Below are positions 1-64,000 of a stretch of 64,000 nt of DNA, in pieces. Both the position numbers and the translations under genes were made by a program. Numbering within the stretch: the stretch's first letter is position 1; each line of letters begins with the position of its first letter. Origin of the DNA: an uncultured Lachnospiraceae bacterium (lineage in GTDB: Bacteria > Bacillota > Clostridia > Lachnospirales > Lachnospiraceae); the NCBI GenBank assembly GCA_947628225.1, contig CANQYY010000006.1:22378-86377 (forward strand), read 5' to 3'. The notes beneath the pieces are model-generated. The model was not told the origin of the DNA and searched no databases. It saw only the letters and a list, made by a program, of their open reading frames with translations.

Positions 1-1288
1 GTTTATCAACCTTTACGCCCTCTTCCTTTAAGAGAATGTCCATACCGATCTTGAGCGCCCCCAGCGCCGTATAAAGATTGACGCGCATAAAGTTCGCCAG
101 CGTAAATCTGCTGTTCGGCGTCCGCACAAACAAGGGCCGCCCTTCCTCCATGCCGGTAATATTTTCTCCCGAAATATAATTGTAGGAAAGAAGCTTCCCG
201 CCGTTTGCCTCTCCTTCCATTGCCTTATTGTACAAGGTTTCAAAAAGCCGGTTCCTATCCGCTTGCGCGCCGATTGCCTCGGTAAACTCCTGAAAGATAT
301 TGACCCAGGCATTCAGATCGGAAGTACAGTTATTGCAGTGCACCATTGCCACTAAGTCGCCCGACGGCGTTGTCACCAGATCGAGCTCCGGATGCACCCT
401 GTCCAGCTCTTTTTCCAATACGACCATGGAAAATACCGAAGTCCCCGCCGATACGTTTCCCGTCCTTCTCTCTACGCTGTTTGTGGCGACCATACCGGTT
501 CCGGCGCCCCCCTCCGGCGGACAAAGCGGTATTCCCGGCTGCAAAGAGCCGGATGGGTCTAACAGCTTCGCGCCCTCCTCTGTCAGGCTCCCGGCATCTT
601 CTCCTGCCGGAAGCACCTCCGGAAAAATATCCGTCAGCTTCCACGGGTAGTTTTTGTCTGCAATCAACGCATCAAATTTATCCACCATGGCCGGATTAAA
701 TTTCCCGGTCGCTATATCAATCGGAAACATACCGGATGCCTCTCCCACTCCCAATACCTTTTTCCCCGTCAGTTTCCAATGGATATAACCGGCCAGCGTA
801 GTCTGGAAACAAATATCCTTTACATGCTCCTCGCCATTTAATATTGCCTGATACAGATGGGCAATACTCCATCTCTGAGGAATATTATAGTCAAACAACC
901 CGGTCAATGCCTCCGCAGCCTGCCCGGTAATGGAATTTCTCCATGTGCGGAACGGCACAAGAATCTCATCATCCGCCCCGAATACCATATAGCCGTGCAT
1001 CATCGCGCTAAAGCCGATCGCTGCAAGAGTGGTAATTTCCGTATTATATTTTTCCTTTACCTCTTCCTTCAATTTCCGGTAGCTGTCCTGCAACCCTGTC
1101 CAAATATCCTCAATAGAATAGGTCCATATATTGTCCACCAGTTGATTTTCCCATTCGTGGCTGCCGGAGGCAATCGGCTCATGGTCCTCCCCGATTAAAA
1201 CCGCTTTGATCCTGGTAGAGCCAAACTCAATTCCCAGAATTGCTTTTCCTGCTTCGATCACTTCTTTTTTCCCTGTCTGCGGCATCAT
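1..1288 (-). CDS. FGGY-family carbohydrate kinase (ribulokinase/xylulokinase-like), 3' end runs off the window
   Basis: Manual translation from ATG at 1288: [32 protein letters not shown]...[19 protein letters not shown]...[14 protein letters not shown]. Absent from the ORF track because no stop lies inside the window. The + strand ORF 300..650 is its antisense shadow. Confidence 0.88.
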
Positions 1289-1309
1289 TCTATTCTCCTT
1301 TTCCTTTTT

Positions 1310-2314
1310 TCACTGCTCGTTATTCATTCTGGCAAAACGCCAGGAATCCAGACACATTCTGTTTAAATCATACTGCGCCTCCCAACCCAGTTCCTCCTTT
1401 GCCTTTGCCGGATTGGCATAGCATTCCGCAATATCCCCGGCGCGGCGCGGCTTAATGGAGTATGGGATTTTCACCCCGCTTGCCTCCTCAAATGCCCTTA
1501 CAATATCCAGTACGCTATATCCCTTTCCGGTTCCCAGATTATATATATTGACCCCCGCGGTTTTGGTCACCTTCTGAACAGCATTTACATGTCCTTTCGC
1601 CAGATCCACCACATGAATGTAATCTCTGACGCCGGTTCCGTCCGGCGTGTCGTAGTCATTTCCAAATACGCCTAATTCCGGTAATTTCCCGACAGCCACC
1701 TGCATAATATAGGGCATCAGATTGTTGGGGATCCCGTTGGGACTCTCGCCCAAAAGACCGCTTTCATGGGCGCCGATCGGGTTAAAATAGCGTAAAAGGA
1801 CAACGCTCCACTCCTCATCCGGCACGCAAAGGTCGGAGAGTATTCCCTCCAGCATAAGTTTCGTGCTGCCGTAAGGATTGGTGGTGCTGAGCGGGAAGTC
1901 CTCTGTAATTGGTACGGTTTTTGGCGAACCGTATACCGTTGCGGAGGAACTGAAAATAATTTTTTTGCAGTTGTACTCATTCATCAGCTCACATAAATTC
2001 AGCGTCCCGGTAATGTTATTCTGATAATAAAGCAGCGGCTTTGCTACGGATTCCCCTACCGCCTTCAGACCGGCAAAATGGATCACGGCATCAAAGGTGT
2101 GCTCCTCAAAAATCGGGCGCATGCTTTCCTTGTCTAACATATCCGCTTTATAAAAGGTAAGTTTCTTTCCCGTAATTTTTTCTATCTTGTCCACTGCATC
2201 AATTTTGGAGTTATAGAGATTGTCAAATACAACAACCTCGTATCCCTGATTTAATAGCTCTACGCATGTATGGGAACCAATGTAGCCGGTTCCGCCTGAT
2301 ACTAATATTTTCAT
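1310..2314 (-). CDS. galE: UDP-glucose 4-epimerase
   Basis: MKILVSGGTGYIGSH (GxxGxxG), FAGLKAVGES, YGSTK (YxxxK), RYFNPIGAH. Start placed at MKILV (2314) after an aggag RBS, not at 2437. Confidence 0.97.
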   Translation of the reverse strand: MKILVSGGTGYIGSHTCVELLNQGYEVVVFDNLYNSKIDAVDKIEKITGKKLTFYKADMLDKESMRPIFEEHTFDAVIHFAGLKAVGESVAKPLLYYQNNITGTLNLCELMNEYNCKKIIFSSSATVYGSPKTVPITEDFPLSTTNPYGSTKLMLEGILSDLCVPDEEWSVVLLRYFNPIGAHESGLLGESPNGIPNNLMPYIMQVAVGKLPELGVFGNDYDTPDGTGVRDYIHVVDLAKGHVNAVQKVTKTAGVNIYNLGTGKGYSVLDIVRAFEEASGVKIPYSIKPRRAGDIAECYANPAKAKEELGWEAQYDLNRMCLDSWRFARMNNEQ

Positions 2315-2330
2315 CTTTTTCTCCTTTCTC

Positions 2331-3530
2331 TCACCCGCCGCCCGGTTTTCCTTCCAATTTGCCTGCCGGCATAATACAAGGAGGGCCTCCGATTTCAACC
2401 GGATAAAAATCCGCTTCATATCCGATCTTTTCCTCATATGCCGTTCCGACGTTTTTAATAAATGCTTCTACGCAATCTTCCCTTACAATGCTGATACTGC
2501 ATCCGCCAAAACCGCCTCCGGTTATCCGGGAGCCGAGAACGCCCTCCTGCTTCCAGGCTTCTGAAACTAACGTGTCCATTTCCACCCCCGTCACCTCGTA
2601 ATCCTGTGCCAGCGATAGATGGGATTCGTTCATTAATCTGCCAAAGGTACGGATATCCTGTCGTTTCAGGGCATCCATCGCATAAATTGTACGTCGGTTT
2701 TCATATACGGCATGCTTCGCCCGCCGCCTTCGCGCTTCCTCTTTAATCGCCGCCTTGCAGGTTTCAAATACGTCCTCTGTCAATTCCCCTAAGCTGTTAA
2801 TGGGAATTACCTGCTGCAGCTCCCGCAGAGCCGCTTCACATTCCTTCCGCCTTTCGTTGTATTTAGAATCCGCAAGCCCTCTTTTTTTGTTACTGCAGGC
2901 AATAATGAGCTTCTCATTTTCCAGCGAAACAGGAACATACTCATAGGATAAATCGGAGGTATCCAGAAAAATAGCATGTCCTTCCTTTCCCATAGCAACC
3001 GCAAACTGATCCATAATGCCGCAGTTTACCCCGTTATAATGATTTTCGGAATACTGCCCTATCAGCGCCAGCTCCTGATTGCTTACCGGAAAGCCAAATA
3101 AATCCCGCAGAATAAACCCGGTCAGCACCTCCACCGACGCCGAGGAGGACAGACCGGCGCCATTGGGGATCGTGCCATACAAAAGTAAATCCATTCCACA
3201 GTCCGGCTTCATCCCTCTTTTGGCAAAGCTCCAGATAACTCCTTTGGGATAGTTTGTCCATCCCGCCTCCTTTTTTGGCGTTAAATCCTCTAAGGAGGAC
3301 TCCACTTTTCCCACCTCTTTAAAATTCAGGGAATAAAAAACAAGTTTTTTGTCCTTCCTTTTTCTCGCTGCGGCATAAGTGCCAAGCGTCAGCGCACAGG
3401 GGAATACATGTCCGCCGTTGTAATCGGTGTGCTCCCCTATCAGGTTTACCCGTCCCGGCGCAAAATATATCGCAGCTCCTTCACTGCCGCCAAAAACTTT
3501 TGCAAACTCTGTCAGTAATCTCTCCTTCAT
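2331..3530 (-). CDS. galK: Galactokinase
   Basis: APGRVNLIGEHTDYNGG, GAGLSSSAS and GGGFGGC GHMP motifs. Confidence 0.97.
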   Translation of the reverse strand: MKERLLTEFAKVFGGSEGAAIYFAPGRVNLIGEHTDYNGGHVFPCALTLGTYAAARKRKDKKLVFYSLNFKEVGKVESSLEDLTPKKEAGWTNYPKGVIWSFAKRGMKPDCGMDLLLYGTIPNGAGLSSSASVEVLTGFILRDLFGFPVSNQELALIGQYSENHYNGVNCGIMDQFAVAMGKEGHAIFLDTSDLSYEYVPVSLENEKLIIACSNKKRGLADSKYNERRKECEAALRELQQVIPINSLGELTEDVFETCKAAIKEEARRRRAKHAVYENRRTIYAMDALKRQDIRTFGRLMNESHLSLAQDYEVTGVEMDTLVSEAWKQEGVLGSRITGGGFGGCSISIVREDCVEAFIKNVGTAYEEKIGYEADFYPVEIGGPPCIMPAGKLEGKPGGG

Positions 3531-3532
3531 AT

Positions 3533-3877
3533 CTAAAAGTTTGCCCCGTTATAACCCCAATCTGCAATCCCCTGATAGGTAATATAAATATTCCCCGACG
3601 GGATTCCCAGCTCTTCTTCGTAAATTTTACAAATCTCTGCCGTCATCCGATTATAAGCCTGGCTGTCGGCGCCGCCATAGACCTTCACTTCCACAAAAGC
3701 TGCCTTTTCGCATTTTTCACCTTTGAAATACAGCTTATACTCATCCTCAAATCCCACCATCAGCCAGCTCTCGCTTTTTCCGGGGATCGCTGTAATCGCC
3801 TGCCCCAGTTTTTTCTTAATGGCTTCTTCTTTTTCCTGTGAAATTTTCACGGTTACTTTTGAATTAATAAATGGCAT
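3533..3877 (-). CDS. MIF/tautomerase-family protein
   Basis: 114 aa with Pro immediately after Met (MPFI), PGKSE, and C-terminal NIYITY...DWGYNG, resembling the macrophage migration inhibitory factor fold. Confidence 0.8.
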   Translation of the reverse strand: MPFINSKVTVKISQEKEEAIKKKLGQAITAIPGKSESWLMVGFEDEYKLYFKGEKCEKAAFVEVKVYGGADSQAYNRMTAEICKIYEEELGIPSGNIYITYQGIADWGYNGANF

Positions 3878-3880
3878 ATC

Positions 3881-4153
3881 CTATTCCTCCGCTTTCTCTA
3901 CTTCTACGATTGCTTCCTTCTTCATCGGGATCCGGCAGTTTTTATTGCTGCCAAATTCCACGATCACAACCTCGTCCGTCATATCAATGACAACACCGTA
4001 AAATCCGCTGGTGGTCAAAATGCTGTCGCCTACCCCGACAGAAGATACTAACTCCTGATGTTCCCTCTCCTGCTTTTTCTGAGGCCGGATCGCAATAAAA
4101 TAAAAGCCTCCGATAATAACGGCATAAATAGCAATAATTCCAATCGTGCTCAT
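3881..4153 (-). CDS. yajC: Preprotein translocase subunit YajC
   Basis: N-terminal TM, IRPQKKQ, VGDSILTTSGFYG; lies downstream of tgt as usual. Confidence 0.93.
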   Translation of the reverse strand: MSTIGIIAIYAVIIGGFYFIAIRPQKKQEREHQELVSSVGVGDSILTTSGFYGVVIDMTDEVVIVEFGSNKNCRIPMKKEAIVEVEKAEE

Positions 4154-4169
4154 AAGTTACCTCCTAAAA

Positions 4170-5306
4170 TTAAATGTTTTCGCCGGATTCCATACGTTCC
4201 AGCTTTTCTTTTTTATATTCAGAAAAATTCCCACTGTCAATGGCTTCCCGAATTTCTTCCATCATTGTATTATAAAAATATAGATTATGCAAGACTAATA
4301 AGCGGAGTCCCAGCATTTCCTTTGCCTTTAATAAATGGCGGATATAGGCCCGGCTGTAATGGCGGCATACCGGACATTCGCATCCCTCTTCTATCGGTTT
4401 GTCATCCAGCTCGTATTTTGCATTCATCAGATTCATCTTGCCATAATTCGTATAGGCGTGACCGTGCCGCCCGTTTCTCGCCGGATACACACAGTCAAAA
4501 AAATCCACGCCGCGCTCTACCGCTTCCAGAATATTGGCAGGCGTTCCCACGCCCATTAAATAAACCGGCTTTTCCAACGGAAGATGCGGTACGGTTACCT
4601 CTAAAATATGGTACATCTGCTCATGGCTTTCGCCTACAGCCAGACCGCCCAGCGCATAGCCGTCCAAATCCAGTTCCCGGATCCTTTTGGCATGGTCAAT
4701 GCGGATATCCTCGAACGTACCTCCCTGGTTGATGCCAAACAGCATCTGCTCCTTATTTATCGTGTCCGGCAGACGGTTGAGGCGTTCCATTTCCTCCTTG
4801 CAACGCTCCAGCCACCGGGTTGTTCTCGCCACGGAGCATTCCATATATTCTCTGGTCGCCGGATGGGGCGGACATTCATCAAACGCCATGGCGATCGTAG
4901 ACGCCAGATTGGACTGTATCTGCATGCTTTCCTCCGGCCCCATAAAAATTTTCCTGCCGTCAATATGGGAGTTGAAATATACCCCCTCCTCCTTAATCCG
5001 GCGGAGTCCCGCCAGTGAAAAAACCTGAAAGCCGCCGGAATCAGTAAGGATCGGCCTGTCCCAGTCCATAAATTTATGAAGGCCTCCTAATTGGCGGATA
5101 ACCGTATCTCCCGGCCGCACATGGAGATGATACGTGTTCGACAGCTCCACCTGCGTGCCGATTTCTTTTAAGTCCAAAGTAGAAACGGCCCCCTTAATCG
5201 CCGCCACCGTCCCCACATTCATAAAAACCGGTGTTTCTATAACGCCATGAGGGGTAAAAAGCCGTCCTCTTTTTGCCCGCCCATCCCGGGCAATGAGCTC
5301 ATACAT
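4170..5306 (-). CDS. tgt: tRNA-guanine transglycosylase
   Basis: TPVFMNVGT, ILTDSGGFQVFSL, LMGVG, VDFFDCV, Zn site CECPVC...H. Confidence 0.98.
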   Translation of the reverse strand: MYELIARDGRAKRGRLFTPHGVIETPVFMNVGTVAAIKGAVSTLDLKEIGTQVELSNTYHLHVRPGDTVIRQLGGLHKFMDWDRPILTDSGGFQVFSLAGLRRIKEEGVYFNSHIDGRKIFMGPEESMQIQSNLASTIAMAFDECPPHPATREYMECSVARTTRWLERCKEEMERLNRLPDTINKEQMLFGINQGGTFEDIRIDHAKRIRELDLDGYALGGLAVGESHEQMYHILEVTVPHLPLEKPVYLMGVGTPANILEAVERGVDFFDCVYPARNGRHGHAYTNYGKMNLMNAKYELDDKPIEEGCECPVCRHYSRAYIRHLLKAKEMLGLRLLVLHNLYFYNTMMEEIREAIDSGNFSEYKKEKLERMESGENI

Positions 5307-5327
5307 TTTCTTTTCTCCCCTTCTGCC

Positions 5328-7025
5328 TTACTTTGTCACGCCAAATCCAAGAATCGTAAACTTCTTTCCCTCATCTCCGGATTTCATTGTGAATACTACC
5401 TCATGCGCCGCGCTTTCCTTTTCATCGATCAATATCTGGGCGTTGCAGTGCGCCCATCCATTATCCAACGGATTAATGCTCTTAACTACCGCTCCGTCCA
5501 CATAAATATCTGCCGTGCCAAATTCCGAAGAACCGGAGTCCTTAATCACAGCCACCAGATTTTTGCAGGTAATTTTCATGGAGAATCTGGCATCCTTTTT
5601 CGTCCCGTCATTCATCCAGTTATCCGGAAACTCTGGAGAAGCAGTCAAATCCATATCTCTCTCCACATATTGGAGCTCTTTGTCCGCCGCCTCAAACCCA
5701 TACGGGGTAATCTCGGCAAACTTGTCTGCATCCTTCCGGTCAAAACGGACAATATCCTTAAATTGGATGCCGTACACCGGCTCCTTATCAAGGGAAATAT
5801 CCTCCGGCGCTATTTCCTCCTTATCCACCGCCGCAAACAAATAGGCGATACAATCCCCCATAATCCGGTGCCCGTCATTGGTGGGGTGGTAAATATCATA
5901 GAAAAACTGACGCTTTGTTATAACATTGTTCACCTCAAACTGCGGTGTGACAGCATTCTTTACACTGACCATCGGCAGTTCATATCTCTCCCCGATCGGC
6001 TGCAGACGCGGCTGCAGATTATAGTCGCTCATAAATACGGCGAAGTTTAACAGAACGGCTGGCTTATTTTCCGTCTGCAGCACTTTCAGCACAAGGCTCT
6101 CGAAGCTGACGCCCTCTGTTTCATCCCCCTCGTCGTTTACGGCATATTCAATAATTACCAAATCCGGTTGGATCTCTCCGTCCTTCGTCACATCCCTGTC
6201 ATAGCGGATCATGCCCAGCTCGGAGGAAGTGCCTCCTACCCCCGCCTTTACATAGGAAACATTATCTCCCCCGCACGGAGAAAACATATCGCAGAAAGCC
6301 TTGTAAGAACGGTACGCATAGCACATCGTATTAATGGGCTTGCCCCCGGCTCCCTGAGTAATCGAGCCCCCTATGTAAGCAATCGTTACCGGTTTTCCCT
6401 GTTTTGCCCGTTCTATTACCCTTTTTAAGCGGTAATTATTTCCCGTGGAAACCAGCGAGTCTGCTATCATTTTTTTATAATCGGCAGAATCAAATTGTAC
6501 GGGCGGGTCTACCTGGATTTCCGGAACCTCATAGCCGTCGTTTAAGTAGAATTTAACCGTCAGCGAAACATTCTTATTTTCTTCCGGAAAAATAAAATTA
6601 AAGGAGCCGAAATTGTCGTCATCCTCATTGATTGGATAGGCATCCACCGGGAGAACCATCTCCTCTCCCGTGCAGGGACAGGTCATTTCCATAATCGTTC
6701 CCGTAGTATACTTATCTGTCTTTCCATAGCACTGGAACTGAAACTCCAATGTTTTCTCACGGTCCTCCGGCAGTTCTGCCTTTACGCTGACCCCAATACT
6801 ATGTACCAGTTTCCGGAATGTTTCCATACGGGGAAGAAGATTTAAAATTTCCTCGTCCACATCTCCCGAGGTAAACCTGACCTGATCAATCAATCTTCCT
6901 TCCAAAAATACATAGTCGCGGTTTACGCCGTCTTTTTCCTTTGTCCCTGAAATAGTTTTGTCTAATACAACATACAGACACGGTCTTTTATCCACCGGGT
7001 CCTTAGGTGCTACTGGCCCTCTCAT
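5328..7025 (-). CDS. SGNH/GDSL-family hydrolase (probable carbohydrate esterase) with N-terminal extension
   Basis: Blocks GGSITQG, GVGGT, EYAVND and DIYHP. Confidence 0.85.
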   Translation of the reverse strand: MRGPVAPKDPVDKRPCLYVVLDKTISGTKEKDGVNRDYVFLEGRLIDQVRFTSGDVDEEILNLLPRMETFRKLVHSIGVSVKAELPEDREKTLEFQFQCYGKTDKYTTGTIMEMTCPCTGEEMVLPVDAYPINEDDDNFGSFNFIFPEENKNVSLTVKFYLNDGYEVPEIQVDPPVQFDSADYKKMIADSLVSTGNNYRLKRVIERAKQGKPVTIAYIGGSITQGAGGKPINTMCYAYRSYKAFCDMFSPCGGDNVSYVKAGVGGTSSELGMIRYDRDVTKDGEIQPDLVIIEYAVNDEGDETEGVSFESLVLKVLQTENKPAVLLNFAVFMSDYNLQPRLQPIGERYELPMVSVKNAVTPQFEVNNVITKRQFFYDIYHPTNDGHRIMGDCIAYLFAAVDKEEIAPEDISLDKEPVYGIQFKDIVRFDRKDADKFAEITPYGFEAADKELQYVERDMDLTASPEFPDNWMNDGTKKDARFSMKITCKNLVAVIKDSGSSEFGTADIYVDGAVVKSINPLDNGWAHCNAQILIDEKESAAHEVVFTMKSGDEGKKFTILGFGVTK

Positions 7026-7169
7026 CTATTCACACTCCTTACTTTCTTTCACGCAAAAAAGGGAGCCCCCTTCGGATGCTTCTATAGTATATAATAATAC
7101 ATATTATAATACAAAACCATCGGCAAGGGTACCCCCTAATTTATTTTGTTTTTTCCTTTATAAATACCG

Positions 7170-9233
7170 TCAGCTCACCTTACTCAGCTTAAATGCCGTC
7201 ACCCTGTCCACCGGAGCCTTGCACTCGGAAAAGGCAGGAGATTCGTAAACTACATAGAGGTAGGAACCGCTGATGGCGATTCCCTCATTCATCGGCGGCA
7301 TTTTTACTGTCTTTTTCTTTTTGTTCTTTTTAATCACGGCAGAAGAAAAATTCCAGGAAGGCTTGTAAGTAACAAGCTGGGAAATAAAGCCGGATTTTCC
7401 TGACTTGGTCTGACAGGAGCGGGAAATAATCAGCTTTCCGTCTTTGGTGACCGCCGCTCCCTGCGTGCGGTTTGGCATAAGAATCTGATGCGTTTTTTGT
7501 AAGGAAGGCGCACCGGATTTATTTAGGATGGAATAGCCGTACATATACTTCTGAACCTTTTCATTATAAGCTCCTGCCCAGATTTTTCCCTTATAATAGG
7601 TAATATAGGACACCGTATCCATAGCGGCGCAGACCGAGGCAAAACGATAAATCTCCGTAAACTGCTTTTTCTTATTTGCGGCGGAGAGAATAACGGAATA
7701 TTTAATACTCTGCATTTTTTTCCCATAAGCAAGCCACAGATTCGTTCCGTCATATGCCATCCCTCCCACATGTCCTTTATGGGGAAGGACGATGCAAGAT
7801 ATATATTGACGGGTTTTTTTATTCATAATGTAAATAACCGACTCCTGTGCCTTGGAGTAATCATAGGCGGATATCAGAAGATAATTCCCGGCAAAGGCAA
7901 GGCTCTGCGGCACCATCCGTTTTGCATTAAATCCTCCCACATTCGTATTTTTCATCCCCGGGAGGATAAAACTTTTGGAATAGGAAATTTTCTTCCGGAA
8001 GGCTTTATATTTCTTATAAGCGGCAGACTTTTTAAACTTCTTTTTTGATTTATAGTATTTTGCCGCCGTACTTGTCTTACTTGCCTTTTTCGTTTTGGCT
8101 GACTTTACGTCAGAGGCGGAAGTCAGCTCCATGCCGGACACCGTCCGCACGGATACCACCTTGACATAATATTTCTTTTTCTGCGTCAGCCCATCTTTGG
8201 CAAAAATACGGGCGTCCAGAATGGACACGGTTCCCGCCAGCTTAAATCCCGAGGAGGCTTTGGTGGAAACATAAATGTAATACTTCTGCGCCCCTGTTGC
8301 CTTATTCCAGTATACCTTGACGCGCTTGTCCCCGCCCTTTAACTGGGAAATAACCGGAATCGCCGGCGCTGTCCCGTACAGTACGGCAGGGGAGGGATCG
8401 CCCTGATTGGAAATATCCGCGCCGTAGGCATATACGGTAAAATAATAATCTTTTCCGGTCTTGAGCCCGGTTACCTTATAGGACAAATCCGTGGTACTTC
8501 CCGCATAGGTATAGTCGCTTTTTGTTGACAGGCGGTAGTAAATGACATACCCGGTAGCTCCCTTTACCTCCTGCCACGCCAGTGTAATCTTCGTCTTTAC
8601 TGCAGCGGTCGCCCATACCCTGCTCACTTTGCCCGGCTTTGGCGCCACCGGCGCAATATCCGAGTACTCGCCTACCACATCTTCTGCGACTGCCCGGACC
8701 TTTATGTAAAGAATTTCACCGACCTCCAGATCTTTAAACGTATACTCTGTCTTCTCCGTGTCGGTTAAAAGAATAAATTCTCCTTCTTTTTTAGTGGAAA
8801 CATAAATTTCATACCGCTCTGCCTCCTCCAGCTCATTCCAGCCTACTTTCATGGAGTTTGCGGTACCGCCCTGCATACGGACGCCGGTTACCTGTCTTGG
8901 CACAACCGTGACCGTATATTGCGTTGACACATCCTGATACTGCACCGATATGGTCTGGCTTCCTAAAACAGAAGTATCGACTTTTACCGGCTTGTCCGGA
9001 TGTACCGTTTTTGTCGTATTATCGCTGTAATATACCAGCAGGAAAATATCGGATTCATCGAATTTACTTCCGTACGGGATTTCCATAGCGGTATCCGTCA
9101 CTTCGATCCGGGTAATTGTTTTCTCTGCCGGAGCAGGCGTCTGTTCTGCCTCAGCCGCTCTCGCTTTTGTTCCTAAAACCAGTCCTAAGCCCATAAGAAA
9201 AAAAATCATCCGGCTGATTACTCTCTTGTTCAT
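7170..9233 (-). CDS. Secreted protein: Ig-like domain, about 3 fibronectin type III repeats, Lys-rich linker, C-terminal beta-propeller-like domain
   Basis: Signal peptide ending ARA; Fn3-like W...Y.IY...Y.V.V patterns; PQSLAF, HVGGMAYDG and EGIAISG blades. Confidence 0.7.
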   Translation of the reverse strand: MNKRVISRMIFFLMGLGLVLGTKARAAEAEQTPAPAEKTITRIEVTDTAMEIPYGSKFDESDIFLLVYYSDNTTKTVHPDKPVKVDTSVLGSQTISVQYQDVSTQYTVTVVPRQVTGVRMQGGTANSMKVGWNELEEAERYEIYVSTKKEGEFILLTDTEKTEYTFKDLEVGEILYIKVRAVAEDVVGEYSDIAPVAPKPGKVSRVWATAAVKTKITLAWQEVKGATGYVIYYRLSTKSDYTYAGSTTDLSYKVTGLKTGKDYYFTVYAYGADISNQGDPSPAVLYGTAPAIPVISQLKGGDKRVKVYWNKATGAQKYYIYVSTKASSGFKLAGTVSILDARIFAKDGLTQKKKYYVKVVSVRTVSGMELTSASDVKSAKTKKASKTSTAAKYYKSKKKFKKSAAYKKYKAFRKKISYSKSFILPGMKNTNVGGFNAKRMVPQSLAFAGNYLLISAYDYSKAQESVIYIMNKKTRQYISCIVLPHKGHVGGMAYDGTNLWLAYGKKMQSIKYSVILSAANKKKQFTEIYRFASVCAAMDTVSYITYYKGKIWAGAYNEKVQKYMYGYSILNKSGAPSLQKTHQILMPNRTQGAAVTKDGKLIISRSCQTKSGKSGFISQLVTYKPSWNFSSAVIKKNKKKKTVKMPPMNEGIAISGSYLYVVYESPAFSECKAPVDRVTAFKLSKVS

Positions 9234-9338
9234 CTATGCCTCTTACCTCCGTTTCCTTATTTCTCCTGTTACTTTAATGGAATATTTTGTCACAAGAATG
9301 TCAGGGAAATTTGATGTTTGAGAAAAAAGCCATATAAT

Positions 9339-9376
9339 AAAGTTCCCCCATTCCTGAGCAGGAAAGGGGGAACTTT
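9339..9376. terminator. Hairpin downstream of tRNA-Trp (probable intrinsic terminator)
   Basis: aaagttccccc...gggggaacttt inverted repeat; the U-tract is short on the minus strand. Confidence 0.55.
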
Positions 9377-9409
9377 CTCTTTCTAATTCGTTTTTATCGA
9401 ATACCGTAA

Positions 9410-9480
9410 CAGGGGCACTAGGAATCGAACCCAGCTCTGGAGTTTTGGAGACTCTTATTCTACCGATGAACTATGCCCCT
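9410..9480 (-). tRNA. tRNA-Trp (CCA), CCA end not encoded
   Basis: AGGGGCA TA GTTC ATCGGTA GAAT A AGAGT CTCCAAA ACTCC AGAG CTGGG TTCGATT CCTAG TGCCCCT G folds as a cloverleaf with anticodon CCA. Confidence 0.95.
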
Positions 9481-9508
9481 ATTTTTAAGCGTCAACGCTC
9501 ACTTGAAC

Positions 9509-9537
9509 ATCATACATTTTTTCTTCCGGTTTGTCAA
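9509..9537 (-). promoter_or_regulatory. sigma-A promoter of tRNA-Trp
   Basis: TTGACA-17 nt-TATGAT with TG extended -10. Confidence 0.85.
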
Positions 9538-9628
9538 GAAAATTTTGGGGCATTATAATTAGTAAATATAAAAATGCAACATTCTAATAACAAGTGTTGC
9601 GCTATCACAAGACAGGGAGGTCTTATTT

Positions 9629-9880
9629 ATGCTCAGGCTTTCACTCAGTACAGAAGAATATCTTATGCTTGGCGACAAAATTAAAATTGTTTTCTTAGGA
9701 GGCAGCAACAATCATCTGAGAATTATGATCGACGCCCCTAAAGAGGTCAATATTGTGCGGAGTACCGTTTTGGAAAAACGGCATCCGGAATTAAAAGAAA
9801 CCGAACCGAAATACTATGCCGAGCCAAATCTTCCGGAGCGCTTTCGGAAAAAGAAAGGAACAAAACCGGGTAATAACTAA
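9629..9880 (+). CDS. csrA: Divergent carbon storage regulator CsrA-like RNA-binding protein
   Basis: LGDKIKIV...RIMIDAPKEVNIVR matches the CsrA pattern; gggagg RBS; directly upstream of flagellin. Confidence 0.8.
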   Translation: MLRLSLSTEEYLMLGDKIKIVFLGGSNNHLRIMIDAPKEVNIVRSTVLEKRHPELKETEPKYYAEPNLPERFRKKKGTKPGNN

Positions 9881-9974
9881 AGAGGGCAGCCTTTGCTGCC
9901 GGGCCCGCAGTACGGCTGTCCCTTTTTAGATATTATACAAGGCAGAAATGCCGCAAGAACAAAAAAACAAGCAA

Positions 9975-10010
9975 CGCTGCAAACGGATTTGCAGCGGTAA
10001 AACAAGGAGG
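9975..10010 (+). promoter_or_regulatory. CsrA-binding hairpin plus GGA-containing Shine-Dalgarno in the flagellin leader
   Basis: cgctgcaaa-CGGA-tttgcagcg is a perfect 9-bp stem with GGA in the loop, followed by acaaggagg. Confidence 0.75.
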
Positions 10011-10017
10011 TATCATT

Positions 10018-10953
10018 ATGATTGTACAACACAACATCACATCTATGAACGCAAACAGACAGTTAGGCATTGTAGGCAACAGCCTTGCTAAGTCTACCGA
10101 GAAACTGGCAAGCGGTTACAAAATCAACCGCGCCGCAGACGATGCAGCAGGTCTTGCTATTTCCGAGAAGATGAGAGCTCAGGTTCGCGGCTTGAATCGC
10201 GCATCCGCTAACGCAGAGGATGGAATTTCTCTTATCCAGACGGCTGAAGGCGCTATGGACCAGCAGCACGCTATCTTACAGAGAACCCGCGAGCTGCTTG
10301 TTCAGGCTTCCAACACCGGTGTATTGGATGGCGAGCAGGAAAACGATTTCCAGAAGATTCAGGACGAAATTGATACTCTGAAACAGGAGTACACCCGTAT
10401 CAGCACAGATACCGAGTTCAACAAGAAAAAACTGTTAGACGGTACTTATCAGAAGCAGACTCTTCAGGTTGGCGCTAACACCGGTCAGCAGATCACAGTA
10501 TCCATCAATCTGGTTAAATGGAGCCTGAAAAATTTCAGCAAAGATGACGAGTTACAAACGGGCTACAAAGATCCTGAGACCTATGACAGCGTTCAGGGCT
10601 CTACCATAAAAGATTTTGATAAGGATGGTACTGTTCTTGATGCAAAAAAGAAGGTTACCAGTGGAAATGGCGCTGCGATTTCCGGACTGATTACTGCTGT
10701 AGATACTATGATTAAGAAAGTAACAACCGAGCGTTCTAAGCTGGGCGCTATCCAGAACCGTCTTGAGTACACAGTTAAAGTAGATGACAACACTGCTGAG
10801 AACATGCAGGCAGCCGAATCCCGTATCCGCGATACTGATATGGCTGATGAAATGACAAGATTCTCCAAGGAGAGCATCCTGCAACAGGCAGCTACTTCTA
10901 TGCTGGCTCAGGCGAATCAGGCAAATCAGGGAGTACTTTCCCTTTTGCAGTAA
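10018..10953 (+). CDS. fliC: Flagellin (orphan, short 311 aa)
   Basis: MIVQHN...SGYKINRAADDAAGLAISEKMRAQ and RSKLGAIQNRLE...AESRIRDTDMA...MLAQANQ D0/D1 termini. Confidence 0.97.
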   Translation: MIVQHNITSMNANRQLGIVGNSLAKSTEKLASGYKINRAADDAAGLAISEKMRAQVRGLNRASANAEDGISLIQTAEGAMDQQHAILQRTRELLVQASNTGVLDGEQENDFQKIQDEIDTLKQEYTRISTDTEFNKKKLLDGTYQKQTLQVGANTGQQITVSINLVKWSLKNFSKDDELQTGYKDPETYDSVQGSTIKDFDKDGTVLDAKKKVTSGNGAAISGLITAVDTMIKKVTTERSKLGAIQNRLEYTVKVDDNTAENMQAAESRIRDTDMADEMTRFSKESILQQAATSMLAQANQANQGVLSLLQ

Positions 10954-11000
10954 TCCATGTGCTCCGGCATAAGTTTTGTGAAATAAAAACAATCATAAAA

Positions 11001-11044
11001 AAAACCTCCCGATATCGACGCCTTTGCCGGTATCGGGAGGTTTT
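11001..11044 (+). terminator. Intrinsic terminator after flagellin
   Basis: aaaacctcccgata...tatcgggaggtttt, 14-bp stem. Confidence 0.8.
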
Positions 11045-11241
11045 GCCACTTTTGTGGCATAAGGGGAGGATAAGTATTCAACCTTTTCTCAGGTAGAATA
11101 CAGCAGCTACAGAGCAGAGGGGGTATCGGCTCTGCACTGCTGGTATTTATATTGTTACCGTTTTTTTCTGGTTTATACAAAGTTTTTGCATTTTTTTTCA
11201 ATCTATGATATATTCATAACTGGTAAAAGGAGGAAAAAACA

Positions 11242-11748
11242 ATGGCATTATTACAGGAATGGCGCGATTACGCTTATAGTGAGGAAATGCAGAATTCCAA
11301 GGAAGGGGAAAAACTCTGGCAGAATTATTTTAATCTGGAAAAAGGTATTTACGAACAGCTCTTAGAAGCCCCGGAAGAAACGGTAGAGGGCACCGTACAG
11401 GAGCTGGCAGAAAAATATGAGGTTCCCCTCTCTATGATGGTGGGATTTCTGGACGGCATCAATGACAGCCTGAAGGAGAAAAACCCGATTGAAACAATGG
11501 AAAAAGACACCGTAGTAAAAATAAATATTGATATAGAAAAGTTATATTATAATATGGTAGAGTGCAACGCCCAATGGCTGTATGAACTTCCCCAATGGGA
11601 AAATATCCTGACGAAGGAACGCAGGAAGGAACTGTATCTGGAGCAAAAAAATTCCGGCACCATCCATAATGAAAACCGCAAGGTCGGGCGAAACGACCCG
11701 TGTCCCTGCGGCAGCGGCAAAAAATATAAGCACTGCTGCGGCCGATAG
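11242..11748 (+). CDS. SEC-C motif domain protein
   Basis: C-terminal [21 protein letters not shown]; aaggagg RBS. Confidence 0.9.
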
Positions 11749-11778
11749 CCCGCGGCAGCGCCTGATTCCTTACATATC

Positions 11779-12630
11779 TTATTCATAGATTGCCCTGGCG
11801 ACCTCTACTTTATTCATGGAATACAGATGGATGCCATCCACCCCATGCTCCAACAGATCTTCCATCTGGCGTTTGGAATAATCCAGCCCCGCCTTTTTTA
11901 AATCTTCCGGCTTGTCTTTATAACGCTCCAGGGTTTTGGCAAATTCATCCGGAATCTTCGTGCCGGACATCCCAACTATATTTTTTATCTGCCCGTAACT
12001 GGTTATCGGCATCAGCCCCGGCAATACCGGCGCTTCGATACCGGCTTTACGAACCTTATCCAGAAAATGGAAGAATACTTCATTGTCATAAAAAAGCTGA
12101 GTAATGAGGAAATCCACTCCCCGGTCCACCTTCAGCTTCAGATGGGCAATATCCTCTTCCAGACTGGCCGCCTCCTGATGCACTTCCGGATAACAGGCTC
12201 CGGCAATACTAAAGTCATAGCTCTCCTTAATATCTGCTATCAAATCGGAGGCATGTTCATAATAACGCGCCTCAAACTGTTTTTCATCCATCCACACCGG
12301 CTTATCTCCCCGCAGGGCAAGCAAGTTATGTATGCCGTTGCGATATAAATTTGTCAGAAAATTTGTCAGAAACAATTTATTCGGAATGGCGGCGCACGTC
12401 AAATGGGTCAATGCCTCGATTCCGCACTGGTTTTGAATATAAGCAGCGATGGCAAAAGTGTTTTCCGCCGTATTCCCGCCCGCTCCGTAGGTAACACTGA
12501 TAAAGGTGGGATGTAATGTCTTAAACTCATCCAGCGCATCATAGATAACGGACACATCCGTATCCTTTTTGGGCGGAAAAACCTCTAAAGAATAAATCGG
12601 CCGCTTTTTATGGAAATAATCTTTTATCAT
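11779..12630 (-). CDS. metF: 5,10-methylenetetrahydrofolate reductase
   Basis: SLEVFPPK, FISVTYGAGG, HLTC, LALRGD, ITQLFYD. Confidence 0.96.
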   Translation of the reverse strand: MIKDYFHKKRPIYSLEVFPPKKDTDVSVIYDALDEFKTLHPTFISVTYGAGGNTAENTFAIAAYIQNQCGIEALTHLTCAAIPNKLFLTNFLTNLYRNGIHNLLALRGDKPVWMDEKQFEARYYEHASDLIADIKESYDFSIAGACYPEVHQEAASLEEDIAHLKLKVDRGVDFLITQLFYDNEVFFHFLDKVRKAGIEAPVLPGLMPITSYGQIKNIVGMSGTKIPDEFAKTLERYKDKPEDLKKAGLDYSKRQMEDLLEHGVDGIHLYSMNKVEVARAIYE

Positions 12631-12645
12631 AGTTTTCTCCTGATC

Positions 12646-14136
12646 TTATTGTTTTTTTAAACGGAACATATGATAGGAATGGGGCTCTAAAACAATTACC
12701 CCCTCCGCGATGCCGGCGCCTTCCCTCGGCGTGACAGTATCCGGCTTCTCCGGGGAATTTACCGCCTTCATATCCTCATGTTCCAGTACCTTATGCTCTA
12801 TCATCCGGTAATCCTCAAAGCCCTCCAGCAAAACTGCCGTCGTTACTTCCTCCTCCAGATTCCGGTTGACTGCAAAAATCGTGACTTCCTCTTCCTCTTC
12901 ATTCCATACCACAGAGCAGTCCAGATAAGGAATGGCGTCCTTGCCGCCTGCGGAATAGGTGTCACAGAGCACCTCGGCTCTCATTGCCTTTCCCCTGCCA
13001 TAGAGGCAGGCATACAGATACGGATAAAAAATCGTCTGGAGCCACATCTTGCCCCCGTCCACTGTCATAATCGGGGCAATCACATTGACTAACTGCGCCA
13101 GACAGGCAATCTTTACACGGTCCGCATGGTTGATCAGCGTATTTAAAAGGCAGCCTACTACCAGAGCATCCTCCATATTATAAATATCCTCCAAAAGCGG
13201 AGGCGCTGTCTGCCATTTCGGTATCTTTTTATCCTGCTCTTGGGAATGAAACCAGACATTCCATTCATCAAAAGAAAGATAAATGTTTTTGTCGCTTCCC
13301 TTTTCTTCTTTTATCTTATCGCAAATGGCCGCCACTTTTGTAATAAAAGCGTCCATATCCAGAGAACATCCTAAATACCCCGGAGTATCATTGTCCGGAT
13401 TCCCATAGTATTCATGCATGGACAAATAATCGATATGTTCATATGCCTCCCGCAGGACCGTTTCCTCCCATTCTCCAAAGGTTTCCATGTTCTGATGGGA
13501 GCTGCCACAGGCAACCAGCTCAATCGTATCGTCTGTCCATTTCATGATCTTCGCCGCCTCACACGCTGTTCTGGCATACTCCAGCGGCGTCTTATGGCCT
13601 ATCTGCCAGGGACCATCCATCTCATTTCCCAAACACCAGGTATGAATGCCAAAGGGCTGTTCAAAGCCGTTTTCCCTCCTCTTATTGGCAAAACAGGTAT
13701 CGGTGGCAGCATTGCAGTATTCTACGAGATTCCCTGCCTCTTCCGGACCTCTGGTGCCGAGATTGACTGCCATCATAATTTCCGTTCCCGCGCGTTTTGC
13801 CCATTCCTGAAACTCATCAATTCCCACCTCATTGGTTTCCACGGAGCTCCAGGCTAACTCCATCCGTTTCGGTCTTTTTTTCTTATCTCCGGTTCCGTCC
13901 TCCCAATGATAACCGGATACAAAATTCCCGCCCGGATAGCGGACAAGGGGTACCTTCATCCTGCGGATTGTATCTAATACATCCTGACGGAACCCCATAT
14001 CATCCGCCGTTTCATGTCCCGGCTCATAAATGCCATGATAGACCGCGCGGCCCAGATGTTCAATAAAAGAGCCATACAGGCGATTGTCAATATCACTGAT
14101 GATATTTTTCTTATTTACTTTTATTTTCGCTTCCAT
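12646..14136 (-). CDS. abfA: GH51 alpha-L-arabinofuranosidase
   Basis: YGSFIEHLGR, RYPGGNF, WCLGNEMDG, FDEWNVW, AQLVNVI. Confidence 0.95.
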   Translation of the reverse strand: MEAKIKVNKKNIISDIDNRLYGSFIEHLGRAVYHGIYEPGHETADDMGFRQDVLDTIRRMKVPLVRYPGGNFVSGYHWEDGTGDKKKRPKRMELAWSSVETNEVGIDEFQEWAKRAGTEIMMAVNLGTRGPEEAGNLVEYCNAATDTCFANKRRENGFEQPFGIHTWCLGNEMDGPWQIGHKTPLEYARTACEAAKIMKWTDDTIELVACGSSHQNMETFGEWEETVLREAYEHIDYLSMHEYYGNPDNDTPGYLGCSLDMDAFITKVAAICDKIKEEKGSDKNIYLSFDEWNVWFHSQEQDKKIPKWQTAPPLLEDIYNMEDALVVGCLLNTLINHADRVKIACLAQLVNVIAPIMTVDGGKMWLQTIFYPYLYACLYGRGKAMRAEVLCDTYSAGGKDAIPYLDCSVVWNEEEEEVTIFAVNRNLEEEVTTAVLLEGFEDYRMIEHKVLEHEDMKAVNSPEKPDTVTPREGAGIAEGVIVLEPHSYHMFRLKKQ

Positions 14137-14196
14137 GCTAACCTCCCTTTGATGAATCGCCCCGCTCTGCGGGCGGCAAGTTTTCCTATAGGATAA

Positions 14197-14238
14197 AAAA
14201 ACACTTGCTATAATAATCCTATTATAGCAAGTGTTTTT
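14197..14238 (-). terminator. Perfect 19-bp hairpin after the surface protein gene
   Basis: aaaaacacttgctataata-atcc-tattatagcaagtgttttt. Confidence 0.75.
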
Positions 14239-14254
14239 GGATTTGACTATATTT

Positions 14255-17200
14255 TTATTTCAAATTGCTGCATCCGGCAAAGACATCCGTCTGCTTTACT
14301 TTCGATGAAATCGGCGACGCATAGGTCAGACCGGTACAGTTTTTATAAGTATATTCCATGATTTCCACCGTGGAAGGCACTTCCGGCGCTAACACAAGAG
14401 AGGTACAGCCGTAATATGTCATTGTCATTCTTGTTACACCTGCCGGAATCACCGCAGGAACTTCCTGCAACGCCGTACAATCGCTAAACGTATTGGTCAG
14501 CCCCGTTAAAGCATCCGGCAGAACCGGCGGCATCAAAAGACCCTTGCAGCCGCTGAACGTCCAGTCCATATTGGTAACTCCTGCCGGAATTTCCGGCGCC
14601 GCCTGCAGCGCGGATGCATTTTTAAAGGCGGCATACAGGCTTGTCACGGAAGCCGGTATCTCCGGCGCCATCTGCAGGGAAGTACAATTTTCAAAAGTGT
14701 TCCGCAGTTCGGTAATGCCGGAAGGCAGACCGCCGCTGATAGAAACCAGTTTCTCACAGCCTTTGAAGGCCGCGCACATATCTGTGACCGTATCCGGTAT
14801 ATCGGAAACCTCCTCTAAGGATTTGCAGCCATAGAATAAATAAGCGATTTTATCAATCTTCATGCCGCTCCCAAAACGTACGCCTTTGATGTCGCATTTT
14901 TTTCCGTTGGAAGTAAATACCCCGGTAGTTTCCCGTCCCTCACATTCCTTGAACGCCACCGTATAGCTCGTTTTGACCCCGTCTGCCGCAACATCCATCA
15001 CAGCCGGTATCGTAATATATTCTTTCTGCCCCTGATAATAACGGAGGGTAATTATCTTATTTACGCCATCCAGCGTATAGCTCCAATCAGAGGGTATTGT
15101 TTCCTTATATTCAGCCTGTTCGCCGCATTTGCTGCAGGTTCCGGAGGCATCCCGGGTGTGTCCGGCAGCGGGAACAGCTGACTGCTCCTCCGTCTGGCAG
15201 ACGCCGCAGGTCCGCTTCTTTTTTCCTCCCTCCGTGCAGGCAGCTTCCGCCACATCACTCCAGCCGCCCCACTGATGTCCCTTAGCCGGAATTACCTGAA
15301 TATCAGACAAATATCCGCAGGTCTGGCAGTGCTTCGACTTACTTCCCGGCAGGGTACAGGTCGGTTCCTCATCTGTCACATACTCTTCCGTATAGGAATG
15401 TCCGGTGGCGGGAATCGGCTCCTCCTTCCAATGTTCACAGTTTTCCCGCTGGCAATCGTAATGCATCAGGCCTTCTTCCGTACAGGATGCCGGCTTCTTG
15501 ATTTCCGCTACGCTATAATCATGTCCCAGCGGTTTTATGGAACCACTATTTTTAACGGTTTCGCATCGGGAGCAGTGAATGGACTGCATTCCGTTATCCG
15601 TACAGGTAGGCTGCTTGTCAACCGTAAAATCTTTCTCCCAGTCATGTCCCTTTGCCTTTATGATGCCTTTCTTTTCAAACTGGCAGGTACGACAGGTATA
15701 TACAATTTTACCGGTCCCCGCGCAGGTCGCTTCTCTTACGACTTTGCCCTCGTCAAAATCATGCCCGGTTTCTGCGATCCCTACGGAAGTTCCCTGTTTC
15801 CCGCAACGCTTACAGTACTTGGATTTTTTCCCCTTCGTCGTACAGCCTGCCGGCTTATCAATAACAAAATCTCCCCAGTCGTGCTTCAGGGCATGGAGCA
15901 CCTCGGTTTCCTCCAGCCCGCAGCGCTGGCAGGTATAGGTCTTTTTCCCGGAGCCAGTACAGGTGGCTTCCTTTGTAATCTTTCCGGCATCCATATCATG
16001 TCCCAGCGGCTCCAGCTTCACATACATCTTTTTCCCGCAGATCAGACACTCGCTGGTGCGGGTGCCGCCTGCCGTACAGGTGGACGGCGTCGTTATCTCG
16101 CCATAATTATAAGTATGCCCGGCGGCTTCTGTCGCTTCCGTTTTTGTCCCTTTACAGCCATCTACCGTACAGTGATAGGTTATCCGCCCTTTCGTTGTAC
16201 AGCCCGGCTCTGTTGTCACCTCTCCAGCATCCCAGCTATGTCCGTTTGCCGCAACCGTTTCCGTTTTCTGTGCCTCGCACACACTACAGGTATATTGCTT
16301 TTTCCCTTTGGAAGTGCAGGTTGGCTCCTGAATCAGGGTGCCGTTTTCCCAGACATGCCCCGCCGCCGGGGTGTCCTCCTCCCGGGTTGCCATACATGCC
16401 CGGCAGGTATAAAGCATCTTTCCCTGCGCTTCACAGGTCGGCTTCCTGGTTTCTCTTCCTGCATCCCAACTGTGTCCTGTCGGCGGAACCTCCTCGGTCT
16501 TAGTCTTACCGCATTTTGTACAAGTATAGGTTTTAACGCCGTCGGTCACACAGCCCGGCAGCGTCGTAATACTGCCGGCATTCCAGGTATGGTCGCAGGC
16601 GCCGTACTTTACCGTCAGGCGGCAGACGGCATAAATCGATCCACAACTCGCCTTAATATCCGCCGTCGTCCCGGGAGGCGTATCTTCCGTTACATAAACG
16701 CTCCCGTTAGAATATACATTAATACCGCCCTGAAAATCACAGGAATATGTAATCGTTCCTGTGGCAGTTGCCGGCATAAGGGAGGCGGTCATCTGATACC
16801 TCTCCCCCGGCTCCAGTTCCAGTGTCTTCTGCATGATAATCGCCGTAGGCGCCTCCACGGTCTGAATCGCCGAAGGCGCTGTGACTGCCGCTATCGGACT
16901 GAAGGCAATCAACGCCCCCTTAGAAAATAGCGGCGCGGTTTCCTTTTCCTTTACGGTAATTCTTACCTTCGCCTTTACTGCTTTTTTCGCCTTAGAGCGG
17001 AGAGTAAGGACGGCGCTCCCCTTGTTTTTTGCCGTGACTACTCCTTTTTTGGTAACGGATACCACGCTCTTTTTCGACGAGGAAAAAGATACTTTTTTAT
17101 TTTTTGCCTTTTTTGGTTTTACGGTATAAGTTATTTTATAGGAATCTCCTACGGTCAGGGTTTTCTTTTTGGCTGCTACCGTTATTTTTTTCGGCTTTAC

Positions 17201-17296
17201 TTTTTTTGCCTGACTGACAGTGCCCGTCAGACAAAGCCCTGCTGCCGCCGTCAAAAACCCAATCCCTAAGAGTATCCGAATGCTTCTCCCTCTCAT
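14255..17296 (-). CDS. Secreted surface protein: Ig-like (Big_2) domains, 12 His/Cys repeats, C-terminal BspA-like leucine-rich repeats
   Basis: Signal peptide (SQA); VSFSSSKKSVVSVTKKGVVTAK; GHxW...PTC...G...YTCxxC repeats; F.GC..L...P.IP repeats. Confidence 0.8.
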   Translation of the reverse strand: MRGRSIRILLGIGFLTAAAGLCLTGTVSQAKKVKPKKITVAAKKKTLTVGDSYKITYTVKPKKAKNKKVSFSSSKKSVVSVTKKGVVTAKNKGSAVLTLRSKAKKAVKAKVRITVKEKETAPLFSKGALIAFSPIAAVTAPSAIQTVEAPTAIIMQKTLELEPGERYQMTASLMPATATGTITYSCDFQGGINVYSNGSVYVTEDTPPGTTADIKASCGSIYAVCRLTVKYGACDHTWNAGSITTLPGCVTDGVKTYTCTKCGKTKTEEVPPTGHSWDAGRETRKPTCEAQGKMLYTCRACMATREEDTPAAGHVWENGTLIQEPTCTSKGKKQYTCSVCEAQKTETVAANGHSWDAGEVTTEPGCTTKGRITYHCTVDGCKGTKTEATEAAGHTYNYGEITTPSTCTAGGTRTSECLICGKKMYVKLEPLGHDMDAGKITKEATCTGSGKKTYTCQRCGLEETEVLHALKHDWGDFVIDKPAGCTTKGKKSKYCKRCGKQGTSVGIAETGHDFDEGKVVREATCAGTGKIVYTCRTCQFEKKGIIKAKGHDWEKDFTVDKQPTCTDNGMQSIHCSRCETVKNSGSIKPLGHDYSVAEIKKPASCTEEGLMHYDCQRENCEHWKEEPIPATGHSYTEEYVTDEEPTCTLPGSKSKHCQTCGYLSDIQVIPAKGHQWGGWSDVAEAACTEGGKKKRTCGVCQTEEQSAVPAAGHTRDASGTCSKCGEQAEYKETIPSDWSYTLDGVNKIITLRYYQGQKEYITIPAVMDVAADGVKTSYTVAFKECEGRETTGVFTSNGKKCDIKGVRFGSGMKIDKIAYLFYGCKSLEEVSDIPDTVTDMCAAFKGCEKLVSISGGLPSGITELRNTFENCTSLQMAPEIPASVTSLYAAFKNASALQAAPEIPAGVTNMDWTFSGCKGLLMPPVLPDALTGLTNTFSDCTALQEVPAVIPAGVTRMTMTYYGCTSLVLAPEVPSTVEIMEYTYKNCTGLTYASPISSKVKQTDVFAGCSNLK
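15120..16600 (-). repeat. Tandem protein repeat of about 39-41 aa, 12 full units plus 1 partial
   Basis: Counted from the translation: consensus GHxWDxGxITxEPTCTxxGxKxYxCxxCxxxKTExIPA. Confidence 0.9.
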
Positions 17297-17377
17297 ATAT
17301 CCTCCATTCCGTACCTTACGTACCTATATGGTATATATCGGCAAAAACATGAAAATAACAAACAGCTTCCGAATATT

Positions 17378-18355
17378 TTATGCCAGCGCCGCCGTCACTA
17401 TCGCCATGGAATAGACCTCTTCGGCATTACATCCGCGGGACAGATCATTGATCGGCGCATTCAGCCCCAGCATGATCGGCCCGTATGCCTCAAAATTACC
17501 AAGGCGCTGTGCAATCTTGTAACCAATGTTTCCTGCGCTGATATCCGGGAAAATAAAGGTATTGACTGTACCTGCCACTTCATTGCCCGGGCATTTCGTA
17601 CGCGCCACGCGGGGCGACACCGCTGCATCGAACTGGACTTCCCCGATAATGGGAAGCTCCGGCGCGATTTTTTTCGTTTTTTCTGCCGCATTTCTCATTT
17701 TATCTACGTCCTCGCCGCTGCCGGAGCCAAAAGTAGAGTAGCTTAAAAAGCCGACTCTCGGGTCGATGCCGAAGGTTTTGGCACATTCCGCGCAGTCAAT
17801 GGCAATTTCCACAAGTTCATCTTCATTCGGTTTAATGTTAATGGCGCAGTCCCCCATCGCCAATACCGAGTTCCCGCCGGTGGCAGACTCACGGACAAGG
17901 ATAAAGCAGGACGCCACCATTTTCTTTCCCGGCTTTGTCTTTATGATCTGCAGGGCCGGGCGCACCGTATCGGCTGTGGAATATGTCGCGCCGCCTAACA
18001 GGGCGTCCGCTTTTCCCATTTTTACCAGCATCGTTCCAAAATAGTTGGCATGCTGGCAGGTTTCCTTCGCCTGCGAAAGGGTCATCCCCTTTGCCTTACG
18101 GATTTCATACAGGCACTCCGCCATCTCATCTATTCCTTCATATTCCATCGGATCTATGATCTCGGCGCCGCGGATATTAAAACCGGACTCCTCTGCCGCC
18201 TTGGCAATTTCCTCTTTATTCCCAATAAGAATCGGCGCTAAAAAGGTGCTGGCAAGCAGACGGGAAGATGCTTCCAGAATACGGGGGTCGCTTCCCTCCG
18301 TAAATACTATTTTCTTGGGGCTTTTCTTTAAAATGTCAATTAACTTTCCAAACAT
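17378..18355 (-). CDS. pta: Phosphate acetyltransferase
   Basis: IVFTEGSDPRIL, STADTVRPALQII, GEVQFDAA, GNIGYKIAQR, NDLSRGC. Confidence 0.95.
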   Translation of the reverse strand: MFGKLIDILKKSPKKIVFTEGSDPRILEASSRLLASTFLAPILIGNKEEIAKAAEESGFNIRGAEIIDPMEYEGIDEMAECLYEIRKAKGMTLSQAKETCQHANYFGTMLVKMGKADALLGGATYSTADTVRPALQIIKTKPGKKMVASCFILVRESATGGNSVLAMGDCAINIKPNEDELVEIAIDCAECAKTFGIDPRVGFLSYSTFGSGSGEDVDKMRNAAEKTKKIAPELPIIGEVQFDAAVSPRVARTKCPGNEVAGTVNTFIFPDISAGNIGYKIAQRLGNFEAYGPIMLGLNAPINDLSRGCNAEEVYSMAIVTAALA

Positions 18356-18441
18356 AGTTCTTTCCCTCCTGGAATTAGATTTTTCTTACTTTCTATGATA
18401 CCAATTTTCTGCCAAAAAACAAGAGGCACTTACGATTTTTT

Positions 18442-20172
18442 CTATTCAAATTGGAGTTCGTAAAGCTTTTTGTATATCCCGTCTTCCTCCATCAGCTTAT
18501 CATGGCTTCCGCTTTCTTCAATCCCGTTTTCCGTGAGCACTAATATCGTTTCCGCATTCCGTATTGTGGAGAGGCGGTGGGCGATCACAAAGGTGGTCCT
18601 GTTTTTCGCCAGTACCTCTAAAGATTCCTGCACCACCTTTTCGCTCTCATTATCCAACGCCGAAGTAGCCTCATCAAAAATTAAGATTTCCGGATTTTTC
18701 AAAAAAACTCTGGCAATCGATATTCGCTGCTTCTGTCCGCCGGAAAGTTTTACTCCCCTCTGTCCGATATCGGTTTCATAGCCATCGGGCAGCGACATAA
18801 TAAACTCGTGGGCATTGGCGCTTTTTGCCGCTTCGATTACTTCCTCCCTGGTTGCCTCCGGCCTGCCGTAGCGGATATTGTCATAGATCGTGCCCACAAA
18901 AAGATAGACTTCCTGCTGTACAATTCCGATATGGCTTCTCAGGCTCTTCAACCGGATATTCCGGATGTCGATGCCGTCGATGCGGATGCAGCCTCCGGTC
19001 ACATCATAAAATCGGGGAATCAGGCTGCACAGCGTACTCTTTCCCGCGCCGGAGCTTCCCACCAGCGCCATATAAGAACCCGCTTTGACAGAGAGATTGA
19101 CATGATTCAGCACCTTCTGGGCATTTTCCTCATACCGGAAACTGACATTTTCAAAATCAATGTCCCCCTTTACCTTATCGATCTTACATGCCCCGGGGGA
19201 ATCCTTAATATCCGGCTGTATATTCAAAATTTCCATAAAACGTTCAAAACCGGTGTAGCCGTTCTGAAACTGCTCCGTAAAATCAATGAGGGTTTTTACC
19301 GGCTCCGTAAAAATATTGATATATAACAAAAACGTGATTAAATCCGTTACCGATACGATACCTCTGGTAATAAAGATCGCTCCCGATATTAATACGACAA
19401 TCTGGATCAGGGTGGTAAAGGCGCCCAGTCCTGCCTGGTATCCGCCCATATAGAGATAGCTGTCCTTTTTGGCGCTGAGAAAACCATCGTTTCCCTGTTT
19501 AAATTTCCTTTTTTCGATTTCCTCATTGGCAAAGGATTTTACCACCCGGATGCCGGAAAGGTTATCCTCTATCTGCGCGTTGATCTCAGCGATCTGTACC
19601 CGGTTTTTCTTAAATGCCCGTTTCATCTTCCGGTTAAAATAATAAGCATAGGCAAACATAAACGGAATAAGGGCAAAGGCAGCCAGCGCCAGATACGGGC
19701 TGATGACAAACAATATCACAAAGGCGCCGATTATTTTTATCAGGGAGATCACAAGGTTTTCGGGCCCATGGTGCAAAAGCTCCGTAATATCAAATAAATC
19801 CGAGGTAATCCTTGACATAAGCTGTCCTACCTTCTGTTCGTCATAAAAAGAAAATGACAGCTTCTGGTAGTGGGCAAAAATTTCCGCCCTCATGTCATAT
19901 TCCATTTTGGCTCCCATAACGTGCCCGTAATTTGAAATAAAAAACTTGCAGTAGCATTCCACCGCTACCAAGCCAATCATCAGCGCCCCCAGAATAAGAA
20001 TGCTGTGTAACGCCTCCTCCGGCGGCCGTTTGATAACATTGGCGGTAATATACCGGACGAGAATCGGAATGACTAACGTAGTCCCGGATGCCAGCAGGGC
20101 AAAAAACATGTCCGCTATAAACACGTTCAGATAGGGTTTATAATAGCTTACCATCTTTTTTAAATTCTTCAC
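18442..20172 (-). CDS. ABC exporter, fused permease/ATPase
   Basis: TM domain, GSSGAGKST, LSGGQKQR, IFDEATSALD; GTG start. Confidence 0.95.
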   Translation of the reverse strand: MKNLKKMVSYYKPYLNVFIADMFFALLASGTTLVIPILVRYITANVIKRPPEEALHSILILGALMIGLVAVECYCKFFISNYGHVMGAKMEYDMRAEIFAHYQKLSFSFYDEQKVGQLMSRITSDLFDITELLHHGPENLVISLIKIIGAFVILFVISPYLALAAFALIPFMFAYAYYFNRKMKRAFKKNRVQIAEINAQIEDNLSGIRVVKSFANEEIEKRKFKQGNDGFLSAKKDSYLYMGGYQAGLGAFTTLIQIVVLISGAIFITRGIVSVTDLITFLLYINIFTEPVKTLIDFTEQFQNGYTGFERFMEILNIQPDIKDSPGACKIDKVKGDIDFENVSFRYEENAQKVLNHVNLSVKAGSYMALVGSSGAGKSTLCSLIPRFYDVTGGCIRIDGIDIRNIRLKSLRSHIGIVQQEVYLFVGTIYDNIRYGRPEATREEVIEAAKSANAHEFIMSLPDGYETDIGQRGVKLSGGQKQRISIARVFLKNPEILIFDEATSALDNESEKVVQESLEVLAKNRTTFVIAHRLSTIRNAETILVLTENGIEESGSHDKLMEEDGIYKKLYELQFE

Positions 20173-20258
20173 GACAATACCTCCCCTGAAAAAGCATTTT
20201 ATTTTCTCCTCTTTTCCGGTTCCTCCCTTTTCCCGCCTGCCGGTTATGTAAAAAAGGG

Positions 20259-21455
20259 TTATGCCTGCCGGTAGCTCTCCGCCAGCGCCTTAAAGGCGGG
20301 CAGGGCGCGTTCAATCTGCCCGGTGGATACGCAATAGGAAATCCGCACAAAGCCCGGCGTCCCAAAGCTGTCTGCCGGAACGATCAGAAGTTCAAACTCC
20401 TTTGCCTTTTCCGCAAAAGCATTGGCGTCCTTTTCCAACGCCTCTACAAAGAGATAAAAAGCGCCGTCCGGCTTGATGCAGCGATAGCCATATTCTGTCA
20501 GGGCATTGTAAAGAAGGTCGCGGTTTTTCTTATAAATGGATATGTCTGACGTTTTTCCCATGCACCGCGCCACCACCTGCTGAAACATGCTGGGAGCGCA
20601 CACATAGCCCAGCGCCCTTCCGGCGCCGCATATGGCGGCATAAATCATTTCCCAGTTCTCTGCTTTATCCGAAACAGCGATATAACCGATCCGCTCTCCC
20701 GGCAGGGACAGGGATTTGCTGTAGGAATAGCATACAATGGTATTGTCGTAATAATTCATCAGATACGGAACCGTTACCTCCCCGTAAACCAGTTCGCGGT
20801 ACGGCTCATCGGAAATAAGAAAAATGGCATGCCCATATTCCTTTTGTTTTCTCTCAAGGATTTCACAGAGCTTTTTAATGCACTCTTCCCGGATCACAAC
20901 ACCGGACGGGTTATTCGGCGAGTTTAATATCACGCCCTTTGTGTGCGGCGTAACGGCATTCTCAAATGCCTCGCAATCAATTTGAAAGTCCTCAGGGTTA
21001 CTGTCTGCCACCACGAAAGCCGCTCCTGCATTTTCTACAAACACACGGTATTCCGGAAAGAACGGGGCAAAGGTAATAAATTCATCCCCTTCCTCTGTCA
21101 GAGCCTTCAGAGAAATCGTCAGGGAAGCCGCCGCCCCCACCGTAAGATAAAGGCTGTCCGCCGTAAGAGTGGTGCCATGCTGCCGGTTAATATAATCTGC
21201 GATAATTTTTCTCACGCCGGCATCTCCCTGCGCCGAAGTATAACTGTGCAGTAAAAGTTCATCTCCATTCTGCAAAAGGTCTAACGCCGCCTCCCTGACA
21301 CAGGAGGGCGCCGGAACGCTGGGATTTCCAAGGCTGAAGTCAAACACCCTGTCTGCCCCGATTTCTGCTTTTCTTTTATTCCCATACTCAAACAAATCAC
21401 GAATAACGGAACGATTCGTCCCCAGTTTTACCATATCCTGCGATACCATATCCAT
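20259..21455 (-). CDS. PLP-dependent class I aminotransferase (AspB-like)
   Basis: NSPNNPSG, SDEPY, SYSKSLSLPGERIGY. Confidence 0.93.
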   Translation of the reverse strand: MDMVSQDMVKLGTNRSVIRDLFEYGNKRKAEIGADRVFDFSLGNPSVPAPSCVREAALDLLQNGDELLLHSYTSAQGDAGVRKIIADYINRQHGTTLTADSLYLTVGAAASLTISLKALTEEGDEFITFAPFFPEYRVFVENAGAAFVVADSNPEDFQIDCEAFENAVTPHTKGVILNSPNNPSGVVIREECIKKLCEILERKQKEYGHAIFLISDEPYRELVYGEVTVPYLMNYYDNTIVCYSYSKSLSLPGERIGYIAVSDKAENWEMIYAAICGAGRALGYVCAPSMFQQVVARCMGKTSDISIYKKNRDLLYNALTEYGYRCIKPDGAFYLFVEALEKDANAFAEKAKEFELLIVPADSFGTPGFVRISYCVSTGQIERALPAFKALAESYRQA

Positions 21456-21600
21456 GTACTCCTTTCCTTTTCTCGCACATATTTTTGGTATTAATTATAT
21501 ACGGACTATCCACATTTTGCAACAGAAAAAACGCTGATATAAGCCGCCCGGACGGGGTTATGCCAGCGTTTTACTGCCTTGTATCTTTTAGGGGACGGGC

Positions 21601-22203
21601 TTAAAAAAACCAAAAGCCCCGTTGTCGGCTGACGCCGCACTGCATTCTCTGTAAAAGCTCCTGCATCTGCCGGATTCCCCGCTTCTGAGATGTCAATATG
21701 GCGTCCAGAATCGGCTCCAATTCCGGACAGATCGGCTCTGCCAGCGCCGTTTCGCTCATTTCCACGGCGCCCTTATGATGGGGAATCATTTCCCACATGA
21801 AATTACAGTTAATTTCGTTTGAAGCCCTGGCGTTTTCCATGGCGGAAAACATATGCTGTATAATGTGGTTCATACGGCATTGATAGTTTTCTAACTCCCG
21901 CGGGGAATTTTCCGTCCCGAAACAGCAGCAGAGAATATCCTCCATATCCTGAATGCTCTTTTCCTGCTCCTTTATGATGCCGGTAGCAATATCCTGTATG
22001 GCAAGATTTGTTGTAAAGCGAAGTATATTTTTACTCATTTTGATAGCTGCCTGATGATGGGGGATCATCTGTACAATAAAATTATGGGAAATACTCTCCG
22101 TCAAATCTGCCGTAGTCATCCCTTCTATCATTTCCTCCAGAATGCAGTGGAATTCCTGTATATAATCCTTAGTGACATCGCTTATTCTGCTTGGTCTGTT
22201 CAT
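21601..22203 (-). CDS. DUF305 (ferritin-like) domain protein
   Basis: Two MIPHHxxA motifs, each followed by I...Q..xI..M. Confidence 0.85.
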   Translation of the reverse strand: MNRPSRISDVTKDYIQEFHCILEEMIEGMTTADLTESISHNFIVQMIPHHQAAIKMSKNILRFTTNLAIQDIATGIIKEQEKSIQDMEDILCCCFGTENSPRELENYQCRMNHIIQHMFSAMENARASNEINCNFMWEMIPHHKGAVEMSETALAEPICPELEPILDAILTSQKRGIRQMQELLQRMQCGVSRQRGFWFF

Positions 22204-22261
22204 AGAAATAATCCTTATGTCTTTTCATTCATTTCTATTTTATGCAGCAGGCTCTGTCATT

Positions 22262-23593
22262 CTACAGAATTTTTCCGCTGAGAAGCCCTCCCCCTTCTAT
22301 GGAAAATCTCGCTTCCTTGCCAAAAAGGCGCAGGACGCAGTTTTTCTTTTCCCCGCCCCGGTTTAAAAGGACAAAGACAAGTTCCCCGGTGGGATTTTCC
22401 CATGCCGTCATATCCAGCTCCCCGGTATAGCAGGTATGGGCGATCCGTCTGGCTCCCGGTTTAATAAAACAGGAAAAATGCCAATAACATTGCGCCGTTT
22501 TCCTCATCATTAAATTTTTCTTTTTTTCGTCATAGAGAAAGGGAGCATCGCAGAAGTTCCCCCCGTGATTCGGTCCCCCCTGCTGGTTGAGAAGAATATT
22601 CCCGCCATAAAAGGCGCAGATCCCATGATTGAGATCGCCTATCATATCGTGGGCGAGCTTCATGGCATTGCGATTTTCCCTTTCCTTATCAATTTTACTA
22701 TAGGGCAGACAACTCTCCGACAATATCAGTTTCATATCCGGATACTGCGTTTGAACCAAATCCAGCGCCTCAAAGTGGTCGCCGCTCTGCCAGTGGACGG
22801 CGGCGCCCGCTATCATCTTTTCCGTCTGCCCGTCCGCTACAGCGCTGACCCGCTCAAATACCCTCTCCTTATTATCGTCCCATATAAAAACCTCTACCCC
22901 GGACAGCTTTTCTTTTTCCATCTGGGAATAAAGGAAATCTCTCAAAAATATTTTTTCCTCCTCGTCAGTAAAGGTGCAGGAATCCCACGGATGTCCTTCC
23001 CCCGGCTCGTTCTGTATGGAAATTCTTTCCACCTCGTAACCCCGGCTCTGATATTCTTTAATATAACGGCAGATATATTCCGCCCACAGCGGATAATATT
23101 CTTTTTTCAGGCTGCCGCCCCCCTTTCTGCTCTTATTGGTTTTCATCCAGGACGGCGGCGACCAGGGGGAAAGCATCAGCTTTAGCCCGTCTTTGGCGCA
23201 GGCTCTTGCCATTTCCAAAAAAGGCAGTATATAGCGTTTTGCCTCTCTCATGGAGAAACTGGACAGCGATTCATCCATGGGTTTTACCGCTTCATGCATG
23301 TGGGGGGAAAAGTCACAGCTGTCAATGGGGATCCGAATCCGGTTGCAGCTCATCTGCCCCGGATCAAAGCAAAAAGATAAAAACTTTTTTTTCTGCGATT
23401 TATACATTTTGGAAAATACCATGCCGGAGGCATCGGTAACCGAGCAGCCAAATCCATCAAACTGCTGTCCCTTAACCTGAGGGTAAAGATTTAACACCTG
23501 ATTTTCTTCCCCGGTATCCTGCTGGAATAAAACTCTTTTTTCTTTTTTCAGCCAGTCGCTTCCCCCGTGCGTCTGTGTCAGTATCAGCTCCAA
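22262..23593 (-). CDS. GH30 glucosylceramidase-like glycoside hydrolase (divergent)
   Basis: SCDFS, SPWSPP, QNEP, SESC, GGPNH. TTG start at 23593 after aaggag. Confidence 0.85.
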   Translation of the reverse strand: MELILTQTHGGSDWLKKEKRVLFQQDTGEENQVLNLYPQVKGQQFDGFGCSVTDASGMVFSKMYKSQKKKFLSFCFDPGQMSCNRIRIPIDSCDFSPHMHEAVKPMDESLSSFSMREAKRYILPFLEMARACAKDGLKLMLSPWSPPSWMKTNKSRKGGGSLKKEYYPLWAEYICRYIKEYQSRGYEVERISIQNEPGEGHPWDSCTFTDEEEKIFLRDFLYSQMEKEKLSGVEVFIWDDNKERVFERVSAVADGQTEKMIAGAAVHWQSGDHFEALDLVQTQYPDMKLILSESCLPYSKIDKERENRNAMKLAHDMIGDLNHGICAFYGGNILLNQQGGPNHGGNFCDAPFLYDEKKKNLMMRKTAQCYWHFSCFIKPGARRIAHTCYTGELDMTAWENPTGELVFVLLNRGGEKKNCVLRLFGKEARFSIEGGGLLSGKIL

Positions 23594-23610
23594 AAGACCG
23601 CTCCTTTCTC

Positions 23611-25572
23611 TTATTTTTCTACTAAAATCCTGACATCCCAATCCAATAGGGAAATACTGTCGTTATATTGATAGACCTCCCCGGAAATAATATCCCGCGC
23701 CTCACGGTAGGGACAGGGTATTTCCTCCTTCTCATCACTGTAATGCAGGATATAATGCAGATTTTCCCCCCGTTCATTTATCCCATTGCGGATAATAATT
23801 GGAAATGTAAATTTCGGCAAAAAAAGTCCGGCTCTTTTCGCCGCCTCCTGATATATCTCTTTTAATACAGCCTTTGTCGTATAACAGCCTATATAAAAGG
23901 CGCTGCCCTTTTTATAAGCATGCGTCAGAATACCGGCGTATCTTCCCCAGTATTTATGCTCATAAAAAACGCCTCCGCAATCCTTATCGGGAACGAGAAG
24001 CTCTGCCATATACCTGACCGGCTGATTTTTTAAGGTCGCAGTCCCCGGCTCCGTAAATTGTGTATAACTGCCGCCAAAGCACTCCGTCAGCACATGGGGC
24101 AGCCTGTCATGGTACACGGTGAGCTTTTCATCCGCCACAAAGGATTTAAAAGAACTTACTAACACACCGCCCTCTGCCACAAATTCTTTCAGGTCGTAAA
24201 TGGTCTGCTCCGAGGCGCAGTAAAGGGCAGGAACTACTATCATGGAATATTTTTTGGCGTCCAGCCCCTGTACATCTACCACATCGCATTCCAGATTCAT
24301 CTCATAAAGGCTGTCATACATCCAGCGCACGACATCATTGTAACTTAATTCCTCATCGATGGGAAACCATTGCAGGGCGGTCAGGCTCCGGCTGTCAACA
24401 ACAAGGGCAATCTTATTTTTCTTTTTTAAATGCCGGACGCTGCTGCCGAGCTTATCCCATTCCTTCCCTATCCGGGCAATCTCCTCATATATGGGATTGG
24501 ATTCCAGATCATGGCTGAGGATTCCTTTAAAATAGGTTTCAAAGCCGTTATGATGAGAATGCCATCCCCGGTAAATCAATCCGTCGGCGCCGTTAGCCAG
24601 ATGGCTGTAGGCATGCAGCTTTAGCTGTCCCGGAAAGGGCGTCCAGTTTTTAATCGCCTGGGACTGGCATTCCAGCACGAGATAATTATCCTGTTTCAAA
24701 CTGCGGATTGAGTCGCCCCCGAAAGCAATTTCCGCTCCCGTCAGCTCCTGCTGCGTCGGGTGGTAAATATCCGCCCCGGCTACCGTCAATGCCTTTGCCG
24801 CCTCCCAGTGGTTAATATCCGGCGGCAGCCCATAGCAGCCCCCGCCCCGGCTGATCTCCGTCCTGCCTTTGTTCCGGCAAAAATCAAAATTATGGGTAAT
24901 AAACTGTTCCCGGCGTTTGTATTCCTTCACAAGACCGGATTGCCAGCTAAGGTACCCGGCTGCCAGTGAGCGCCGGAAACGTTGGAATTCACTCGCCAGA
25001 CCGCCATGGGTACAGCCTGCCATATCGGGAAAATCTTCCCACTCTGAAAGCGAATGGCTCCCGTGGGCAAGGCCAAATGCCTGATTCAGCCTTTCTGTCG
25101 TCCGGAATGTTTCTTTTAGCTTTTCGACAAATAATCTCTGCGCCTCAGAAAAGGAGGTTTCATACTGCTTCAGTCCATCGTCTATTTGAAAGCCGATAAC
25201 GGACGGGTGCCCCGCCGTATGCTCTAAAAGTTTACGGATTATATTTTCCGCCTGTTGGCGAAAAACGGGACTCATCCTATCCGGGTGAGCTTTTGCCAGC
25301 CATGCCGGGACGGCGCAGGTCGGCATACTGATGATCACATACATTTCCGCCTCCTTTGCCGCAGACAAGACCCGGTCGATATAAGAAAAGTTATATTCTC
25401 CCTTCTTTGGCTCCAGAGTGCTCCATGTGGATTCCGCAATGCGGAGCACATTCATTCCGGCTTTTTTCATCATGCCAATATCCTCGTTTAACCGTTCTCT
25501 TAGCATGTATTCGGGATAATAGGCTGCCCCGAACAATAAATTTTCACTTTTGGTTTCTCTGCTCTGTTTCAT
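23611..25572 (-). CDS. GH42 beta-galactosidase-like protein, apparently lacking the acid/base Glu
   Basis: RIAESTWSTLEP, HNFD, VLEC and trimerisation domain; FQIDDG where the family has DNE. Confidence 0.85.
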   Translation of the reverse strand: MKQSRETKSENLLFGAAYYPEYMLRERLNEDIGMMKKAGMNVLRIAESTWSTLEPKKGEYNFSYIDRVLSAAKEAEMYVIISMPTCAVPAWLAKAHPDRMSPVFRQQAENIIRKLLEHTAGHPSVIGFQIDDGLKQYETSFSEAQRLFVEKLKETFRTTERLNQAFGLAHGSHSLSEWEDFPDMAGCTHGGLASEFQRFRRSLAAGYLSWQSGLVKEYKRREQFITHNFDFCRNKGRTEISRGGGCYGLPPDINHWEAAKALTVAGADIYHPTQQELTGAEIAFGGDSIRSLKQDNYLVLECQSQAIKNWTPFPGQLKLHAYSHLANGADGLIYRGWHSHHNGFETYFKGILSHDLESNPIYEEIARIGKEWDKLGSSVRHLKKKNKIALVVDSRSLTALQWFPIDEELSYNDVVRWMYDSLYEMNLECDVVDVQGLDAKKYSMIVVPALYCASEQTIYDLKEFVAEGGVLVSSFKSFVADEKLTVYHDRLPHVLTECFGGSYTQFTEPGTATLKNQPVRYMAELLVPDKDCGGVFYEHKYWGRYAGILTHAYKKGSAFYIGCYTTKAVLKEIYQEAAKRAGLFLPKFTFPIIIRNGINERGENLHYILHYSDEKEEIPCPYREARDIISGEVYQYNDSISLLDWDVRILVEK

Positions 25573-25693
25573 AACATTTTCACTTTATCCTTTTTATTTT
25601 CATCTATTTCTTAGCATTGACATCCCTTTCCAAAAAAATACACACCGAACTTCAAACAAAAAAATTCGGTGTGTTTAAAATTTATCATAATTT

Positions 25694-26485
25694 TTAATGA
25701 AGATTGTCCAGTAAAAAGGAATGATTCAGAGGCCCGCTCCCCTTCCCCAGATTTAGTCCGGCTTTTAACGCCCCGGAAATATATTCCTTCGCTTTTTTTA
25801 TCGCCTCTCTTAAACAGTCCCCTTTTGCCAGATTAGCGGCAATGGCGCTGGACAGGGTGCAGCCGGTTCCATGGGTGTTGGGATTATCAATCCTCTGTCC
25901 CCGCAGCCACAGAGCGCCCTCTTTCGTATATAATAGATCATTGGCATTCCGTAAGCTATGTCCTCCCTTACAGAGGACGCTGCAGTGATATTCCCGGTAA
26001 ATCATTTCTGCCGCTTCCACCATATCGGTATCGGATCGGATCTTTATCCCGGATAGCGCCTCTGTTTCGGGAATGTTCGGCGTAATAACCTCCGCCAGGC
26101 AAAAGAGCTCATTTTTCAGCAGTTCCACCGCCTCTTTATGAATCAAGCCGGCGCCGCTGGTGGCCGCCATGACCGGATCCACAACAATATGGCAGGCGTT
26201 ATACTCCTTCAGCTTTTTCGCAATTTCCAAAATCAACCCTCCGGAGGATACCATGCCTATCTTTACCGCATCCGGCTTTATATCGGAAAAAACGGCGTCC
26301 AGCTGCCGTCCGAGAAATTCCGGCGTTACTTCCATAATGCCGGACACTCCTGTGGTATTCTGCGCCGTCAGCGCCGTAATGGCGCTCATCCCGTAGACGC
26401 CATTCATTGTCATTGTCTTTAGATCCGCCTGAATGCCGGCTCCCCCGCTGGAATCACTGCCGGCTATTGTCAAAGCTGTTTTCAT
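25694..26485 (-). CDS. thiD: Hydroxymethylpyrimidine/phosphomethylpyrimidine kinase
   Basis: ALTIAGSDSSGGAGIQADLK, DPVM, THGTGCTLSSAI. Confidence 0.96.
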   Translation of the reverse strand: MKTALTIAGSDSSGGAGIQADLKTMTMNGVYGMSAITALTAQNTTGVSGIMEVTPEFLGRQLDAVFSDIKPDAVKIGMVSSGGLILEIAKKLKEYNACHIVVDPVMAATSGAGLIHKEAVELLKNELFCLAEVITPNIPETEALSGIKIRSDTDMVEAAEMIYREYHCSVLCKGGHSLRNANDLLYTKEGALWLRGQRIDNPNTHGTGCTLSSAIAANLAKGDCLREAIKKAKEYISGALKAGLNLGKGSGPLNHSFLLDNLH

Positions 26486-26531
26486 TTCCCCCTCCGTTTC
26501 AAGCATCGCAGATTTTCCCCGCCCGCCTCTG

Positions 26532-27098
26532 TCAGAAAGTAAGAATCCCCAAATGTTCCAGAAGGATTTTTACCCCCAGTAAAACTAATACAACACCGCC
26601 AAAAAGCTCCGCTTTTTTTTCATATCGGGAGCCAAAAACATTTCCGATTTTTAAACCGGCCGCCGAAAGAAAAAAAGTCGTGGCGCCAATGAGGAAGACG
26701 GCGGGAAGAATGTCCACCTGCAAAAAGGCGAAAGTCACCCCTGCCGCCAACGCATCAATGCTGGTGGCAACAGCCAGCGGAAGCATGATGCGAAAGGAAA
26801 AAGACGCCTGACACTCTTCCTCCGTTTCCTTATAAGCTTCCCGGATCATATTGGCGCCTATTAGGCATAACAGCCCAAAGGCAATCCAGTGGTCAACAGA
26901 TTCAATCAATTCCCGGAACTGTTTTCCCAGAAGGTATCCGGCAAGGGGCATCAAGGCCTGGAATCCCCCAAAATAGATTCCCACAAGCAGCAAATGGCTT
27001 TTCTTTATTTCCACCTGCGCCAAACCTTTACAGAGCGATACGGCAAAGGCATCCATCGATAACCCCACCGCCAGCAGCAGCAGTTCAAAGACTTCCAT
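26532..27098 (-). CDS. mntP: Manganese efflux pump
   Basis: AVGLSMDAFAVS, ATSIDALAAG; start placed at MEVFELL. Confidence 0.92.
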   Translation of the reverse strand: MEVFELLLLAVGLSMDAFAVSLCKGLAQVEIKKSHLLLVGIYFGGFQALMPLAGYLLGKQFRELIESVDHWIAFGLLCLIGANMIREAYKETEEECQASFSFRIMLPLAVATSIDALAAGVTFAFLQVDILPAVFLIGATTFFLSAAGLKIGNVFGSRYEKKAELFGGVVLVLLGVKILLEHLGILTF

Positions 27099-27129
27099 AT
27101 ATCCTTCACTCCAAAGCATTTTTCTTCTA

Positions 27130-27158
27130 AAAGTATCACATTTCCCCGGTTATGTCAA
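27130..27158 (-). promoter_or_regulatory. sigma-A promoter for mntP-thiD
   Basis: TTGACA-17 nt-TACTTT. Confidence 0.65.
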
Positions 27159-27159
27159 T

Positions 27160-27924
27160 TTAAAACTCTTTCATATATCTGCGGAAGCGGAGGGGCAGCA
27201 TCTGGCGCTGTAAATCTTTATTTGTCCTCTCCTGAATGGCTATGGTATCCACAAATAATTTCCACAATTTCTGCATATCCTCCTCCTCTGCCGAATACCG
27301 CAGCTTCAGCTTATCCAATTCCGCCTCCTCCAAAACCGCATAGTTACAGCCCTGATTTTTTTTATGGATAACGACGCTGCTGTGGATTGTATCCGCAATG
27401 AGCCAGTCCTCGCCGGAGAAGCGGTCGGCAAAATGTTCCGCCACATAGGGAAGAACCTCGCCCTTAGGATTTATTCTGCCAAATAACACACCGTTTTCCA
27501 GTTCTTCAAATCGGAGAAATTCGATAAAGTGATGGATTTCATTTCCGATATTTCTCTCCAATTCAAAAAGAGTCTGCATAAAAGGCGCCGTCAAATGTTC
27601 CATTACCCGTCTTCCCACCTGCAGTCCCTCTACGATAAACCGGTATATGGCATCCGCCTTTTCCTGACGGCTGGAAGCCGCCGCCCGCCGGACAAACTCA
27701 TAGGCTTCGCAGGAAATATCGCGCCGGATTGTGCGCGCTACCTTTACCGCCCTCTCATAATCCGTTTTTACGGAGCGATATTCGCAAAACAACTCCTGAT
27801 TGTATCCCTGTCTGCGAATCCGGAGCTGATTCTGTCCATGGCTGTGCTTTTCCTCATATGCCTGATATACTGCTGAAAAAATCCCCTCCAGAGAATCCTC
27901 GCACAGATAAATATAACGCATCAC
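27160..27924 (-). CDS. TIGR03915/DUF4130 putative DNA repair protein
   Basis: YLCEDSLEGIFSAVY, FIEFLRFEEL, HFADRF, LWKLF...R...LQRQMLPLRFR; overlaps the radical SAM stop by 4 nt. Confidence 0.88.
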   Translation of the reverse strand: MMRYIYLCEDSLEGIFSAVYQAYEEKHSHGQNQLRIRRQGYNQELFCEYRSVKTDYERAVKVARTIRRDISCEAYEFVRRAAASSRQEKADAIYRFIVEGLQVGRRVMEHLTAPFMQTLFELERNIGNEIHHFIEFLRFEELENGVLFGRINPKGEVLPYVAEHFADRFSGEDWLIADTIHSSVVIHKKNQGCNYAVLEEAELDKLKLRYSAEEEDMQKLWKLFVDTIAIQERTNKDLQRQMLPLRFRRYMKEF

Positions 27925-29309
27925 AGCATACCGCCTCCCATCCGGCGTTCTCCGTTTCCCATTTCCTCTGTCTGTTCCATATCAAGCAGCGATAGCTGGC
28001 GGTATCCGCCGCCGGTTATACGGACGGGAAGTTTTTCGTCCAGCCCAAGTAAATTTGCCAAAATAAATTTTTTGTCCAAACGGATGGGTATCATCATTTT
28101 CCCCCGGCAGGTAATAAAATACATGGCTCGTTTCAAAACGACGCCAAATTTTTTCAGCGAGGGATAATCCAAACTCCCCATTTTTCTCGCAGCCACTATC
28201 CGTCCGGCGGATTTGACCCCTACGCCGGGAATGCGCAATAAGGTGCGGTAATCCGCAGTTTGAACCTCCACCGGAAACTGCTCCAGATGATTCAGCGCCC
28301 AGTTGCACTTCGGGTCAATTTGTATATTTAGATTGGGATTGTCCCCGGTAATGATCTCCTCCGCCCTGAAGTGGTAATACCGCATCAGAAAGTCCGCCTG
28401 ATATAAGCGGTGTTCCCGTAATAGCTGCGGGCCTTTTTCACTCGTGTCCGGAAGGGTTTCATCCTTTGTCGTATTGATGAAGGCAGAATAAAATACCCTC
28501 TTTAAATCAAATTGCCGGTACAATGCCTCCGCCACATGGATAATTTCATAATCGCTTTCCCCGGAAGCGCCCACTATCATCTGAGTACTTTGTCCTGCCG
28601 GCACAAAGCGGGAGCCGGGATGAGCTTCCTGCAGGGCATAGCCTGTATCCTCCCGCACCGACGGCGGCTGGAGGGAAGAAGACCCCGCCAGTAACAGGCT
28701 TTCCCTTCTCCCCATCTGTATCTGTTTCATCGGGGTTAATATTTTGCGGCGGTTCTTTTGGGGCGCCAGCTTTTTTAACCCGTCTGCCGTCGCCAGCTCC
28801 AGATTCACGCTCATCCTGTCCACAAGCCAGCCGGTTTTTTCAATAAGCAGCGAATCGGCGCCCGGTATTGCCTTAACATGGATATAACCGTTAAATTTAT
28901 ATTTTTTCCGGAGGAGAACTACTGTCTGATAAATCTGCTCCATTGTATAATTCGGATTGTTTTGGATACCCGAACTTAAAAACAGTCCTTCGATATAGTT
29001 TCTCCGATAAAAGGATATGGTAAGCTCCGCAATTTCCTCCGGGGTAAAGGTTGCCCTGGGGGTGTCCCGGGACGAGCGGTTGCTGCAATATTTACAATCA
29101 AAAACGCATTCGTTACTCTGCAATATTTTCAGCAGGGAGATACATCTTCCGTCTGCAGAAAAGCAATGGCAAATGCCGGAGGCTACTGTATTGCCCATGG
29201 TCCCTGCGGTCCCCCGGCGGCTGCTGCCGCTGGAGGTACACGCCACATCATATTTTGCCGCATCGGTCAAAATTTTTAATTTTTTAAATATTTCCTGTGA
29301 TAACGCCAT
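27921..29309 (-). CDS. Putative DNA modification/repair radical SAM protein (TIGR03916) with HhH motif
   Basis: KILTDAAKYDVAC, CVFDCKYC (CxxxCxxC), QSTQMIVGA, REHRLYQAD, LLRIPGVG. Confidence 0.93.
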   Translation of the reverse strand: MALSQEIFKKLKILTDAAKYDVACTSSGSSRRGTAGTMGNTVASGICHCFSADGRCISLLKILQSNECVFDCKYCSNRSSRDTPRATFTPEEIAELTISFYRRNYIEGLFLSSGIQNNPNYTMEQIYQTVVLLRKKYKFNGYIHVKAIPGADSLLIEKTGWLVDRMSVNLELATADGLKKLAPQKNRRKILTPMKQIQMGRRESLLLAGSSSLQPPSVREDTGYALQEAHPGSRFVPAGQSTQMIVGASGESDYEIIHVAEALYRQFDLKRVFYSAFINTTKDETLPDTSEKGPQLLREHRLYQADFLMRYYHFRAEEIITGDNPNLNIQIDPKCNWALNHLEQFPVEVQTADYRTLLRIPGVGVKSAGRIVAARKMGSLDYPSLKKFGVVLKRAMYFITCRGKMMIPIRLDKKFILANLLGLDEKLPVRITGGGYRQLSLLDMEQTEEMGNGERRMGGGML

Positions 29310-29329
29310 ATCCCTGCCTCCTGCACAAA

Positions 29330-29389
29330 AAAATAAAACCAGAACATCTGTTCTGGTTTTATTTTAGCATACATATGTTCGGGATGCAA
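29330..29389 (-). promoter_or_regulatory. sigma-A promoter with two Gram-positive SOS (LexA) boxes
   Basis: TTGCAT-17 nt-TAAAAT. Box GAAC-ATCT-GTTC at 29342-29353 lies inside a 16-bp perfect palindrome; a second CGAAC-ATAT-GTATG lies in the promoter spacer. Confidence 0.8.
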
Positions 29390-29406
29390 GATATTTCTAC
29401 TACTTA

Positions 29407-30762
29407 TTATAAATATCTTGCGAAAATAATGCCGGTGCATACAAGTAATACTAATACGGTAATCGGAATCACGGATTTACAATATTTACCCCAGCCTACA
29501 TGATACCCTTCCTTTTCCGCTACGGCAATGCCTACTACGTTTGCAGAAGCTCCAATCGGCGTTGCGCTTCCGCCAATATCGGTTCCCATGGAAAGAGCCC
29601 ATGCCAGAGCAGACAAATCCGCTCCCTGCGATGCCGCCAGCGTTTTAATGACCGGAATCATAGTCGCCGCAAATGGAATATTATCCACTACAGCGCTGGA
29701 TATTGCTGAAATCCATATAATGATTGCCAGCATCAGATACATATTTCCTCCGCTGATACGCCCGATGAAAGCGGCAATCACTTCGAGGATGCCCGTCGAC
29801 TCCAGCCCTCCTACTACTATAAACAGGCCGATGAAAAAGAGTAACGTCTTGTAATCTACCTTTTTAGCAATTTCTACCGCCGCCTTACCGGAAGTAAGGA
29901 AAGTAATAACGGCAATAAACAGTCCGATAAACGCTACGGTAAGCCCTGTCTGCGCATGGGTCACTAACAGCACAATGGCGCAAAGGAAAATAATAATACT
30001 GATGATAAAGCCCCGTTTATCCTTAATCGCTTTCTTAGGATCCAAATCCGACAGATCTTCTAACGCTGCTTCCCCGGACTGTTTCAATTCCCTGCGGAAG
30101 CACAAATAAAAATAAGCAACAACCAAGATCAATGACACGCCCGCCATAACACCGGTATTGGTCAAAAAATCCATAAAGGTGTAATGCAGGGAAGTTCCGA
30201 TAATAATATTAGGCGGATCTCCGCACATGGTAGCCGAACCTCCCAGGTTAGCGCAAAAAATCTCTGCCATGATCATCGGTATCGGACTAAATTTAAGCAA
30301 TACCGCCAATTCTACCGTGACGGCAGCCAAGAACAAAATAACGGTAATGCTGTCGATAAACATTGCCAGTACCGATGACATTATCATAAAGGTAATAAAA
30401 ATCGGCACGGTCTTATAATGAACCAGTTGGGCAATCCGCATGCAAAGCCAACGGAAAAATCCAACTCTTGCCATTCCCTCTACCATAACCATCATGCCCG
30501 CTATAAAAATAATAGTTGCCCAGTTAATGCCGGAGGAGGACTCGGCAGACTTTCCTGCCTGATACCAGAAATCCAGGGTGAAAATACTGCGGATGTTTAA
30601 AGTTTCCCATATCGCCGCGGCGCTGTGCATGCATACCCCAAATACCAATACTAATGTCAACAGCCCGCATCCCAATGTAACATAATGCCTCTCTATTTTG
30701 TCTGCCACAATCATGGCAAACATAAAAATGAATATTGTTACTGCCAATATCTGTGCTATCAT
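29407..30762 (-). CDS. ArsB/NhaD/CitMHS (SLC13-like) ion transporter
   Basis: Multi-TM; FIDSITVIL, ANLGGSATMCGDPPNII, DNIP, GGSATPIGASANV. Confidence 0.88.
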   Translation of the reverse strand: MIAQILAVTIFIFMFAMIVADKIERHYVTLGCGLLTLVLVFGVCMHSAAAIWETLNIRSIFTLDFWYQAGKSAESSSGINWATIIFIAGMMVMVEGMARVGFFRWLCMRIAQLVHYKTVPIFITFMIMSSVLAMFIDSITVILFLAAVTVELAVLLKFSPIPMIMAEIFCANLGGSATMCGDPPNIIIGTSLHYTFMDFLTNTGVMAGVSLILVVAYFYLCFRRELKQSGEAALEDLSDLDPKKAIKDKRGFIISIIIFLCAIVLLVTHAQTGLTVAFIGLFIAVITFLTSGKAAVEIAKKVDYKTLLFFIGLFIVVGGLESTGILEVIAAFIGRISGGNMYLMLAIIIWISAISSAVVDNIPFAATMIPVIKTLAASQGADLSALAWALSMGTDIGGSATPIGASANVVGIAVAEKEGYHVGWGKYCKSVIPITVLVLLVCTGIIFARYL

Positions 30763-30857
30763 CTTTCGCAGCCTCCTAGTATGTACTTTTTTTTACCATG
30801 TACAATTTTAATTCTTTCCTATATTATTGTCAAATGGAAATTTCAAAAAAAATACTA

Positions 30858-31391
30858 TCAGGTTTCTTCTGCTGCGACAGCTTCTTCTGCCGGCACTGCT
30901 TCACTGGCGGCAGCCGTTTCACTTCGAGAGGCATCCTCTCTCTTTAATGCCCTGAGCTTTTCATCATACTCTGTCTTTTCCTCTTCAAACAGCGCATCCT
31001 GCTTCTTATGCTTCTCATTGGCATGGAGCATCGCCGCTGCTTTCGCCGTCTGATATAGATCAGAATCAAATTCCATCAGCTTTTTTTCATCCGAAGCAGG
31101 AACCTTGTCCCCATTGGAGATCCTTCTGGCGATCTCCAATATTTTAGCCATGTCGCGCATTCCCTCTCCCGCCTTTTTGGCTGCTTCCTTTGCCGACTCC
31201 AACTGCTCCTGATACATCTTTTTCAAATCTTCGGAAATCTCAAGAGTAACTCCCCGCTTTTCCTCCCCGGATTCTTTTGCAGCCTGCTGCTTTCCCTCCA
31301 AAGCCGCCGCCTTTTGCGGTACAGCCTTTGCTGCAGCTGCAGAATACAATTCCGGCTTATTTTCCCATTCTTCCGCTTTTATTGTCCACAT
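30858..31391 (-). CDS. Conserved hypothetical helical protein
   Basis: ATG at 31391 with ggagg-like RBS; core ARRISNGDKVPASDEKKLMEFD in a low-complexity Ala/Glu/Lys context. Confidence 0.65.
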   Translation of the reverse strand: MWTIKAEEWENKPELYSAAAAKAVPQKAAALEGKQQAAKESGEEKRGVTLEISEDLKKMYQEQLESAKEAAKKAGEGMRDMAKILEIARRISNGDKVPASDEKKLMEFDSDLYQTAKAAAMLHANEKHKKQDALFEEEKTEYDEKLRALKREDASRSETAAASEAVPAEEAVAAEET

Positions 31392-31440
31392 AGATACCGC
31401 CTCCCTGCTTATTTCTCTCCTTTTTGCGTCCCTGCAAAAA

Positions 31441-32826
31441 TCATTCCTGTCCCGGCACTTTGGGAAGTTTCGCAATGCTTTCAGCAATTTCCTCATCCGT
31501 CAGGGTGTAGTTTTCCATCTCCCCGTCGTTAAACTTCTCATACGCATACATATCAAAGTATCCGGTTCCGGTAAGTCCGAATAAAATCGTTTTTTCCTCT
31601 CCGGTTTCCCTGCAGCGGATCGCCTCGTCCATGGCCACGCGGATGGCATGGCTGCTTTCCGGCGCCGGCAGAATCCCCTCTACTCTGGCAAACTGCTCCG
31701 CCGCCTCAAAAACTTCTGTCTGTGTTACGCTGACAGCCTCCATATAGTTGTCGTCATATAGCTGGGACAACACGGAACTCATACCATGATAGCGAAGTCC
31801 TCCCGCATGATTCGGCGCAGGCATAAAACTGCTGCCCAGAGTATACATTTTAGCCAGCGGGCAGATAGCGCCTGTGTCACAGAAATCATAGGCGTAGGTT
31901 CCTCTCGTAAAGCTCGGGCAGGAAGCCGGCTCTACGGCAATCACTCTGTAATCTGCTTCGCCCCGCAGCTTTTCTCCCATAAAGGGCGCAATCAGACCGC
32001 CCAGATTGGAGCCGCCTCCGGCACAGCCGATAATAATGTCCGGTTTCTCTCCATATTTATCCAGAGCAATTTTGGTTTCCAGACCGATGACCGACTGATG
32101 GATTAATACCTGGGTCAAAACGGAACCGAGCACATAACGGTATCCCTCCTGCGTTACGGCAGCCTCTACCGCTTCCGAGATCGCACAGCCTAAACTTCCA
32201 TTTGTGTCCGGAAACTGAGCGCGGATTTTTCTTCCCACTTCTGTTTTATCGGAGGGGGATGGCGTTACATCAGCGCCATAGGTACGCATGACTTCACGGC
32301 GGAACGGTTTCTGCTCATAGGAAACCTTTACCATATACACCTGACAGTCCAGTCCCAGAAAAGCGCACGCCATGGAAAGGGCGGTCCCCCACTGTCCGGC
32401 TCCCGTTTCCGTAGTAACTCCTTTCAGTCCCTGTTTCTTCGCATAATAAGCCTGAGCAATAGCGGAATTCAGCTTATGGCTCCCGGATGTATTATTTCCC
32501 TCAAATTTGTAATAAATCTTCGCCGGGGTGTTTAAATATTTCTCCAGATGATACGCCCGGACTAAAGGCGCCGGACGGTACATTTTATAAAATTGCAATA
32601 TTTCATCCGGAATATCGATATAAGGAGTCTGATCGTCCAACTCCTGTTTCGCCAGCTCCTCACAGAAAATGCCGCTCATCTCTTCCAGTGTAACCGGTTT
32701 CCCTGTCCCCGGATTCAAAAGCGGCGCCGGTTTATTCTTCATATCCGCCCTCAGATTGTACCACTGCTTTGGCATTTCATGTTCTTCCAGATAAATTTTG
32801 TAGGGAATTTCTTTGTTATCCATCAT
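31441..32826 (-). CDS. Stand-alone TrpB-like PLP enzyme (TrpB2 type)
   Basis: SGSHKLNSA, TTETGAGQWG, GCAGGGSNLGG, PAPESSHA; no trpA in the window. Confidence 0.92.
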   Translation of the reverse strand: MMDNKEIPYKIYLEEHEMPKQWYNLRADMKNKPAPLLNPGTGKPVTLEEMSGIFCEELAKQELDDQTPYIDIPDEILQFYKMYRPAPLVRAYHLEKYLNTPAKIYYKFEGNNTSGSHKLNSAIAQAYYAKKQGLKGVTTETGAGQWGTALSMACAFLGLDCQVYMVKVSYEQKPFRREVMRTYGADVTPSPSDKTEVGRKIRAQFPDTNGSLGCAISEAVEAAVTQEGYRYVLGSVLTQVLIHQSVIGLETKIALDKYGEKPDIIIGCAGGGSNLGGLIAPFMGEKLRGEADYRVIAVEPASCPSFTRGTYAYDFCDTGAICPLAKMYTLGSSFMPAPNHAGGLRYHGMSSVLSQLYDDNYMEAVSVTQTEVFEAAEQFARVEGILPAPESSHAIRVAMDEAIRCRETGEEKTILFGLTGTGYFDMYAYEKFNDGEMENYTLTDEEIAESIAKLPKVPGQE

Positions 32827-33023
32827 TTTTTCTTCCTTTCTCATAATGCCTGTCCGCCTTGCCAGACATACCGAGCGGCTTTCAGGTATACTTTAAAGTA
32901 TATATCGGCAGCATGCAGAGTTTCCACAAGACTACCTTTTCTCATCATATTTATTTTTCTATAAAACTCTATCACTTCCAAAAAACTTTTCTTCTATCAC
33001 TCATTATTCCTCTTTTCGATAAA

Positions 33024-33059
33024 AGAATCTGCTTCAGCAGCAAGCGAAAAGCAGATTCT
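33024..33059 (-). terminator. Terminator closing the island operon
   Basis: agaatctgctt...aagcagattct, 11-bp stem, with U-tract on the minus strand. Confidence 0.65.
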
Positions 33060-33094
33060 GTATGCAAAATGAGGTATTTCCCAGCAATTTTACG

Positions 33095-33445
33095 TCAGCG
33101 TTTCAATCTGCCATATGTTGCAATTGCTACGATTGCCAACAGATACACTGGCACAATAAATTTTAGCATAACCTGGTATACCATAATAAAAAAATCCATG
33201 TTAATAATCCCACCCTTATTCCAAGTGGCAGAGATATAAAACGGAATTTTCAACAGGAGCAATACAACCGCTGCAGCCAAAAGCAACAGAACTTCCAACC
33301 CTATAATCATAAAAATATATTTTTTATATCCTAATTTTTCTATATTGTGTTTTGTTCCTACTATGAAAAGCACAGGTATTATGCATCCAGACAAAATAAT
33401 TCCATAAATTGCTATTGTAATAATTCCTGCAAATATATTCTCCAT
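33095..33445 (-). CDS. Small 3-TM membrane protein (possible immunity factor)
   Basis: MENIFAG start with aggaagg RBS; three hydrophobic segments. Confidence 0.65.
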   Translation of the reverse strand: MENIFAGIITIAIYGIILSGCIIPVLFIVGTKHNIEKLGYKKYIFMIIGLEVLLLLAAAVVLLLLKIPFYISATWNKGGIINMDFFIMVYQVMLKFIVPVYLLAIVAIATYGRLKR

Positions 33446-33495
33446 CACTATTTCCTTCCTCCTTACAACAATTTCAGTTAAATAACTTAGCAAAC

Positions 33496-34467
33496 CTATT
33501 TCGACGAATGGTAAATATCTATTGTTGAAGTTTCACTTGAGCGAAGTATATCCCGCGGTGTAATTCCCGGTTCATTTAAAACACCTGTTGTTTCTAAATC
33601 CTTTCCCTGATTCTTATATGCTGCCCAAACTAATTCTGAACAATACCAATCCGGCTCGTTTTTTCCATAATCCTTACGTAAATCCAAGTTATATTTTTTA
33701 TCTAATTGTGAGATGCAAAAAGTCACGCTTGCTTTTTTCGCCTCATTATTTGCAATTGGCCTCAACAACGTAACTCCTCCTTCATCAGCTCGCGTATCAT
33801 CCAGCACCCCTCTCTTGACCCCATATGCGGGAGTGGCTTCGATAATCCTTATATAATAACCGCTGTCCTCATAAAACTTACCTTCTACAATTCCAACATG
33901 TCCACTAATACCTTTACCACCATTTTTCTCGTAAAAAATATCTCCCCTTTTAGCCTTTGATAATAAATAATATTTTGAATACTTACACTTTGAAGGTCTT
34001 CTTGTTCCAGTGTTATAATAATAACCAGATCTGCCATCTCCACCACTACTCATAATTCCATCGGAATTCTGTGGTATAGAGAAATCGGCTCCAGAAGACA
34101 TCTGTGGTTTTTCTAAATAGGATTTTATATCCACATCCCTACCCTGTAATATAGTTTCCTCGTATTCATCCCATGAAAGATTGACTGCATATCCTTTTTT
34201 TTCATATGTTGTGACCAGTTTCCTATAGTCTTGTTCCATAGTGACATATTGGAGAAGTTCCTCAGAGTTTCCATTTGTAACATCAGATGGGGTTAGCGCA
34301 CTATAATCAATCTGTGTAAATCCTTCATTTCCAATATGACTTTCCCTTTTTACAGCAGCTGATACTTCCTGAGTATAATACATGCCTACAATTTCATAAC
34401 TCAAAAAATATATTATTGTTACAAACCCAATCATCTTTTTAATGCTTAAACAATTTCTTCCCTTCAT
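33496..34467 (-). CDS. Secreted permuted NlpC/P60 (YiiX/YebB/YycO-like) papain-fold amidase
   Basis: Signal-like N-terminus (EVSA); RGDIF...GHVGIV precedes WYCSELVWAAY, the permuted His-before-Cys order. Confidence 0.85.
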   Translation of the reverse strand: MKGRNCLSIKKMIGFVTIIYFLSYEIVGMYYTQEVSAAVKRESHIGNEGFTQIDYSALTPSDVTNGNSEELLQYVTMEQDYRKLVTTYEKKGYAVNLSWDEYEETILQGRDVDIKSYLEKPQMSSGADFSIPQNSDGIMSSGGDGRSGYYYNTGTRRPSKCKYSKYYLLSKAKRGDIFYEKNGGKGISGHVGIVEGKFYEDSGYYIRIIEATPAYGVKRGVLDDTRADEGGVTLLRPIANNEAKKASVTFCISQLDKKYNLDLRKDYGKNEPDWYCSELVWAAYKNQGKDLETTGVLNEPGITPRDILRSSETSTIDIYHSSK

Positions 34468-34602
34468 TTACTAAATCCTCCTGTCATTCATTATATTATC
34501 AAAACGCCTCGTTAATTTTCCATCTGTACTACTATGAGAGTTTTTACAAATAACCATAATACATCAGTTGATAACCCCCACGAGATAACAAAACTTTTAT
34601 TA

Positions 34603-35103
34603 TCAAGTTTCTTTCCGGTACTCAACAACATACCACCTGATATATCCATCAAACCCTTCGACATGCTTATTACATAATGCTTTAATCACTTTATCCGGTT
34701 CAATCCACATCTCTGTATTATGGTTATATTGTGTTATCCGAAACAGGTTTTTCAGTTTGTCAATATCTGTTACACAAAACTCTGCCTTATCCTGGCATCC
34801 GCATCCAGCCTCCTTTTCATCCCAATGTCCCCATATGTACTTACCTTGTTCAAGGCTTTTTTTCCATTGCAGATATATATATTCCTTCTTCTCAAAGTAG
34901 TAATATTTCACAAAAGTCCATACAATATGTTCATCAAAAAATAGAGTCTGAAGCATCTCCGGAAATTTTCCCTGTTTCTCTGCCATATCCAATTCCATTA
35001 TTAATTCCGGTCTATGTTTCAGTAATAAATCAATTTTCACTGCTTTTTCCAAGCCATAATTGCTACATACCTTTTTTAGTATATTCATAACAATCCCCTC
35101 CAT
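34603..35103 (-). CDS. Hypothetical protein
   Basis: 166-aa ORF co-oriented and tightly packed in the island operon; no recognisable motif. Confidence 0.6.
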   Translation of the reverse strand: MEGIVMNILKKVCSNYGLEKAVKIDLLLKHRPELIMELDMAEKQGKFPEMLQTLFFDEHIVWTFVKYYYFEKKEYIYLQWKKSLEQGKYIWGHWDEKEAGCGCQDKAEFCVTDIDKLKNLFRITQYNHNTEMWIEPDKVIKALCNKHVEGFDGYIRWYVVEYRKET

Positions 35104-35108
35104 AGAGT

Positions 35109-36065
35109 TTAAGAAAAAATGATTTTCGAAAGAATATTTTGCTCTTTCTCCAATAGCTGAAGCGCTTTGTCATACATTCGAACTGCCGTTTTAGAGGATG
35201 GTTGCATAGCATACCTTATCCAATTATTTAAAATTGAATGAAAGCCATTTCCTATTTCAATATATTCATCTATATCAACAGGCGTAAATTCAATTTCCCC
35301 TTTTTCTCCCAGATATTTTAACCGAGCCAGCATTAGTTTCTTATGCTCATAAGCAAGATATACCGATTGACGGGGAATATATTCCCTTTTCTTCCCCCAC
35401 CGTTTTATATCCTCAAAAAAATCTTCCAAAGCGTGAATACCCTCCAAAGAGTCTGCCGCAAGATAAGCGACAATGCCGTTTCTGCTTGCCTTTGTTGATT
35501 CGGAATATACAAAATCCCTATTACGCTGATATGAATTAAGTCCCACATGCCCATCTTCATCCCTGTTTTTATCGGATACCACAGCATTTAGATATTGTTC
35601 AAATGTCACATAAAAATATTTCCATTCGTAATTTTTTGTATAACCCAGGCATCCAAACATTCCTAATTCTTCATCCACTGAGGTCAAAAAATACTCATGC
35701 ATATAATCTGTCCTTTGGTATGCTCTGGATTCCGGTATATAAAATTCATTCCACATACCATATATATACCAACCGTCACATATACGTTCTATTATAAAAT
35801 CCAGCATTCTCTTTTTACTGGAAAGGGAATCAAAAGGAATGCTGTGGAATGCCTTTACAAAAATACCATCGCTCGTAAAAAAATCATAATAATCATAGTT
35901 TAAAAATTTATCCTTCGGATTATTCTGACAATAATAAATCTGACAAAACTTCTGTTGAATCCAATTTTTAAATTCTCTTGTACTTTCCAGCATTGACAAC
36001 GGATAGGCGTGGTGTACATATGTTTTAACATAAGGTTCATACATCTTCAATTGCTTTTTTCTCAT
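35109..36065 (-). CDS. BtrH-like/papain-fold protein lacking an obvious catalytic Cys
   Basis: TYVHHAYPLSML, WNEFYIP...YMHEYFLTSVDE...GY pattern plus a helical C-terminal domain. Confidence 0.55.
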   Translation of the reverse strand: MRKKQLKMYEPYVKTYVHHAYPLSMLESTREFKNWIQQKFCQIYYCQNNPKDKFLNYDYYDFFTSDGIFVKAFHSIPFDSLSSKKRMLDFIIERICDGWYIYGMWNEFYIPESRAYQRTDYMHEYFLTSVDEELGMFGCLGYTKNYEWKYFYVTFEQYLNAVVSDKNRDEDGHVGLNSYQRNRDFVYSESTKASRNGIVAYLAADSLEGIHALEDFFEDIKRWGKKREYIPRQSVYLAYEHKKLMLARLKYLGEKGEIEFTPVDIDEYIEIGNGFHSILNNWIRYAMQPSSKTAVRMYDKALQLLEKEQNILSKIIFS

Positions 36066-37725
36066 TAATTTTCTCCTTCACATATTGAATCAAATCTAAA
36101 ATAGTAGTATATTTTTCACATAAGATGTACGCATCATCAAATTCAATTTTATACTTTTCCTCAATTTCCATAATGATACTTATAAAAATAATAGATGTAA
36201 TGCCAATTTCTTCTAACATTGATTCACGATTTACTTTTCTATTCTCCACATCCACATTTCTTCTGACAATTTTCAATACTTCTCTTTCCACCTTGTCTTT
36301 ATATATAAATTTTTTCAATTTTTCGAACAACATCCAAAATCCTCTTCTCTGAAAATATGCATCCAATGTTTCTTTTCGATTTATCTTTCCATTATCCGAT
36401 AACTTAAACTGCTTCCATCTAATAAATTGATTGGGTATCATGTACCACGGCAAAGCCTTTTTCAAATATATGATTATATCTCTTGGGGCTATCTTTTTCC
36501 TTCTATTATATATTACCTTGATTACATCGTGATGAACAAATGCAATTGCACACTTTATCCCTGGATATGTAAGCATCTGCGTTTCAATTTCTTCCAATTC
36601 TATTCTGTATCCATTCCATTTAACCTGATTATCTTGTCGCCCTAAGAAAAAAAGTCTTCCGCATCCATCAAAACGCGCCAAATCTCCTGTATGATACAGT
36701 ATGATTTCCGTATTATTTTGAAATATCTTTTCAAATGCCTTTTTTGTCTTTTCCTTATCATCCAAATAGCCGGCAGAAACCCCGGCTCCAAACAAACAAA
36801 TCTCCCCTATTTCACCAATTTTCGCTTTTTTTCCTGTTTCATCCAACAGAATCAGATTCGTGTTTTCTAATGTGTCTTCTATTGAAACACATTTCTTCTT
36901 TGTTAAGTCAGTAATCGTTGACCAAATTGTAGCTTCAGAGGGACCATAGGCATTAAAAATCTGTGCCTTACATTTACTTTTAACACGAGCCAACAAATCA
37001 TCCGGGAATTTTTCTCCACCAACCAGTAAAGTACGAATATTTTTTGCAAACGCAAACTGTGCATCACATTTCTCCAACAATAAAAGTTGGGAAGGCGTAA
37101 TTTGTAAAATATCCACTCGGTTTTCTCTTAACATTCTGCATAGTGCATATGGGTTTTTCCTTTCATCTTTACTACTAAGTAAAATTGTCATTCCCTCAAA
37201 AAGTGGAACAAGCGTTTCCAGCAAAAAAATGTCAAAGGCTTCATATGTTATACAAGCAATAATTCCCTCCATGCATAACCGCTTACTTATCGCCCTCATA
37301 AAGCTTATTAAATTATCACGGCTTATGGGAATTATCTTAGGTTTACCCGTACTACCTGACGTAGAGATACAATAAGCCACATTGCAAAAATCCATGGGAG
37401 GATTTGATAAAATCCAGTTATTCAATAAACATAATCCTGAACCGGCATCTGTTTTTATAATGTAGTGAATTGACAGACGCTGACAAAGATTTTCTCTCCT
37501 GCCATCTGGCATTTCTAATGGAATAACCATAAAAGGAATTCCTTTCTCAAATAATACCCCTAACAATATTGGCAATATTTCTGTACGTTCCGCCATAACA
37601 CCTAACAAACCAATATCTTCAACGTCATCTAAGAGTTTTTCCACCTTCTTTTCAATTTTTCTAATATATGTATAATCGAAGACCTGTCCAAGAAATAATA
37701 TCTTCGCTCTTTCGGAAATATGCAT
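36037..37725 (-). CDS. Stand-alone amino-acid adenylation domain fused to a C-terminal carrier (A-T didomain)
   Basis: STSGSTGKPK (A3), FDIF (A4), NAYGPSEAT (A5), YHTGDL (A7), GRQDNQVKWNGYRIELEEIE (A8), NGKINR (A10); carrier motif GITSIIFISIIMEIEE. Confidence 0.9.
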   Translation of the reverse strand: MHISERAKILFLGQVFDYTYIRKIEKKVEKLLDDVEDIGLLGVMAERTEILPILLGVLFEKGIPFMVIPLEMPDGRRENLCQRLSIHYIIKTDAGSGLCLLNNWILSNPPMDFCNVAYCISTSGSTGKPKIIPISRDNLISFMRAISKRLCMEGIIACITYEAFDIFLLETLVPLFEGMTILLSSKDERKNPYALCRMLRENRVDILQITPSQLLLLEKCDAQFAFAKNIRTLLVGGEKFPDDLLARVKSKCKAQIFNAYGPSEATIWSTITDLTKKKCVSIEDTLENTNLILLDETGKKAKIGEIGEICLFGAGVSAGYLDDKEKTKKAFEKIFQNNTEIILYHTGDLARFDGCGRLFFLGRQDNQVKWNGYRIELEEIETQMLTYPGIKCAIAFVHHDVIKVIYNRRKKIAPRDIIIYLKKALPWYMIPNQFIRWKQFKLSDNGKINRKETLDAYFQRRGFWMLFEKLKKFIYKDKVEREVLKIVRRNVDVENRKVNRESMLEEIGITSIIFISIIMEIEEKYKIEFDDAYILCEKYTTILDLIQYVKEKINEKKAIEDV

Positions 37726-38694
37726 TTACTTATCCACCTTTAAACATTTCATCAGTACCTTTTGTTCTTCCATATGCAATTTTTGCATACAAATTATAAT
37801 CTCCAAGATTTTCTCCCTTTTATTCTGCACTGAGTATTTAACTGCCCGCAGCCAAAGTTCATTCCATTTTTTTATTACCGCATAATATAGTTCTCTCACA
37901 TCAACTGGGAAATATATATGATTCTGTAATATATAAAACAGCATTTCTCTGCTTTTCAAAAAACCCATAATTTTTATTGAATAAAACGTTTCCTGTATCA
38001 GGGCAGAAAAATATTGATTTTGTTCAATTTGGTGCTGCAATTCTTTTAAAAAGCAAGTTACCGCCTTATAACCCCGACAAGAATTTCCTGTCAAATATTC
38101 CATTAGCATTTTCTTTAATAAATCCAATTTCATTTCTTCTTCCATAACCAGTTTCGTTTCCTTTGCTCCCTCTGGTTTCTTAATAAGAAAATATTCATAA
38201 CCCATTTTTTTCCACGCTTTAAGCAAATTACTTTTTGAGAAAGAACACTGATATACTTTCCGGGTTCCAAATGTTATATAACCATCACTAATATAATACT
38301 CTGTTGAATCTAAACCAAGAATATTGATATAGTGCGGAGCGCCCACTGATTTAACAAATACTGGATTATAAGTTAGCAGCTGTGACCACGCACATATACT
38401 TACCAATGCTTCTTCTTTAATAAAACATTCCAGACTTCTCTTTGCTTTTCTACTTTTTCCTAATCGCTCTCTTACATAGGATATATTCATTTTATCAAGA
38501 TACGCAAATCCACTATGTATTAAACCAGTTGATATGTTATAAGATGCCGGATGATACTCATGGGCAAAACCATTCCCATACAAAAAGATTTCTTCTGTCA
38601 AATCTTTCCCATAAATATGATGTAGTGAGTTATTAATACAAGACAAGATACACTCATTCCCCGAAATTGTATGGTAATCCTGATTAATCAGCAT
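37726..38694 (-). CDS. BtrH-family papain-like protein with intact Cys-His-Asp triad
   Basis: NECILSCINN (Cys15), APHYINILGLD (His), YYISDGY (Asp); EEIFLYG segment typical of the BtrH N-terminal domain. Confidence 0.75.
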   Translation of the reverse strand: MLINQDYHTISGNECILSCINNSLHHIYGKDLTEEIFLYGNGFAHEYHPASYNISTGLIHSGFAYLDKMNISYVRERLGKSRKAKRSLECFIKEEALVSICAWSQLLTYNPVFVKSVGAPHYINILGLDSTEYYISDGYITFGTRKVYQCSFSKSNLLKAWKKMGYEYFLIKKPEGAKETKLVMEEEMKLDLLKKMLMEYLTGNSCRGYKAVTCFLKELQHQIEQNQYFSALIQETFYSIKIMGFLKSREMLFYILQNHIYFPVDVRELYYAVIKKWNELWLRAVKYSVQNKREKILEIIICMQKLHMEEQKVLMKCLKVDK

Positions 38695-38729
38695 AGAAAC
38701 TTCTCCTCCATCATTGTAGCAACATACTA

Positions 38730-38924
38730 TTATAATAAAATATATACATATAATCCCATCTTATCCTTGGCCGCATACCTGTTTGTGCTATCCTTATTGT
38801 ATACCTTAGGCTCCAGCATAAAACATGTTGCAGTCATTTCAGATGTAACTATATCCGTAAAACTTTCTGGCAAAACAACTCTTTTATCGATTATTAGATC
38901 TTTCACTTCTTTCCCCTCAAGCAC
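38730..38924 (-). CDS. Small hypothetical ORF (64 aa)
   Basis: GTG start with gaggaa upstream; fills the gap between the lipoprotein and BtrH-like genes. Confidence 0.35.
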   Translation of the reverse strand: MLEGKEVKDLIIDKRVVLPESFTDIVTSEMTATCFMLEPKVYNKDSTNRYAAKDKMGLYVYILL

Positions 38925-39017
38925 TTGTTATATTCCTCTTTCGCCACTTAAAAAATATCTCTTGTCCTCCTCAAAAATAGAACAAGTATTTTTTTACATT
39001 ACATTTTTCCATATTTC

Positions 39018-40034
39018 TCACGTAATCGTTATCCTGAACAGTGAAATTTCACTCTCGTTCTGCACGACACAATAATATGTGTCTTCATCATACTGCACTG
39101 TGTAGATTACATCTTCATACTCATCAAAAATTGATACCAAACCGCTTTCTCCCACAATTTGTTTTACAGAATCCCCTTCTACCCGAAAAATGCCTTTTGA
39201 TGATATCATGTAGGCTGAACCATCCACGGTTTTTCCAATATTCCATAAATACAGGCTCTCTTTCTCTGCAAACTCATAATCAAACGTCACCATTTTCTGC
39301 GGTATATTTTCCATGAAATTTCTGAATTGTATCGCACATGTTGTATCATTGAATTTGTAAGGGTATACAAACTGATTCTCCAAAACACAGAGGCTGTATA
39401 GTGATATACTGGTATCTATGCTAGCTGGTACCTTTGTCTTCAGTGTTTCTCCATTCCGGAAATCAATGCACCGGATCTCTGTTTTCGTGTCCTCTTCCAC
39501 TGCAATTAAAAATTTCCCATTGTCCATGAGGAGAAAGGACGTTACCTCTTCCTGTGCGGAAATCCATTTGTTCTCACTATCCAGCTTTGTCAACTGACCG
39601 TCTACACTAATCTGGTATATGGTTCGTTTGGCATTTTCCTTATATTCCTCTCCGAGAAAATATATATTTCCTCCGGCATCCTGCTGATAATTGCCAATAA
39701 AATTTACATTTGCTTTTTTTAACTGGCTATTTCCGGCAAATTCCTCCTGCGTCCATGTTTCATCCGTCATGTCGTAAGTATACACGATATACTGATAAAT
39801 CTCCCTGGACTTCCGCCCCAGAAAGACGGAATAATATCCCTCCTGAAAGTAGTCAAAGCTGTTCATGTCCGCCGAACCTATTTTCCATTTTCCAAATGTA
39901 AAATCAATCTGCTCGACTGCACACTCCGGATTTTGTTTTAGTGTTTCCTCAGTTTTTTGTTCCTCCTGCCCACAAGCATTCAACAGAAACATACTTAATA
40001 ACAGCATTGCAAAAAAAATTCTCTTTTTTTTCAT
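39018..40034 (-). CDS. Lipoprotein, beta-rich (propeller-like), function unknown
   Basis: MKKKRIFFAMLLLSMFLLNAC lipobox; gggag RBS before ATG at 40034. Confidence 0.8.
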   Translation of the reverse strand: MKKKRIFFAMLLLSMFLLNACGQEEQKTEETLKQNPECAVEQIDFTFGKWKIGSADMNSFDYFQEGYYSVFLGRKSREIYQYIVYTYDMTDETWTQEEFAGNSQLKKANVNFIGNYQQDAGGNIYFLGEEYKENAKRTIYQISVDGQLTKLDSENKWISAQEEVTSFLLMDNGKFLIAVEEDTKTEIRCIDFRNGETLKTKVPASIDTSISLYSLCVLENQFVYPYKFNDTTCAIQFRNFMENIPQKMVTFDYEFAEKESLYLWNIGKTVDGSAYMISSKGIFRVEGDSVKQIVGESGLVSIFDEYEDVIYTVQYDEDTYYCVVQNESEISLFRITIT

Positions 40035-40066
40035 TGATTTCGTCTCCCATACAACTAATATTAAAG

Positions 40067-40486
40067 AATAAAGCAAATAACTACTAAAATTATAATTTAT
40101 GTATCGTATTACTTACAAAAATACTGCCCTTCAGCATCTAAATCAGATGCTTTTAAACCTGCTTTTAAAATATCATAATCCGCTGTACAAAGTTCTTTCT
40201 CTGAATAACCTCTTCTGCTATTAGTTTCTAATATCCTCTGATCTGACTTTCCTTTGTGTTTCCACAAAGTAACATACAAACTTGTATGCCAAAATGATGT
40301 CCGTGTCACACCCCAATATAAATTGTTTTTATGATTTACCCAAGCGTAACAAGACTGGTATGCCGCTCTTACCTCTTGATGTGACGATATCGTTCCAGAA
40401 AGAATCAGAATCAATGCTATCGCATAAATTTTTCTCTTCAGCTTCAACCATCTCCTTTTTTATTAATAATAGTTATTTGCTTTATT
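40067..40486. repeat. Perfect 17-bp inverted repeat pair flanking one gene
   Basis: aataaagcaaataacta at 40067-40083 and tagttatttgctttatt at 40470-40486. Confidence 0.9.
40109..40447 (-). CDS. Small secreted protein (112 aa, about 84 aa mature, 3 Cys)
   Basis: TTG start after aaaggag; basic N-region, hydrophobic core, EVRA|A cleavage site. Confidence 0.75.
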   Translation of the reverse strand: MKLKRKIYAIALILILSGTISSHQEVRAAYQSCYAWVNHKNNLYWGVTRTSFWHTSLYVTLWKHKGKSDQRILETNSRRGYSEKELCTADYDILKAGLKASDLDAEGQYFCK

Positions 40487-40533
40487 TACATTGCGACATC
40501 TATTCTCCGCTTAACTGACCAGCAAGACATTAA

Positions 40534-41775
40534 TTACACCTCACGCTTCTCTTTTACCTCACTCACAAAATACTTTAGTTTTCCATTTTCTTCATTTGGA
40601 AAAAATTCCTGATAAAAATTAAATTGGAAATAACTTTTAATTATTTCTTCCTGTTCTATATTATCCATAAATAATTTCTTTATCTGTTCCTGCACATTTT
40701 CATTAATAACAAGATTGACAGCAAAATATTCATAATCTTTTTGTACTATTTGAAATTGACAAACAGGATAGTCAAGCTGTTGGTTGATATTTTCTATTGC
40801 TCTCACAAAAATATAAGGAGTAATTTTAACCCCGGCTTTTGTATATATCCAATCATTATCACGCCCGGAAGTAAGGGTTATGCATATTCCTTCGACCCCA
40901 CACTGGCATTTTCTTTTATATCGAATTCCAACATCCCCGATTTTATAACGAATTAGCGGCATAGCTTTATTTTGAAGTGAAGTAACACAGATTGTTCCCT
41001 CTCTACCATCTGGCAGTACGTTATTTCCCGAGTCAAGAATCTCTACATGTACATTACTCTCCATGCAATGAAGCGTTCCATATGGACATTCATATGCTAT
41101 AGAGTTAACCTCATTTGCACCATATTGATTTGCTATTTTTGTATTGGGAAAAGCTTTCTGTATTTTCATTCTGGTAGAAGGCCATAACATCTCGCCACTC
41201 AATTCTATATATTGTAATGACGAAATTTTCTTTACGTTTTCCTCTTCTACTATTTCTGACAGTAACACAGCCAAGCTTGGCTGTAATAACATCCATTTAG
41301 GGGAAAAATCTACAATTTCATTATAAATATCCAGTAATTTCCCCCAATTCAAATTATTCTTACAAAAACCAATTCGCCTCTCAAATACTTCTTTTTCCTT
41401 ATTGTTTTTGCCATTCCCGCGTGAAGTATAAAAATAGGCATATCTGTCATCTGGCTCAATATTATAAAATTTTTTACGAAGATACCATAACTGCAATAGA
41501 GAATATATACATTCCGCCCTATCCCAAAATATTTCCATGCATTCCCCTGTAGAGCCTGATGTATAATATTCCAAAAGTTGTCCCCGCATTTGTTTAATAA
41601 TATATGCCGGAGCCAACAATTGACCAATATTGCGAATTGCAGCCTGTTTTGTCAAAATTGGTACTTGTTTAAAATCTATTTGTTCCAAATCCATAGTACA
41701 ATTTTGCGCTAGTTCCATATAATATGGAACATTTTTATACGCATATTGTACCATCTCCAGAACTTCCTTTTTCAT
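40534..41775 (-). CDS. Phenylacetate-CoA ligase (PaaK/CapK)-like adenylate-forming enzyme
   Basis: YAYKNVPYY, TSGSTG, QYGANE...IAYEC, RYKIGDVG, GRDND. Confidence 0.85.
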   Translation of the reverse strand: MKKEVLEMVQYAYKNVPYYMELAQNCTMDLEQIDFKQVPILTKQAAIRNIGQLLAPAYIIKQMRGQLLEYYTSGSTGECMEIFWDRAECIYSLLQLWYLRKKFYNIEPDDRYAYFYTSRGNGKNNKEKEVFERRIGFCKNNLNWGKLLDIYNEIVDFSPKWMLLQPSLAVLLSEIVEEENVKKISSLQYIELSGEMLWPSTRMKIQKAFPNTKIANQYGANEVNSIAYECPYGTLHCMESNVHVEILDSGNNVLPDGREGTICVTSLQNKAMPLIRYKIGDVGIRYKRKCQCGVEGICITLTSGRDNDWIYTKAGVKITPYIFVRAIENINQQLDYPVCQFQIVQKDYEYFAVNLVINENVQEQIKKLFMDNIEQEEIIKSYFQFNFYQEFFPNEENGKLKYFVSEVKEKREV

Positions 41776-42004
41776 TTACAGTCACCTTCTCCAAATATAT
41801 AGCCAGTTTTCCAAATGAATTTAAATTAGTAACAAATTCTGTTATATCTGGTATTTCAAATCCCAAACGCTCTTCCAGCATACTGATTATATTAATAATA
41901 GCAACAGAGTCTAAACCGAACTCATCAATCATATCTGTTTCATCCGTTATATCGTCTGTACATTCACCCAGAGTTTCCAGACATTCCTTGATTATTTCCC
42001 GCAT
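41735..42004 (-). CDS. Acyl carrier protein
   Basis: EFGLDSVAIINIISMLEE phosphopantetheine motif; acidic. Confidence 0.9.
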   Translation of the reverse strand: MREIIKECLETLGECTDDITDETDMIDEFGLDSVAIINIISMLEERLGFEIPDITEFVTNLNSFGKLAIYLEKVTVNEKGSSGDGTICV

Positions 42005-43412
42005 TTATATCTCCTTCGCAATACTTTAGCATTGTAGTATAACAAATTTTTCCATTTTTCTTTCGAAACAAATCTAAATTTGTCTGTATCCATATAAAAT
42101 CCGTTTTCAATACCCCTATTTCTTTAATCATATTGTGCAATACTCCCTTATTCAGTTCTTCTTCATATACACAATATATTTTTTTATTATCTGAAACGCA
42201 ATAAACTTCTCTTTCGCTAAACTCCGATATGGTTTTCTGTACATACTCCAAATCTATACGCAATCCATATATCTTCGCATATCTTCCTTTTCTTCCCAGC
42301 AAGTAAAAAATATCGTCCTCATCAAAATACCCAACGTCTCCTGTATTCAATATCCCGTGATTCTCATCCGGTTTTTTTAAATCTTCTCCTGAGTTTGCAT
42401 ATCCTAATGAAACATTCTCTCCCATATATACAATCTCGCCTTTTGTATAGGGCATAAATATTTTTTGGCCATTATTATCATGCAAAGACAATTTCCCATG
42501 AGGAATAGCCTGACCGATACTTCCCTGCTTCAATTCAAAAAGATTTGGATCCAGATAAGCCATTCTTGCTGTCGCCTCTGTCTGTCCATACATAACATAA
42601 AATCTCATGTTGCGGTTTTTCACAATCCTTGAAAAGTATTGCCATGTTTCTTTCTGCATACCTCCCCCTGCCTGTGTCATAACCTCCCAATATGACAATT
42701 CATATTTTTCAAATGGATTTACCTTTCGTATCATATCATAAGTGTATGGAACGCCTGAAACGGAAGTGACTTTAAATTTCTCCATGTTTTCCCAAAAATC
42801 CGGCTGTATTACCATCTTATTATTTATCACAATGGAAGCTCCCGCAAACAAGTAAGTGTTAATAATTGATAATCCAAATGAATAATTCATAGGTAGCGTC
42901 GTTATTGTTCTATGACTACTTCGAATCTGAAGATACTTCACAATATCTCTAGTATTAGCCGCCAGATTTCGATAACTAATTCTAACGAATTTACACGATC
43001 CGGTAGTCCCCGATGTTGGTAACAATAACGCTAGCTCATCTGATAATTTCCATGTTCTGCGATTTATGCTGCGAAATAGTTTATATTCCTTGTTTTGCCA
43101 CAAAATTTCGTAGTCATCCACTCGTCTATCCGCTGAACTCCACAAATATTCCGGCCTATATTTTTCTATCAAGTTAAATAAATCAATTTGCGGAATTTCA
43201 TTAGGCAACATGGCAACCACTATATGATTTTTAATTGATGAAAGATATGCAACCAGACTTTCAATACTATTATCGGCAAGAACAAATAATAGTGAGCGAT
43301 GAGAGCTTATCCTTTTGTAAAATCTTTTTTCTAACTCAGTAAGCCGTTGATATGTAACAGGTTCACCATCCTCTCTATATATCGCAACTGTTTGATTATC
43401 TGCAAATCTCAT
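41964..43412 (-). CDS. Acyl-CoA synthetase/AMP-dependent acyl ligase
   Basis: LPTSGTTG, YGQTEATARM, LNTGDVG, GRKGRYAKIYGLRIDL, NGKI. Confidence 0.9.
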   Translation of the reverse strand: MRFADNQTVAIYREDGEPVTYQRLTELEKRFYKRISSHRSLLFVLADNSIESLVAYLSSIKNHIVVAMLPNEIPQIDLFNLIEKYRPEYLWSSADRRVDDYEILWQNKEYKLFRSINRRTWKLSDELALLLPTSGTTGSCKFVRISYRNLAANTRDIVKYLQIRSSHRTITTLPMNYSFGLSIINTYLFAGASIVINNKMVIQPDFWENMEKFKVTSVSGVPYTYDMIRKVNPFEKYELSYWEVMTQAGGGMQKETWQYFSRIVKNRNMRFYVMYGQTEATARMAYLDPNLFELKQGSIGQAIPHGKLSLHDNNGQKIFMPYTKGEIVYMGENVSLGYANSGEDLKKPDENHGILNTGDVGYFDEDDIFYLLGRKGRYAKIYGLRIDLEYVQKTISEFSEREVYCVSDNKKIYCVYEEELNKGVLHNMIKEIGVLKTDFIWIQTNLDLFRKKNGKICYTTMLKYCEGDINAGNNQGMSGNSG

Positions 43413-43615
43413 TGTTGTATAAATCCGTTACTGTTTCAATTATCTAATCTCATCCTATATGGTATATTATAAAATCTTTTTCTTTTTCCTACAGTAACTT
43501 TTTCCTTTCTTATTATTTTTTATTTTTCTGTAATAATTTTTTTAAAAATTAATGAATTTTTGATTTATAATACAAATTTTAACATAATATTCCAATTACT
43601 TCAATGCTTTATTTC

Positions 43616-45100
43616 TTGAATTTCCACAATTTTATTCACAGACCCTCATTTTTATGGTTCTCTTTATAAACAACTTCCAAAAAATGACCAAAATATAAGG
43701 AATCTCATTCCTTTTTGATGTAAAATTAAGCTACCAAACAAAAATCTCACTAAACAAAAAGAAAGGGGATTCCTTATATCTGATTTTACATCAAATACTT
43801 ACACTTTGAAACGAAAAATTTTAACTTTTACTAATACCTTTCAAAACCTGAAAGGAAATTCACTGCTGACATTACCTACGGTATGTTAGCTTCCGGAAGC
43901 TGTCTGCTAACTGACGTTTGCGACCAGCTTCACGAAACTTCCCAAAAAATAAATGTTGTAAACCGCTTATCCCGGCATCTTGAAAAAGGTACTCCTGCCT
44001 CTGCAATTTCTGCTTATCTGCAGCAGATGAAAAAATGGATGCCTGCTGAACCTGTGATTTACATTGATGACAGTGATATTGTTAAGCCGGACGGCTATAA
44101 ATTTAAAGCCCTCGGAATTGTCAGGGACAGCTCCGAAAGTACTTCCACGAAAAATGTTTACAAAAAAGACTACCATGTAACGGAATCCTGTGTCCTTACT
44201 TCCGGTAACCATCCCGTTAGCATTTTTTCTAAAATACACTCTTCTCAGGAAAAAGATTATAAGTCTGCAAATACCATTACCTTTCAAGCCATGGAGCAGG
44301 GAGCTGCTCTCTTTGGAAAAGCGACTTTTGCCATGAACAGAGGTTACGACGATAATAAGATGTTTCTGAAGCTGGATGACCTTAACCAGGATTACGTTAT
44401 CCGTTTGAAATCCAACCGCAAGCTTTTGTACCACAACAAATGGATAACGGCTGCAGAACCTCGTAACCGCAGAAAAGGCAAAATTAAAACAAATGTTTTT
44501 TACAAAGGCAAAGACCATCAAGCTTACATTTCCCATGTCAAAGTGCAGATTACTGCATCCAGAAAAGATATTTATCTGGTGCTTGTTTATGGCATTACCG
44601 AACACCTGATGAGGCTTGCAACCAATAAAGAAATCAAATCCAAAGATGATGTAATCCGGGTGGCAAGGACTTACTTCTCACGTTGGCGCATTGAAGAATA
44701 TTTCCGCTGCAAAAAGCAGATGTTCCAGTTTAAGAACTTTCGTGTGCGTAAGCTGAAATCAATGTCCTTAAGGTTTCCATCATAAAGGCGGCAGACCCTG
44801 TAAAGGAAAAAGTATCTTTCTTCTATTACCGGTTGGCAAAAGACATTTCGGGCATACTTTCTTATGCAAAAGAGGGCGTCAGGCTCTGGTTCTGGACAAA
44901 AGTCTGGCATACCGTCAACTATGCCTTAAGCTGGTCACTTAAACAGATAAATGAATAATTCTTCCAAAGTCCGGTTTCGGGGGGGACTTATTAAAGTGCC
45001 TCTATTCTCGGTACTGCTATTCTGAAGCTCTCAAAAAAGCGACAGATTGGTACTTTGAAAAGTTATATGCATTTTGGAATTGCATTTTGCGAAAACTCAA
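43616..45100 (+). mobile_element. Degenerate IS4-family insertion sequence (about 1.5 kb)
   Basis: Imperfect terminal IRs ttgaatttccaca (43616) and tgcgaaaactcaa (to 45100), 10/13 match; degenerate flanking repeats ctttatttc / atttattta. Confidence 0.75.
43777..44941 (+). pseudogene. IS4-family DDE transposase pseudogene
   Basis: YIDDSD and YFSRWRIEEYFRCKK motifs present. Expected ATG reads ATA, frameshifts near 43840 and 44760, and the second catalytic motif reads NRGYD instead of DRGYD. Confidence 0.88.
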
Positions 45101-45365
45101 ATTTATTTACTCGAGGATAAGGTAAATTTACCGCAGGAAAACATGGCACTGCTACTGTATATCACTTCTTCGCAACCCAATGCCTTTGGAAGTGCCCCCT
45201 TTTCATGCAGAAATGTTGTATACTGTTATTCATAAAAAGCACCTTCTTTGCGTAGATTTTTGTGTGCAACTTAATCATAACACAAAGTTGGTGCTCTCTT
45301 CCTCTGTCCTTTGTTTATTTTTCCTACAAAGACTTTACCCTAGCTAAATCTTCCCTGCCGTCTTG

Positions 45366-46247
45366 TTATATTTTCTTATATTCCTGCCGCACCCGGGTAT
45401 AAAAAGTACGCACCGCCGGCGCCATGTTTTCCGGGTTTAAAGTGGCAATCCCGATGATCCGGTAAGCATCCGGCCTTACCGGATAACAGTCTACCTCATA
45501 AGGGATATCCTTCATCACCATTTCCGGCATCAGGCAGATGCCAAACCCGCTTGCCACCATGGCAATAGTAGACAAATCGTCCACCACATGATAATTTGAC
45601 TGGACATTCAGGTTATTTTCTTTCAGGAAATTTTGTATATCGGCGTCCGTACTTTCCCTCTGGGTTACAAACTGGCAGCCTCTCATTTCCTCAATCCCTA
45701 TCGGCTCCTTGTCTTTTCCCCGCCGCATCCCTTTTGGCACAACGCAAAGCAGCGGGTCCTTATAAAGCGGCTCAATGGGAATATCCTCTGCGCTGGATAC
45801 CGACAAAAAACCCAAATCGACGACGCCGTTTTTTATCCAGTACACAACATCATCATAAGTCCCCTGAAAAATTTCAATCCGGATCCCCGGATATTCCTTT
45901 TGAAAAGAATGTATAAGATCCGGCAGCCAGTTCGTGCATACGCTGGAAAAACACCCTACCTTTACCTGTCCCTGCTGTAATCCGTTAAACTCGGCAATAG
46001 CCTGATGTAAACTCTCATCGCTGTTCAGAACCGCATTGACATAGGGAATCAGCTGCTCTCCGTAGTTGGTCAGGGTCACGCCGTTTTTCCCCCGGTTGAG
46101 TACGGAAAAGCCGAGTTCCTGCTCCAGAGAGGATATGGCATGGCTGATGGCAGAGGGCGTCAGCCCCAAAAGATCTGCCGCCTTGCGGAAGCTCCCCTGC
46201 TCGGCTACGGTTTTTAACGCCTGATAGGTTAGTAATGTCATCCTCAT
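45366..46247 (-). CDS. LysR-family transcriptional regulator
   Basis: GSFRKAADLLGLTPSAISHAISSLE HTH plus substrate-binding domain. Confidence 0.95.
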   Translation of the reverse strand: MRMTLLTYQALKTVAEQGSFRKAADLLGLTPSAISHAISSLEQELGFSVLNRGKNGVTLTNYGEQLIPYVNAVLNSDESLHQAIAEFNGLQQGQVKVGCFSSVCTNWLPDLIHSFQKEYPGIRIEIFQGTYDDVVYWIKNGVVDLGFLSVSSAEDIPIEPLYKDPLLCVVPKGMRRGKDKEPIGIEEMRGCQFVTQRESTDADIQNFLKENNLNVQSNYHVVDDLSTIAMVASGFGICLMPEMVMKDIPYEVDCYPVRPDAYRIIGIATLNPENMAPAVRTFYTRVRQEYKKI

Positions 46248-46335
46248 TCCTCCTGATCCTTATTATTCCGCATCCTGTATTTTTCTCCAAAATGGAAAAA
46301 GGCCCCGGAATATATCAGAGCCTTTTTCTTCTTTT

Positions 46336-47310
46336 TTATTTTTCATACGGATGTATTGTCTGAATCGTACCATCTTCATTATAATGAAGCTCTGTATATT
46401 TTACCGTGCGTCTGTGGTTAATCCCCTTAGAAAGCTCACAGTCATGGTAGAATAAATACCACTTGCCATTATACTCCACAATAGAATGGTGGGTTGTCCA
46501 GCCAATTACCGGTTCCAGAATCCGTCCGCGGTATGTAAAGGGACCCTGCGGGTTCTCACTGGTGGCATACACGACATAATGTGTAGTTCCGGTCGAATAG
46601 GACAGATAATACAGTCCCTTGTATTTATGCATCCATGCTCCCTCAAAGAACCGGCAGTCCTCGTTGCCCGCCGTGATCGGCTTGCCCTCTTCATCTAAAA
46701 TAGTAAGATGCATCGGCTCGCCTTTAATGGATTTCATATCATCATTCAGCTCAGCGCACATAGGCCCGATCGCAGGCTCGTCGCCCTTTGGCTTGGGAGC
46801 ATTTTCATCAAAGGAGCCGGATTGCCATTTTTCCAACTGGCCGCCCCAAAGTCCTCCATAATACATATAGGCTCTTCCGTCATCATCCACCAGAACAGCA
46901 GGGTCGATACTGTAGCTTCCCTGAATATAGTCCGGCTCCGGCGTAAAGGGGCCTATGGGGCTTGTGCTGGTAGCAACGCCGATACGGAAAATCCCATCCT
47001 TATCCCTTGCCGGGAAGTATAAATAATAGGTGCCGTTTTTATAGGCGGCATCCGGCGCCCACATCTGCTTGCTTACCCAAGGCACATCCTTCATGTGCAG
47101 CGCTTCGCCGTTGTCGATGCAGGGAGCTTCTAAATTATCCATGAACAGGATATGGTAATCCTCCATACGGTATTCATCCCCCTCGTCATTATCTTCTCCG
47201 TCATGGGCAATGTCATGGGAAGGATATATGTACAGTTTACCGTCAAATACATGTGCCGATGGATCTGCTGTAAAAATATTCGTTACCAGAGGCTCTCTTT
47301 CTTTACTCAT
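46336..47310 (-). CDS. GH43 beta-xylosidase/alpha-arabinofuranosidase
   Basis: ADPSAHVFDG, MWAPD, IDPAV, FFEG, HHSIVE. Confidence 0.93.
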   Translation of the reverse strand: MSKEREPLVTNIFTADPSAHVFDGKLYIYPSHDIAHDGEDNDEGDEYRMEDYHILFMDNLEAPCIDNGEALHMKDVPWVSKQMWAPDAAYKNGTYYLYFPARDKDGIFRIGVATSTSPIGPFTPEPDYIQGSYSIDPAVLVDDDGRAYMYYGGLWGGQLEKWQSGSFDENAPKPKGDEPAIGPMCAELNDDMKSIKGEPMHLTILDEEGKPITAGNEDCRFFEGAWMHKYKGLYYLSYSTGTTHYVVYATSENPQGPFTYRGRILEPVIGWTTHHSIVEYNGKWYLFYHDCELSKGINHRRTVKYTELHYNEDGTIQTIHPYEK

Positions 47311-47373
47311 TATATAACTCCTTTCTGATTTCTGCTTTTCTGATTTTTCCCTTTTTATTTGTTTTCCGTTTCT

Positions 47374-47931
47374 TTAGTAATTTTGGGCGCTCAGCTCAAA
47401 ATAACTCTGCGGATGGCTGCATACCGGGCAAACCTCCGGGGCATTCGTCCCGACGATAATATGCCCACAGTTGCGGCATTCCCAAACCTTCACTTCGCTC
47501 TTTTCAAATACCTGCGCCGTTTCAATATTTTTGAGCAGGGCGCGGTAACGTTCTTCGTGGTGCTTCTCTATCGCCGCCACCATGCGGAATTTATGAGCCA
47601 GTTCCGTAAAACCTTCCTCCTCGGCAGTTTTGGCAAATCCCTCGTACATATCCGTCCACTCATAATTTTCGCCGTCTGCCGCAGCTCTGAGGTTTTCTGT
47701 CGTGCTGCCAATTCCACTCAGTTCTTTTAACCACATCTTGGCATGCTCTTTCTCATTATCCGCTGTTTTTAAAAACAGGGCGGACATCTGCTCATAGCCC
47801 TCTTTTTTTGCTACTGACGCAAAATAAGTATACTTATTTCTGGCCTGTGATTCTCCTGCAAACGCAGCTTCCAGATTTTTTTCTGTCTGCGTTCCGGCAT
47901 ACTTTGATCCTTTTCCTTCGTTTTCCTTCAT
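47374..47931 (-). CDS. rbr: Rubrerythrin
   Basis: [32 protein letters not shown]...CPVCSH. Confidence 0.95.
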
Positions 47932-48051
47932 AATTAAATTCTCCTTTACTCACAGCAAGCTTAAAACATAATTCTATTATGGTATGGGAAACCTCTTTTG
48001 TCAAGACAAGGCTTTTTTAATTCCCCGGCATCCGCTTCCCTTTTTTCCCTA

Positions 48052-48873
48052 TCAGCCCCTCTTAAAAATTGCCCTGAGATAATTATACATATGCGAACGG
48101 ACGCTATTTTCATCATGTCCCCCGTCAGACACCGTGTGCCATATATGCTCCACGCCGTTCCGGTTTAAAATATCGTGATACAGCGACGGATAATCCACTA
48201 CCACATCATCCCTTTCCCCTGCCGTAAGCAGAAGAAAACAGGGCGTTGTTTCTTCTATTATCAGTTCGCTTTCCTTTAGCTGGCCCGGATGCGCCATATT
48301 AGAATCCGTCGTCGGGGTCAGACCGGGCGCCGGGCATGCCGCGCCGATGTAATAAAATAAATCTGCGCGGGTGATCCCGATAAACAAAGCTTCCCTTCCT
48401 CCCATGGAAAATCCTGTGATCGCCGTATTTTCCCGTCCCGTTTTCACAGAAAACGTACTTTCTATGTAGGGCATCAAATCCGTCGTCAGGTCGTTGATAA
48501 AATTATCGTAATTCCGGCAGTTCTCCGGATCGAGCCCGCTGCAGGTTTCCTGCGTCTTACTTGTATAAAGATAAGGAAATACTACTATCATTTTTTCCGC
48601 CTCGCCGGAATGGATAAGATTTCCCAGCATCTCCCTGACCTTCCCCATATCGGCAAGGGTATCCTCATCTCCCCAGTAACCATGAAGAGCATATAATACC
48701 GGATATTCCCCGCCTTCGGAATATCCGGGTGGGAGCAGGACGTTTACTTTAGTTTCACGCCCTCTGGTAGTTGAATAATATGTGTACTTATTCTGAGTCC
48801 CATAATCCACTCCCGCCGCTTCTTCTGTGATGCCATCTGCGGCATGCTCTTTCATCCAGTTTTTTTTGTCCAT
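48052..48873 (-). CDS. CE1-type alpha/beta hydrolase (feruloyl/acetylxylan esterase-like)
   Basis: VLLPPGY, YPVLYALHG, GFSMGG nucleophile elbow, GGHD. Confidence 0.85.
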   Translation of the reverse strand: MDKKNWMKEHAADGITEEAAGVDYGTQNKYTYYSTTRGRETKVNVLLPPGYSEGGEYPVLYALHGYWGDEDTLADMGKVREMLGNLIHSGEAEKMIVVFPYLYTSKTQETCSGLDPENCRNYDNFINDLTTDLMPYIESTFSVKTGRENTAITGFSMGGREALFIGITRADLFYYIGAACPAPGLTPTTDSNMAHPGQLKESELIIEETTPCFLLLTAGERDDVVVDYPSLYHDILNRNGVEHIWHTVSDGGHDENSVRSHMYNYLRAIFKRG

Positions 48874-48963
48874 CGCACTGATACCTCCTTATAACGAAAA
48901 AGAACAGTCCCCTGCTGCGCAAGCACAGGAAAACTGTTCTCTTTGACACGGCGCGGTTTAGTC

Positions 48964-49905
48964 CTAACGCGCACAGTTATACAATAGGTTTTCCCAACGT
49001 CTGTCCACTTCCTTCTGGAATTGGACGATCAAATCTTCATTGCCTTTTTTAAACAGGTGTTTAAAACGCCCCTGCTCCCGCAGAAAATCTTCAATCGGGA
49101 GTTTTTTCTTCGGCTCATAGGAAAGGCTCCATTTCCCGTTTTCTACCTCAAACAGCGGCCAGTAGCAGGTTTCTACTGCCAGCTTGCATATTTTCATAAT
49201 TTCCGGCGTGTCATACCGCCATCCTCTCGGGCACGGAGTCATAATATTGAGAAAGCAGGCGCCCTCCGTGTAAATTGCTTTCTCCGCTTTGCGGTGCAGA
49301 TCTTTAAAATCCGTGGTAAAGGTAGTCTGCGCCACATAAGGAACGTCATGCTCCGCAATAATGGCGGCCAAATCTTTCCGGTTCTGCATTTTTCCATTGG
49401 ATTTCTTTCCCACCGGAGTCGTAGTGGTATCCGCATACATCGGGGTGGCGGAGGAACGCTGGATACCGGTATTCATATAGGCTCCGTTATCGTAGCAGAC
49501 ATATACCATGTCATGTCCCCGCTCCATGGCGCCGGAAAGGGACTGGAAACCAATGTCATAGGTTCCGCCATCTCCTCCGAAGGTAATAAATTTAAAGGTT
49601 TCTTCTTCCGGTAATTTACCGCGTTTTTTCAAAACTCTATAGGCAGTTTCCACTCCGCTTAAAGTAGCTCCCGCATTTTCAAAAGCATTATGTATATAGC
49701 TGTCCTCCCACGCTGTATAGGGGTACATATAGGAAGATACCTCCAGACATCCTGTGGCATTGCCCACAACAGCATGGTCATTTTCATGGAGTGCGCGAAG
49801 CACGGCGCGGACAGCTATGGTAGCGCCGCAGCCGGCGCACATACGATGTCCCGGCGCCAGCCGCTCCGGCTTTTCCATCATGGTTTTTAAACTGTAATCA
49901 CTCAT
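48964..49905 (-). CDS. porB: Pyruvate:ferredoxin oxidoreductase beta subunit
   Basis: PGHRMCAGC, ATGCLEV, GGDGGTYDIG...YDNGAYMNTG, PCPRGW. Confidence 0.95.
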   Translation of the reverse strand: MSDYSLKTMMEKPERLAPGHRMCAGCGATIAVRAVLRALHENDHAVVGNATGCLEVSSYMYPYTAWEDSYIHNAFENAGATLSGVETAYRVLKKRGKLPEEETFKFITFGGDGGTYDIGFQSLSGAMERGHDMVYVCYDNGAYMNTGIQRSSATPMYADTTTTPVGKKSNGKMQNRKDLAAIIAEHDVPYVAQTTFTTDFKDLHRKAEKAIYTEGACFLNIMTPCPRGWRYDTPEIMKICKLAVETCYWPLFEVENGKWSLSYEPKKKLPIEDFLREQGRFKHLFKKGNEDLIVQFQKEVDRRWENLLYNCAR

Positions 49906-49922
49906 AATTCAAGTTATCTCCT

Positions 49923-51104
49923 CTATTTGCGTAATCTGATATACCGATACGGTTCGACTTCTTTTCCATTCTCTATCATATTTTCCAGCTCGGCAAAAAT
50001 TTCCGTTACATCGCTGATGGTAAAATCACGTCCGCCAAGGCCGTAAATGTAATTGACCGCCTCTATCATTACCTTGCTGTCAAACAGCGCCGCCCGCACT
50101 TCACTTCCCAGCGGACCGCCATTTCCGTTATAGCTCTCACAGCGGTCAAGAATTGCCACTGCCTTGCAGTTTTTCAGCGCCGCAGCAATTTCCTTTGCCG
50201 GAAACGGACGGAATACCCGGAGTTTCAGTACTCCCACTTTTTTACCCTGTTCCCGTAACTCATCTACCGCCTGCTTTGCCGTACCGGCGGCAGAACCCAT
50301 AATCAGCATAATATAATCGGCATCCTCTGTCCGATATTCTTCAAACAAGCCGTATTCCCTGCCTGCTGCCCGGGCAAACTTCTTCGCCACCTCCAGAATA
50401 ACTTCCTTGGAATTTTCCATGGCAATCTCCTGATTTTTTTTCGCCTCCATAGCATAACTGGTAACAGAATACGGACCTACCGCAATGGGCTTGCCCGGAT
50501 TTAGCAGATATTCTTCCGGCTCGTAGCTGCCCACAAAATCCTTTACAAGATTATCTTCCAACAGTTCAATATTTTCCACGGCATGACTGGTAATAAAACC
50601 ATCCTGACAAATCATTACCGGAAGATGCACCCTCGCATCCTCTGCAATAGGATATGCCTGAATGAAATTGTCATATGCCTCCTGATTATTTTCCGCATAG
50701 ATCTGGATCCATCCGGTATCTCTGGCTCCCATGCCGTCGGAATGGTCGCAGTTAATATTAATGGGACCGGAAAGAGTACGGTTTACTAATGCCAATACCA
50801 AAGGCAGCCGGTTTGACGCCGCCAGTAAAAGCTCCTCCCACATTAACGCCAGCCCTGCTGAAGATGTGGCAGTCAGGCTTCTGGCGCCTGCCGCCTCGGC
50901 TCCAATGGTGGCGCTCATGGCGGAATGTTCGCTCTCTACCGGAATAAATTCCGTATCAATTTCCCCATTGGCAATATAGGTCGATACCATCTGGGGGATC
51001 TCCGTGGACGGGGTAATGGGAAATGCGGGCATGACATCCGGATTTATCTGCCGGATCGCATAAGACACCGCCTCATTTCCTGACATACGTTCTTTAATCG
51101 CCAT
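49923..51104 (-). CDS. porA: Pyruvate:ferredoxin oxidoreductase alpha subunit
   Basis: AFPITPST, ESEHSAMS, DGFITSH, LRVFRPFP, YGLGGRD. Confidence 0.95.
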   Translation of the reverse strand: MAIKERMSGNEAVSYAIRQINPDVMPAFPITPSTEIPQMVSTYIANGEIDTEFIPVESEHSAMSATIGAEAAGARSLTATSSAGLALMWEELLLAASNRLPLVLALVNRTLSGPININCDHSDGMGARDTGWIQIYAENNQEAYDNFIQAYPIAEDARVHLPVMICQDGFITSHAVENIELLEDNLVKDFVGSYEPEEYLLNPGKPIAVGPYSVTSYAMEAKKNQEIAMENSKEVILEVAKKFARAAGREYGLFEEYRTEDADYIMLIMGSAAGTAKQAVDELREQGKKVGVLKLRVFRPFPAKEIAAALKNCKAVAILDRCESYNGNGGPLGSEVRAALFDSKVMIEAVNYIYGLGGRDFTISDVTEIFAELENMIENGKEVEPYRYIRLRK

Positions 51105-51418
51105 TATTCATTCCCCTCCTTCATCTCAATGGCACCGAAAGGACATACGCTGGCGCAGATGCCGCAGCCTTTACAGTGGTCATAGTCAAAATCCAGACGC
51201 TTTCCCTTCTTTACCGGGATACTGCTATCCGGGCAGACGGGCGCGCACAACAGGCACTGCTTACATTTGTCTGCTAAAAATACCGGTGTGTTCGTCCTCC
51301 ACTCGCCGGTATGGAAAAGGCGGGAGGTTCCGCCTGCAAACATCATCAGGCCTTCCGTCAGCTGATGGTGAGGGGTTGTTTCATTTATGTTGGTAATATC
51401 TGTTCTCATGTTCTCCAT
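51104..51418 (-). CDS. porD: Pyruvate:ferredoxin oxidoreductase delta subunit
   Basis: TGEWRT; CKQCLLCAPVCP and CKGCGICASVCP. Confidence 0.95.
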   Translation of the reverse strand: MENMRTDITNINETTPHHQLTEGLMMFAGGTSRLFHTGEWRTNTPVFLADKCKQCLLCAPVCPDSSIPVKKGKRLDFDYDHCKGCGICASVCPFGAIEMKEGNE

Positions 51419-51452
51419 TCTCCTGTATTCTGTGACTTATTTGCAATAAAAT

Positions 51453-52064
51453 TCAGGCGGAAAGCCGTTTTTCTTTATCTTCCTGCAATACCTTTTCCAC
51501 CACGTCAAAGGTCATTTCCAATGCCTTCATATTGCCGTCAATAACCTCCGGCTTTTTAGCAAACTTGTGCTGATAGGACGCTTTCATCTCATGGATAAAT
51601 TTTTTCCTTGGCATAATGCCGCTGACCGCAACGGTGGCAGCCAGCATCGGGGAATTCGGGAAATTTTTTCCCAGCGTATCCACCGAAATCTTTCTGGCGT
51701 CCACGCTATATACCCGTCCCTCATAACCGCCCAGACGCTTTGCGATCTCTTCTCTGGGCTTCGATGTATTTACAATAATAGCGCCGGTTTTTTTCAACCC
51801 TGCCGTAACATCCACAGAGTCCAACAGCGTTTCATCTACTACTACAACATAATCCGGATGATATATATTGGAATGAACCCGGATTTTATCAGGGCTGATA
51901 CGATTGTACGCCGTAATCGGCGCTCCCATACGCTCCGGGCCATATTCCGGAAAGCCCTGTACATTCTGCCCTGTCTGAAAAGCAACATCTGCTAATAACA
52001 GCGCCGCCGTTTTCGCTCCCTGGCCTCCTCTGCCATGCCATCTGATCTCAATTCCGTTCTTCAT
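51453..52064 (-). CDS. porC: Pyruvate:ferredoxin oxidoreductase gamma subunit
   Basis: EIRWHGRGGQGAKTA, PEYGPERMGAP. Confidence 0.95.
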   Translation of the reverse strand: MKNGIEIRWHGRGGQGAKTAALLLADVAFQTGQNVQGFPEYGPERMGAPITAYNRISPDKIRVHSNIYHPDYVVVVDETLLDSVDVTAGLKKTGAIIVNTSKPREEIAKRLGGYEGRVYSVDARKISVDTLGKNFPNSPMLAATVAVSGIMPRKKFIHEMKASYQHKFAKKPEVIDGNMKALEMTFDVVEKVLQEDKEKRLSA

Positions 52065-52279
52065 GACGATCCTCCCTTATATTTCCACGTTTTTTTACTT
52101 TATCCAGTCTATTCTATTATAGCGGAGAAAAAGAAAAAGTAAAGCGAAAATGTATAATTTGTTTCATTTTTAAGATGAATTATTTTCACTTAATAAATTT
52201 TTCAGCTATTGCTTTTTTCCCTCAACATTGTATAATAGGGGTAAAAACGGCTGTATAAACGGCGGAACGGAGAACTTCA

Positions 52280-53386
52280 TTGATAAGACGCTTTTATGTT
52301 CGTACCGGTTCCCTGAAAGAGGGAATGAGGATTGACCAGGCAATAAAAGACCGCCTTGACCGCACGTTGATCGCCCGGGGCACCCCGTTAGATAGTTATT
52401 TAATTGACGGTTTAAAAAAGAGGGGGATTCCCGGGGTCTATATCCGCGAGGGAGAGGAAGAAGTAACGCAGGACAAACAGGAAGAAGCAGTCCTGCCTCC
52501 TGTCGTGCGCCATAATATTGAAAAACTGCGAACCCAAGACCCGGCGAAGGTAACGCTTTCTGAGAGTGTAAAAAAGAGAGTTTCCGAGGGGATTCAGTAC
52601 TTATATAATAATTCTGACACAAAAGAGTTTGCCGATACTACCAGCAAAATTACCAATGATCTAATGAAGGCGATTAACGACAATGAAGCCCTTGCCGTTG
52701 ATATTAGCGTGCTGAAGACCAGTGATGAGTACACCTTTAAGCACAGCGTGGATGTCGCAACGATGTCTATGATTATTGCGAAAAAACAGGGGCTTTCCCA
52801 AAAGGATATATACAATATCGGCATTGCGGGACTTCTTCACGATATGGGAAAATCGAAAATTCCTCCGGAAATCTTAAATAAACCGGGGCGGTTAAATGAA
52901 GAGGAATTTGCCATTATGAAGCAGCATTCCTCCCTGGGATATGAGATATTAAAGGATAAGGAAGAATTTTCCGACGCCATTTCCCTTGCCGTTTTACAGC
53001 ATCACGAGAAAATGAACGGAACGGGATATCCTCTGGGATGTTCCGCCGATAAGATTATCCACTATGCAAAAATAATTTCGGTAGCTGATGTCTATGATGC
53101 CCTTGTCACGGAACGTCCTTATAAAAAATCCTTTTCCCAGCGCACAGCGGTGGAAATGATCATGTCTATGACAGAGGAACTGGATATTACCGCTATGAGA
53201 AGTTTTCTCGGCAGCGTGATTTTGTATCCGGTAGACTCCACCGTAGAGCTCAGTAACGGCGAAAAAGCGCGGGTGGTAAAAAATGAGGCGAACTCTGTCC
53301 TCCGCCCTGTCGTCGTCGGCCTGACCTCCGGGAAAGTCTACGATTTAGCAAACGATTTATCCTGCGCCAATATTCTGATTCTGTAA
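52280..53386 (+). CDS. HD-GYP cyclic-dinucleotide phosphodiesterase
   Basis: YTFKHSVDV, LLHDMGK, HHEKMNGTGYP, VADVYDAL. Confidence 0.93.
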   Translation: MIRRFYVRTGSLKEGMRIDQAIKDRLDRTLIARGTPLDSYLIDGLKKRGIPGVYIREGEEEVTQDKQEEAVLPPVVRHNIEKLRTQDPAKVTLSESVKKRVSEGIQYLYNNSDTKEFADTTSKITNDLMKAINDNEALAVDISVLKTSDEYTFKHSVDVATMSMIIAKKQGLSQKDIYNIGIAGLLHDMGKSKIPPEILNKPGRLNEEEFAIMKQHSSLGYEILKDKEEFSDAISLAVLQHHEKMNGTGYPLGCSADKIIHYAKIISVADVYDALVTERPYKKSFSQRTAVEMIMSMTEELDITAMRSFLGSVILYPVDSTVELSNGEKARVVKNEANSVLRPVVVGLTSGKVYDLANDLSCANILIL

Positions 53387-53403
53387 AGACCGTATTTTTT
53401 CTG

Positions 53404-53904
53404 TTAATAAGAAATCTCCGTAACCCCGTCCTCTATCAGATATGGCATCTCCTCATGTATTTCAAGCCCGGCGGCAATTTGTCCGGTATCCATTTTTATG
53501 TACTTAATTTCCCCATTTGCCAAAAGCTCGCCACGGCTATTCATAAGACAGGCATCTGTCACGATAAATTTCGGGGTTTCTTTTATTATAATCCCTCTGC
53601 CGATTAATTCTTCTTCATAGGGAACCGGCTTGCGGTATTTCGTATTCAGCGACAGCGTCACTCCAAATTTTTCCTCTGTCAGCTCCTTTGCCCACAGGGA
53701 GCGAAGCCCCATCTCATCCAGCATTGCCGTGATAAGGCCGCCATGTACCCTTCCCGGATAACTTTGGTGCTGCTTTTTAAAATGGAACAGAGTCATTACG
53801 CTTCCATCCTCCATATTGTAAAAGGGCGCGTTTACGCCATATTCATTATCCAGACCGCATATCATACACATCCTGCTGTTTCTCTGCTTGCTGATTACCT
53901 TCAT
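53404..53904 (-). CDS. PaaI/hot-dog thioesterase
   Basis: CMICG..N, YPGRVHGGLITAMLDE. Confidence 0.88.
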   Translation of the reverse strand: MKVISKQRNSRMCMICGLDNEYGVNAPFYNMEDGSVMTLFHFKKQHQSYPGRVHGGLITAMLDEMGLRSLWAKELTEEKFGVTLSLNTKYRKPVPYEEELIGRGIIIKETPKFIVTDACLMNSRGELLANGEIKYIKMDTGQIAAGLEIHEEMPYLIEDGVTEISY

Positions 53905-53978
53905 TTTCTCATCCTTTCGCTTTCCTTTTAATGAAATTAAGACCCTCCGTCTGCACGGAAGGTCCTTTTTCTTTTTCC

Positions 53979-54320
53979 CTACTCCAACGACATGGCGTAA
54001 TCGTTTATAACATAATCCATAATGGAGGCTGCCCCGACAATCTCACAGCCGTATACATAGTAGTCGTCTGACTTCTGCTGCCGGATAATCCGGACAACGC
54101 AGTTGAGCGTGTCGTTCTCCCCCAATACCAGCCTTGCGTTAAAATAATAGCCAATCGGCAGGACGCTTTTGCTGCGGAAACCAATCCCCGCTTTCGACAC
54201 ATCAATGACCTCTATCGGCGCATTGATATTTTCCACTTTTACGTTATCCTGCTTAAACAAAGTGGAGATTTCCAGTTCCAGCCTCGCCGGCCAGCGTTTT
54301 TCCCTTCTCATTTCAATCAT
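53979..54320 (-). CDS. PilZ-domain c-di-GMP receptor
   Basis: RREKR (RxxxR) and DVSKAG (DxSxxG). Confidence 0.88.
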   Translation of the reverse strand: MIEMRREKRWPARLELEISTLFKQDNVKVENINAPIEVIDVSKAGIGFRSKSVLPIGYYFNARLVLGENDTLNCVVRIIRQQKSDDYYVYGCEIVGAASIMDYVINDYAMSLE

Positions 54321-54373
54321 GCTTTCACTTCTCCTTTTTTTGCAGCTGCCCCCGTTTTATCCAAATCTGACTT

Positions 54374-55807
54374 TTACTGCAACAGCTCCTGTAATATTTT
54401 GTTTACCATTCCGGGGTCTGCCTTCCCCTGCATGGCTTTCATCGTCTGTCCTACTAAAAAGCCTATTGCCTTTTTCTTTCCCGCCTGATAATCTGCTACG
54501 GATTGAGGATTATCTGCCACTATTTTTTCAATCGTTTCACGCAGGGCTCCCTCATCATTTACGGTTCCAAGACTATTATCCTCTACAAACTTCTCCACGT
54601 CAATATTTTCTTTGAACATTTTTTCAAAAACTTCTTTTGCCACCGTAGAGTTAATCCTTCCCGTTTCTGTCATTTCAATCAGTTTGGCAAGCTGCTCCGG
54701 CGTAAAGATAATATCCTCCGGCTCCATTTCCTGCTCCTTTAGAAGGCGCATGGTTTCTCCCATCAGCCAGTTTGAAACCTTTTTCGGATTGGGGCAGAGG
54801 GCAACCGTTTCCTCAAAAAGATCTGCCATCTTTTTACTGGCGGTAATAATGGAAATATCATATTCCGGAATATCATACTCTTCTTTATAGCGTTTTGCCT
54901 TTTCCTCCTGAAATTCCGGCTGGCGGTCTTTTATCTGCCGGATCCACTCGTCGCTAATGACAATCGGCGTCAGATCCGGGTCCGGGAAATAGCGGTAATC
55001 CTGAGCATCCTCCTTAAAACGCATCGCATAGGAATATTCTTTATTATCATCCCATCTGCGGGTTTCCTGTATGACTTCGCCCCCATCTTCCAGCACTTCA
55101 ATCTGACGTTCCCGTTCTCCCTCTATGGCTCTGGCGATTGCCTTAAAGGAATTTAAGTTTTTCATCTCCGTGCGGGTTCCGTATTTGGACGCCCCCGCCT
55201 CCCTGACGGACAGGTTCACATCGGCGCGCATGGAGCCCTCGTTTAATTTACAGTCTGACGCCCCCAGATATTGAATGGTTGTGCGGAGTTTTTCCAGATA
55301 AGCAATCACCTCATCAGCGCTTCTCATATCCGGCTCCGACACGATTTCAATAAGGGGTACGCCGGAGCGGTTATAATCTACCAGCGAACAGTCGGCCCAC
55401 TCATCATGTACAAGTTTTCCGGCATCCTCCTCCATATGAATCTCATGGATGCCCACCTTCTTTTTGCCTCCCGCCGTTTCGATTTCCACACTGCCGTTAA
55501 TACAGATTGGCAGATATAGCTGGGATATCTGGTAGTTTTGAGGGTTATCCGGATAAAAATAATTTTTTCTGTCAAATTTACAATATTGGTTTATCTTACA
55601 ATTCAATGCCAGTCCCACTGCCATGGCATACTCCGCCACCTGTTTATTTAAAACGGGAAGAGAGCCCGGCATCCCGGTACAGACGGGACAGGTATGGGTA
55701 TTAGGCGCCCCGCCAAAGGCTGTAGAGCAGCCGCAGAATATTTTTGTCTTTGTCGCCAGCTCCACATGAACTTCCAGTCCGATTACCGTTTCATATTGCT
55801 TTGCCAT
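54374..55807 (-). CDS. gatB: Asp/Glu-tRNA amidotransferase subunit B
   Basis: VIGLEVHVEL, RKNYFYPD, HMEEDAGK, YRYFPDPD; start MAKQ at 55807. Confidence 0.97.
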   Translation of the reverse strand: MAKQYETVIGLEVHVELATKTKIFCGCSTAFGGAPNTHTCPVCTGMPGSLPVLNKQVAEYAMAVGLALNCKINQYCKFDRKNYFYPDNPQNYQISQLYLPICINGSVEIETAGGKKKVGIHEIHMEEDAGKLVHDEWADCSLVDYNRSGVPLIEIVSEPDMRSADEVIAYLEKLRTTIQYLGASDCKLNEGSMRADVNLSVREAGASKYGTRTEMKNLNSFKAIARAIEGERERQIEVLEDGGEVIQETRRWDDNKEYSYAMRFKEDAQDYRYFPDPDLTPIVISDEWIRQIKDRQPEFQEEKAKRYKEEYDIPEYDISIITASKKMADLFEETVALCPNPKKVSNWLMGETMRLLKEQEMEPEDIIFTPEQLAKLIEMTETGRINSTVAKEVFEKMFKENIDVEKFVEDNSLGTVNDEGALRETIEKIVADNPQSVADYQAGKKKAIGFLVGQTMKAMQGKADPGMVNKILQELLQ

Positions 55808-55808
55808 C

Positions 55809-57266
55809 TTATTCTCCTCCCTTCTCTCTGCTCTGTTCATAGGTATAGGCTGCCCGGATGATTTCCTTTTCCCGGAAGCAATCCCCTATCAACTGCATCC
55901 CGATCGGCAGACCTTTTTTGTCTTTTCCGCAGGGAACAGTGATTCCCGGCAGTCCCGCCAGATTTACCGATATGGTATAAATATCGCCCAGATACATTTT
56001 TATCGGGTCGCTGAGGCTGTCCCCGATTTTGGGCGCCGTGGTAGGAGCCGCCGGGGATATAATGACATCATACCGGGAGAATGCCTGATCAAATGCCTGT
56101 TTTATCAATGCTTTCGTCCGCAGCGCTTTCAAATAATAGGCGTCATAATAGCCGCTGCTGAGAACGAAAGAGCCTAACATGATCCTTCGTTTTACTTCCG
56201 CTCCGAAGCCCTCGGAACGGGTTTTTTTGTACATATTATGAAGACCCTCATACTCCCCGGTGCGATAGCCGTATTTTACCCCGTCAAAACGGGACAGATT
56301 CGAGCTCGCTTCTGCCGAGGCAATGACATAATATGCGGGAATAGCGTAATCCACCAGACTCAAATCAAATTCCTCTAAAACAGCGCCTTTGCTCTCCAGC
56401 GCCTTCGCCGCTTTCAGGATTGCCTCCCGAACCTCCGGATTTAACCCCTCTCCGAAATAATCTCTGGGGATTCCGATTTTCATTCCCTTTACCTCTTCTT
56501 TTAATGCGGAGGTAAAGTCCGTATCCTCCCTTGCTACTGATGTACTGTCCTTCTTATCGTGGGAGGAGATAACCTCTAAAATTGCAGCACAGTCTGTCAC
56601 ATCCTTTGCCACCGGTCCTATCTGATCCAGGGAGGAGCCATAGGCAATCAAGCCATAGCGGGATACCGTCCCGTAGGTTGGTTTCATTCCGGTCACGCCG
56701 CAGAAGGAGCTCGGCTGGCGAATGGAGCCGCCGGTATCGGAACCAAGGGCAAAGGAACATTCCCCCGCTGCCACTGCCGCACAGGAGCCGCCAGAGGAGC
56801 CGCCCGGCACATGCTCAGTATTGTGGGGATTTCTTGTTATCCCGTAAGCGGAGGTTTCCGTCGTGCTTCCCATGGCAAACTCATCCATGTTTGTCTTTCC
56901 TATCATAATGGCTCCCGCTTTTTCCAGATTCCTTACCGCTTCCGCCGTAAAAGTCGGTTTGAAGTTGCAAAGAATTTTGGAGCTGCAGGTAGTCAAAATC
57001 CCTTCGGTACACATATTGTCCTTTATTGCTACCGGCACCCCGGCAAGAGGGCCGTTCAGCGTTCCCGCTTCTATCTGCTTTTGTACCTCTTTCGCCCGCG
57101 TCATTACGGTATCTTCATCTAAGACCGTTACATAGCTGTTTATCGTTTTATCTACTTCTTTTATTTTATCCAGCGCCGCCTTTGCCGCCTCCATCGCCGT
57201 AACCTCTCCGGCTCTGATTTTTTTCCCAAGCTCCACGGCAGTTAAACTCATAATATCCATTTTCAT
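55809..57266 (-). CDS. gatA: Asp/Glu-tRNA amidotransferase subunit A
   Basis: KDN, GKTNMDEFAMGS, GGSSGGS, GSDTGGSIRQP. Confidence 0.97.
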   Translation of the reverse strand: MKMDIMSLTAVELGKKIRAGEVTAMEAAKAALDKIKEVDKTINSYVTVLDEDTVMTRAKEVQKQIEAGTLNGPLAGVPVAIKDNMCTEGILTTCSSKILCNFKPTFTAEAVRNLEKAGAIMIGKTNMDEFAMGSTTETSAYGITRNPHNTEHVPGGSSGGSCAAVAAGECSFALGSDTGGSIRQPSSFCGVTGMKPTYGTVSRYGLIAYGSSLDQIGPVAKDVTDCAAILEVISSHDKKDSTSVAREDTDFTSALKEEVKGMKIGIPRDYFGEGLNPEVREAILKAAKALESKGAVLEEFDLSLVDYAIPAYYVIASAEASSNLSRFDGVKYGYRTGEYEGLHNMYKKTRSEGFGAEVKRRIMLGSFVLSSGYYDAYYLKALRTKALIKQAFDQAFSRYDVIISPAAPTTAPKIGDSLSDPIKMYLGDIYTISVNLAGLPGITVPCGKDKKGLPIGMQLIGDCFREKEIIRAAYTYEQSREKGGE

Positions 57267-57277
57267 CCTGCCCCCTT

Positions 57278-57571
57278 CTAATCAAATGTCTTTGGCACCA
57301 TATAGGTACCCTCTTTTTTCTCCGGCGCATTGGCAAGCATATTCTCTCTGTCATCCCCGTTCGTTACTACATCCTCACGGAACACGTTTTTTACCGGAAA
57401 TACATGGGACATCGGCTCTATCCCATCGGTATCCAGTTCATTTAATTTATCAATATAGTCCAACATGCTTCCCATATCTTTTTTTGCCTGCTCTTTTTCC
57501 TCATCCGAAAGCTCCAGCTTTGCCAGAATGCCCACATATTCTATGGTTTCATCGGAAATAATATTTGCCAT
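57278..57571 (-). CDS. gatC: Asp/Glu-tRNA amidotransferase subunit C
   Basis: LAKLELS...[11 protein letters not shown]...FREDV...VPK. Confidence 0.95.
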
Positions 57572-57619
57572 ATGCTGATTCCTCCTATTTTCTCTTATAT
57601 TTAACCTTCCCGGAGCAGA

Positions 57620-58951
57620 TTACGGCTCCAGGCGGCTTAAATCTCTTGGGAACAGGGTCGTTTCCCGGACATTTTCTTCTTGTAACAGCTTCATGGTCAG
57701 CCGCTCCAGACCAATGCCCAGCCCGCCATGCGGCGGCATGCCATGTTTGAAAATCATCAAATATTGTTCCATTCCCTCGTCGGTCATGCCGCGCTCTTCC
57801 ATTTTTTTCAACAGGGCCGGATAATCGTGGATACGCTGCCCCCCTGTCGTAATTTCCAAACCATGGAACAACAGATCAAAACTTAAAGTAAAGGTAGTGT
57901 CTTTTGGATCGTCCATGGCGTAAAATGGTCTTTTTCTTGAGGGATAATGGGTAACAAATACAAAATCCGCTCCCATTTCCTCTTTAAAATACTGCCCAAT
58001 CAGGCTTTCCTCTTCCGGCTCCAGATCATAGGGATTCCGAATTTTACGATTGTATTTTTCCGCCACAAGCTCCTTTGCTTTATCAAAACGAACCTGTGGA
58101 ATTTTTTCCGTTTTTGGCAGTGTAATGCCGAGGATATTCAATTCCTTAGCATATTCTTTCTCAAGCAGCGCCATCGTATACTGCAAAAATCCCGTTTCCA
58201 TTTCCATAATATCCTGAAAACTGTCTATATAGCCCATTTCAAAATCCAAGGAGGTGTATTCATTCAAATGGCGCTTTGTATTGTGCTTTTCAGCGCGAAA
58301 TACCGGCGCCGCCTCAAATACACGGTCAAATACCCCTACCATCATCTGCTTATAAAACTGGGGGCTCTGAGCCAGTACCGCATGCTTGTGAAAGTATTCC
58401 AGCCGGAAAAGATTGGCGCCGCCCTCCGCTCCTCTGGCTCCGATTTTGGGCGAATGAATTTCCGTAAAGCCATTTGCCTGTAAAAAATCACGGAAGCCCC
58501 TGACAATCCCTTCCTGAATCCGGAACTTGGCGCGCTCCTTTATGTTCCGCAAGGAAAGCGGGCGTAAATCCAGTTTCGTTTCCAGCGATGTGTTCATCTT
58601 CCATTTGTTTATTGCGATCGGCATTGGCTCTATCGGTCTGGATAAAATTTTTACTTCCTTCAGCCGCAGTTCAAAACCGTGGGGGGCGCGTTCTTCTTTC
58701 GTAACCGTCCCCCTTACCTCCACCGCAGCTTCCTCGCTGAGCTCCTTCAGGCTGATATTGGTCGCGCCGGATTCGTATACCGTCTGCACCAGCCCCTCGC
58801 GCTTTCTCAATACGATAAATGCGACATCGCCCATGTCCCTGATTTTGTGGATGGCTCCGTTTATCCTTATTTCTTTCCCCTCATAATCTCCTGCCAGAAT
58901 TTGAGAGATTTCAAGGGTTTCCTTTTCTGTTTTTCCTGTTAAAAAATCCAT
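57620..58951 (-). CDS. aspS: Non-discriminating (archaeal-type) aspartyl-tRNA synthetase
   Basis: 443 aa; LAQSPQFYKQ, FRAEKHNTKRHLNE, HGGLGIGLER; operon with gatCAB. Confidence 0.95.
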   Translation of the reverse strand: MDFLTGKTEKETLEISQILAGDYEGKEIRINGAIHKIRDMGDVAFIVLRKREGLVQTVYESGATNISLKELSEEAAVEVRGTVTKEERAPHGFELRLKEVKILSRPIEPMPIAINKWKMNTSLETKLDLRPLSLRNIKERAKFRIQEGIVRGFRDFLQANGFTEIHSPKIGARGAEGGANLFRLEYFHKHAVLAQSPQFYKQMMVGVFDRVFEAAPVFRAEKHNTKRHLNEYTSLDFEMGYIDSFQDIMEMETGFLQYTMALLEKEYAKELNILGITLPKTEKIPQVRFDKAKELVAEKYNRKIRNPYDLEPEEESLIGQYFKEEMGADFVFVTHYPSRKRPFYAMDDPKDTTFTLSFDLLFHGLEITTGGQRIHDYPALLKKMEERGMTDEGMEQYLMIFKHGMPPHGGLGIGLERLTMKLLQEENVRETTLFPRDLSRLEP

Positions 58952-59000
58952 AATTACCTCCGTTTCTGTCCCCCCTAGGGGCCGCTCCCCCCACGCTATT

Positions 59001-59180
59001 TCGACAAGCCAATTCTTTGCGCCTTTGGCGCAAGGCTTTCTCGCCCGTCATCTCGACAAGCCATTCTTTGCGCCTTTGGCGCAAATCATCACGGCGGGCG
59101 CCGTGCTCCTGAGTGGAAGCGCCCCCTTTTGCGTGCAAGCACGCAATGGGGCGCTTCCACTCAGGAGTATGGCTTGTCGC
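59001..59180. repeat. REP/BIME-like palindromic repeat cluster
   Basis: Direct repeats 59001-59033 and 59053-59084; 20-bp perfect stem 59106-59125/59148-59167; inverted tggcttgtcg at 59170-59179. Confidence 0.8.
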
Positions 59181-59187
59181 TAACGTG

Positions 59188-59450
59188 AAAAAAACGTCCC
59201 AGAAAAGCATTCCTGCTTTTTCTGGGACGGGAAAATTTGTATGATTAATAAACCCGCGGTACCACCCGCGTTGAGATACCCCTTTGTATCTCCTCTCATT
59301 CTCGCATATAACGGTGTCAACCGGATAAGTTTACTGGATTTTCAACTTACCAGCTCCGGAATGTTCTCCTGCTTACCGCTTCCATAAGACGCTTTCAGTC
59401 GGCGACGTCTTTCCCTGTCGTTCAGTCGCTGCATAAACATTCGTTTCCTT
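59188..59450 (-). promoter_or_regulatory. T-box riboswitch (Asn specifier) controlling aspS-gatCAB
   Basis: T-box AACGCGGGTGGTACCGCG (59255-59272); specifier GAGAACA with AAC at 59363-59365; terminator cgtcccagaaaaagca...tgcttttctgggacg followed by U7. Confidence 0.92.
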
Positions 59451-59466
59451 CTTCGCTTTGCCTAAC

Positions 59467-59496
59467 ATTGTAGCACAGAGTGTTTCCGTCTGTCAA
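59467..59496 (-). promoter_or_regulatory. sigma-A promoter of the T-box leader
   Basis: TTGACA-18 nt-TACAAT. Confidence 0.7.
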
Positions 59497-60737
59497 TTCT
59501 TTTTTTGCCCAATTACCTTCACGCCCTTGTCCACATCTAAACTCTCCAGTTTTTTGTATTTCCGCACGTTTATCTTTTTTAACTTGTTTCCAAACAACTG
59601 TAATTGCTTCAGCGTCTTTGTGTTGATGTTTTTTACATTGAAACTTTTCAGCTTAGCCTCAGCATAACGGAAATAGGACAGTTTATTCTTTTTGTTCAGC
59701 CGGATCGTCTTTACCTTCATTCCCTGAATGGACAAACTTTTCAGCTTGGCGTTTGCGCTCAAATCCAGAGTTTTCAGCTTCTTGTCATTCCATACGCTTA
59801 CTTCCTCCAGCTTTTTATTTTTGACCGGCGCTACCTTCGTGAGTTTGTTGCATTCATCCACGGTCAAAAGCCGCAGATTTTTGTTGTGGGACAAATCCAA
59901 CTTCTTCAATTTTTTCATTTTTTGGATATATAGTTTTTTCAATCCCGCCAGCTTACTCAAGTTCAGGGAAGTCGGATTTTTCCCATTCAGTTTCAGGGCG
60001 CCTGAAACGCCGCCTATATCCAGAGTCTTTATGCTCTTGTTCTTTTTCCCATATTTAATCTTCCCGACATTTACATCAGCAAGGCACAGGGTGGTAAGGC
60101 TTTTCAACGGCGATACATCCAGAGTTTTCAAAGTCTGGCACCCCTCCAGTTGGATTTTCTTCAAATTCCCACAGCCCTTAAAGTTAATCTTTTTCAGGTT
60201 TTTAAAGCTGCTGACATATAAATTTTCCAGCTTCGGAAGCAGGGAGCAGTCAAGGGATGTCATATCCGTATTGGTAATTTTTAATATTTTCAAATTTTTG
60301 AGTTTATAAAGAGAATCCACATTGCTGAGCCGGACTACATATTTTGCATTATTCTTCGTCAGGCCGCCTGACATCCAGAGTTCAAGCTTGGATAAATTGG
60401 TAAATTTTTCTATACCCTTAAAATTAAAGGCATATTCATCCTCTGTGTAGTAATGAGGCTTTGTCTGCCCGGTTTCATCATTCTGGTCATCCATCTCCTG
60501 AAATCTCAAAATCTTGATTCCTGTTACCGCTTCTGCCTCTGCCCGCTGCAAAATCCCATCCTTATTCGTGTCAAATTTCTCTGCCACATATTCCCTAAAA
60601 AAATTATCCGGAAATCCGGCGGCGTCAATCTTCACGTCGCCCGTTTCTGCGGCGGATGCTGCGCCGGCCGTCAATGGAGCGCCAAAAAGCAAAACGCCAA
60701 ATCCTAATACTAATAATACTTTAACTATTTTCTTCAT
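59493..60737 (-). CDS. Secreted Lys-rich leucine-rich-repeat protein (internalin-like)
   Basis: Signal peptide; FPD..FR.YV...FDTNKDG cap; LxxLxL/LDLSxNxxL repeats. Confidence 0.85.
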   Translation of the reverse strand: MKKIVKVLLVLGFGVLLFGAPLTAGAASAAETGDVKIDAAGFPDNFFREYVAEKFDTNKDGILQRAEAEAVTGIKILRFQEMDDQNDETGQTKPHYYTEDEYAFNFKGIEKFTNLSKLELWMSGGLTKNNAKYVVRLSNVDSLYKLKNLKILKITNTDMTSLDCSLLPKLENLYVSSFKNLKKINFKGCGNLKKIQLEGCQTLKTLDVSPLKSLTTLCLADVNVGKIKYGKKNKSIKTLDIGGVSGALKLNGKNPTSLNLSKLAGLKKLYIQKMKKLKKLDLSHNKNLRLLTVDECNKLTKVAPVKNKKLEEVSVWNDKKLKTLDLSANAKLKSLSIQGMKVKTIRLNKKNKLSYFRYAEAKLKSFNVKNINTKTLKQLQLFGNKLKKINVRKYKKLESLDVDKGVKVIGQKKN

Positions 60738-60894
60738 AGGTAATCCCTCCCGTTAAAATTTATTTTCTAATAATAAAACGATTGAAAAGCAAAAAATGTT
60801 GCATATTTTGAATGGAAATATCTTGTCCGAATATTATCCCCTAATCGACAAAAAATAATATTGTAACAAAAAACTATACAAAGGAGATGATATA

Positions 60895-61365
60895 ATGAGC
60901 GATACAAAGGATACCGGCTGCACCTGCCCTGAAACTCTTGCCATGGCGTCGATTCCCATGCAGGAGTGGTGCGAGCCCTATGACTTTGAAACAGCATTAA
61001 AAGAAGGTACTATTTTTCCATGTCTGAATCTGAAATTTTTTAAGGCGGAGGATATTAAAAGTTCTTTGAAGTCTAAATTTTCAGCTCTGGATAAAAAAGA
61101 ATCCGACAGGGAGGCGCTGATGAGCAAAATTGCAACTGTCAGCTTTGCCATCAATGACCTGACCCTCTATCTGGATACGCATCCTGCCTGTCCGAACGGG
61201 CTGGAATTATTTAAGGAATTACTGACGCAAAGGCTGGATTTGCTGGCGGAGTATGCGAAAAATTATAACCCGCTTACCCAAATTTCCATGATTACCGGCA
61301 ATCCTGATACAGATCAATATGGCTGGGCGGAAGGTCCTATGCCATGGGAAGGAGGACTTATATAA
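60895..61365 (+). CDS. Spore coat CotJA-CotJB fusion protein
   Basis: LAMASIPMQEW...ALKEGTIFPCL (CotJA-like) in frame with FAINDLTLYLDTHP...WAEGPMPWE (CotJB-like). Confidence 0.88.
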   Translation: MSDTKDTGCTCPETLAMASIPMQEWCEPYDFETALKEGTIFPCLNLKFFKAEDIKSSLKSKFSALDKKESDREALMSKIATVSFAINDLTLYLDTHPACPNGLELFKELLTQRLDLLAEYAKNYNPLTQISMITGNPDTDQYGWAEGPMPWEGGLI

Positions 61366-61982
61366 TGTGGAGTTATGAAAAACGATTACAGTTCCCTGTA
61401 AAAATAGAAAAGACCTGTCCGAAAACGGCGCAGCTGATAATCAGCCAGTACGGCGGCCCGGATGGCGAGCTCTCTGCTTCCATGCGTTACCTTGCCCAGC
61501 GCTATTCCATGCCCGTAAAAAAAGTGGGCGGACTTTTGACGGATATTGGAACAGAAGAAATTAACCATATGGAAATTATCTGCGCCATGGTATACCAGTT
61601 GACCAGAGATTTGACGCCGGAGCAGGCGAAAACCGCCGGTTTTGACGCATACTATATTGACCACACTACCGCCTTATGGCCGCAGGCTGCCGCCGGCGTT
61701 CCCTTTACCTCTCTGGAATTTCAGTCAAAGGGAGATGCCTTTGCCGACCTGTATGAAGATCTGGCTGCCGAGCAGAAGGCAAGAACCGTGTATGAAAATC
61801 TTTTGCGGGTAATTGACGATCCGGATGTGCGCGCGCCGTTAAAATTTCTCCGCGCCAGGGAGATTGTCCACTTCCAGCGTTTTGGAGAGGCGCTGGAAAT
61901 GACAAAGTCCAAACTCAATTCTGAGAATTTTTACTATTTCAATGCAGAATTTGATAAAAAGATGTTTGATCAGAAATTATGA
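61365..61982 (+). CDS. cotJC: Spore coat manganese catalase
   Basis: MWSYEKRLQFPV, QYGGPDGEL, TDIGTEE..H.E, EQKAR, REIVHFQRF; start overlaps the upstream TAA. Confidence 0.95.
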   Translation: MWSYEKRLQFPVKIEKTCPKTAQLIISQYGGPDGELSASMRYLAQRYSMPVKKVGGLLTDIGTEEINHMEIICAMVYQLTRDLTPEQAKTAGFDAYYIDHTTALWPQAAAGVPFTSLEFQSKGDAFADLYEDLAAEQKARTVYENLLRVIDDPDVRAPLKFLRAREIVHFQRFGEALEMTKSKLNSENFYYFNAEFDKKMFDQKL

Positions 61983-62023
61983 TTATTTTCAAAAAAGAAG
62001 CGACAAACTTTCCTATATGATAA

Positions 62024-62081
62024 AAAGTCCCTTTTTCCCATCCAGATATTGTATCAATATCCTGACAGGAAAAGGGACTTT
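62024..62081. terminator. Hairpin between convergent cotJC and the ATPase gene
   Basis: aaagtccctttt...aaaagggacttt. Confidence 0.6.
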
Positions 62082-62099
62082 ACTGATTGCCGCATTGGT

Positions 62100-63395
62100 T
62101 TAAATGCAAAATGCGGCGTAGAGAGGAACGGTCTTTTTCCCGTCCTCAAAGCCAAAGTTTTTCGCAGAGAGCTTGATGGCGTAATCGGGCTTATAGGTGT
62201 CCATATAGACCTTTAAGCTCTTGGCTCTTGTGTTGTCGGCGGATTTGACCTCAATGGGAATGAGCCTGCCTTCCCTCTGAATGATAAAATCAATTTCCGC
62301 GCCACGCTCGGACTTCCAATAATAGGTCTGGTATCCGTTTATCGTGAGCTGCACATTCACATAGTTTTCCGCAAGTCCGCCCTTAAAGTCGTTCAGTTCC
62401 TCTACCATGTAGAGGACATCGTTTGCAGCTAAATCCTTTTTGGCGGCAAGCAGACCCAGATCGGAAACATAAATCTTGAAAGCGTCGATGTCACGGTAGT
62501 TTTCCAACGGTTTTCTTATCTGTTCCACCTTGAACACCTGCGACACGATGCCAGACAAACAGAGCCATTCGATGGCGTTCTTAAATTCGGAAGCCCGTCC
62601 TCCCTTCTTAATCAGCTTATATTGAAAACGGGTGTTTTTCTTTGAAAGCTGCACGGTAATGTTGTCATAGGCAAGCCGTGTCTTTTTAATCTCATTCAAG
62701 TTGTTGTACTTGCTCATGTCGTTGAGATAGCTTGCCAAAATGGTATCCTGCGTATGGCGCACAAGGATATAATCCTTTGTCTGGGCAAACTGCATGACGC
62801 ACTCCGGCATACCGCCCACCACAAGATACCGGCGATAAAGCAGCATCGCCGCATCGTGTAAAGCAGAAGGCATGGGCGTGTCGGCCTGGAAGGACTTTTT
62901 TATCTGCTCTACCAGAGCGTCCTCCCCCAGCGCAAGCATAAATTCCTCCATATCCATCGGGTAAAGGGTTTTCATATCCACCTTGCCCACGGGAAAAGAG
63001 AACTTTGCACGGTTTACTGCAACGCCTAAAAGACTTCCTGCCACGATGATGTGATAATCGGGAGCGTCCTCGTAAAAATATTTCAAAGAAGTCAGCGCCC
63101 TTTCACAAAGCTGCACTTCGTCAAAGACAATCAGCGTTTTTTCCCTGACGATGGTTTGCCCTGCGATATGCGATAGAATAGGGATCAGATAATCAGGGCT
63201 GATATTTTCATCAAAGGTTTCCGAGAGCTTCGGATTTGTTTCAAAGTTGAAATACGCCACATTCTCATAGTGTGTACGCCCAAACTCCAAAATAGAATAC
63301 GTCTTGCCGACCTGCCTTGCCCCCTGCAAGATTAGCGGCTTGCGGTATTTGTTTTCTTTCCATGCCTCTAAAAAAGTCATAATTTTTCGGTACAT
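62100..63395 (-). CDS. AAA_14 ATPase with C-terminal DUF4143 (nuclease-like) domain
   Basis: GARQVGKT, FDEVQ, GGMPE, AENYV, EIDFII...IPIEVKS. Confidence 0.9.
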   Translation of the reverse strand: MYRKIMTFLEAWKENKYRKPLILQGARQVGKTYSILEFGRTHYENVAYFNFETNPKLSETFDENISPDYLIPILSHIAGQTIVREKTLIVFDEVQLCERALTSLKYFYEDAPDYHIIVAGSLLGVAVNRAKFSFPVGKVDMKTLYPMDMEEFMLALGEDALVEQIKKSFQADTPMPSALHDAAMLLYRRYLVVGGMPECVMQFAQTKDYILVRHTQDTILASYLNDMSKYNNLNEIKKTRLAYDNITVQLSKKNTRFQYKLIKKGGRASEFKNAIEWLCLSGIVSQVFKVEQIRKPLENYRDIDAFKIYVSDLGLLAAKKDLAANDVLYMVEELNDFKGGLAENYVNVQLTINGYQTYYWKSERGAEIDFIIQREGRLIPIEVKSADNTRAKSLKVYMDTYKPDYAIKLSAKNFGFEDGKKTVPLYAAFCI

Positions 63396-63613
63396 AAATA
63401 ACCCTCCTTTTCAGAAGTTACCTATAGTATAACAGATATTCGTGTTAAAATCAATGGATTTTATATGAATATTTACATTAAACTACGTTAATATTTTTGC
63501 AAAACTAACATTATTCGACGCAAAACACCGCAGGCTGCCAGTTTTACACCTTGAAAGCACCGTTTGTTTTTCGTATAATAATTAAAACAAATCGATGTCC
63601 GGAGGGAAAATGA

Positions 63614-64000
63614 GTGGAAATAAAGACGTTTGAACTTTCATATTTGCACGGGGCAAAAGACGCATTAAAAAGTGCATTTTACCATGAAAACAGCAATGAC
63701 ATTTTCAATGAATGGGAATTTGCGGAAACCTTGCTAAAATCGGACGGCTATTTGCCGGAGTTATGCGTAATTGCGTTAGATGAAGAAAATGTAGTTGGTT
63801 ACAATGTATTGACGAAAGCAAAAATAGGAAGTTCTCCGGGGCTGGCTTTAGGCCCGTTGGGGGTACGAAAAGAATATCAGAATACGGGAATCGGTTCTGC
63901 GCTTGTGAAAGAGTGCATTAAAAGGGCGGAAAAATCAGGATTTTCCTATATTGCCTTACTGGGCGGAAACTATTATTCGCGGTTTGGATTTGAAAGCGGA
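63614..64000 (+). CDS. GNAT N-acetyltransferase (YhbS-like), 3' end runs off the window
   Basis: Manual translation from GTG at 63614 after ggaggg: ...LALGPLGVRKEYQNTGIGSALVKECI...LGGNYYSRFGF. Confidence 0.88.
   Translation, partial: MEIKTFELSYLHGAKDALKSAFYHENSNDIFNEWEFAETLLKSDGYLPELCVIALDEENVVGYNVLTKAKIGSSPGLALGPLGVRKEYQNTGIGSALVKECIKRAEKSGFSYIALLGGNYYSRFGFESG

Follow-up and report, generated by a model that had tools for sequence, protein, structure and literature searches.

Background

Long-range pairing between the two flanks of a transcribed unit is well known from bacterial rRNA operons, where RNase III or Mini-III cleaves the stem that the sequences on both sides of 16S and 23S rRNA form with each other. 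Long-distance interactions between 5' and 3' regions also occur in type I toxin mRNAs, for instance in the fold-back inhibition of hok/sok or in aapA1/IsoA1 of Helicobacter. Where genes of one operon differ in expression, the cause is commonly sought in local hairpins, in promoters inside the operon or in signals for translation; in phage T7 early mRNA and in the puf and gapA operons such differences are set by intercistronic stem-loops or RNase III sites. Inverted repeats may also act on the DNA level, as in invertons, segments which are flipped by a recombinase (Hin/Gin, the RecV switches of Clostridioides difficile, invertible promoters of gut bacteria). For a Firmicute, long-range pairing in vivo has been described in mRNAs of Bacillus subtilis, where anti-SD elements pair over several hundred nt and alter decay as well as translation (PMC12697547). 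We count this as a precedent for the RNA-level reading that is put forward here.

The locus under study belongs to an uncultured rabbit-gut Lachnospiraceae and lies within a stretch of 64 kb, in the following called the window. A perfect inverted repeat of 17 bp (AATAAAGCAAATAACTA at 40067-40083 and its exact reverse complement at 40470-40486) encloses the gene for a small secreted protein of 112 aa together with its ribosome-binding site. As in the processing stems of rRNA, complementary stretches of about 20 nt flank a unit, here within a presumed longer transcript, and in rRNA they pair over hundreds to thousands of nt. However, the enclosed unit is here an ORF with its ribosome-binding site in a biosynthetic operon, ribosomes would have to traverse the loop, and cleavage is hypothetical. 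The likeness to type I toxin mRNAs consists in a helix of 5' and 3' flanks that encloses a short ORF, in their case governing stability and translation. Yet these are separate small transcripts with a sequestered SD sequence, an antisense RNA partner and a membrane-toxic peptide of 30-50 aa, whereas here a Sec-type secreted protein is encoded within an operon, the SD sequence is located outside the helix and there is no sign of an antisense RNA. An assignment to this class was rejected, since the protein carries a signal peptide and is conserved beside a lipoprotein, and since the SD sequence is not part of the helix. With the sites of T7, puf and gapA the locus would share an RNA structure inside the operon that makes the level of one cistron independent of its neighbours, which for the window helix is a proposal; unlike in these local hairpins, its two strands are on opposite sides of an ORF. 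The anti-SD elements of B. subtilis are short (8 nt), pyrimidine-rich and block the SD sequence (PMC12697547), whereas the window has a helix of 20 bp beside it.

Results and discussion

Gene context of the small gene

The small gene is part of an operon-like array of co-directional genes (Table 1). This array encodes an AMP ligase, an ACP, the CapK-like ligase, the small protein, the lipoprotein, a protein of 64 aa, a BtrH_N-like protein, an adenylation-PCP protein, three unknown proteins of 318, 161 and 45 aa (with the shortest call overlapping the 161-aa one) and a C92/CHAP amidase. With a GC content of 33-36%, compared to approximately 47% for the genome, it constitutes a biosynthetic island.

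Table 1. Coordinates of the features at the locus, numbered from the first nucleotide of the window.
Feature	Position	Strand	Remarks
Operon-like array	33496..43412	-	12 called co-directional genes
CapK-like adenylate-forming ligase	40534..41775	-	AMP-binding, CapK_C; upstream gene
Helix, 5' strand (predicted)	40467..40486	-	AAUAAAGCAAAUAACUA (perfect 17, 40470-40486) followed by UUA
SD of small gene	40452..40457	-	AAGGAG, read directly; inside the bracket
Small gene	40109..40447	-	112 aa, TTG start, N-terminal signal-peptide-like segment
Helix, 3' strand (predicted)	40067..40086	-	UAG followed by UAGUUAUUUGCUUUAUU (perfect 17, 40067-40083)
SD of lipoprotein gene	40043-40048	-	GGGAGA, supports ATG start
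Lipoprotein gene	39018..40034	-	338 aa, signal peptide ending LLNAC; downstream, conserved partner of small gene

The start codon of the small gene is backed by alignment to the homologous proteins P0002 and L102. A TTG start and an SD spacing of 4 nt are both weak initiation signals. For the lipoprotein gene a longer frame with a TTG start at 40076 was proposed by the ORF finder. This start was rejected, as homology and the SD sequence favour the ATG at 40034. Searches with the small protein gave no Pfam family, one cluster of homologues in a word-indexed search and one more with a HMMER profile against 1.84 billion representatives, but none in GTDB genomes, JGI metagenomes, IMG/VR, plasmids or phages. 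An AlphaFold model calculated from an alignment of two sequences had a pLDDT of 44.7 and was unusable.

Placement of the inverted repeat and its chance level

The coordinates bear out the initial annotation in that the perfect 17-bp repeats enclose exactly one gene and its ribosome-binding site and that both copies are intergenic, each arm being located in a spacer beside the small gene. The right arm lies between the stop of the CapK-like gene (40534) and the TTG start of the small gene (40447), the left one between the stop of the small gene (40109-40111) and the ATG of the lipoprotein gene. A possible extension of the DNA repeat to 29 nt with 83% identity was rejected as composition-level, 7 of its 12 matches falling into A/T-only sequence. 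No match to an Rfam family was found at or near the arms. A terminator scan was negative for both arm-bearing spacers (40035-40108 and 40448-40533). Given this result and a loop of about 380 nt, an intrinsic terminator was rejected as well.

In block-wise Markov shuffles, restricted to inverted repeats with a start-to-start distance of 60-1500, one would expect 0.014 perfect inverted repeats of at least 17 nt per window. This figure overstates the rarity, because shuffles understate the frequency of repeats in real DNA: in 1.31 Mb of related Lachnospiraceae DNA approximately 14 such long-range perfect repeats were found, about 50-fold more than predicted from shuffles. Furthermore, the window itself contains a second perfect 17-mer inverted repeat (17650-17666 / 19045-19061), which is located within two unrelated coding sequences and evidently is meaningless. 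The earlier argument that a perfect 17-mer in such a position is unlikely to be random is weakened by this second repeat; what rescues it is the replication in a relative, described below.

A predicted helix in the sense RNA

On the sense strand, here the minus strand, the arms are predicted to form a continuous helix of 20 bp, consisting of 19 Watson-Crick pairs and one U·G. Its 5' strand is situated 48 nt past the stop of the CapK-like gene and 10-13 nt ahead of the SD sequence of the small gene, whereas the 3' strand begins 22 nt past the stop codon of the small gene and ends 18 nt ahead of the SD sequence of the lipoprotein gene. The helix is AU-rich, has a calculated energy of about -21.6 kcal/mol, closes a predicted loop of about 380 nt and is present in the MFE as well as in the centroid fold. 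Its pair probability amounts to 0.68-0.97 in contexts of 0.5-1.8 kb.

Sense-strand helices that bracket a gene constitute a better null than counts of perfect inverted repeats. The length of the continuous helix served as statistic and replaced RNAduplex energies, which were noisy through unlimited interior loops (p about 0.01 for the window). Among the 55 genes of the window, the small gene is at the top with 20 bp, followed by a runner-up with 12. Not one out of 5000 shuffles of its flanks reached 20, and in related genomes, with 1208 genes called crudely, only one gene has a bracketing helix of at least 19. The window alone cannot separate DNA- from RNA-level readings, since a perfect DNA repeat yields the same RNA helix by construction.

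An ORF-bracketing helix of 22 bp was also seen around gatB in one further locus (L078).

The same design in a distant relative

A cluster with the gene order of the window (CapK-like ligase, small gene, lipoprotein, BtrH-like) exists in a distant relative, represented by the loci L099 and L102-L109. Its proteins are 45% (CapK-like), 44% (small protein) and 39% (lipoprotein) identical to those of the window. The initial annotation had pointed to homologous loci as a place to look for the repeats. Complementarity indeed recurs around the orthologous small gene, mostly with different sequence: the gene is bracketed by AUAAAAGUGGUCACUGUGG and UUACAGUGGCCAUUUUUAU, at the same relative places as in the window. 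For L109, 19 continuous pairs are predicted on the sense RNA, four of them G·U, versus 6 on the antisense; this length was matched by none of 5000 shuffles. The variant in L102 has 15 continuous pairs, or about 22 when a bulge is included, with one A·C mismatch, and the small gene again ranks first for bracketing helices, here of 28 genes. Pair probabilities are approximately 1.0 for both variants in a context of 488 nt, and 0.78-0.90 for L102 when flanks of 400 nt are added.

The helices of the two lineages have been aligned to each other by fitting them to the structure, and in this alignment their inner 12-13 bp are wholly different while pairing is retained; the outer GUAAAUAAA(A)G is the sole helix sequence in common. 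As a DNA repeat the relative's version is imperfect (15/17-15/19), but every mismatch still pairs in the sense RNA. Internal positions without a Watson-Crick pair number three, of which L109 has two and the window one; each is G·U on the sense and hence A·C on the antisense strand. In both lineages, one finds the SD sequence of the small gene 10-13 nt and its stop codon 6-22 nt inward of the 5' and the 3' strand, respectively. The distance from the CapK stop to the start of the small gene is only 13 nt in L102, and in L102 and L109 the 5' strand of the helix is located within the coding tail of CapK.

Judged from these sequences, pairing was kept through sequence change, with G·U pairs working on the sense strand alone, in two independent lineages, a number too small for covariation statistics. 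We regard the complementarity in the relative as the deciding evidence for an RNA-level reading. This reading is favoured because complementarity recurs at 39-45% protein identity with a different inner sequence and with G·U pairs on the sense strand only. Thus, the arms probably work through pairing in the sense-strand RNA.

This evidence also bears on the question whether the repeat might be due to chance or be a neutral by-product, for example of AT-rich spacers or of a template-switch mutation. Such an origin would be in line with the AT-rich spacers, with the second 17-nt repeat in the window and the 50-fold excess over shuffles in real DNA, as well as with a third lineage whose small gene has no bracketing repeat (see below). 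But an orthologue at this level of divergence is bracketed in corresponding positions by a helix of 19 bp, a length which none of 5000 shuffles and about one in 1208 real genes attain; in both lineages no other gene of the contig stands out as far as the small gene; and neutral spacers so diverged would not retain complementarity. Therefore, we consider chance improbable.

Loci without the small gene or without the bracketing helix

The third lineage, L004 with the homologue P0002, has a spacer of 252 nt and unrelated genes ahead of the small gene. There is no bracketing helix in this locus, but a local, perfect 15-bp hairpin in the spacer between the small gene and the lipoprotein gene, thus of the T7/puf/gapA type. 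With regard to a general role of the helix, it has to be noted that two independent lineages carry it and this third one does not.

L101 is devoid of the small gene and of both arms, although both flanking genes are 78-80% identical to those of L102 at the nucleotide level. This links the arms to the small gene, and we count it in favour of the RNA-level reading. The difference is an indel which in L102 has 445 nt and comprises an arm, an SD sequence, the small ORF, the other arm and again an SD sequence. To the left it reaches approximately 2 nt beyond the extended helix, to the right approximately 20-25 nt past the 3' strand. In L111 and L112 both the small gene and the lipoprotein gene are missing.

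One may ask, therefore, if the small gene is the passenger of a non-autonomous mobile cassette, with the arms as terminal inverted repeats or as scars of an insertion, as the initial annotation had suggested in one of its readings. The presence/absence polymorphism between L102 and L101, the situation in L111/L112 and the arm ends GTAAATAAA(A)G shared by both lineages would be compatible with such a cassette. However, L004 has the gene but no arms. Moreover, the outside flanks, ATTAAAG and TACATTG, show no target-site duplication, the 64 kb contain no further copy of the arm when up to three mismatches are allowed, and the region of the neighbouring DDE transposase contains no repeat resembling it. 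The small protein and the lipoprotein diverge in step over the three lineages (52/44% and 44/39% identity), which suggests from sequence an old pair with secondary losses in L101 and L014. A model on the DNA level would also leave the sense-only G·U pairs unexplained. Thus, of the scar reading mainly the 445-nt indel stands, and a cassette appears very improbable to us.

Orientation of the segment

Another reading was that of an invertible segment, in which the 420 bp between the repeats would be flipped by a recombinase encoded elsewhere and the small protein switched ON or OFF. Inverted repeats of 17-23 bp at a distance of about 400 bp in a gut Firmicute are indeed typical of invertons in length and spacing, and a genuine case with comparable geometry is known from a related genome, where 23-bp inverted repeats (L030, 15304-15326 / 15756-15778) lie next to a Resolvase/HTH_7 gene. 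At one inner end of the segment a promoter-like TTGTAA-18-TATAAT (40118-40089, minus strand) points outward. However, promoter-like sites in the scan were not above the level of shuffles (65 found versus 52 expected), and the repeat encloses a whole gene and not a promoter. In agreement with the earlier statement that no invertase is encoded in the window, recombinase domains are absent from its approximately 55 proteins, as they are from the 21-kb locus of L102; a truncated DDE_Tnp_1 transposase is the sole mobility gene of the window.

All assemblies examined are in one orientation. The inverted form was absent from 21 assemblies, 11 of the island and 10 of the relative, without strand-switch joints, but these are contigs and not reads, which limits the power of this comparison. 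Contigs crossing both arms came from seven out of eight rabbit-gut runs and from three ENA assemblies; the eighth run had only fragments outside the arms. For the runs, Logan contigs were aligned to 39000-41500, and a minority orientation could escape contigs. A 25-mer across the left junction had no match in the JGI metagenomes, a collection without this organism. The relative's repeat, finally, is conserved as RNA pairing and not as DNA sequence. Taken together, the proposal of an invertible segment is unsupported, within the limited power of contigs, and we hold a DNA switch at this place to be most improbable.

Possible function of the helix

With respect to the long-range mRNA stem that the initial annotation had offered for RNase III-type excision or stabilisation, the pairing is supported by its recurrence and by the sense-only G·U pairs, whereas excision and stabilisation are inferred. 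We infer that both arms are co-transcribed, that the helix forms in vivo and is under selection, and that it leads to cleavage or stabilisation. Transcription of the gene array on the minus strand would give one polycistronic mRNA, which would fit the co-directional genes, the lack of terminator-like sites between the arms and the neighbouring genes, and the 13 nt from the CapK stop to the small gene in L102; a search for RNA runs that contain the small gene gave no hit. In this mRNA, the stretch directly ahead of the ribosome-binding site of the small gene would pair with the one that directly follows its stop codon, so that the ribosome-binding site and all 112 codons would lie within a loop of about 380 nt. 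Such a structure would most likely serve to make the small secreted protein independent, at the post-transcriptional level, of the enzyme genes on either side. With about two turns, the helix has the substrate length for a double-strand endoribonuclease such as RNase III. Cleavage could free a monocistronic RNA of about 400 nt with both ends still paired and, in this way, shielded from 5' and 3' exonucleases, while the upstream and downstream fragments of the operon would be left with unprotected ends. We propose this processing or stability role tentatively, rating its chance at slightly short of even.

Several points count against this explanation. Ribosomes on the enclosed ORF would repeatedly open the pairing, and in L102 and L109 those on the CapK tail would also open the 5' strand; in addition, the window helix is rich in AU and the variant of L102 has its A·C mismatch.

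The same structural evidence would be in accordance with a helix that is real but acts on translation. By bringing the stop codon beside its own ribosome-binding site, it might promote re-initiation on the same ORF in a closed loop, or it might keep the folding of adjacent cistrons from interfering with the initiation region. The close positions of SD sequence and stop codon inside the helix in both lineages and the weak initiation signals of the small gene in the window are consistent with this, as is L109, where a local 7-bp hairpin directly inward of the helix carries the SD sequence in its loop. But the distances of stop codon and SD sequence to the helix vary two- to three-fold between the lineages, and in L004 a local hairpin on the 3' side suffices. 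We consider an effect on translation unlikely. Returning to the helix as such, it is conceivable, if doubtful, that a cistron within an operon is organized as an autonomous 'panhandle' mRNA module, in which a 20-bp helix allows either excision and stabilisation or closed-loop translation.

Conclusion

If true, an ORF-spanning helix that is kept by compensatory change would bring the rRNA-type logic of excision by a flanking stem to an mRNA cistron. If general, helices bracketing an ORF would form a class of regulators within operons that has been overlooked, and the gatB locus in L078 hints at others. The two arms of 20 nt are a compact and easily mutated test case for long-range mRNA structure under ribosome traffic. 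The finding is also a warning for inverton screens, since not every perfect inverted repeat that a gut Firmicute has around approximately 400 bp must be a DNA switch. The gene cluster itself is uncharacterised and combines butirosin-side-chain-like enzymes with an orphan secreted protein and a lipoprotein. If the panhandle module exists, the small secreted protein would obtain a dosage independent of the ten co-transcribed enzyme and lipoprotein genes.

The repeat and its genomic context

The two copies of a 17-bp inverted repeat, the arms, are both intergenic and bracket exactly one small gene together with its Shine-Dalgarno (SD) sequence, and our coordinates agree with those of the initial annotation. 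All genes of this region are located on the minus strand. On the minus-strand transcript, here called sense RNA, the arms are predicted to pair in a helix of 20 bp (-21.6 kcal/mol as a duplex), which is present in the MFE as well as the centroid structures, with pair probabilities of 0.68-0.97 in contexts of up to 1.8 kb. Neither arm-bearing spacer contains a terminator-like site or matches an Rfam family. A longer start of the lipoprotein gene, suggested by an ORF finder (TTG 40076) and overlapping the arm, was rejected because the homology with relatives begins at the SD and ATG. The promoter-like site listed in the table overlaps the stop of the small gene and is directed towards the lipoprotein gene; RNA from it would begin inside the 3' strand of the helix, and the promoter scan containing it was overall not above shuffles.

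Positions of the repeat, its neighbours and the compared features
Sequence	Feature	Position	Strand	Remark
Window	Low-GC island	33000-44800
Window	Truncated transposase gene	43883-44785
Window	CapK-like adenylate-forming ligase gene	40534-41775	-	Precedes small gene and lipoprotein gene in transcript order
Window	Contig breaks, run X1	40561-40563
Window	Spacer CapK-like/small gene		-	86 nt; right arm, SD AAGGAG (40452-40457)
Window	Right arm	40470-40486		Exact reverse complement of left arm
Window	Small gene	40109-40447	-	112-aa ORF, signal-peptide-like N-terminus; TTG start 40447, stop 40109-40111
Window	Promoter-like TTGTAA-18-TATAAT	40089-40118	-
Window	Spacer small gene/lipoprotein gene		-	74 nt; left arm
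Window	Left arm	40067-40083		AATAAAGCAAATAACTA
Window	Lipoprotein gene	ATG 40034	-	338 aa; SD 40043-40048
Window	14-nt inverted repeat	34550-34563 / 34714-34727
Window	Second 17-nt inverted repeat	17650-17666 / 19045-19061		TGGGAAGCTCCGGCGCG / CGCGCCGGAGCTTCCCA
L109	Helix arms	492-510 / 885-903		AUAAAAGUGGUCACUGUGG / UUACAGUGGCCAUUUUUAU
L102	Block absent from L101	9556-10000		445 nt
L101	Empty site	1000-1030
L099	Small gene with indel	1915-2260
L100	Small gene with indel	2160-2505
L004	Local hairpin	5167-5216		TAATGTCATTCAGTT...AACTGAATGACATTA
L014	Lone lipoprotein gene	1906-2922
L030	Perfect repeats	15304-15326 / 15756-15778		23 bp, 430 bp apart
L030	Serine recombinase gene	15833-16435		Resolvase + HTH_7
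L078	gatB	13400-14827		Helix TGGATATAAGAGAAGTAAGCTT
L053	Intergenic repeat	15342-15730
L043	Intergenic repeat	4567-4825
L058	Intergenic repeat	3402-3637

The region from 33 to 44 kb forms an island of 33-36% GC in a genome of about 47% GC and is flanked by a truncated DDE_Tnp_1 transposase (300 aa in the window vs. 382 aa in the island copy L002). Its operon-like genes encode, among others, an AMP ligase, an ACP, the CapK-like ligase, the small protein, the lipoprotein, a 64-aa ORF, a BtrH_N-like protein, an adenylation-PCP protein, a C92/CHAP amidase and other unknowns. Together with the larger cluster of the related locus L102, the island resembles the butirosin AHBA side-chain set (BtrI/J/K/H). 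By its housekeeping genes the organism falls among uncultured Lachnospiraceae, with 91% for the best GTDB match of an asparaginyl/aspartyl-type tRNA synthetase. The runs with good coverage of the region (X1-X8) all come from rabbit gut metagenomes. Within run X1, two contigs break with a 3-nt overlap near the end of the CapK-like gene, within its final codons and at a distance of 75 nt from the right arm, and each runs into sequence absent from the window, suggestive of an insertion with a 3-bp duplication or of a strain variant. The island also holds a chance-level 14-nt perfect inverted repeat, one arm of which is intergenic and the other within a 166-aa ORF.

The small protein itself is nearly an orphan. 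A word-indexed search found one homologue cluster (P0002, 52% identity), and a HMMER profile search of 1.84 billion representatives added one more (P0005). Pfam holds no family for it, and its AlphaFold model (pLDDT 44.7) is unusable.

Chance expectation

Under block-wise Markov shuffles, 0.014 perfect inverted repeats of at least 17 nt are expected per window (start-to-start distance 60-1500). This null is too generous to the inverted repeat, since the window contains a second perfect 17-nt long-range inverted repeat and 1.31 Mb of actual Lachnospiraceae sequence (L019-L098) yielded about 14 distinct ones. The second repeat lies within phosphotransacetylase and ABC transporter coding sequences, with the ABC arm at the Walker A motif; it is apparently without function and warns that shuffle-based nulls understate chance. 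Therefore, a matched statistic was adopted, the longest sense-strand helix of continuous Watson-Crick and G·U pairs that the 80 nt preceding a gene's start can form with the sequence following its stop. The small gene scores 20, with a runner-up of 12 among 55 window genes, and none of 5000 shuffles of its own flanks reached this value. Among 1208 crudely called genes of related genomes, five score at least 15 and one at least 19. The bracketing helix is unusual, and, by the window alone, scans of many windows would yield such cases now and then.

The single gene scoring at least 19 is gatB of L078, bracketed by a continuous 22-nt sense-strand helix, which may be another ORF-bracketing mRNA helix or else chance. 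Intergenic DNA of L053, L043 and L058 also contains perfect inverted repeats of 31-38 nt at distances of 150-300 nt; the one in L053 sits between gatB and clpX.

Related loci

Five kinds of related locus were recovered. The first (a, L001-L003) comprises island copies 99.2-99.8% identical with the same repeat and is uninformative. In the P0002 lineage (b, L004-L013), the orthologous lipoprotein gene (44% identity) comes after the small gene; upstream of the small gene there are a 252-nt spacer and three unrelated genes. Bracketing complementarity was not found in this lineage (longest helix 10, equalled by 1384 of 5000 shuffles). In L004, a local hairpin of 15 perfect base pairs, closing a 20-nt loop, is located in the spacer between small gene and lipoprotein gene, 5 nt upstream of the lipoprotein SD; a terminator was ruled out, as the hairpin is without a U tract.

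The P0005/P0006 lineage (c; L099, L100, L102-L110) has a cluster larger than that of the window, with an Orn/DAP-type decarboxylase, an ATP-grasp enzyme, two ACPs, an AMP ligase, the CapK-like ligase, a 115-aa small gene, the lipoprotein, a BtrH_N-like protein and others. Its local gene order is that of the window, at protein identities of 45% (CapK-like), 44% (small) and 39% (lipoprotein). The 115-aa ORF is intact in L102-L109; a 1-nt indel in L099 and L100 puts signal-peptide and mature parts in different frames, and the gene is called there from an internal ATG (100 aa). The small gene of L109 is bracketed by a helix of 19 continuous pairs on the sense RNA (15 Watson-Crick and 4 G·U) vs. 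6 on the antisense, a length matched by none of 5000 shuffles. In L102 there are 15 continuous pairs (12 of 5000 shuffles), lengthened in the MFE fold to about 22 across a one-nucleotide bulge, and the small gene tops its contig (15 vs. 12 for the next of 28 genes). Pair probabilities in this lineage are 0.87-1.0 in a 488-nt context; when L102 is folded with flanks of 400 nt, they are 0.78-0.90. The geometry matches as well: the 5' strand ends about 10 nt upstream of the SD, the 3' strand begins 6-8 nt past the stop and ends 11 nt short of the lipoprotein SD, and the loop measures 374-382 nt, vs. 380-386 nt in the window. In sequence, the inner 12-13 bp bear no relation to those of the window; only the outer GUAAAUAAA(A)G is common to both.

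The fourth kind (d, L101) is a relative of (c), 78-80% identical to L102 at the nucleotide level in both flanking genes, in which the stop of the CapK-like gene and the start of the lipoprotein gene overlap (ATGA), forming a natural 'empty site'. The block of L102 missing here comprises the 5' strand, SD, small ORF, 3' strand and a second SD, the new SD of the lipoprotein gene. The last kind (e) groups two other loss variants. In L014-L018, from a related species, the lipoprotein gene occurs alone (77% identity), sitting between cotJ-type spore-coat genes and a GH31 glycosidase, and homology to the window starts exactly at its SD, downstream of the arm. In L111 and L112 (GTDB Eubacteriaceae) the CapK-like gene leads directly into the BtrH-like gene, without small and lipoprotein genes.

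Counted by independent lineages, the helix is found in two and missing in one. Aligning the two helices is structure-fitted, so that 'compensatory' counts arise by construction; what carries statistical weight is that each lineage is significant by itself and that one and the same orthologous gene stands out most in both contigs. A chance or neutral origin of the repeat appears quite improbable.

DNA-level explanations

The initial annotation had also considered an invertible segment and the scar of a cassette insertion. Inversion is very unlikely. As had been noted, no invertase is encoded in the window: no recombinase domain was found among its about 55 proteins, nor in the 21-kb L102 locus. 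Contigs from seven of eight rabbit gut runs span both arms in one orientation without strand-switch joints (the eighth, X9, gave only fragments outside the arms), a test of limited power as it uses assembled contigs. The gene has the same orientation in three ENA assemblies representing 23 contigs and in ten of ten loci of lineage (c), where the arms make a poor DNA repeat (15/17-15/19) but are intact as sense RNA. By contrast, the control set contained a probable genuine inverton in L030, from a human-gut Lachnospiraceae MAG, whose repeats adjoin a serine recombinase gene.

A mobile cassette, with the arms as its scar, is very unlikely, too. Its sole favourable fact, the L101/L102 indel, is equally well a deletion because L101 is nested beside a gene-bearing lineage. 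Against it, the small and lipoprotein genes are found together in three lineages and diverge together there, two lineages at about 40-45% identity share the order CapK-like, small, lipoprotein, BtrH-like, no target-site duplication was found at the arms, and the 64 kb contain no other arm copy within 3 mismatches.

Probable pairing at the RNA level

The remaining reading of the initial annotation, a long-range mRNA stem, fares better. Judged from sequence, it predicts that complementarity persists while the sequence changes, as seen, and of the three internal positions that are not Watson-Crick pairs (two in L109, one in the window) every one is G·U on the sense strand. It also predicts the loss of the arms together with the small gene; comparing homologous loci with and without the cassette, as had been proposed, we found the helix with the small gene in lineage (c) and both gone in L101. 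If a long spacer of its own precedes the small gene, a local hairpin would be expected to substitute, as in L004, where this gene probably also has its own promoter, given a weak promoter-like site. RNA-level pairing of some kind is therefore likely.

In rRNA-operon processing stems, flanking sequences pair and RNase III frees the enclosed unit. The window helix follows the same logic and resembles the 5'-3' long-distance interactions of type I toxin mRNAs (hok, aapA1). It is a member of neither class, since what it encloses is an operon-internal cistron whose product is a Sec-type secreted protein, the SD is unsequestered and no antisense partner is evident. It also differs from the usual intercistronic stability hairpins, as the ORF lies between its two strands; the L004 hairpin is the conventional local form in the equivalent spacer.

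A translational role is conceivable, yet unlikely: by bringing stop and SD of the ORF together, the helix could promote re-initiation or else insulate a weak initiation site (TTG start, 4-nt SD spacing). We tentatively prefer a role of the helix in processing or stability. Both strands would have to lie on one transcript and the helix to form despite translation; in B. subtilis, pairing across several hundred nucleotides of translated mRNA forms and alters decay and translation (PMC12697547). A helix of about two turns may then be used by a double-strand RNase. Cleavage would release a small-ORF RNA of about 400 nt with paired and protected ends, and the fate of this RNA would become uncoupled from that of the enzyme cistrons.
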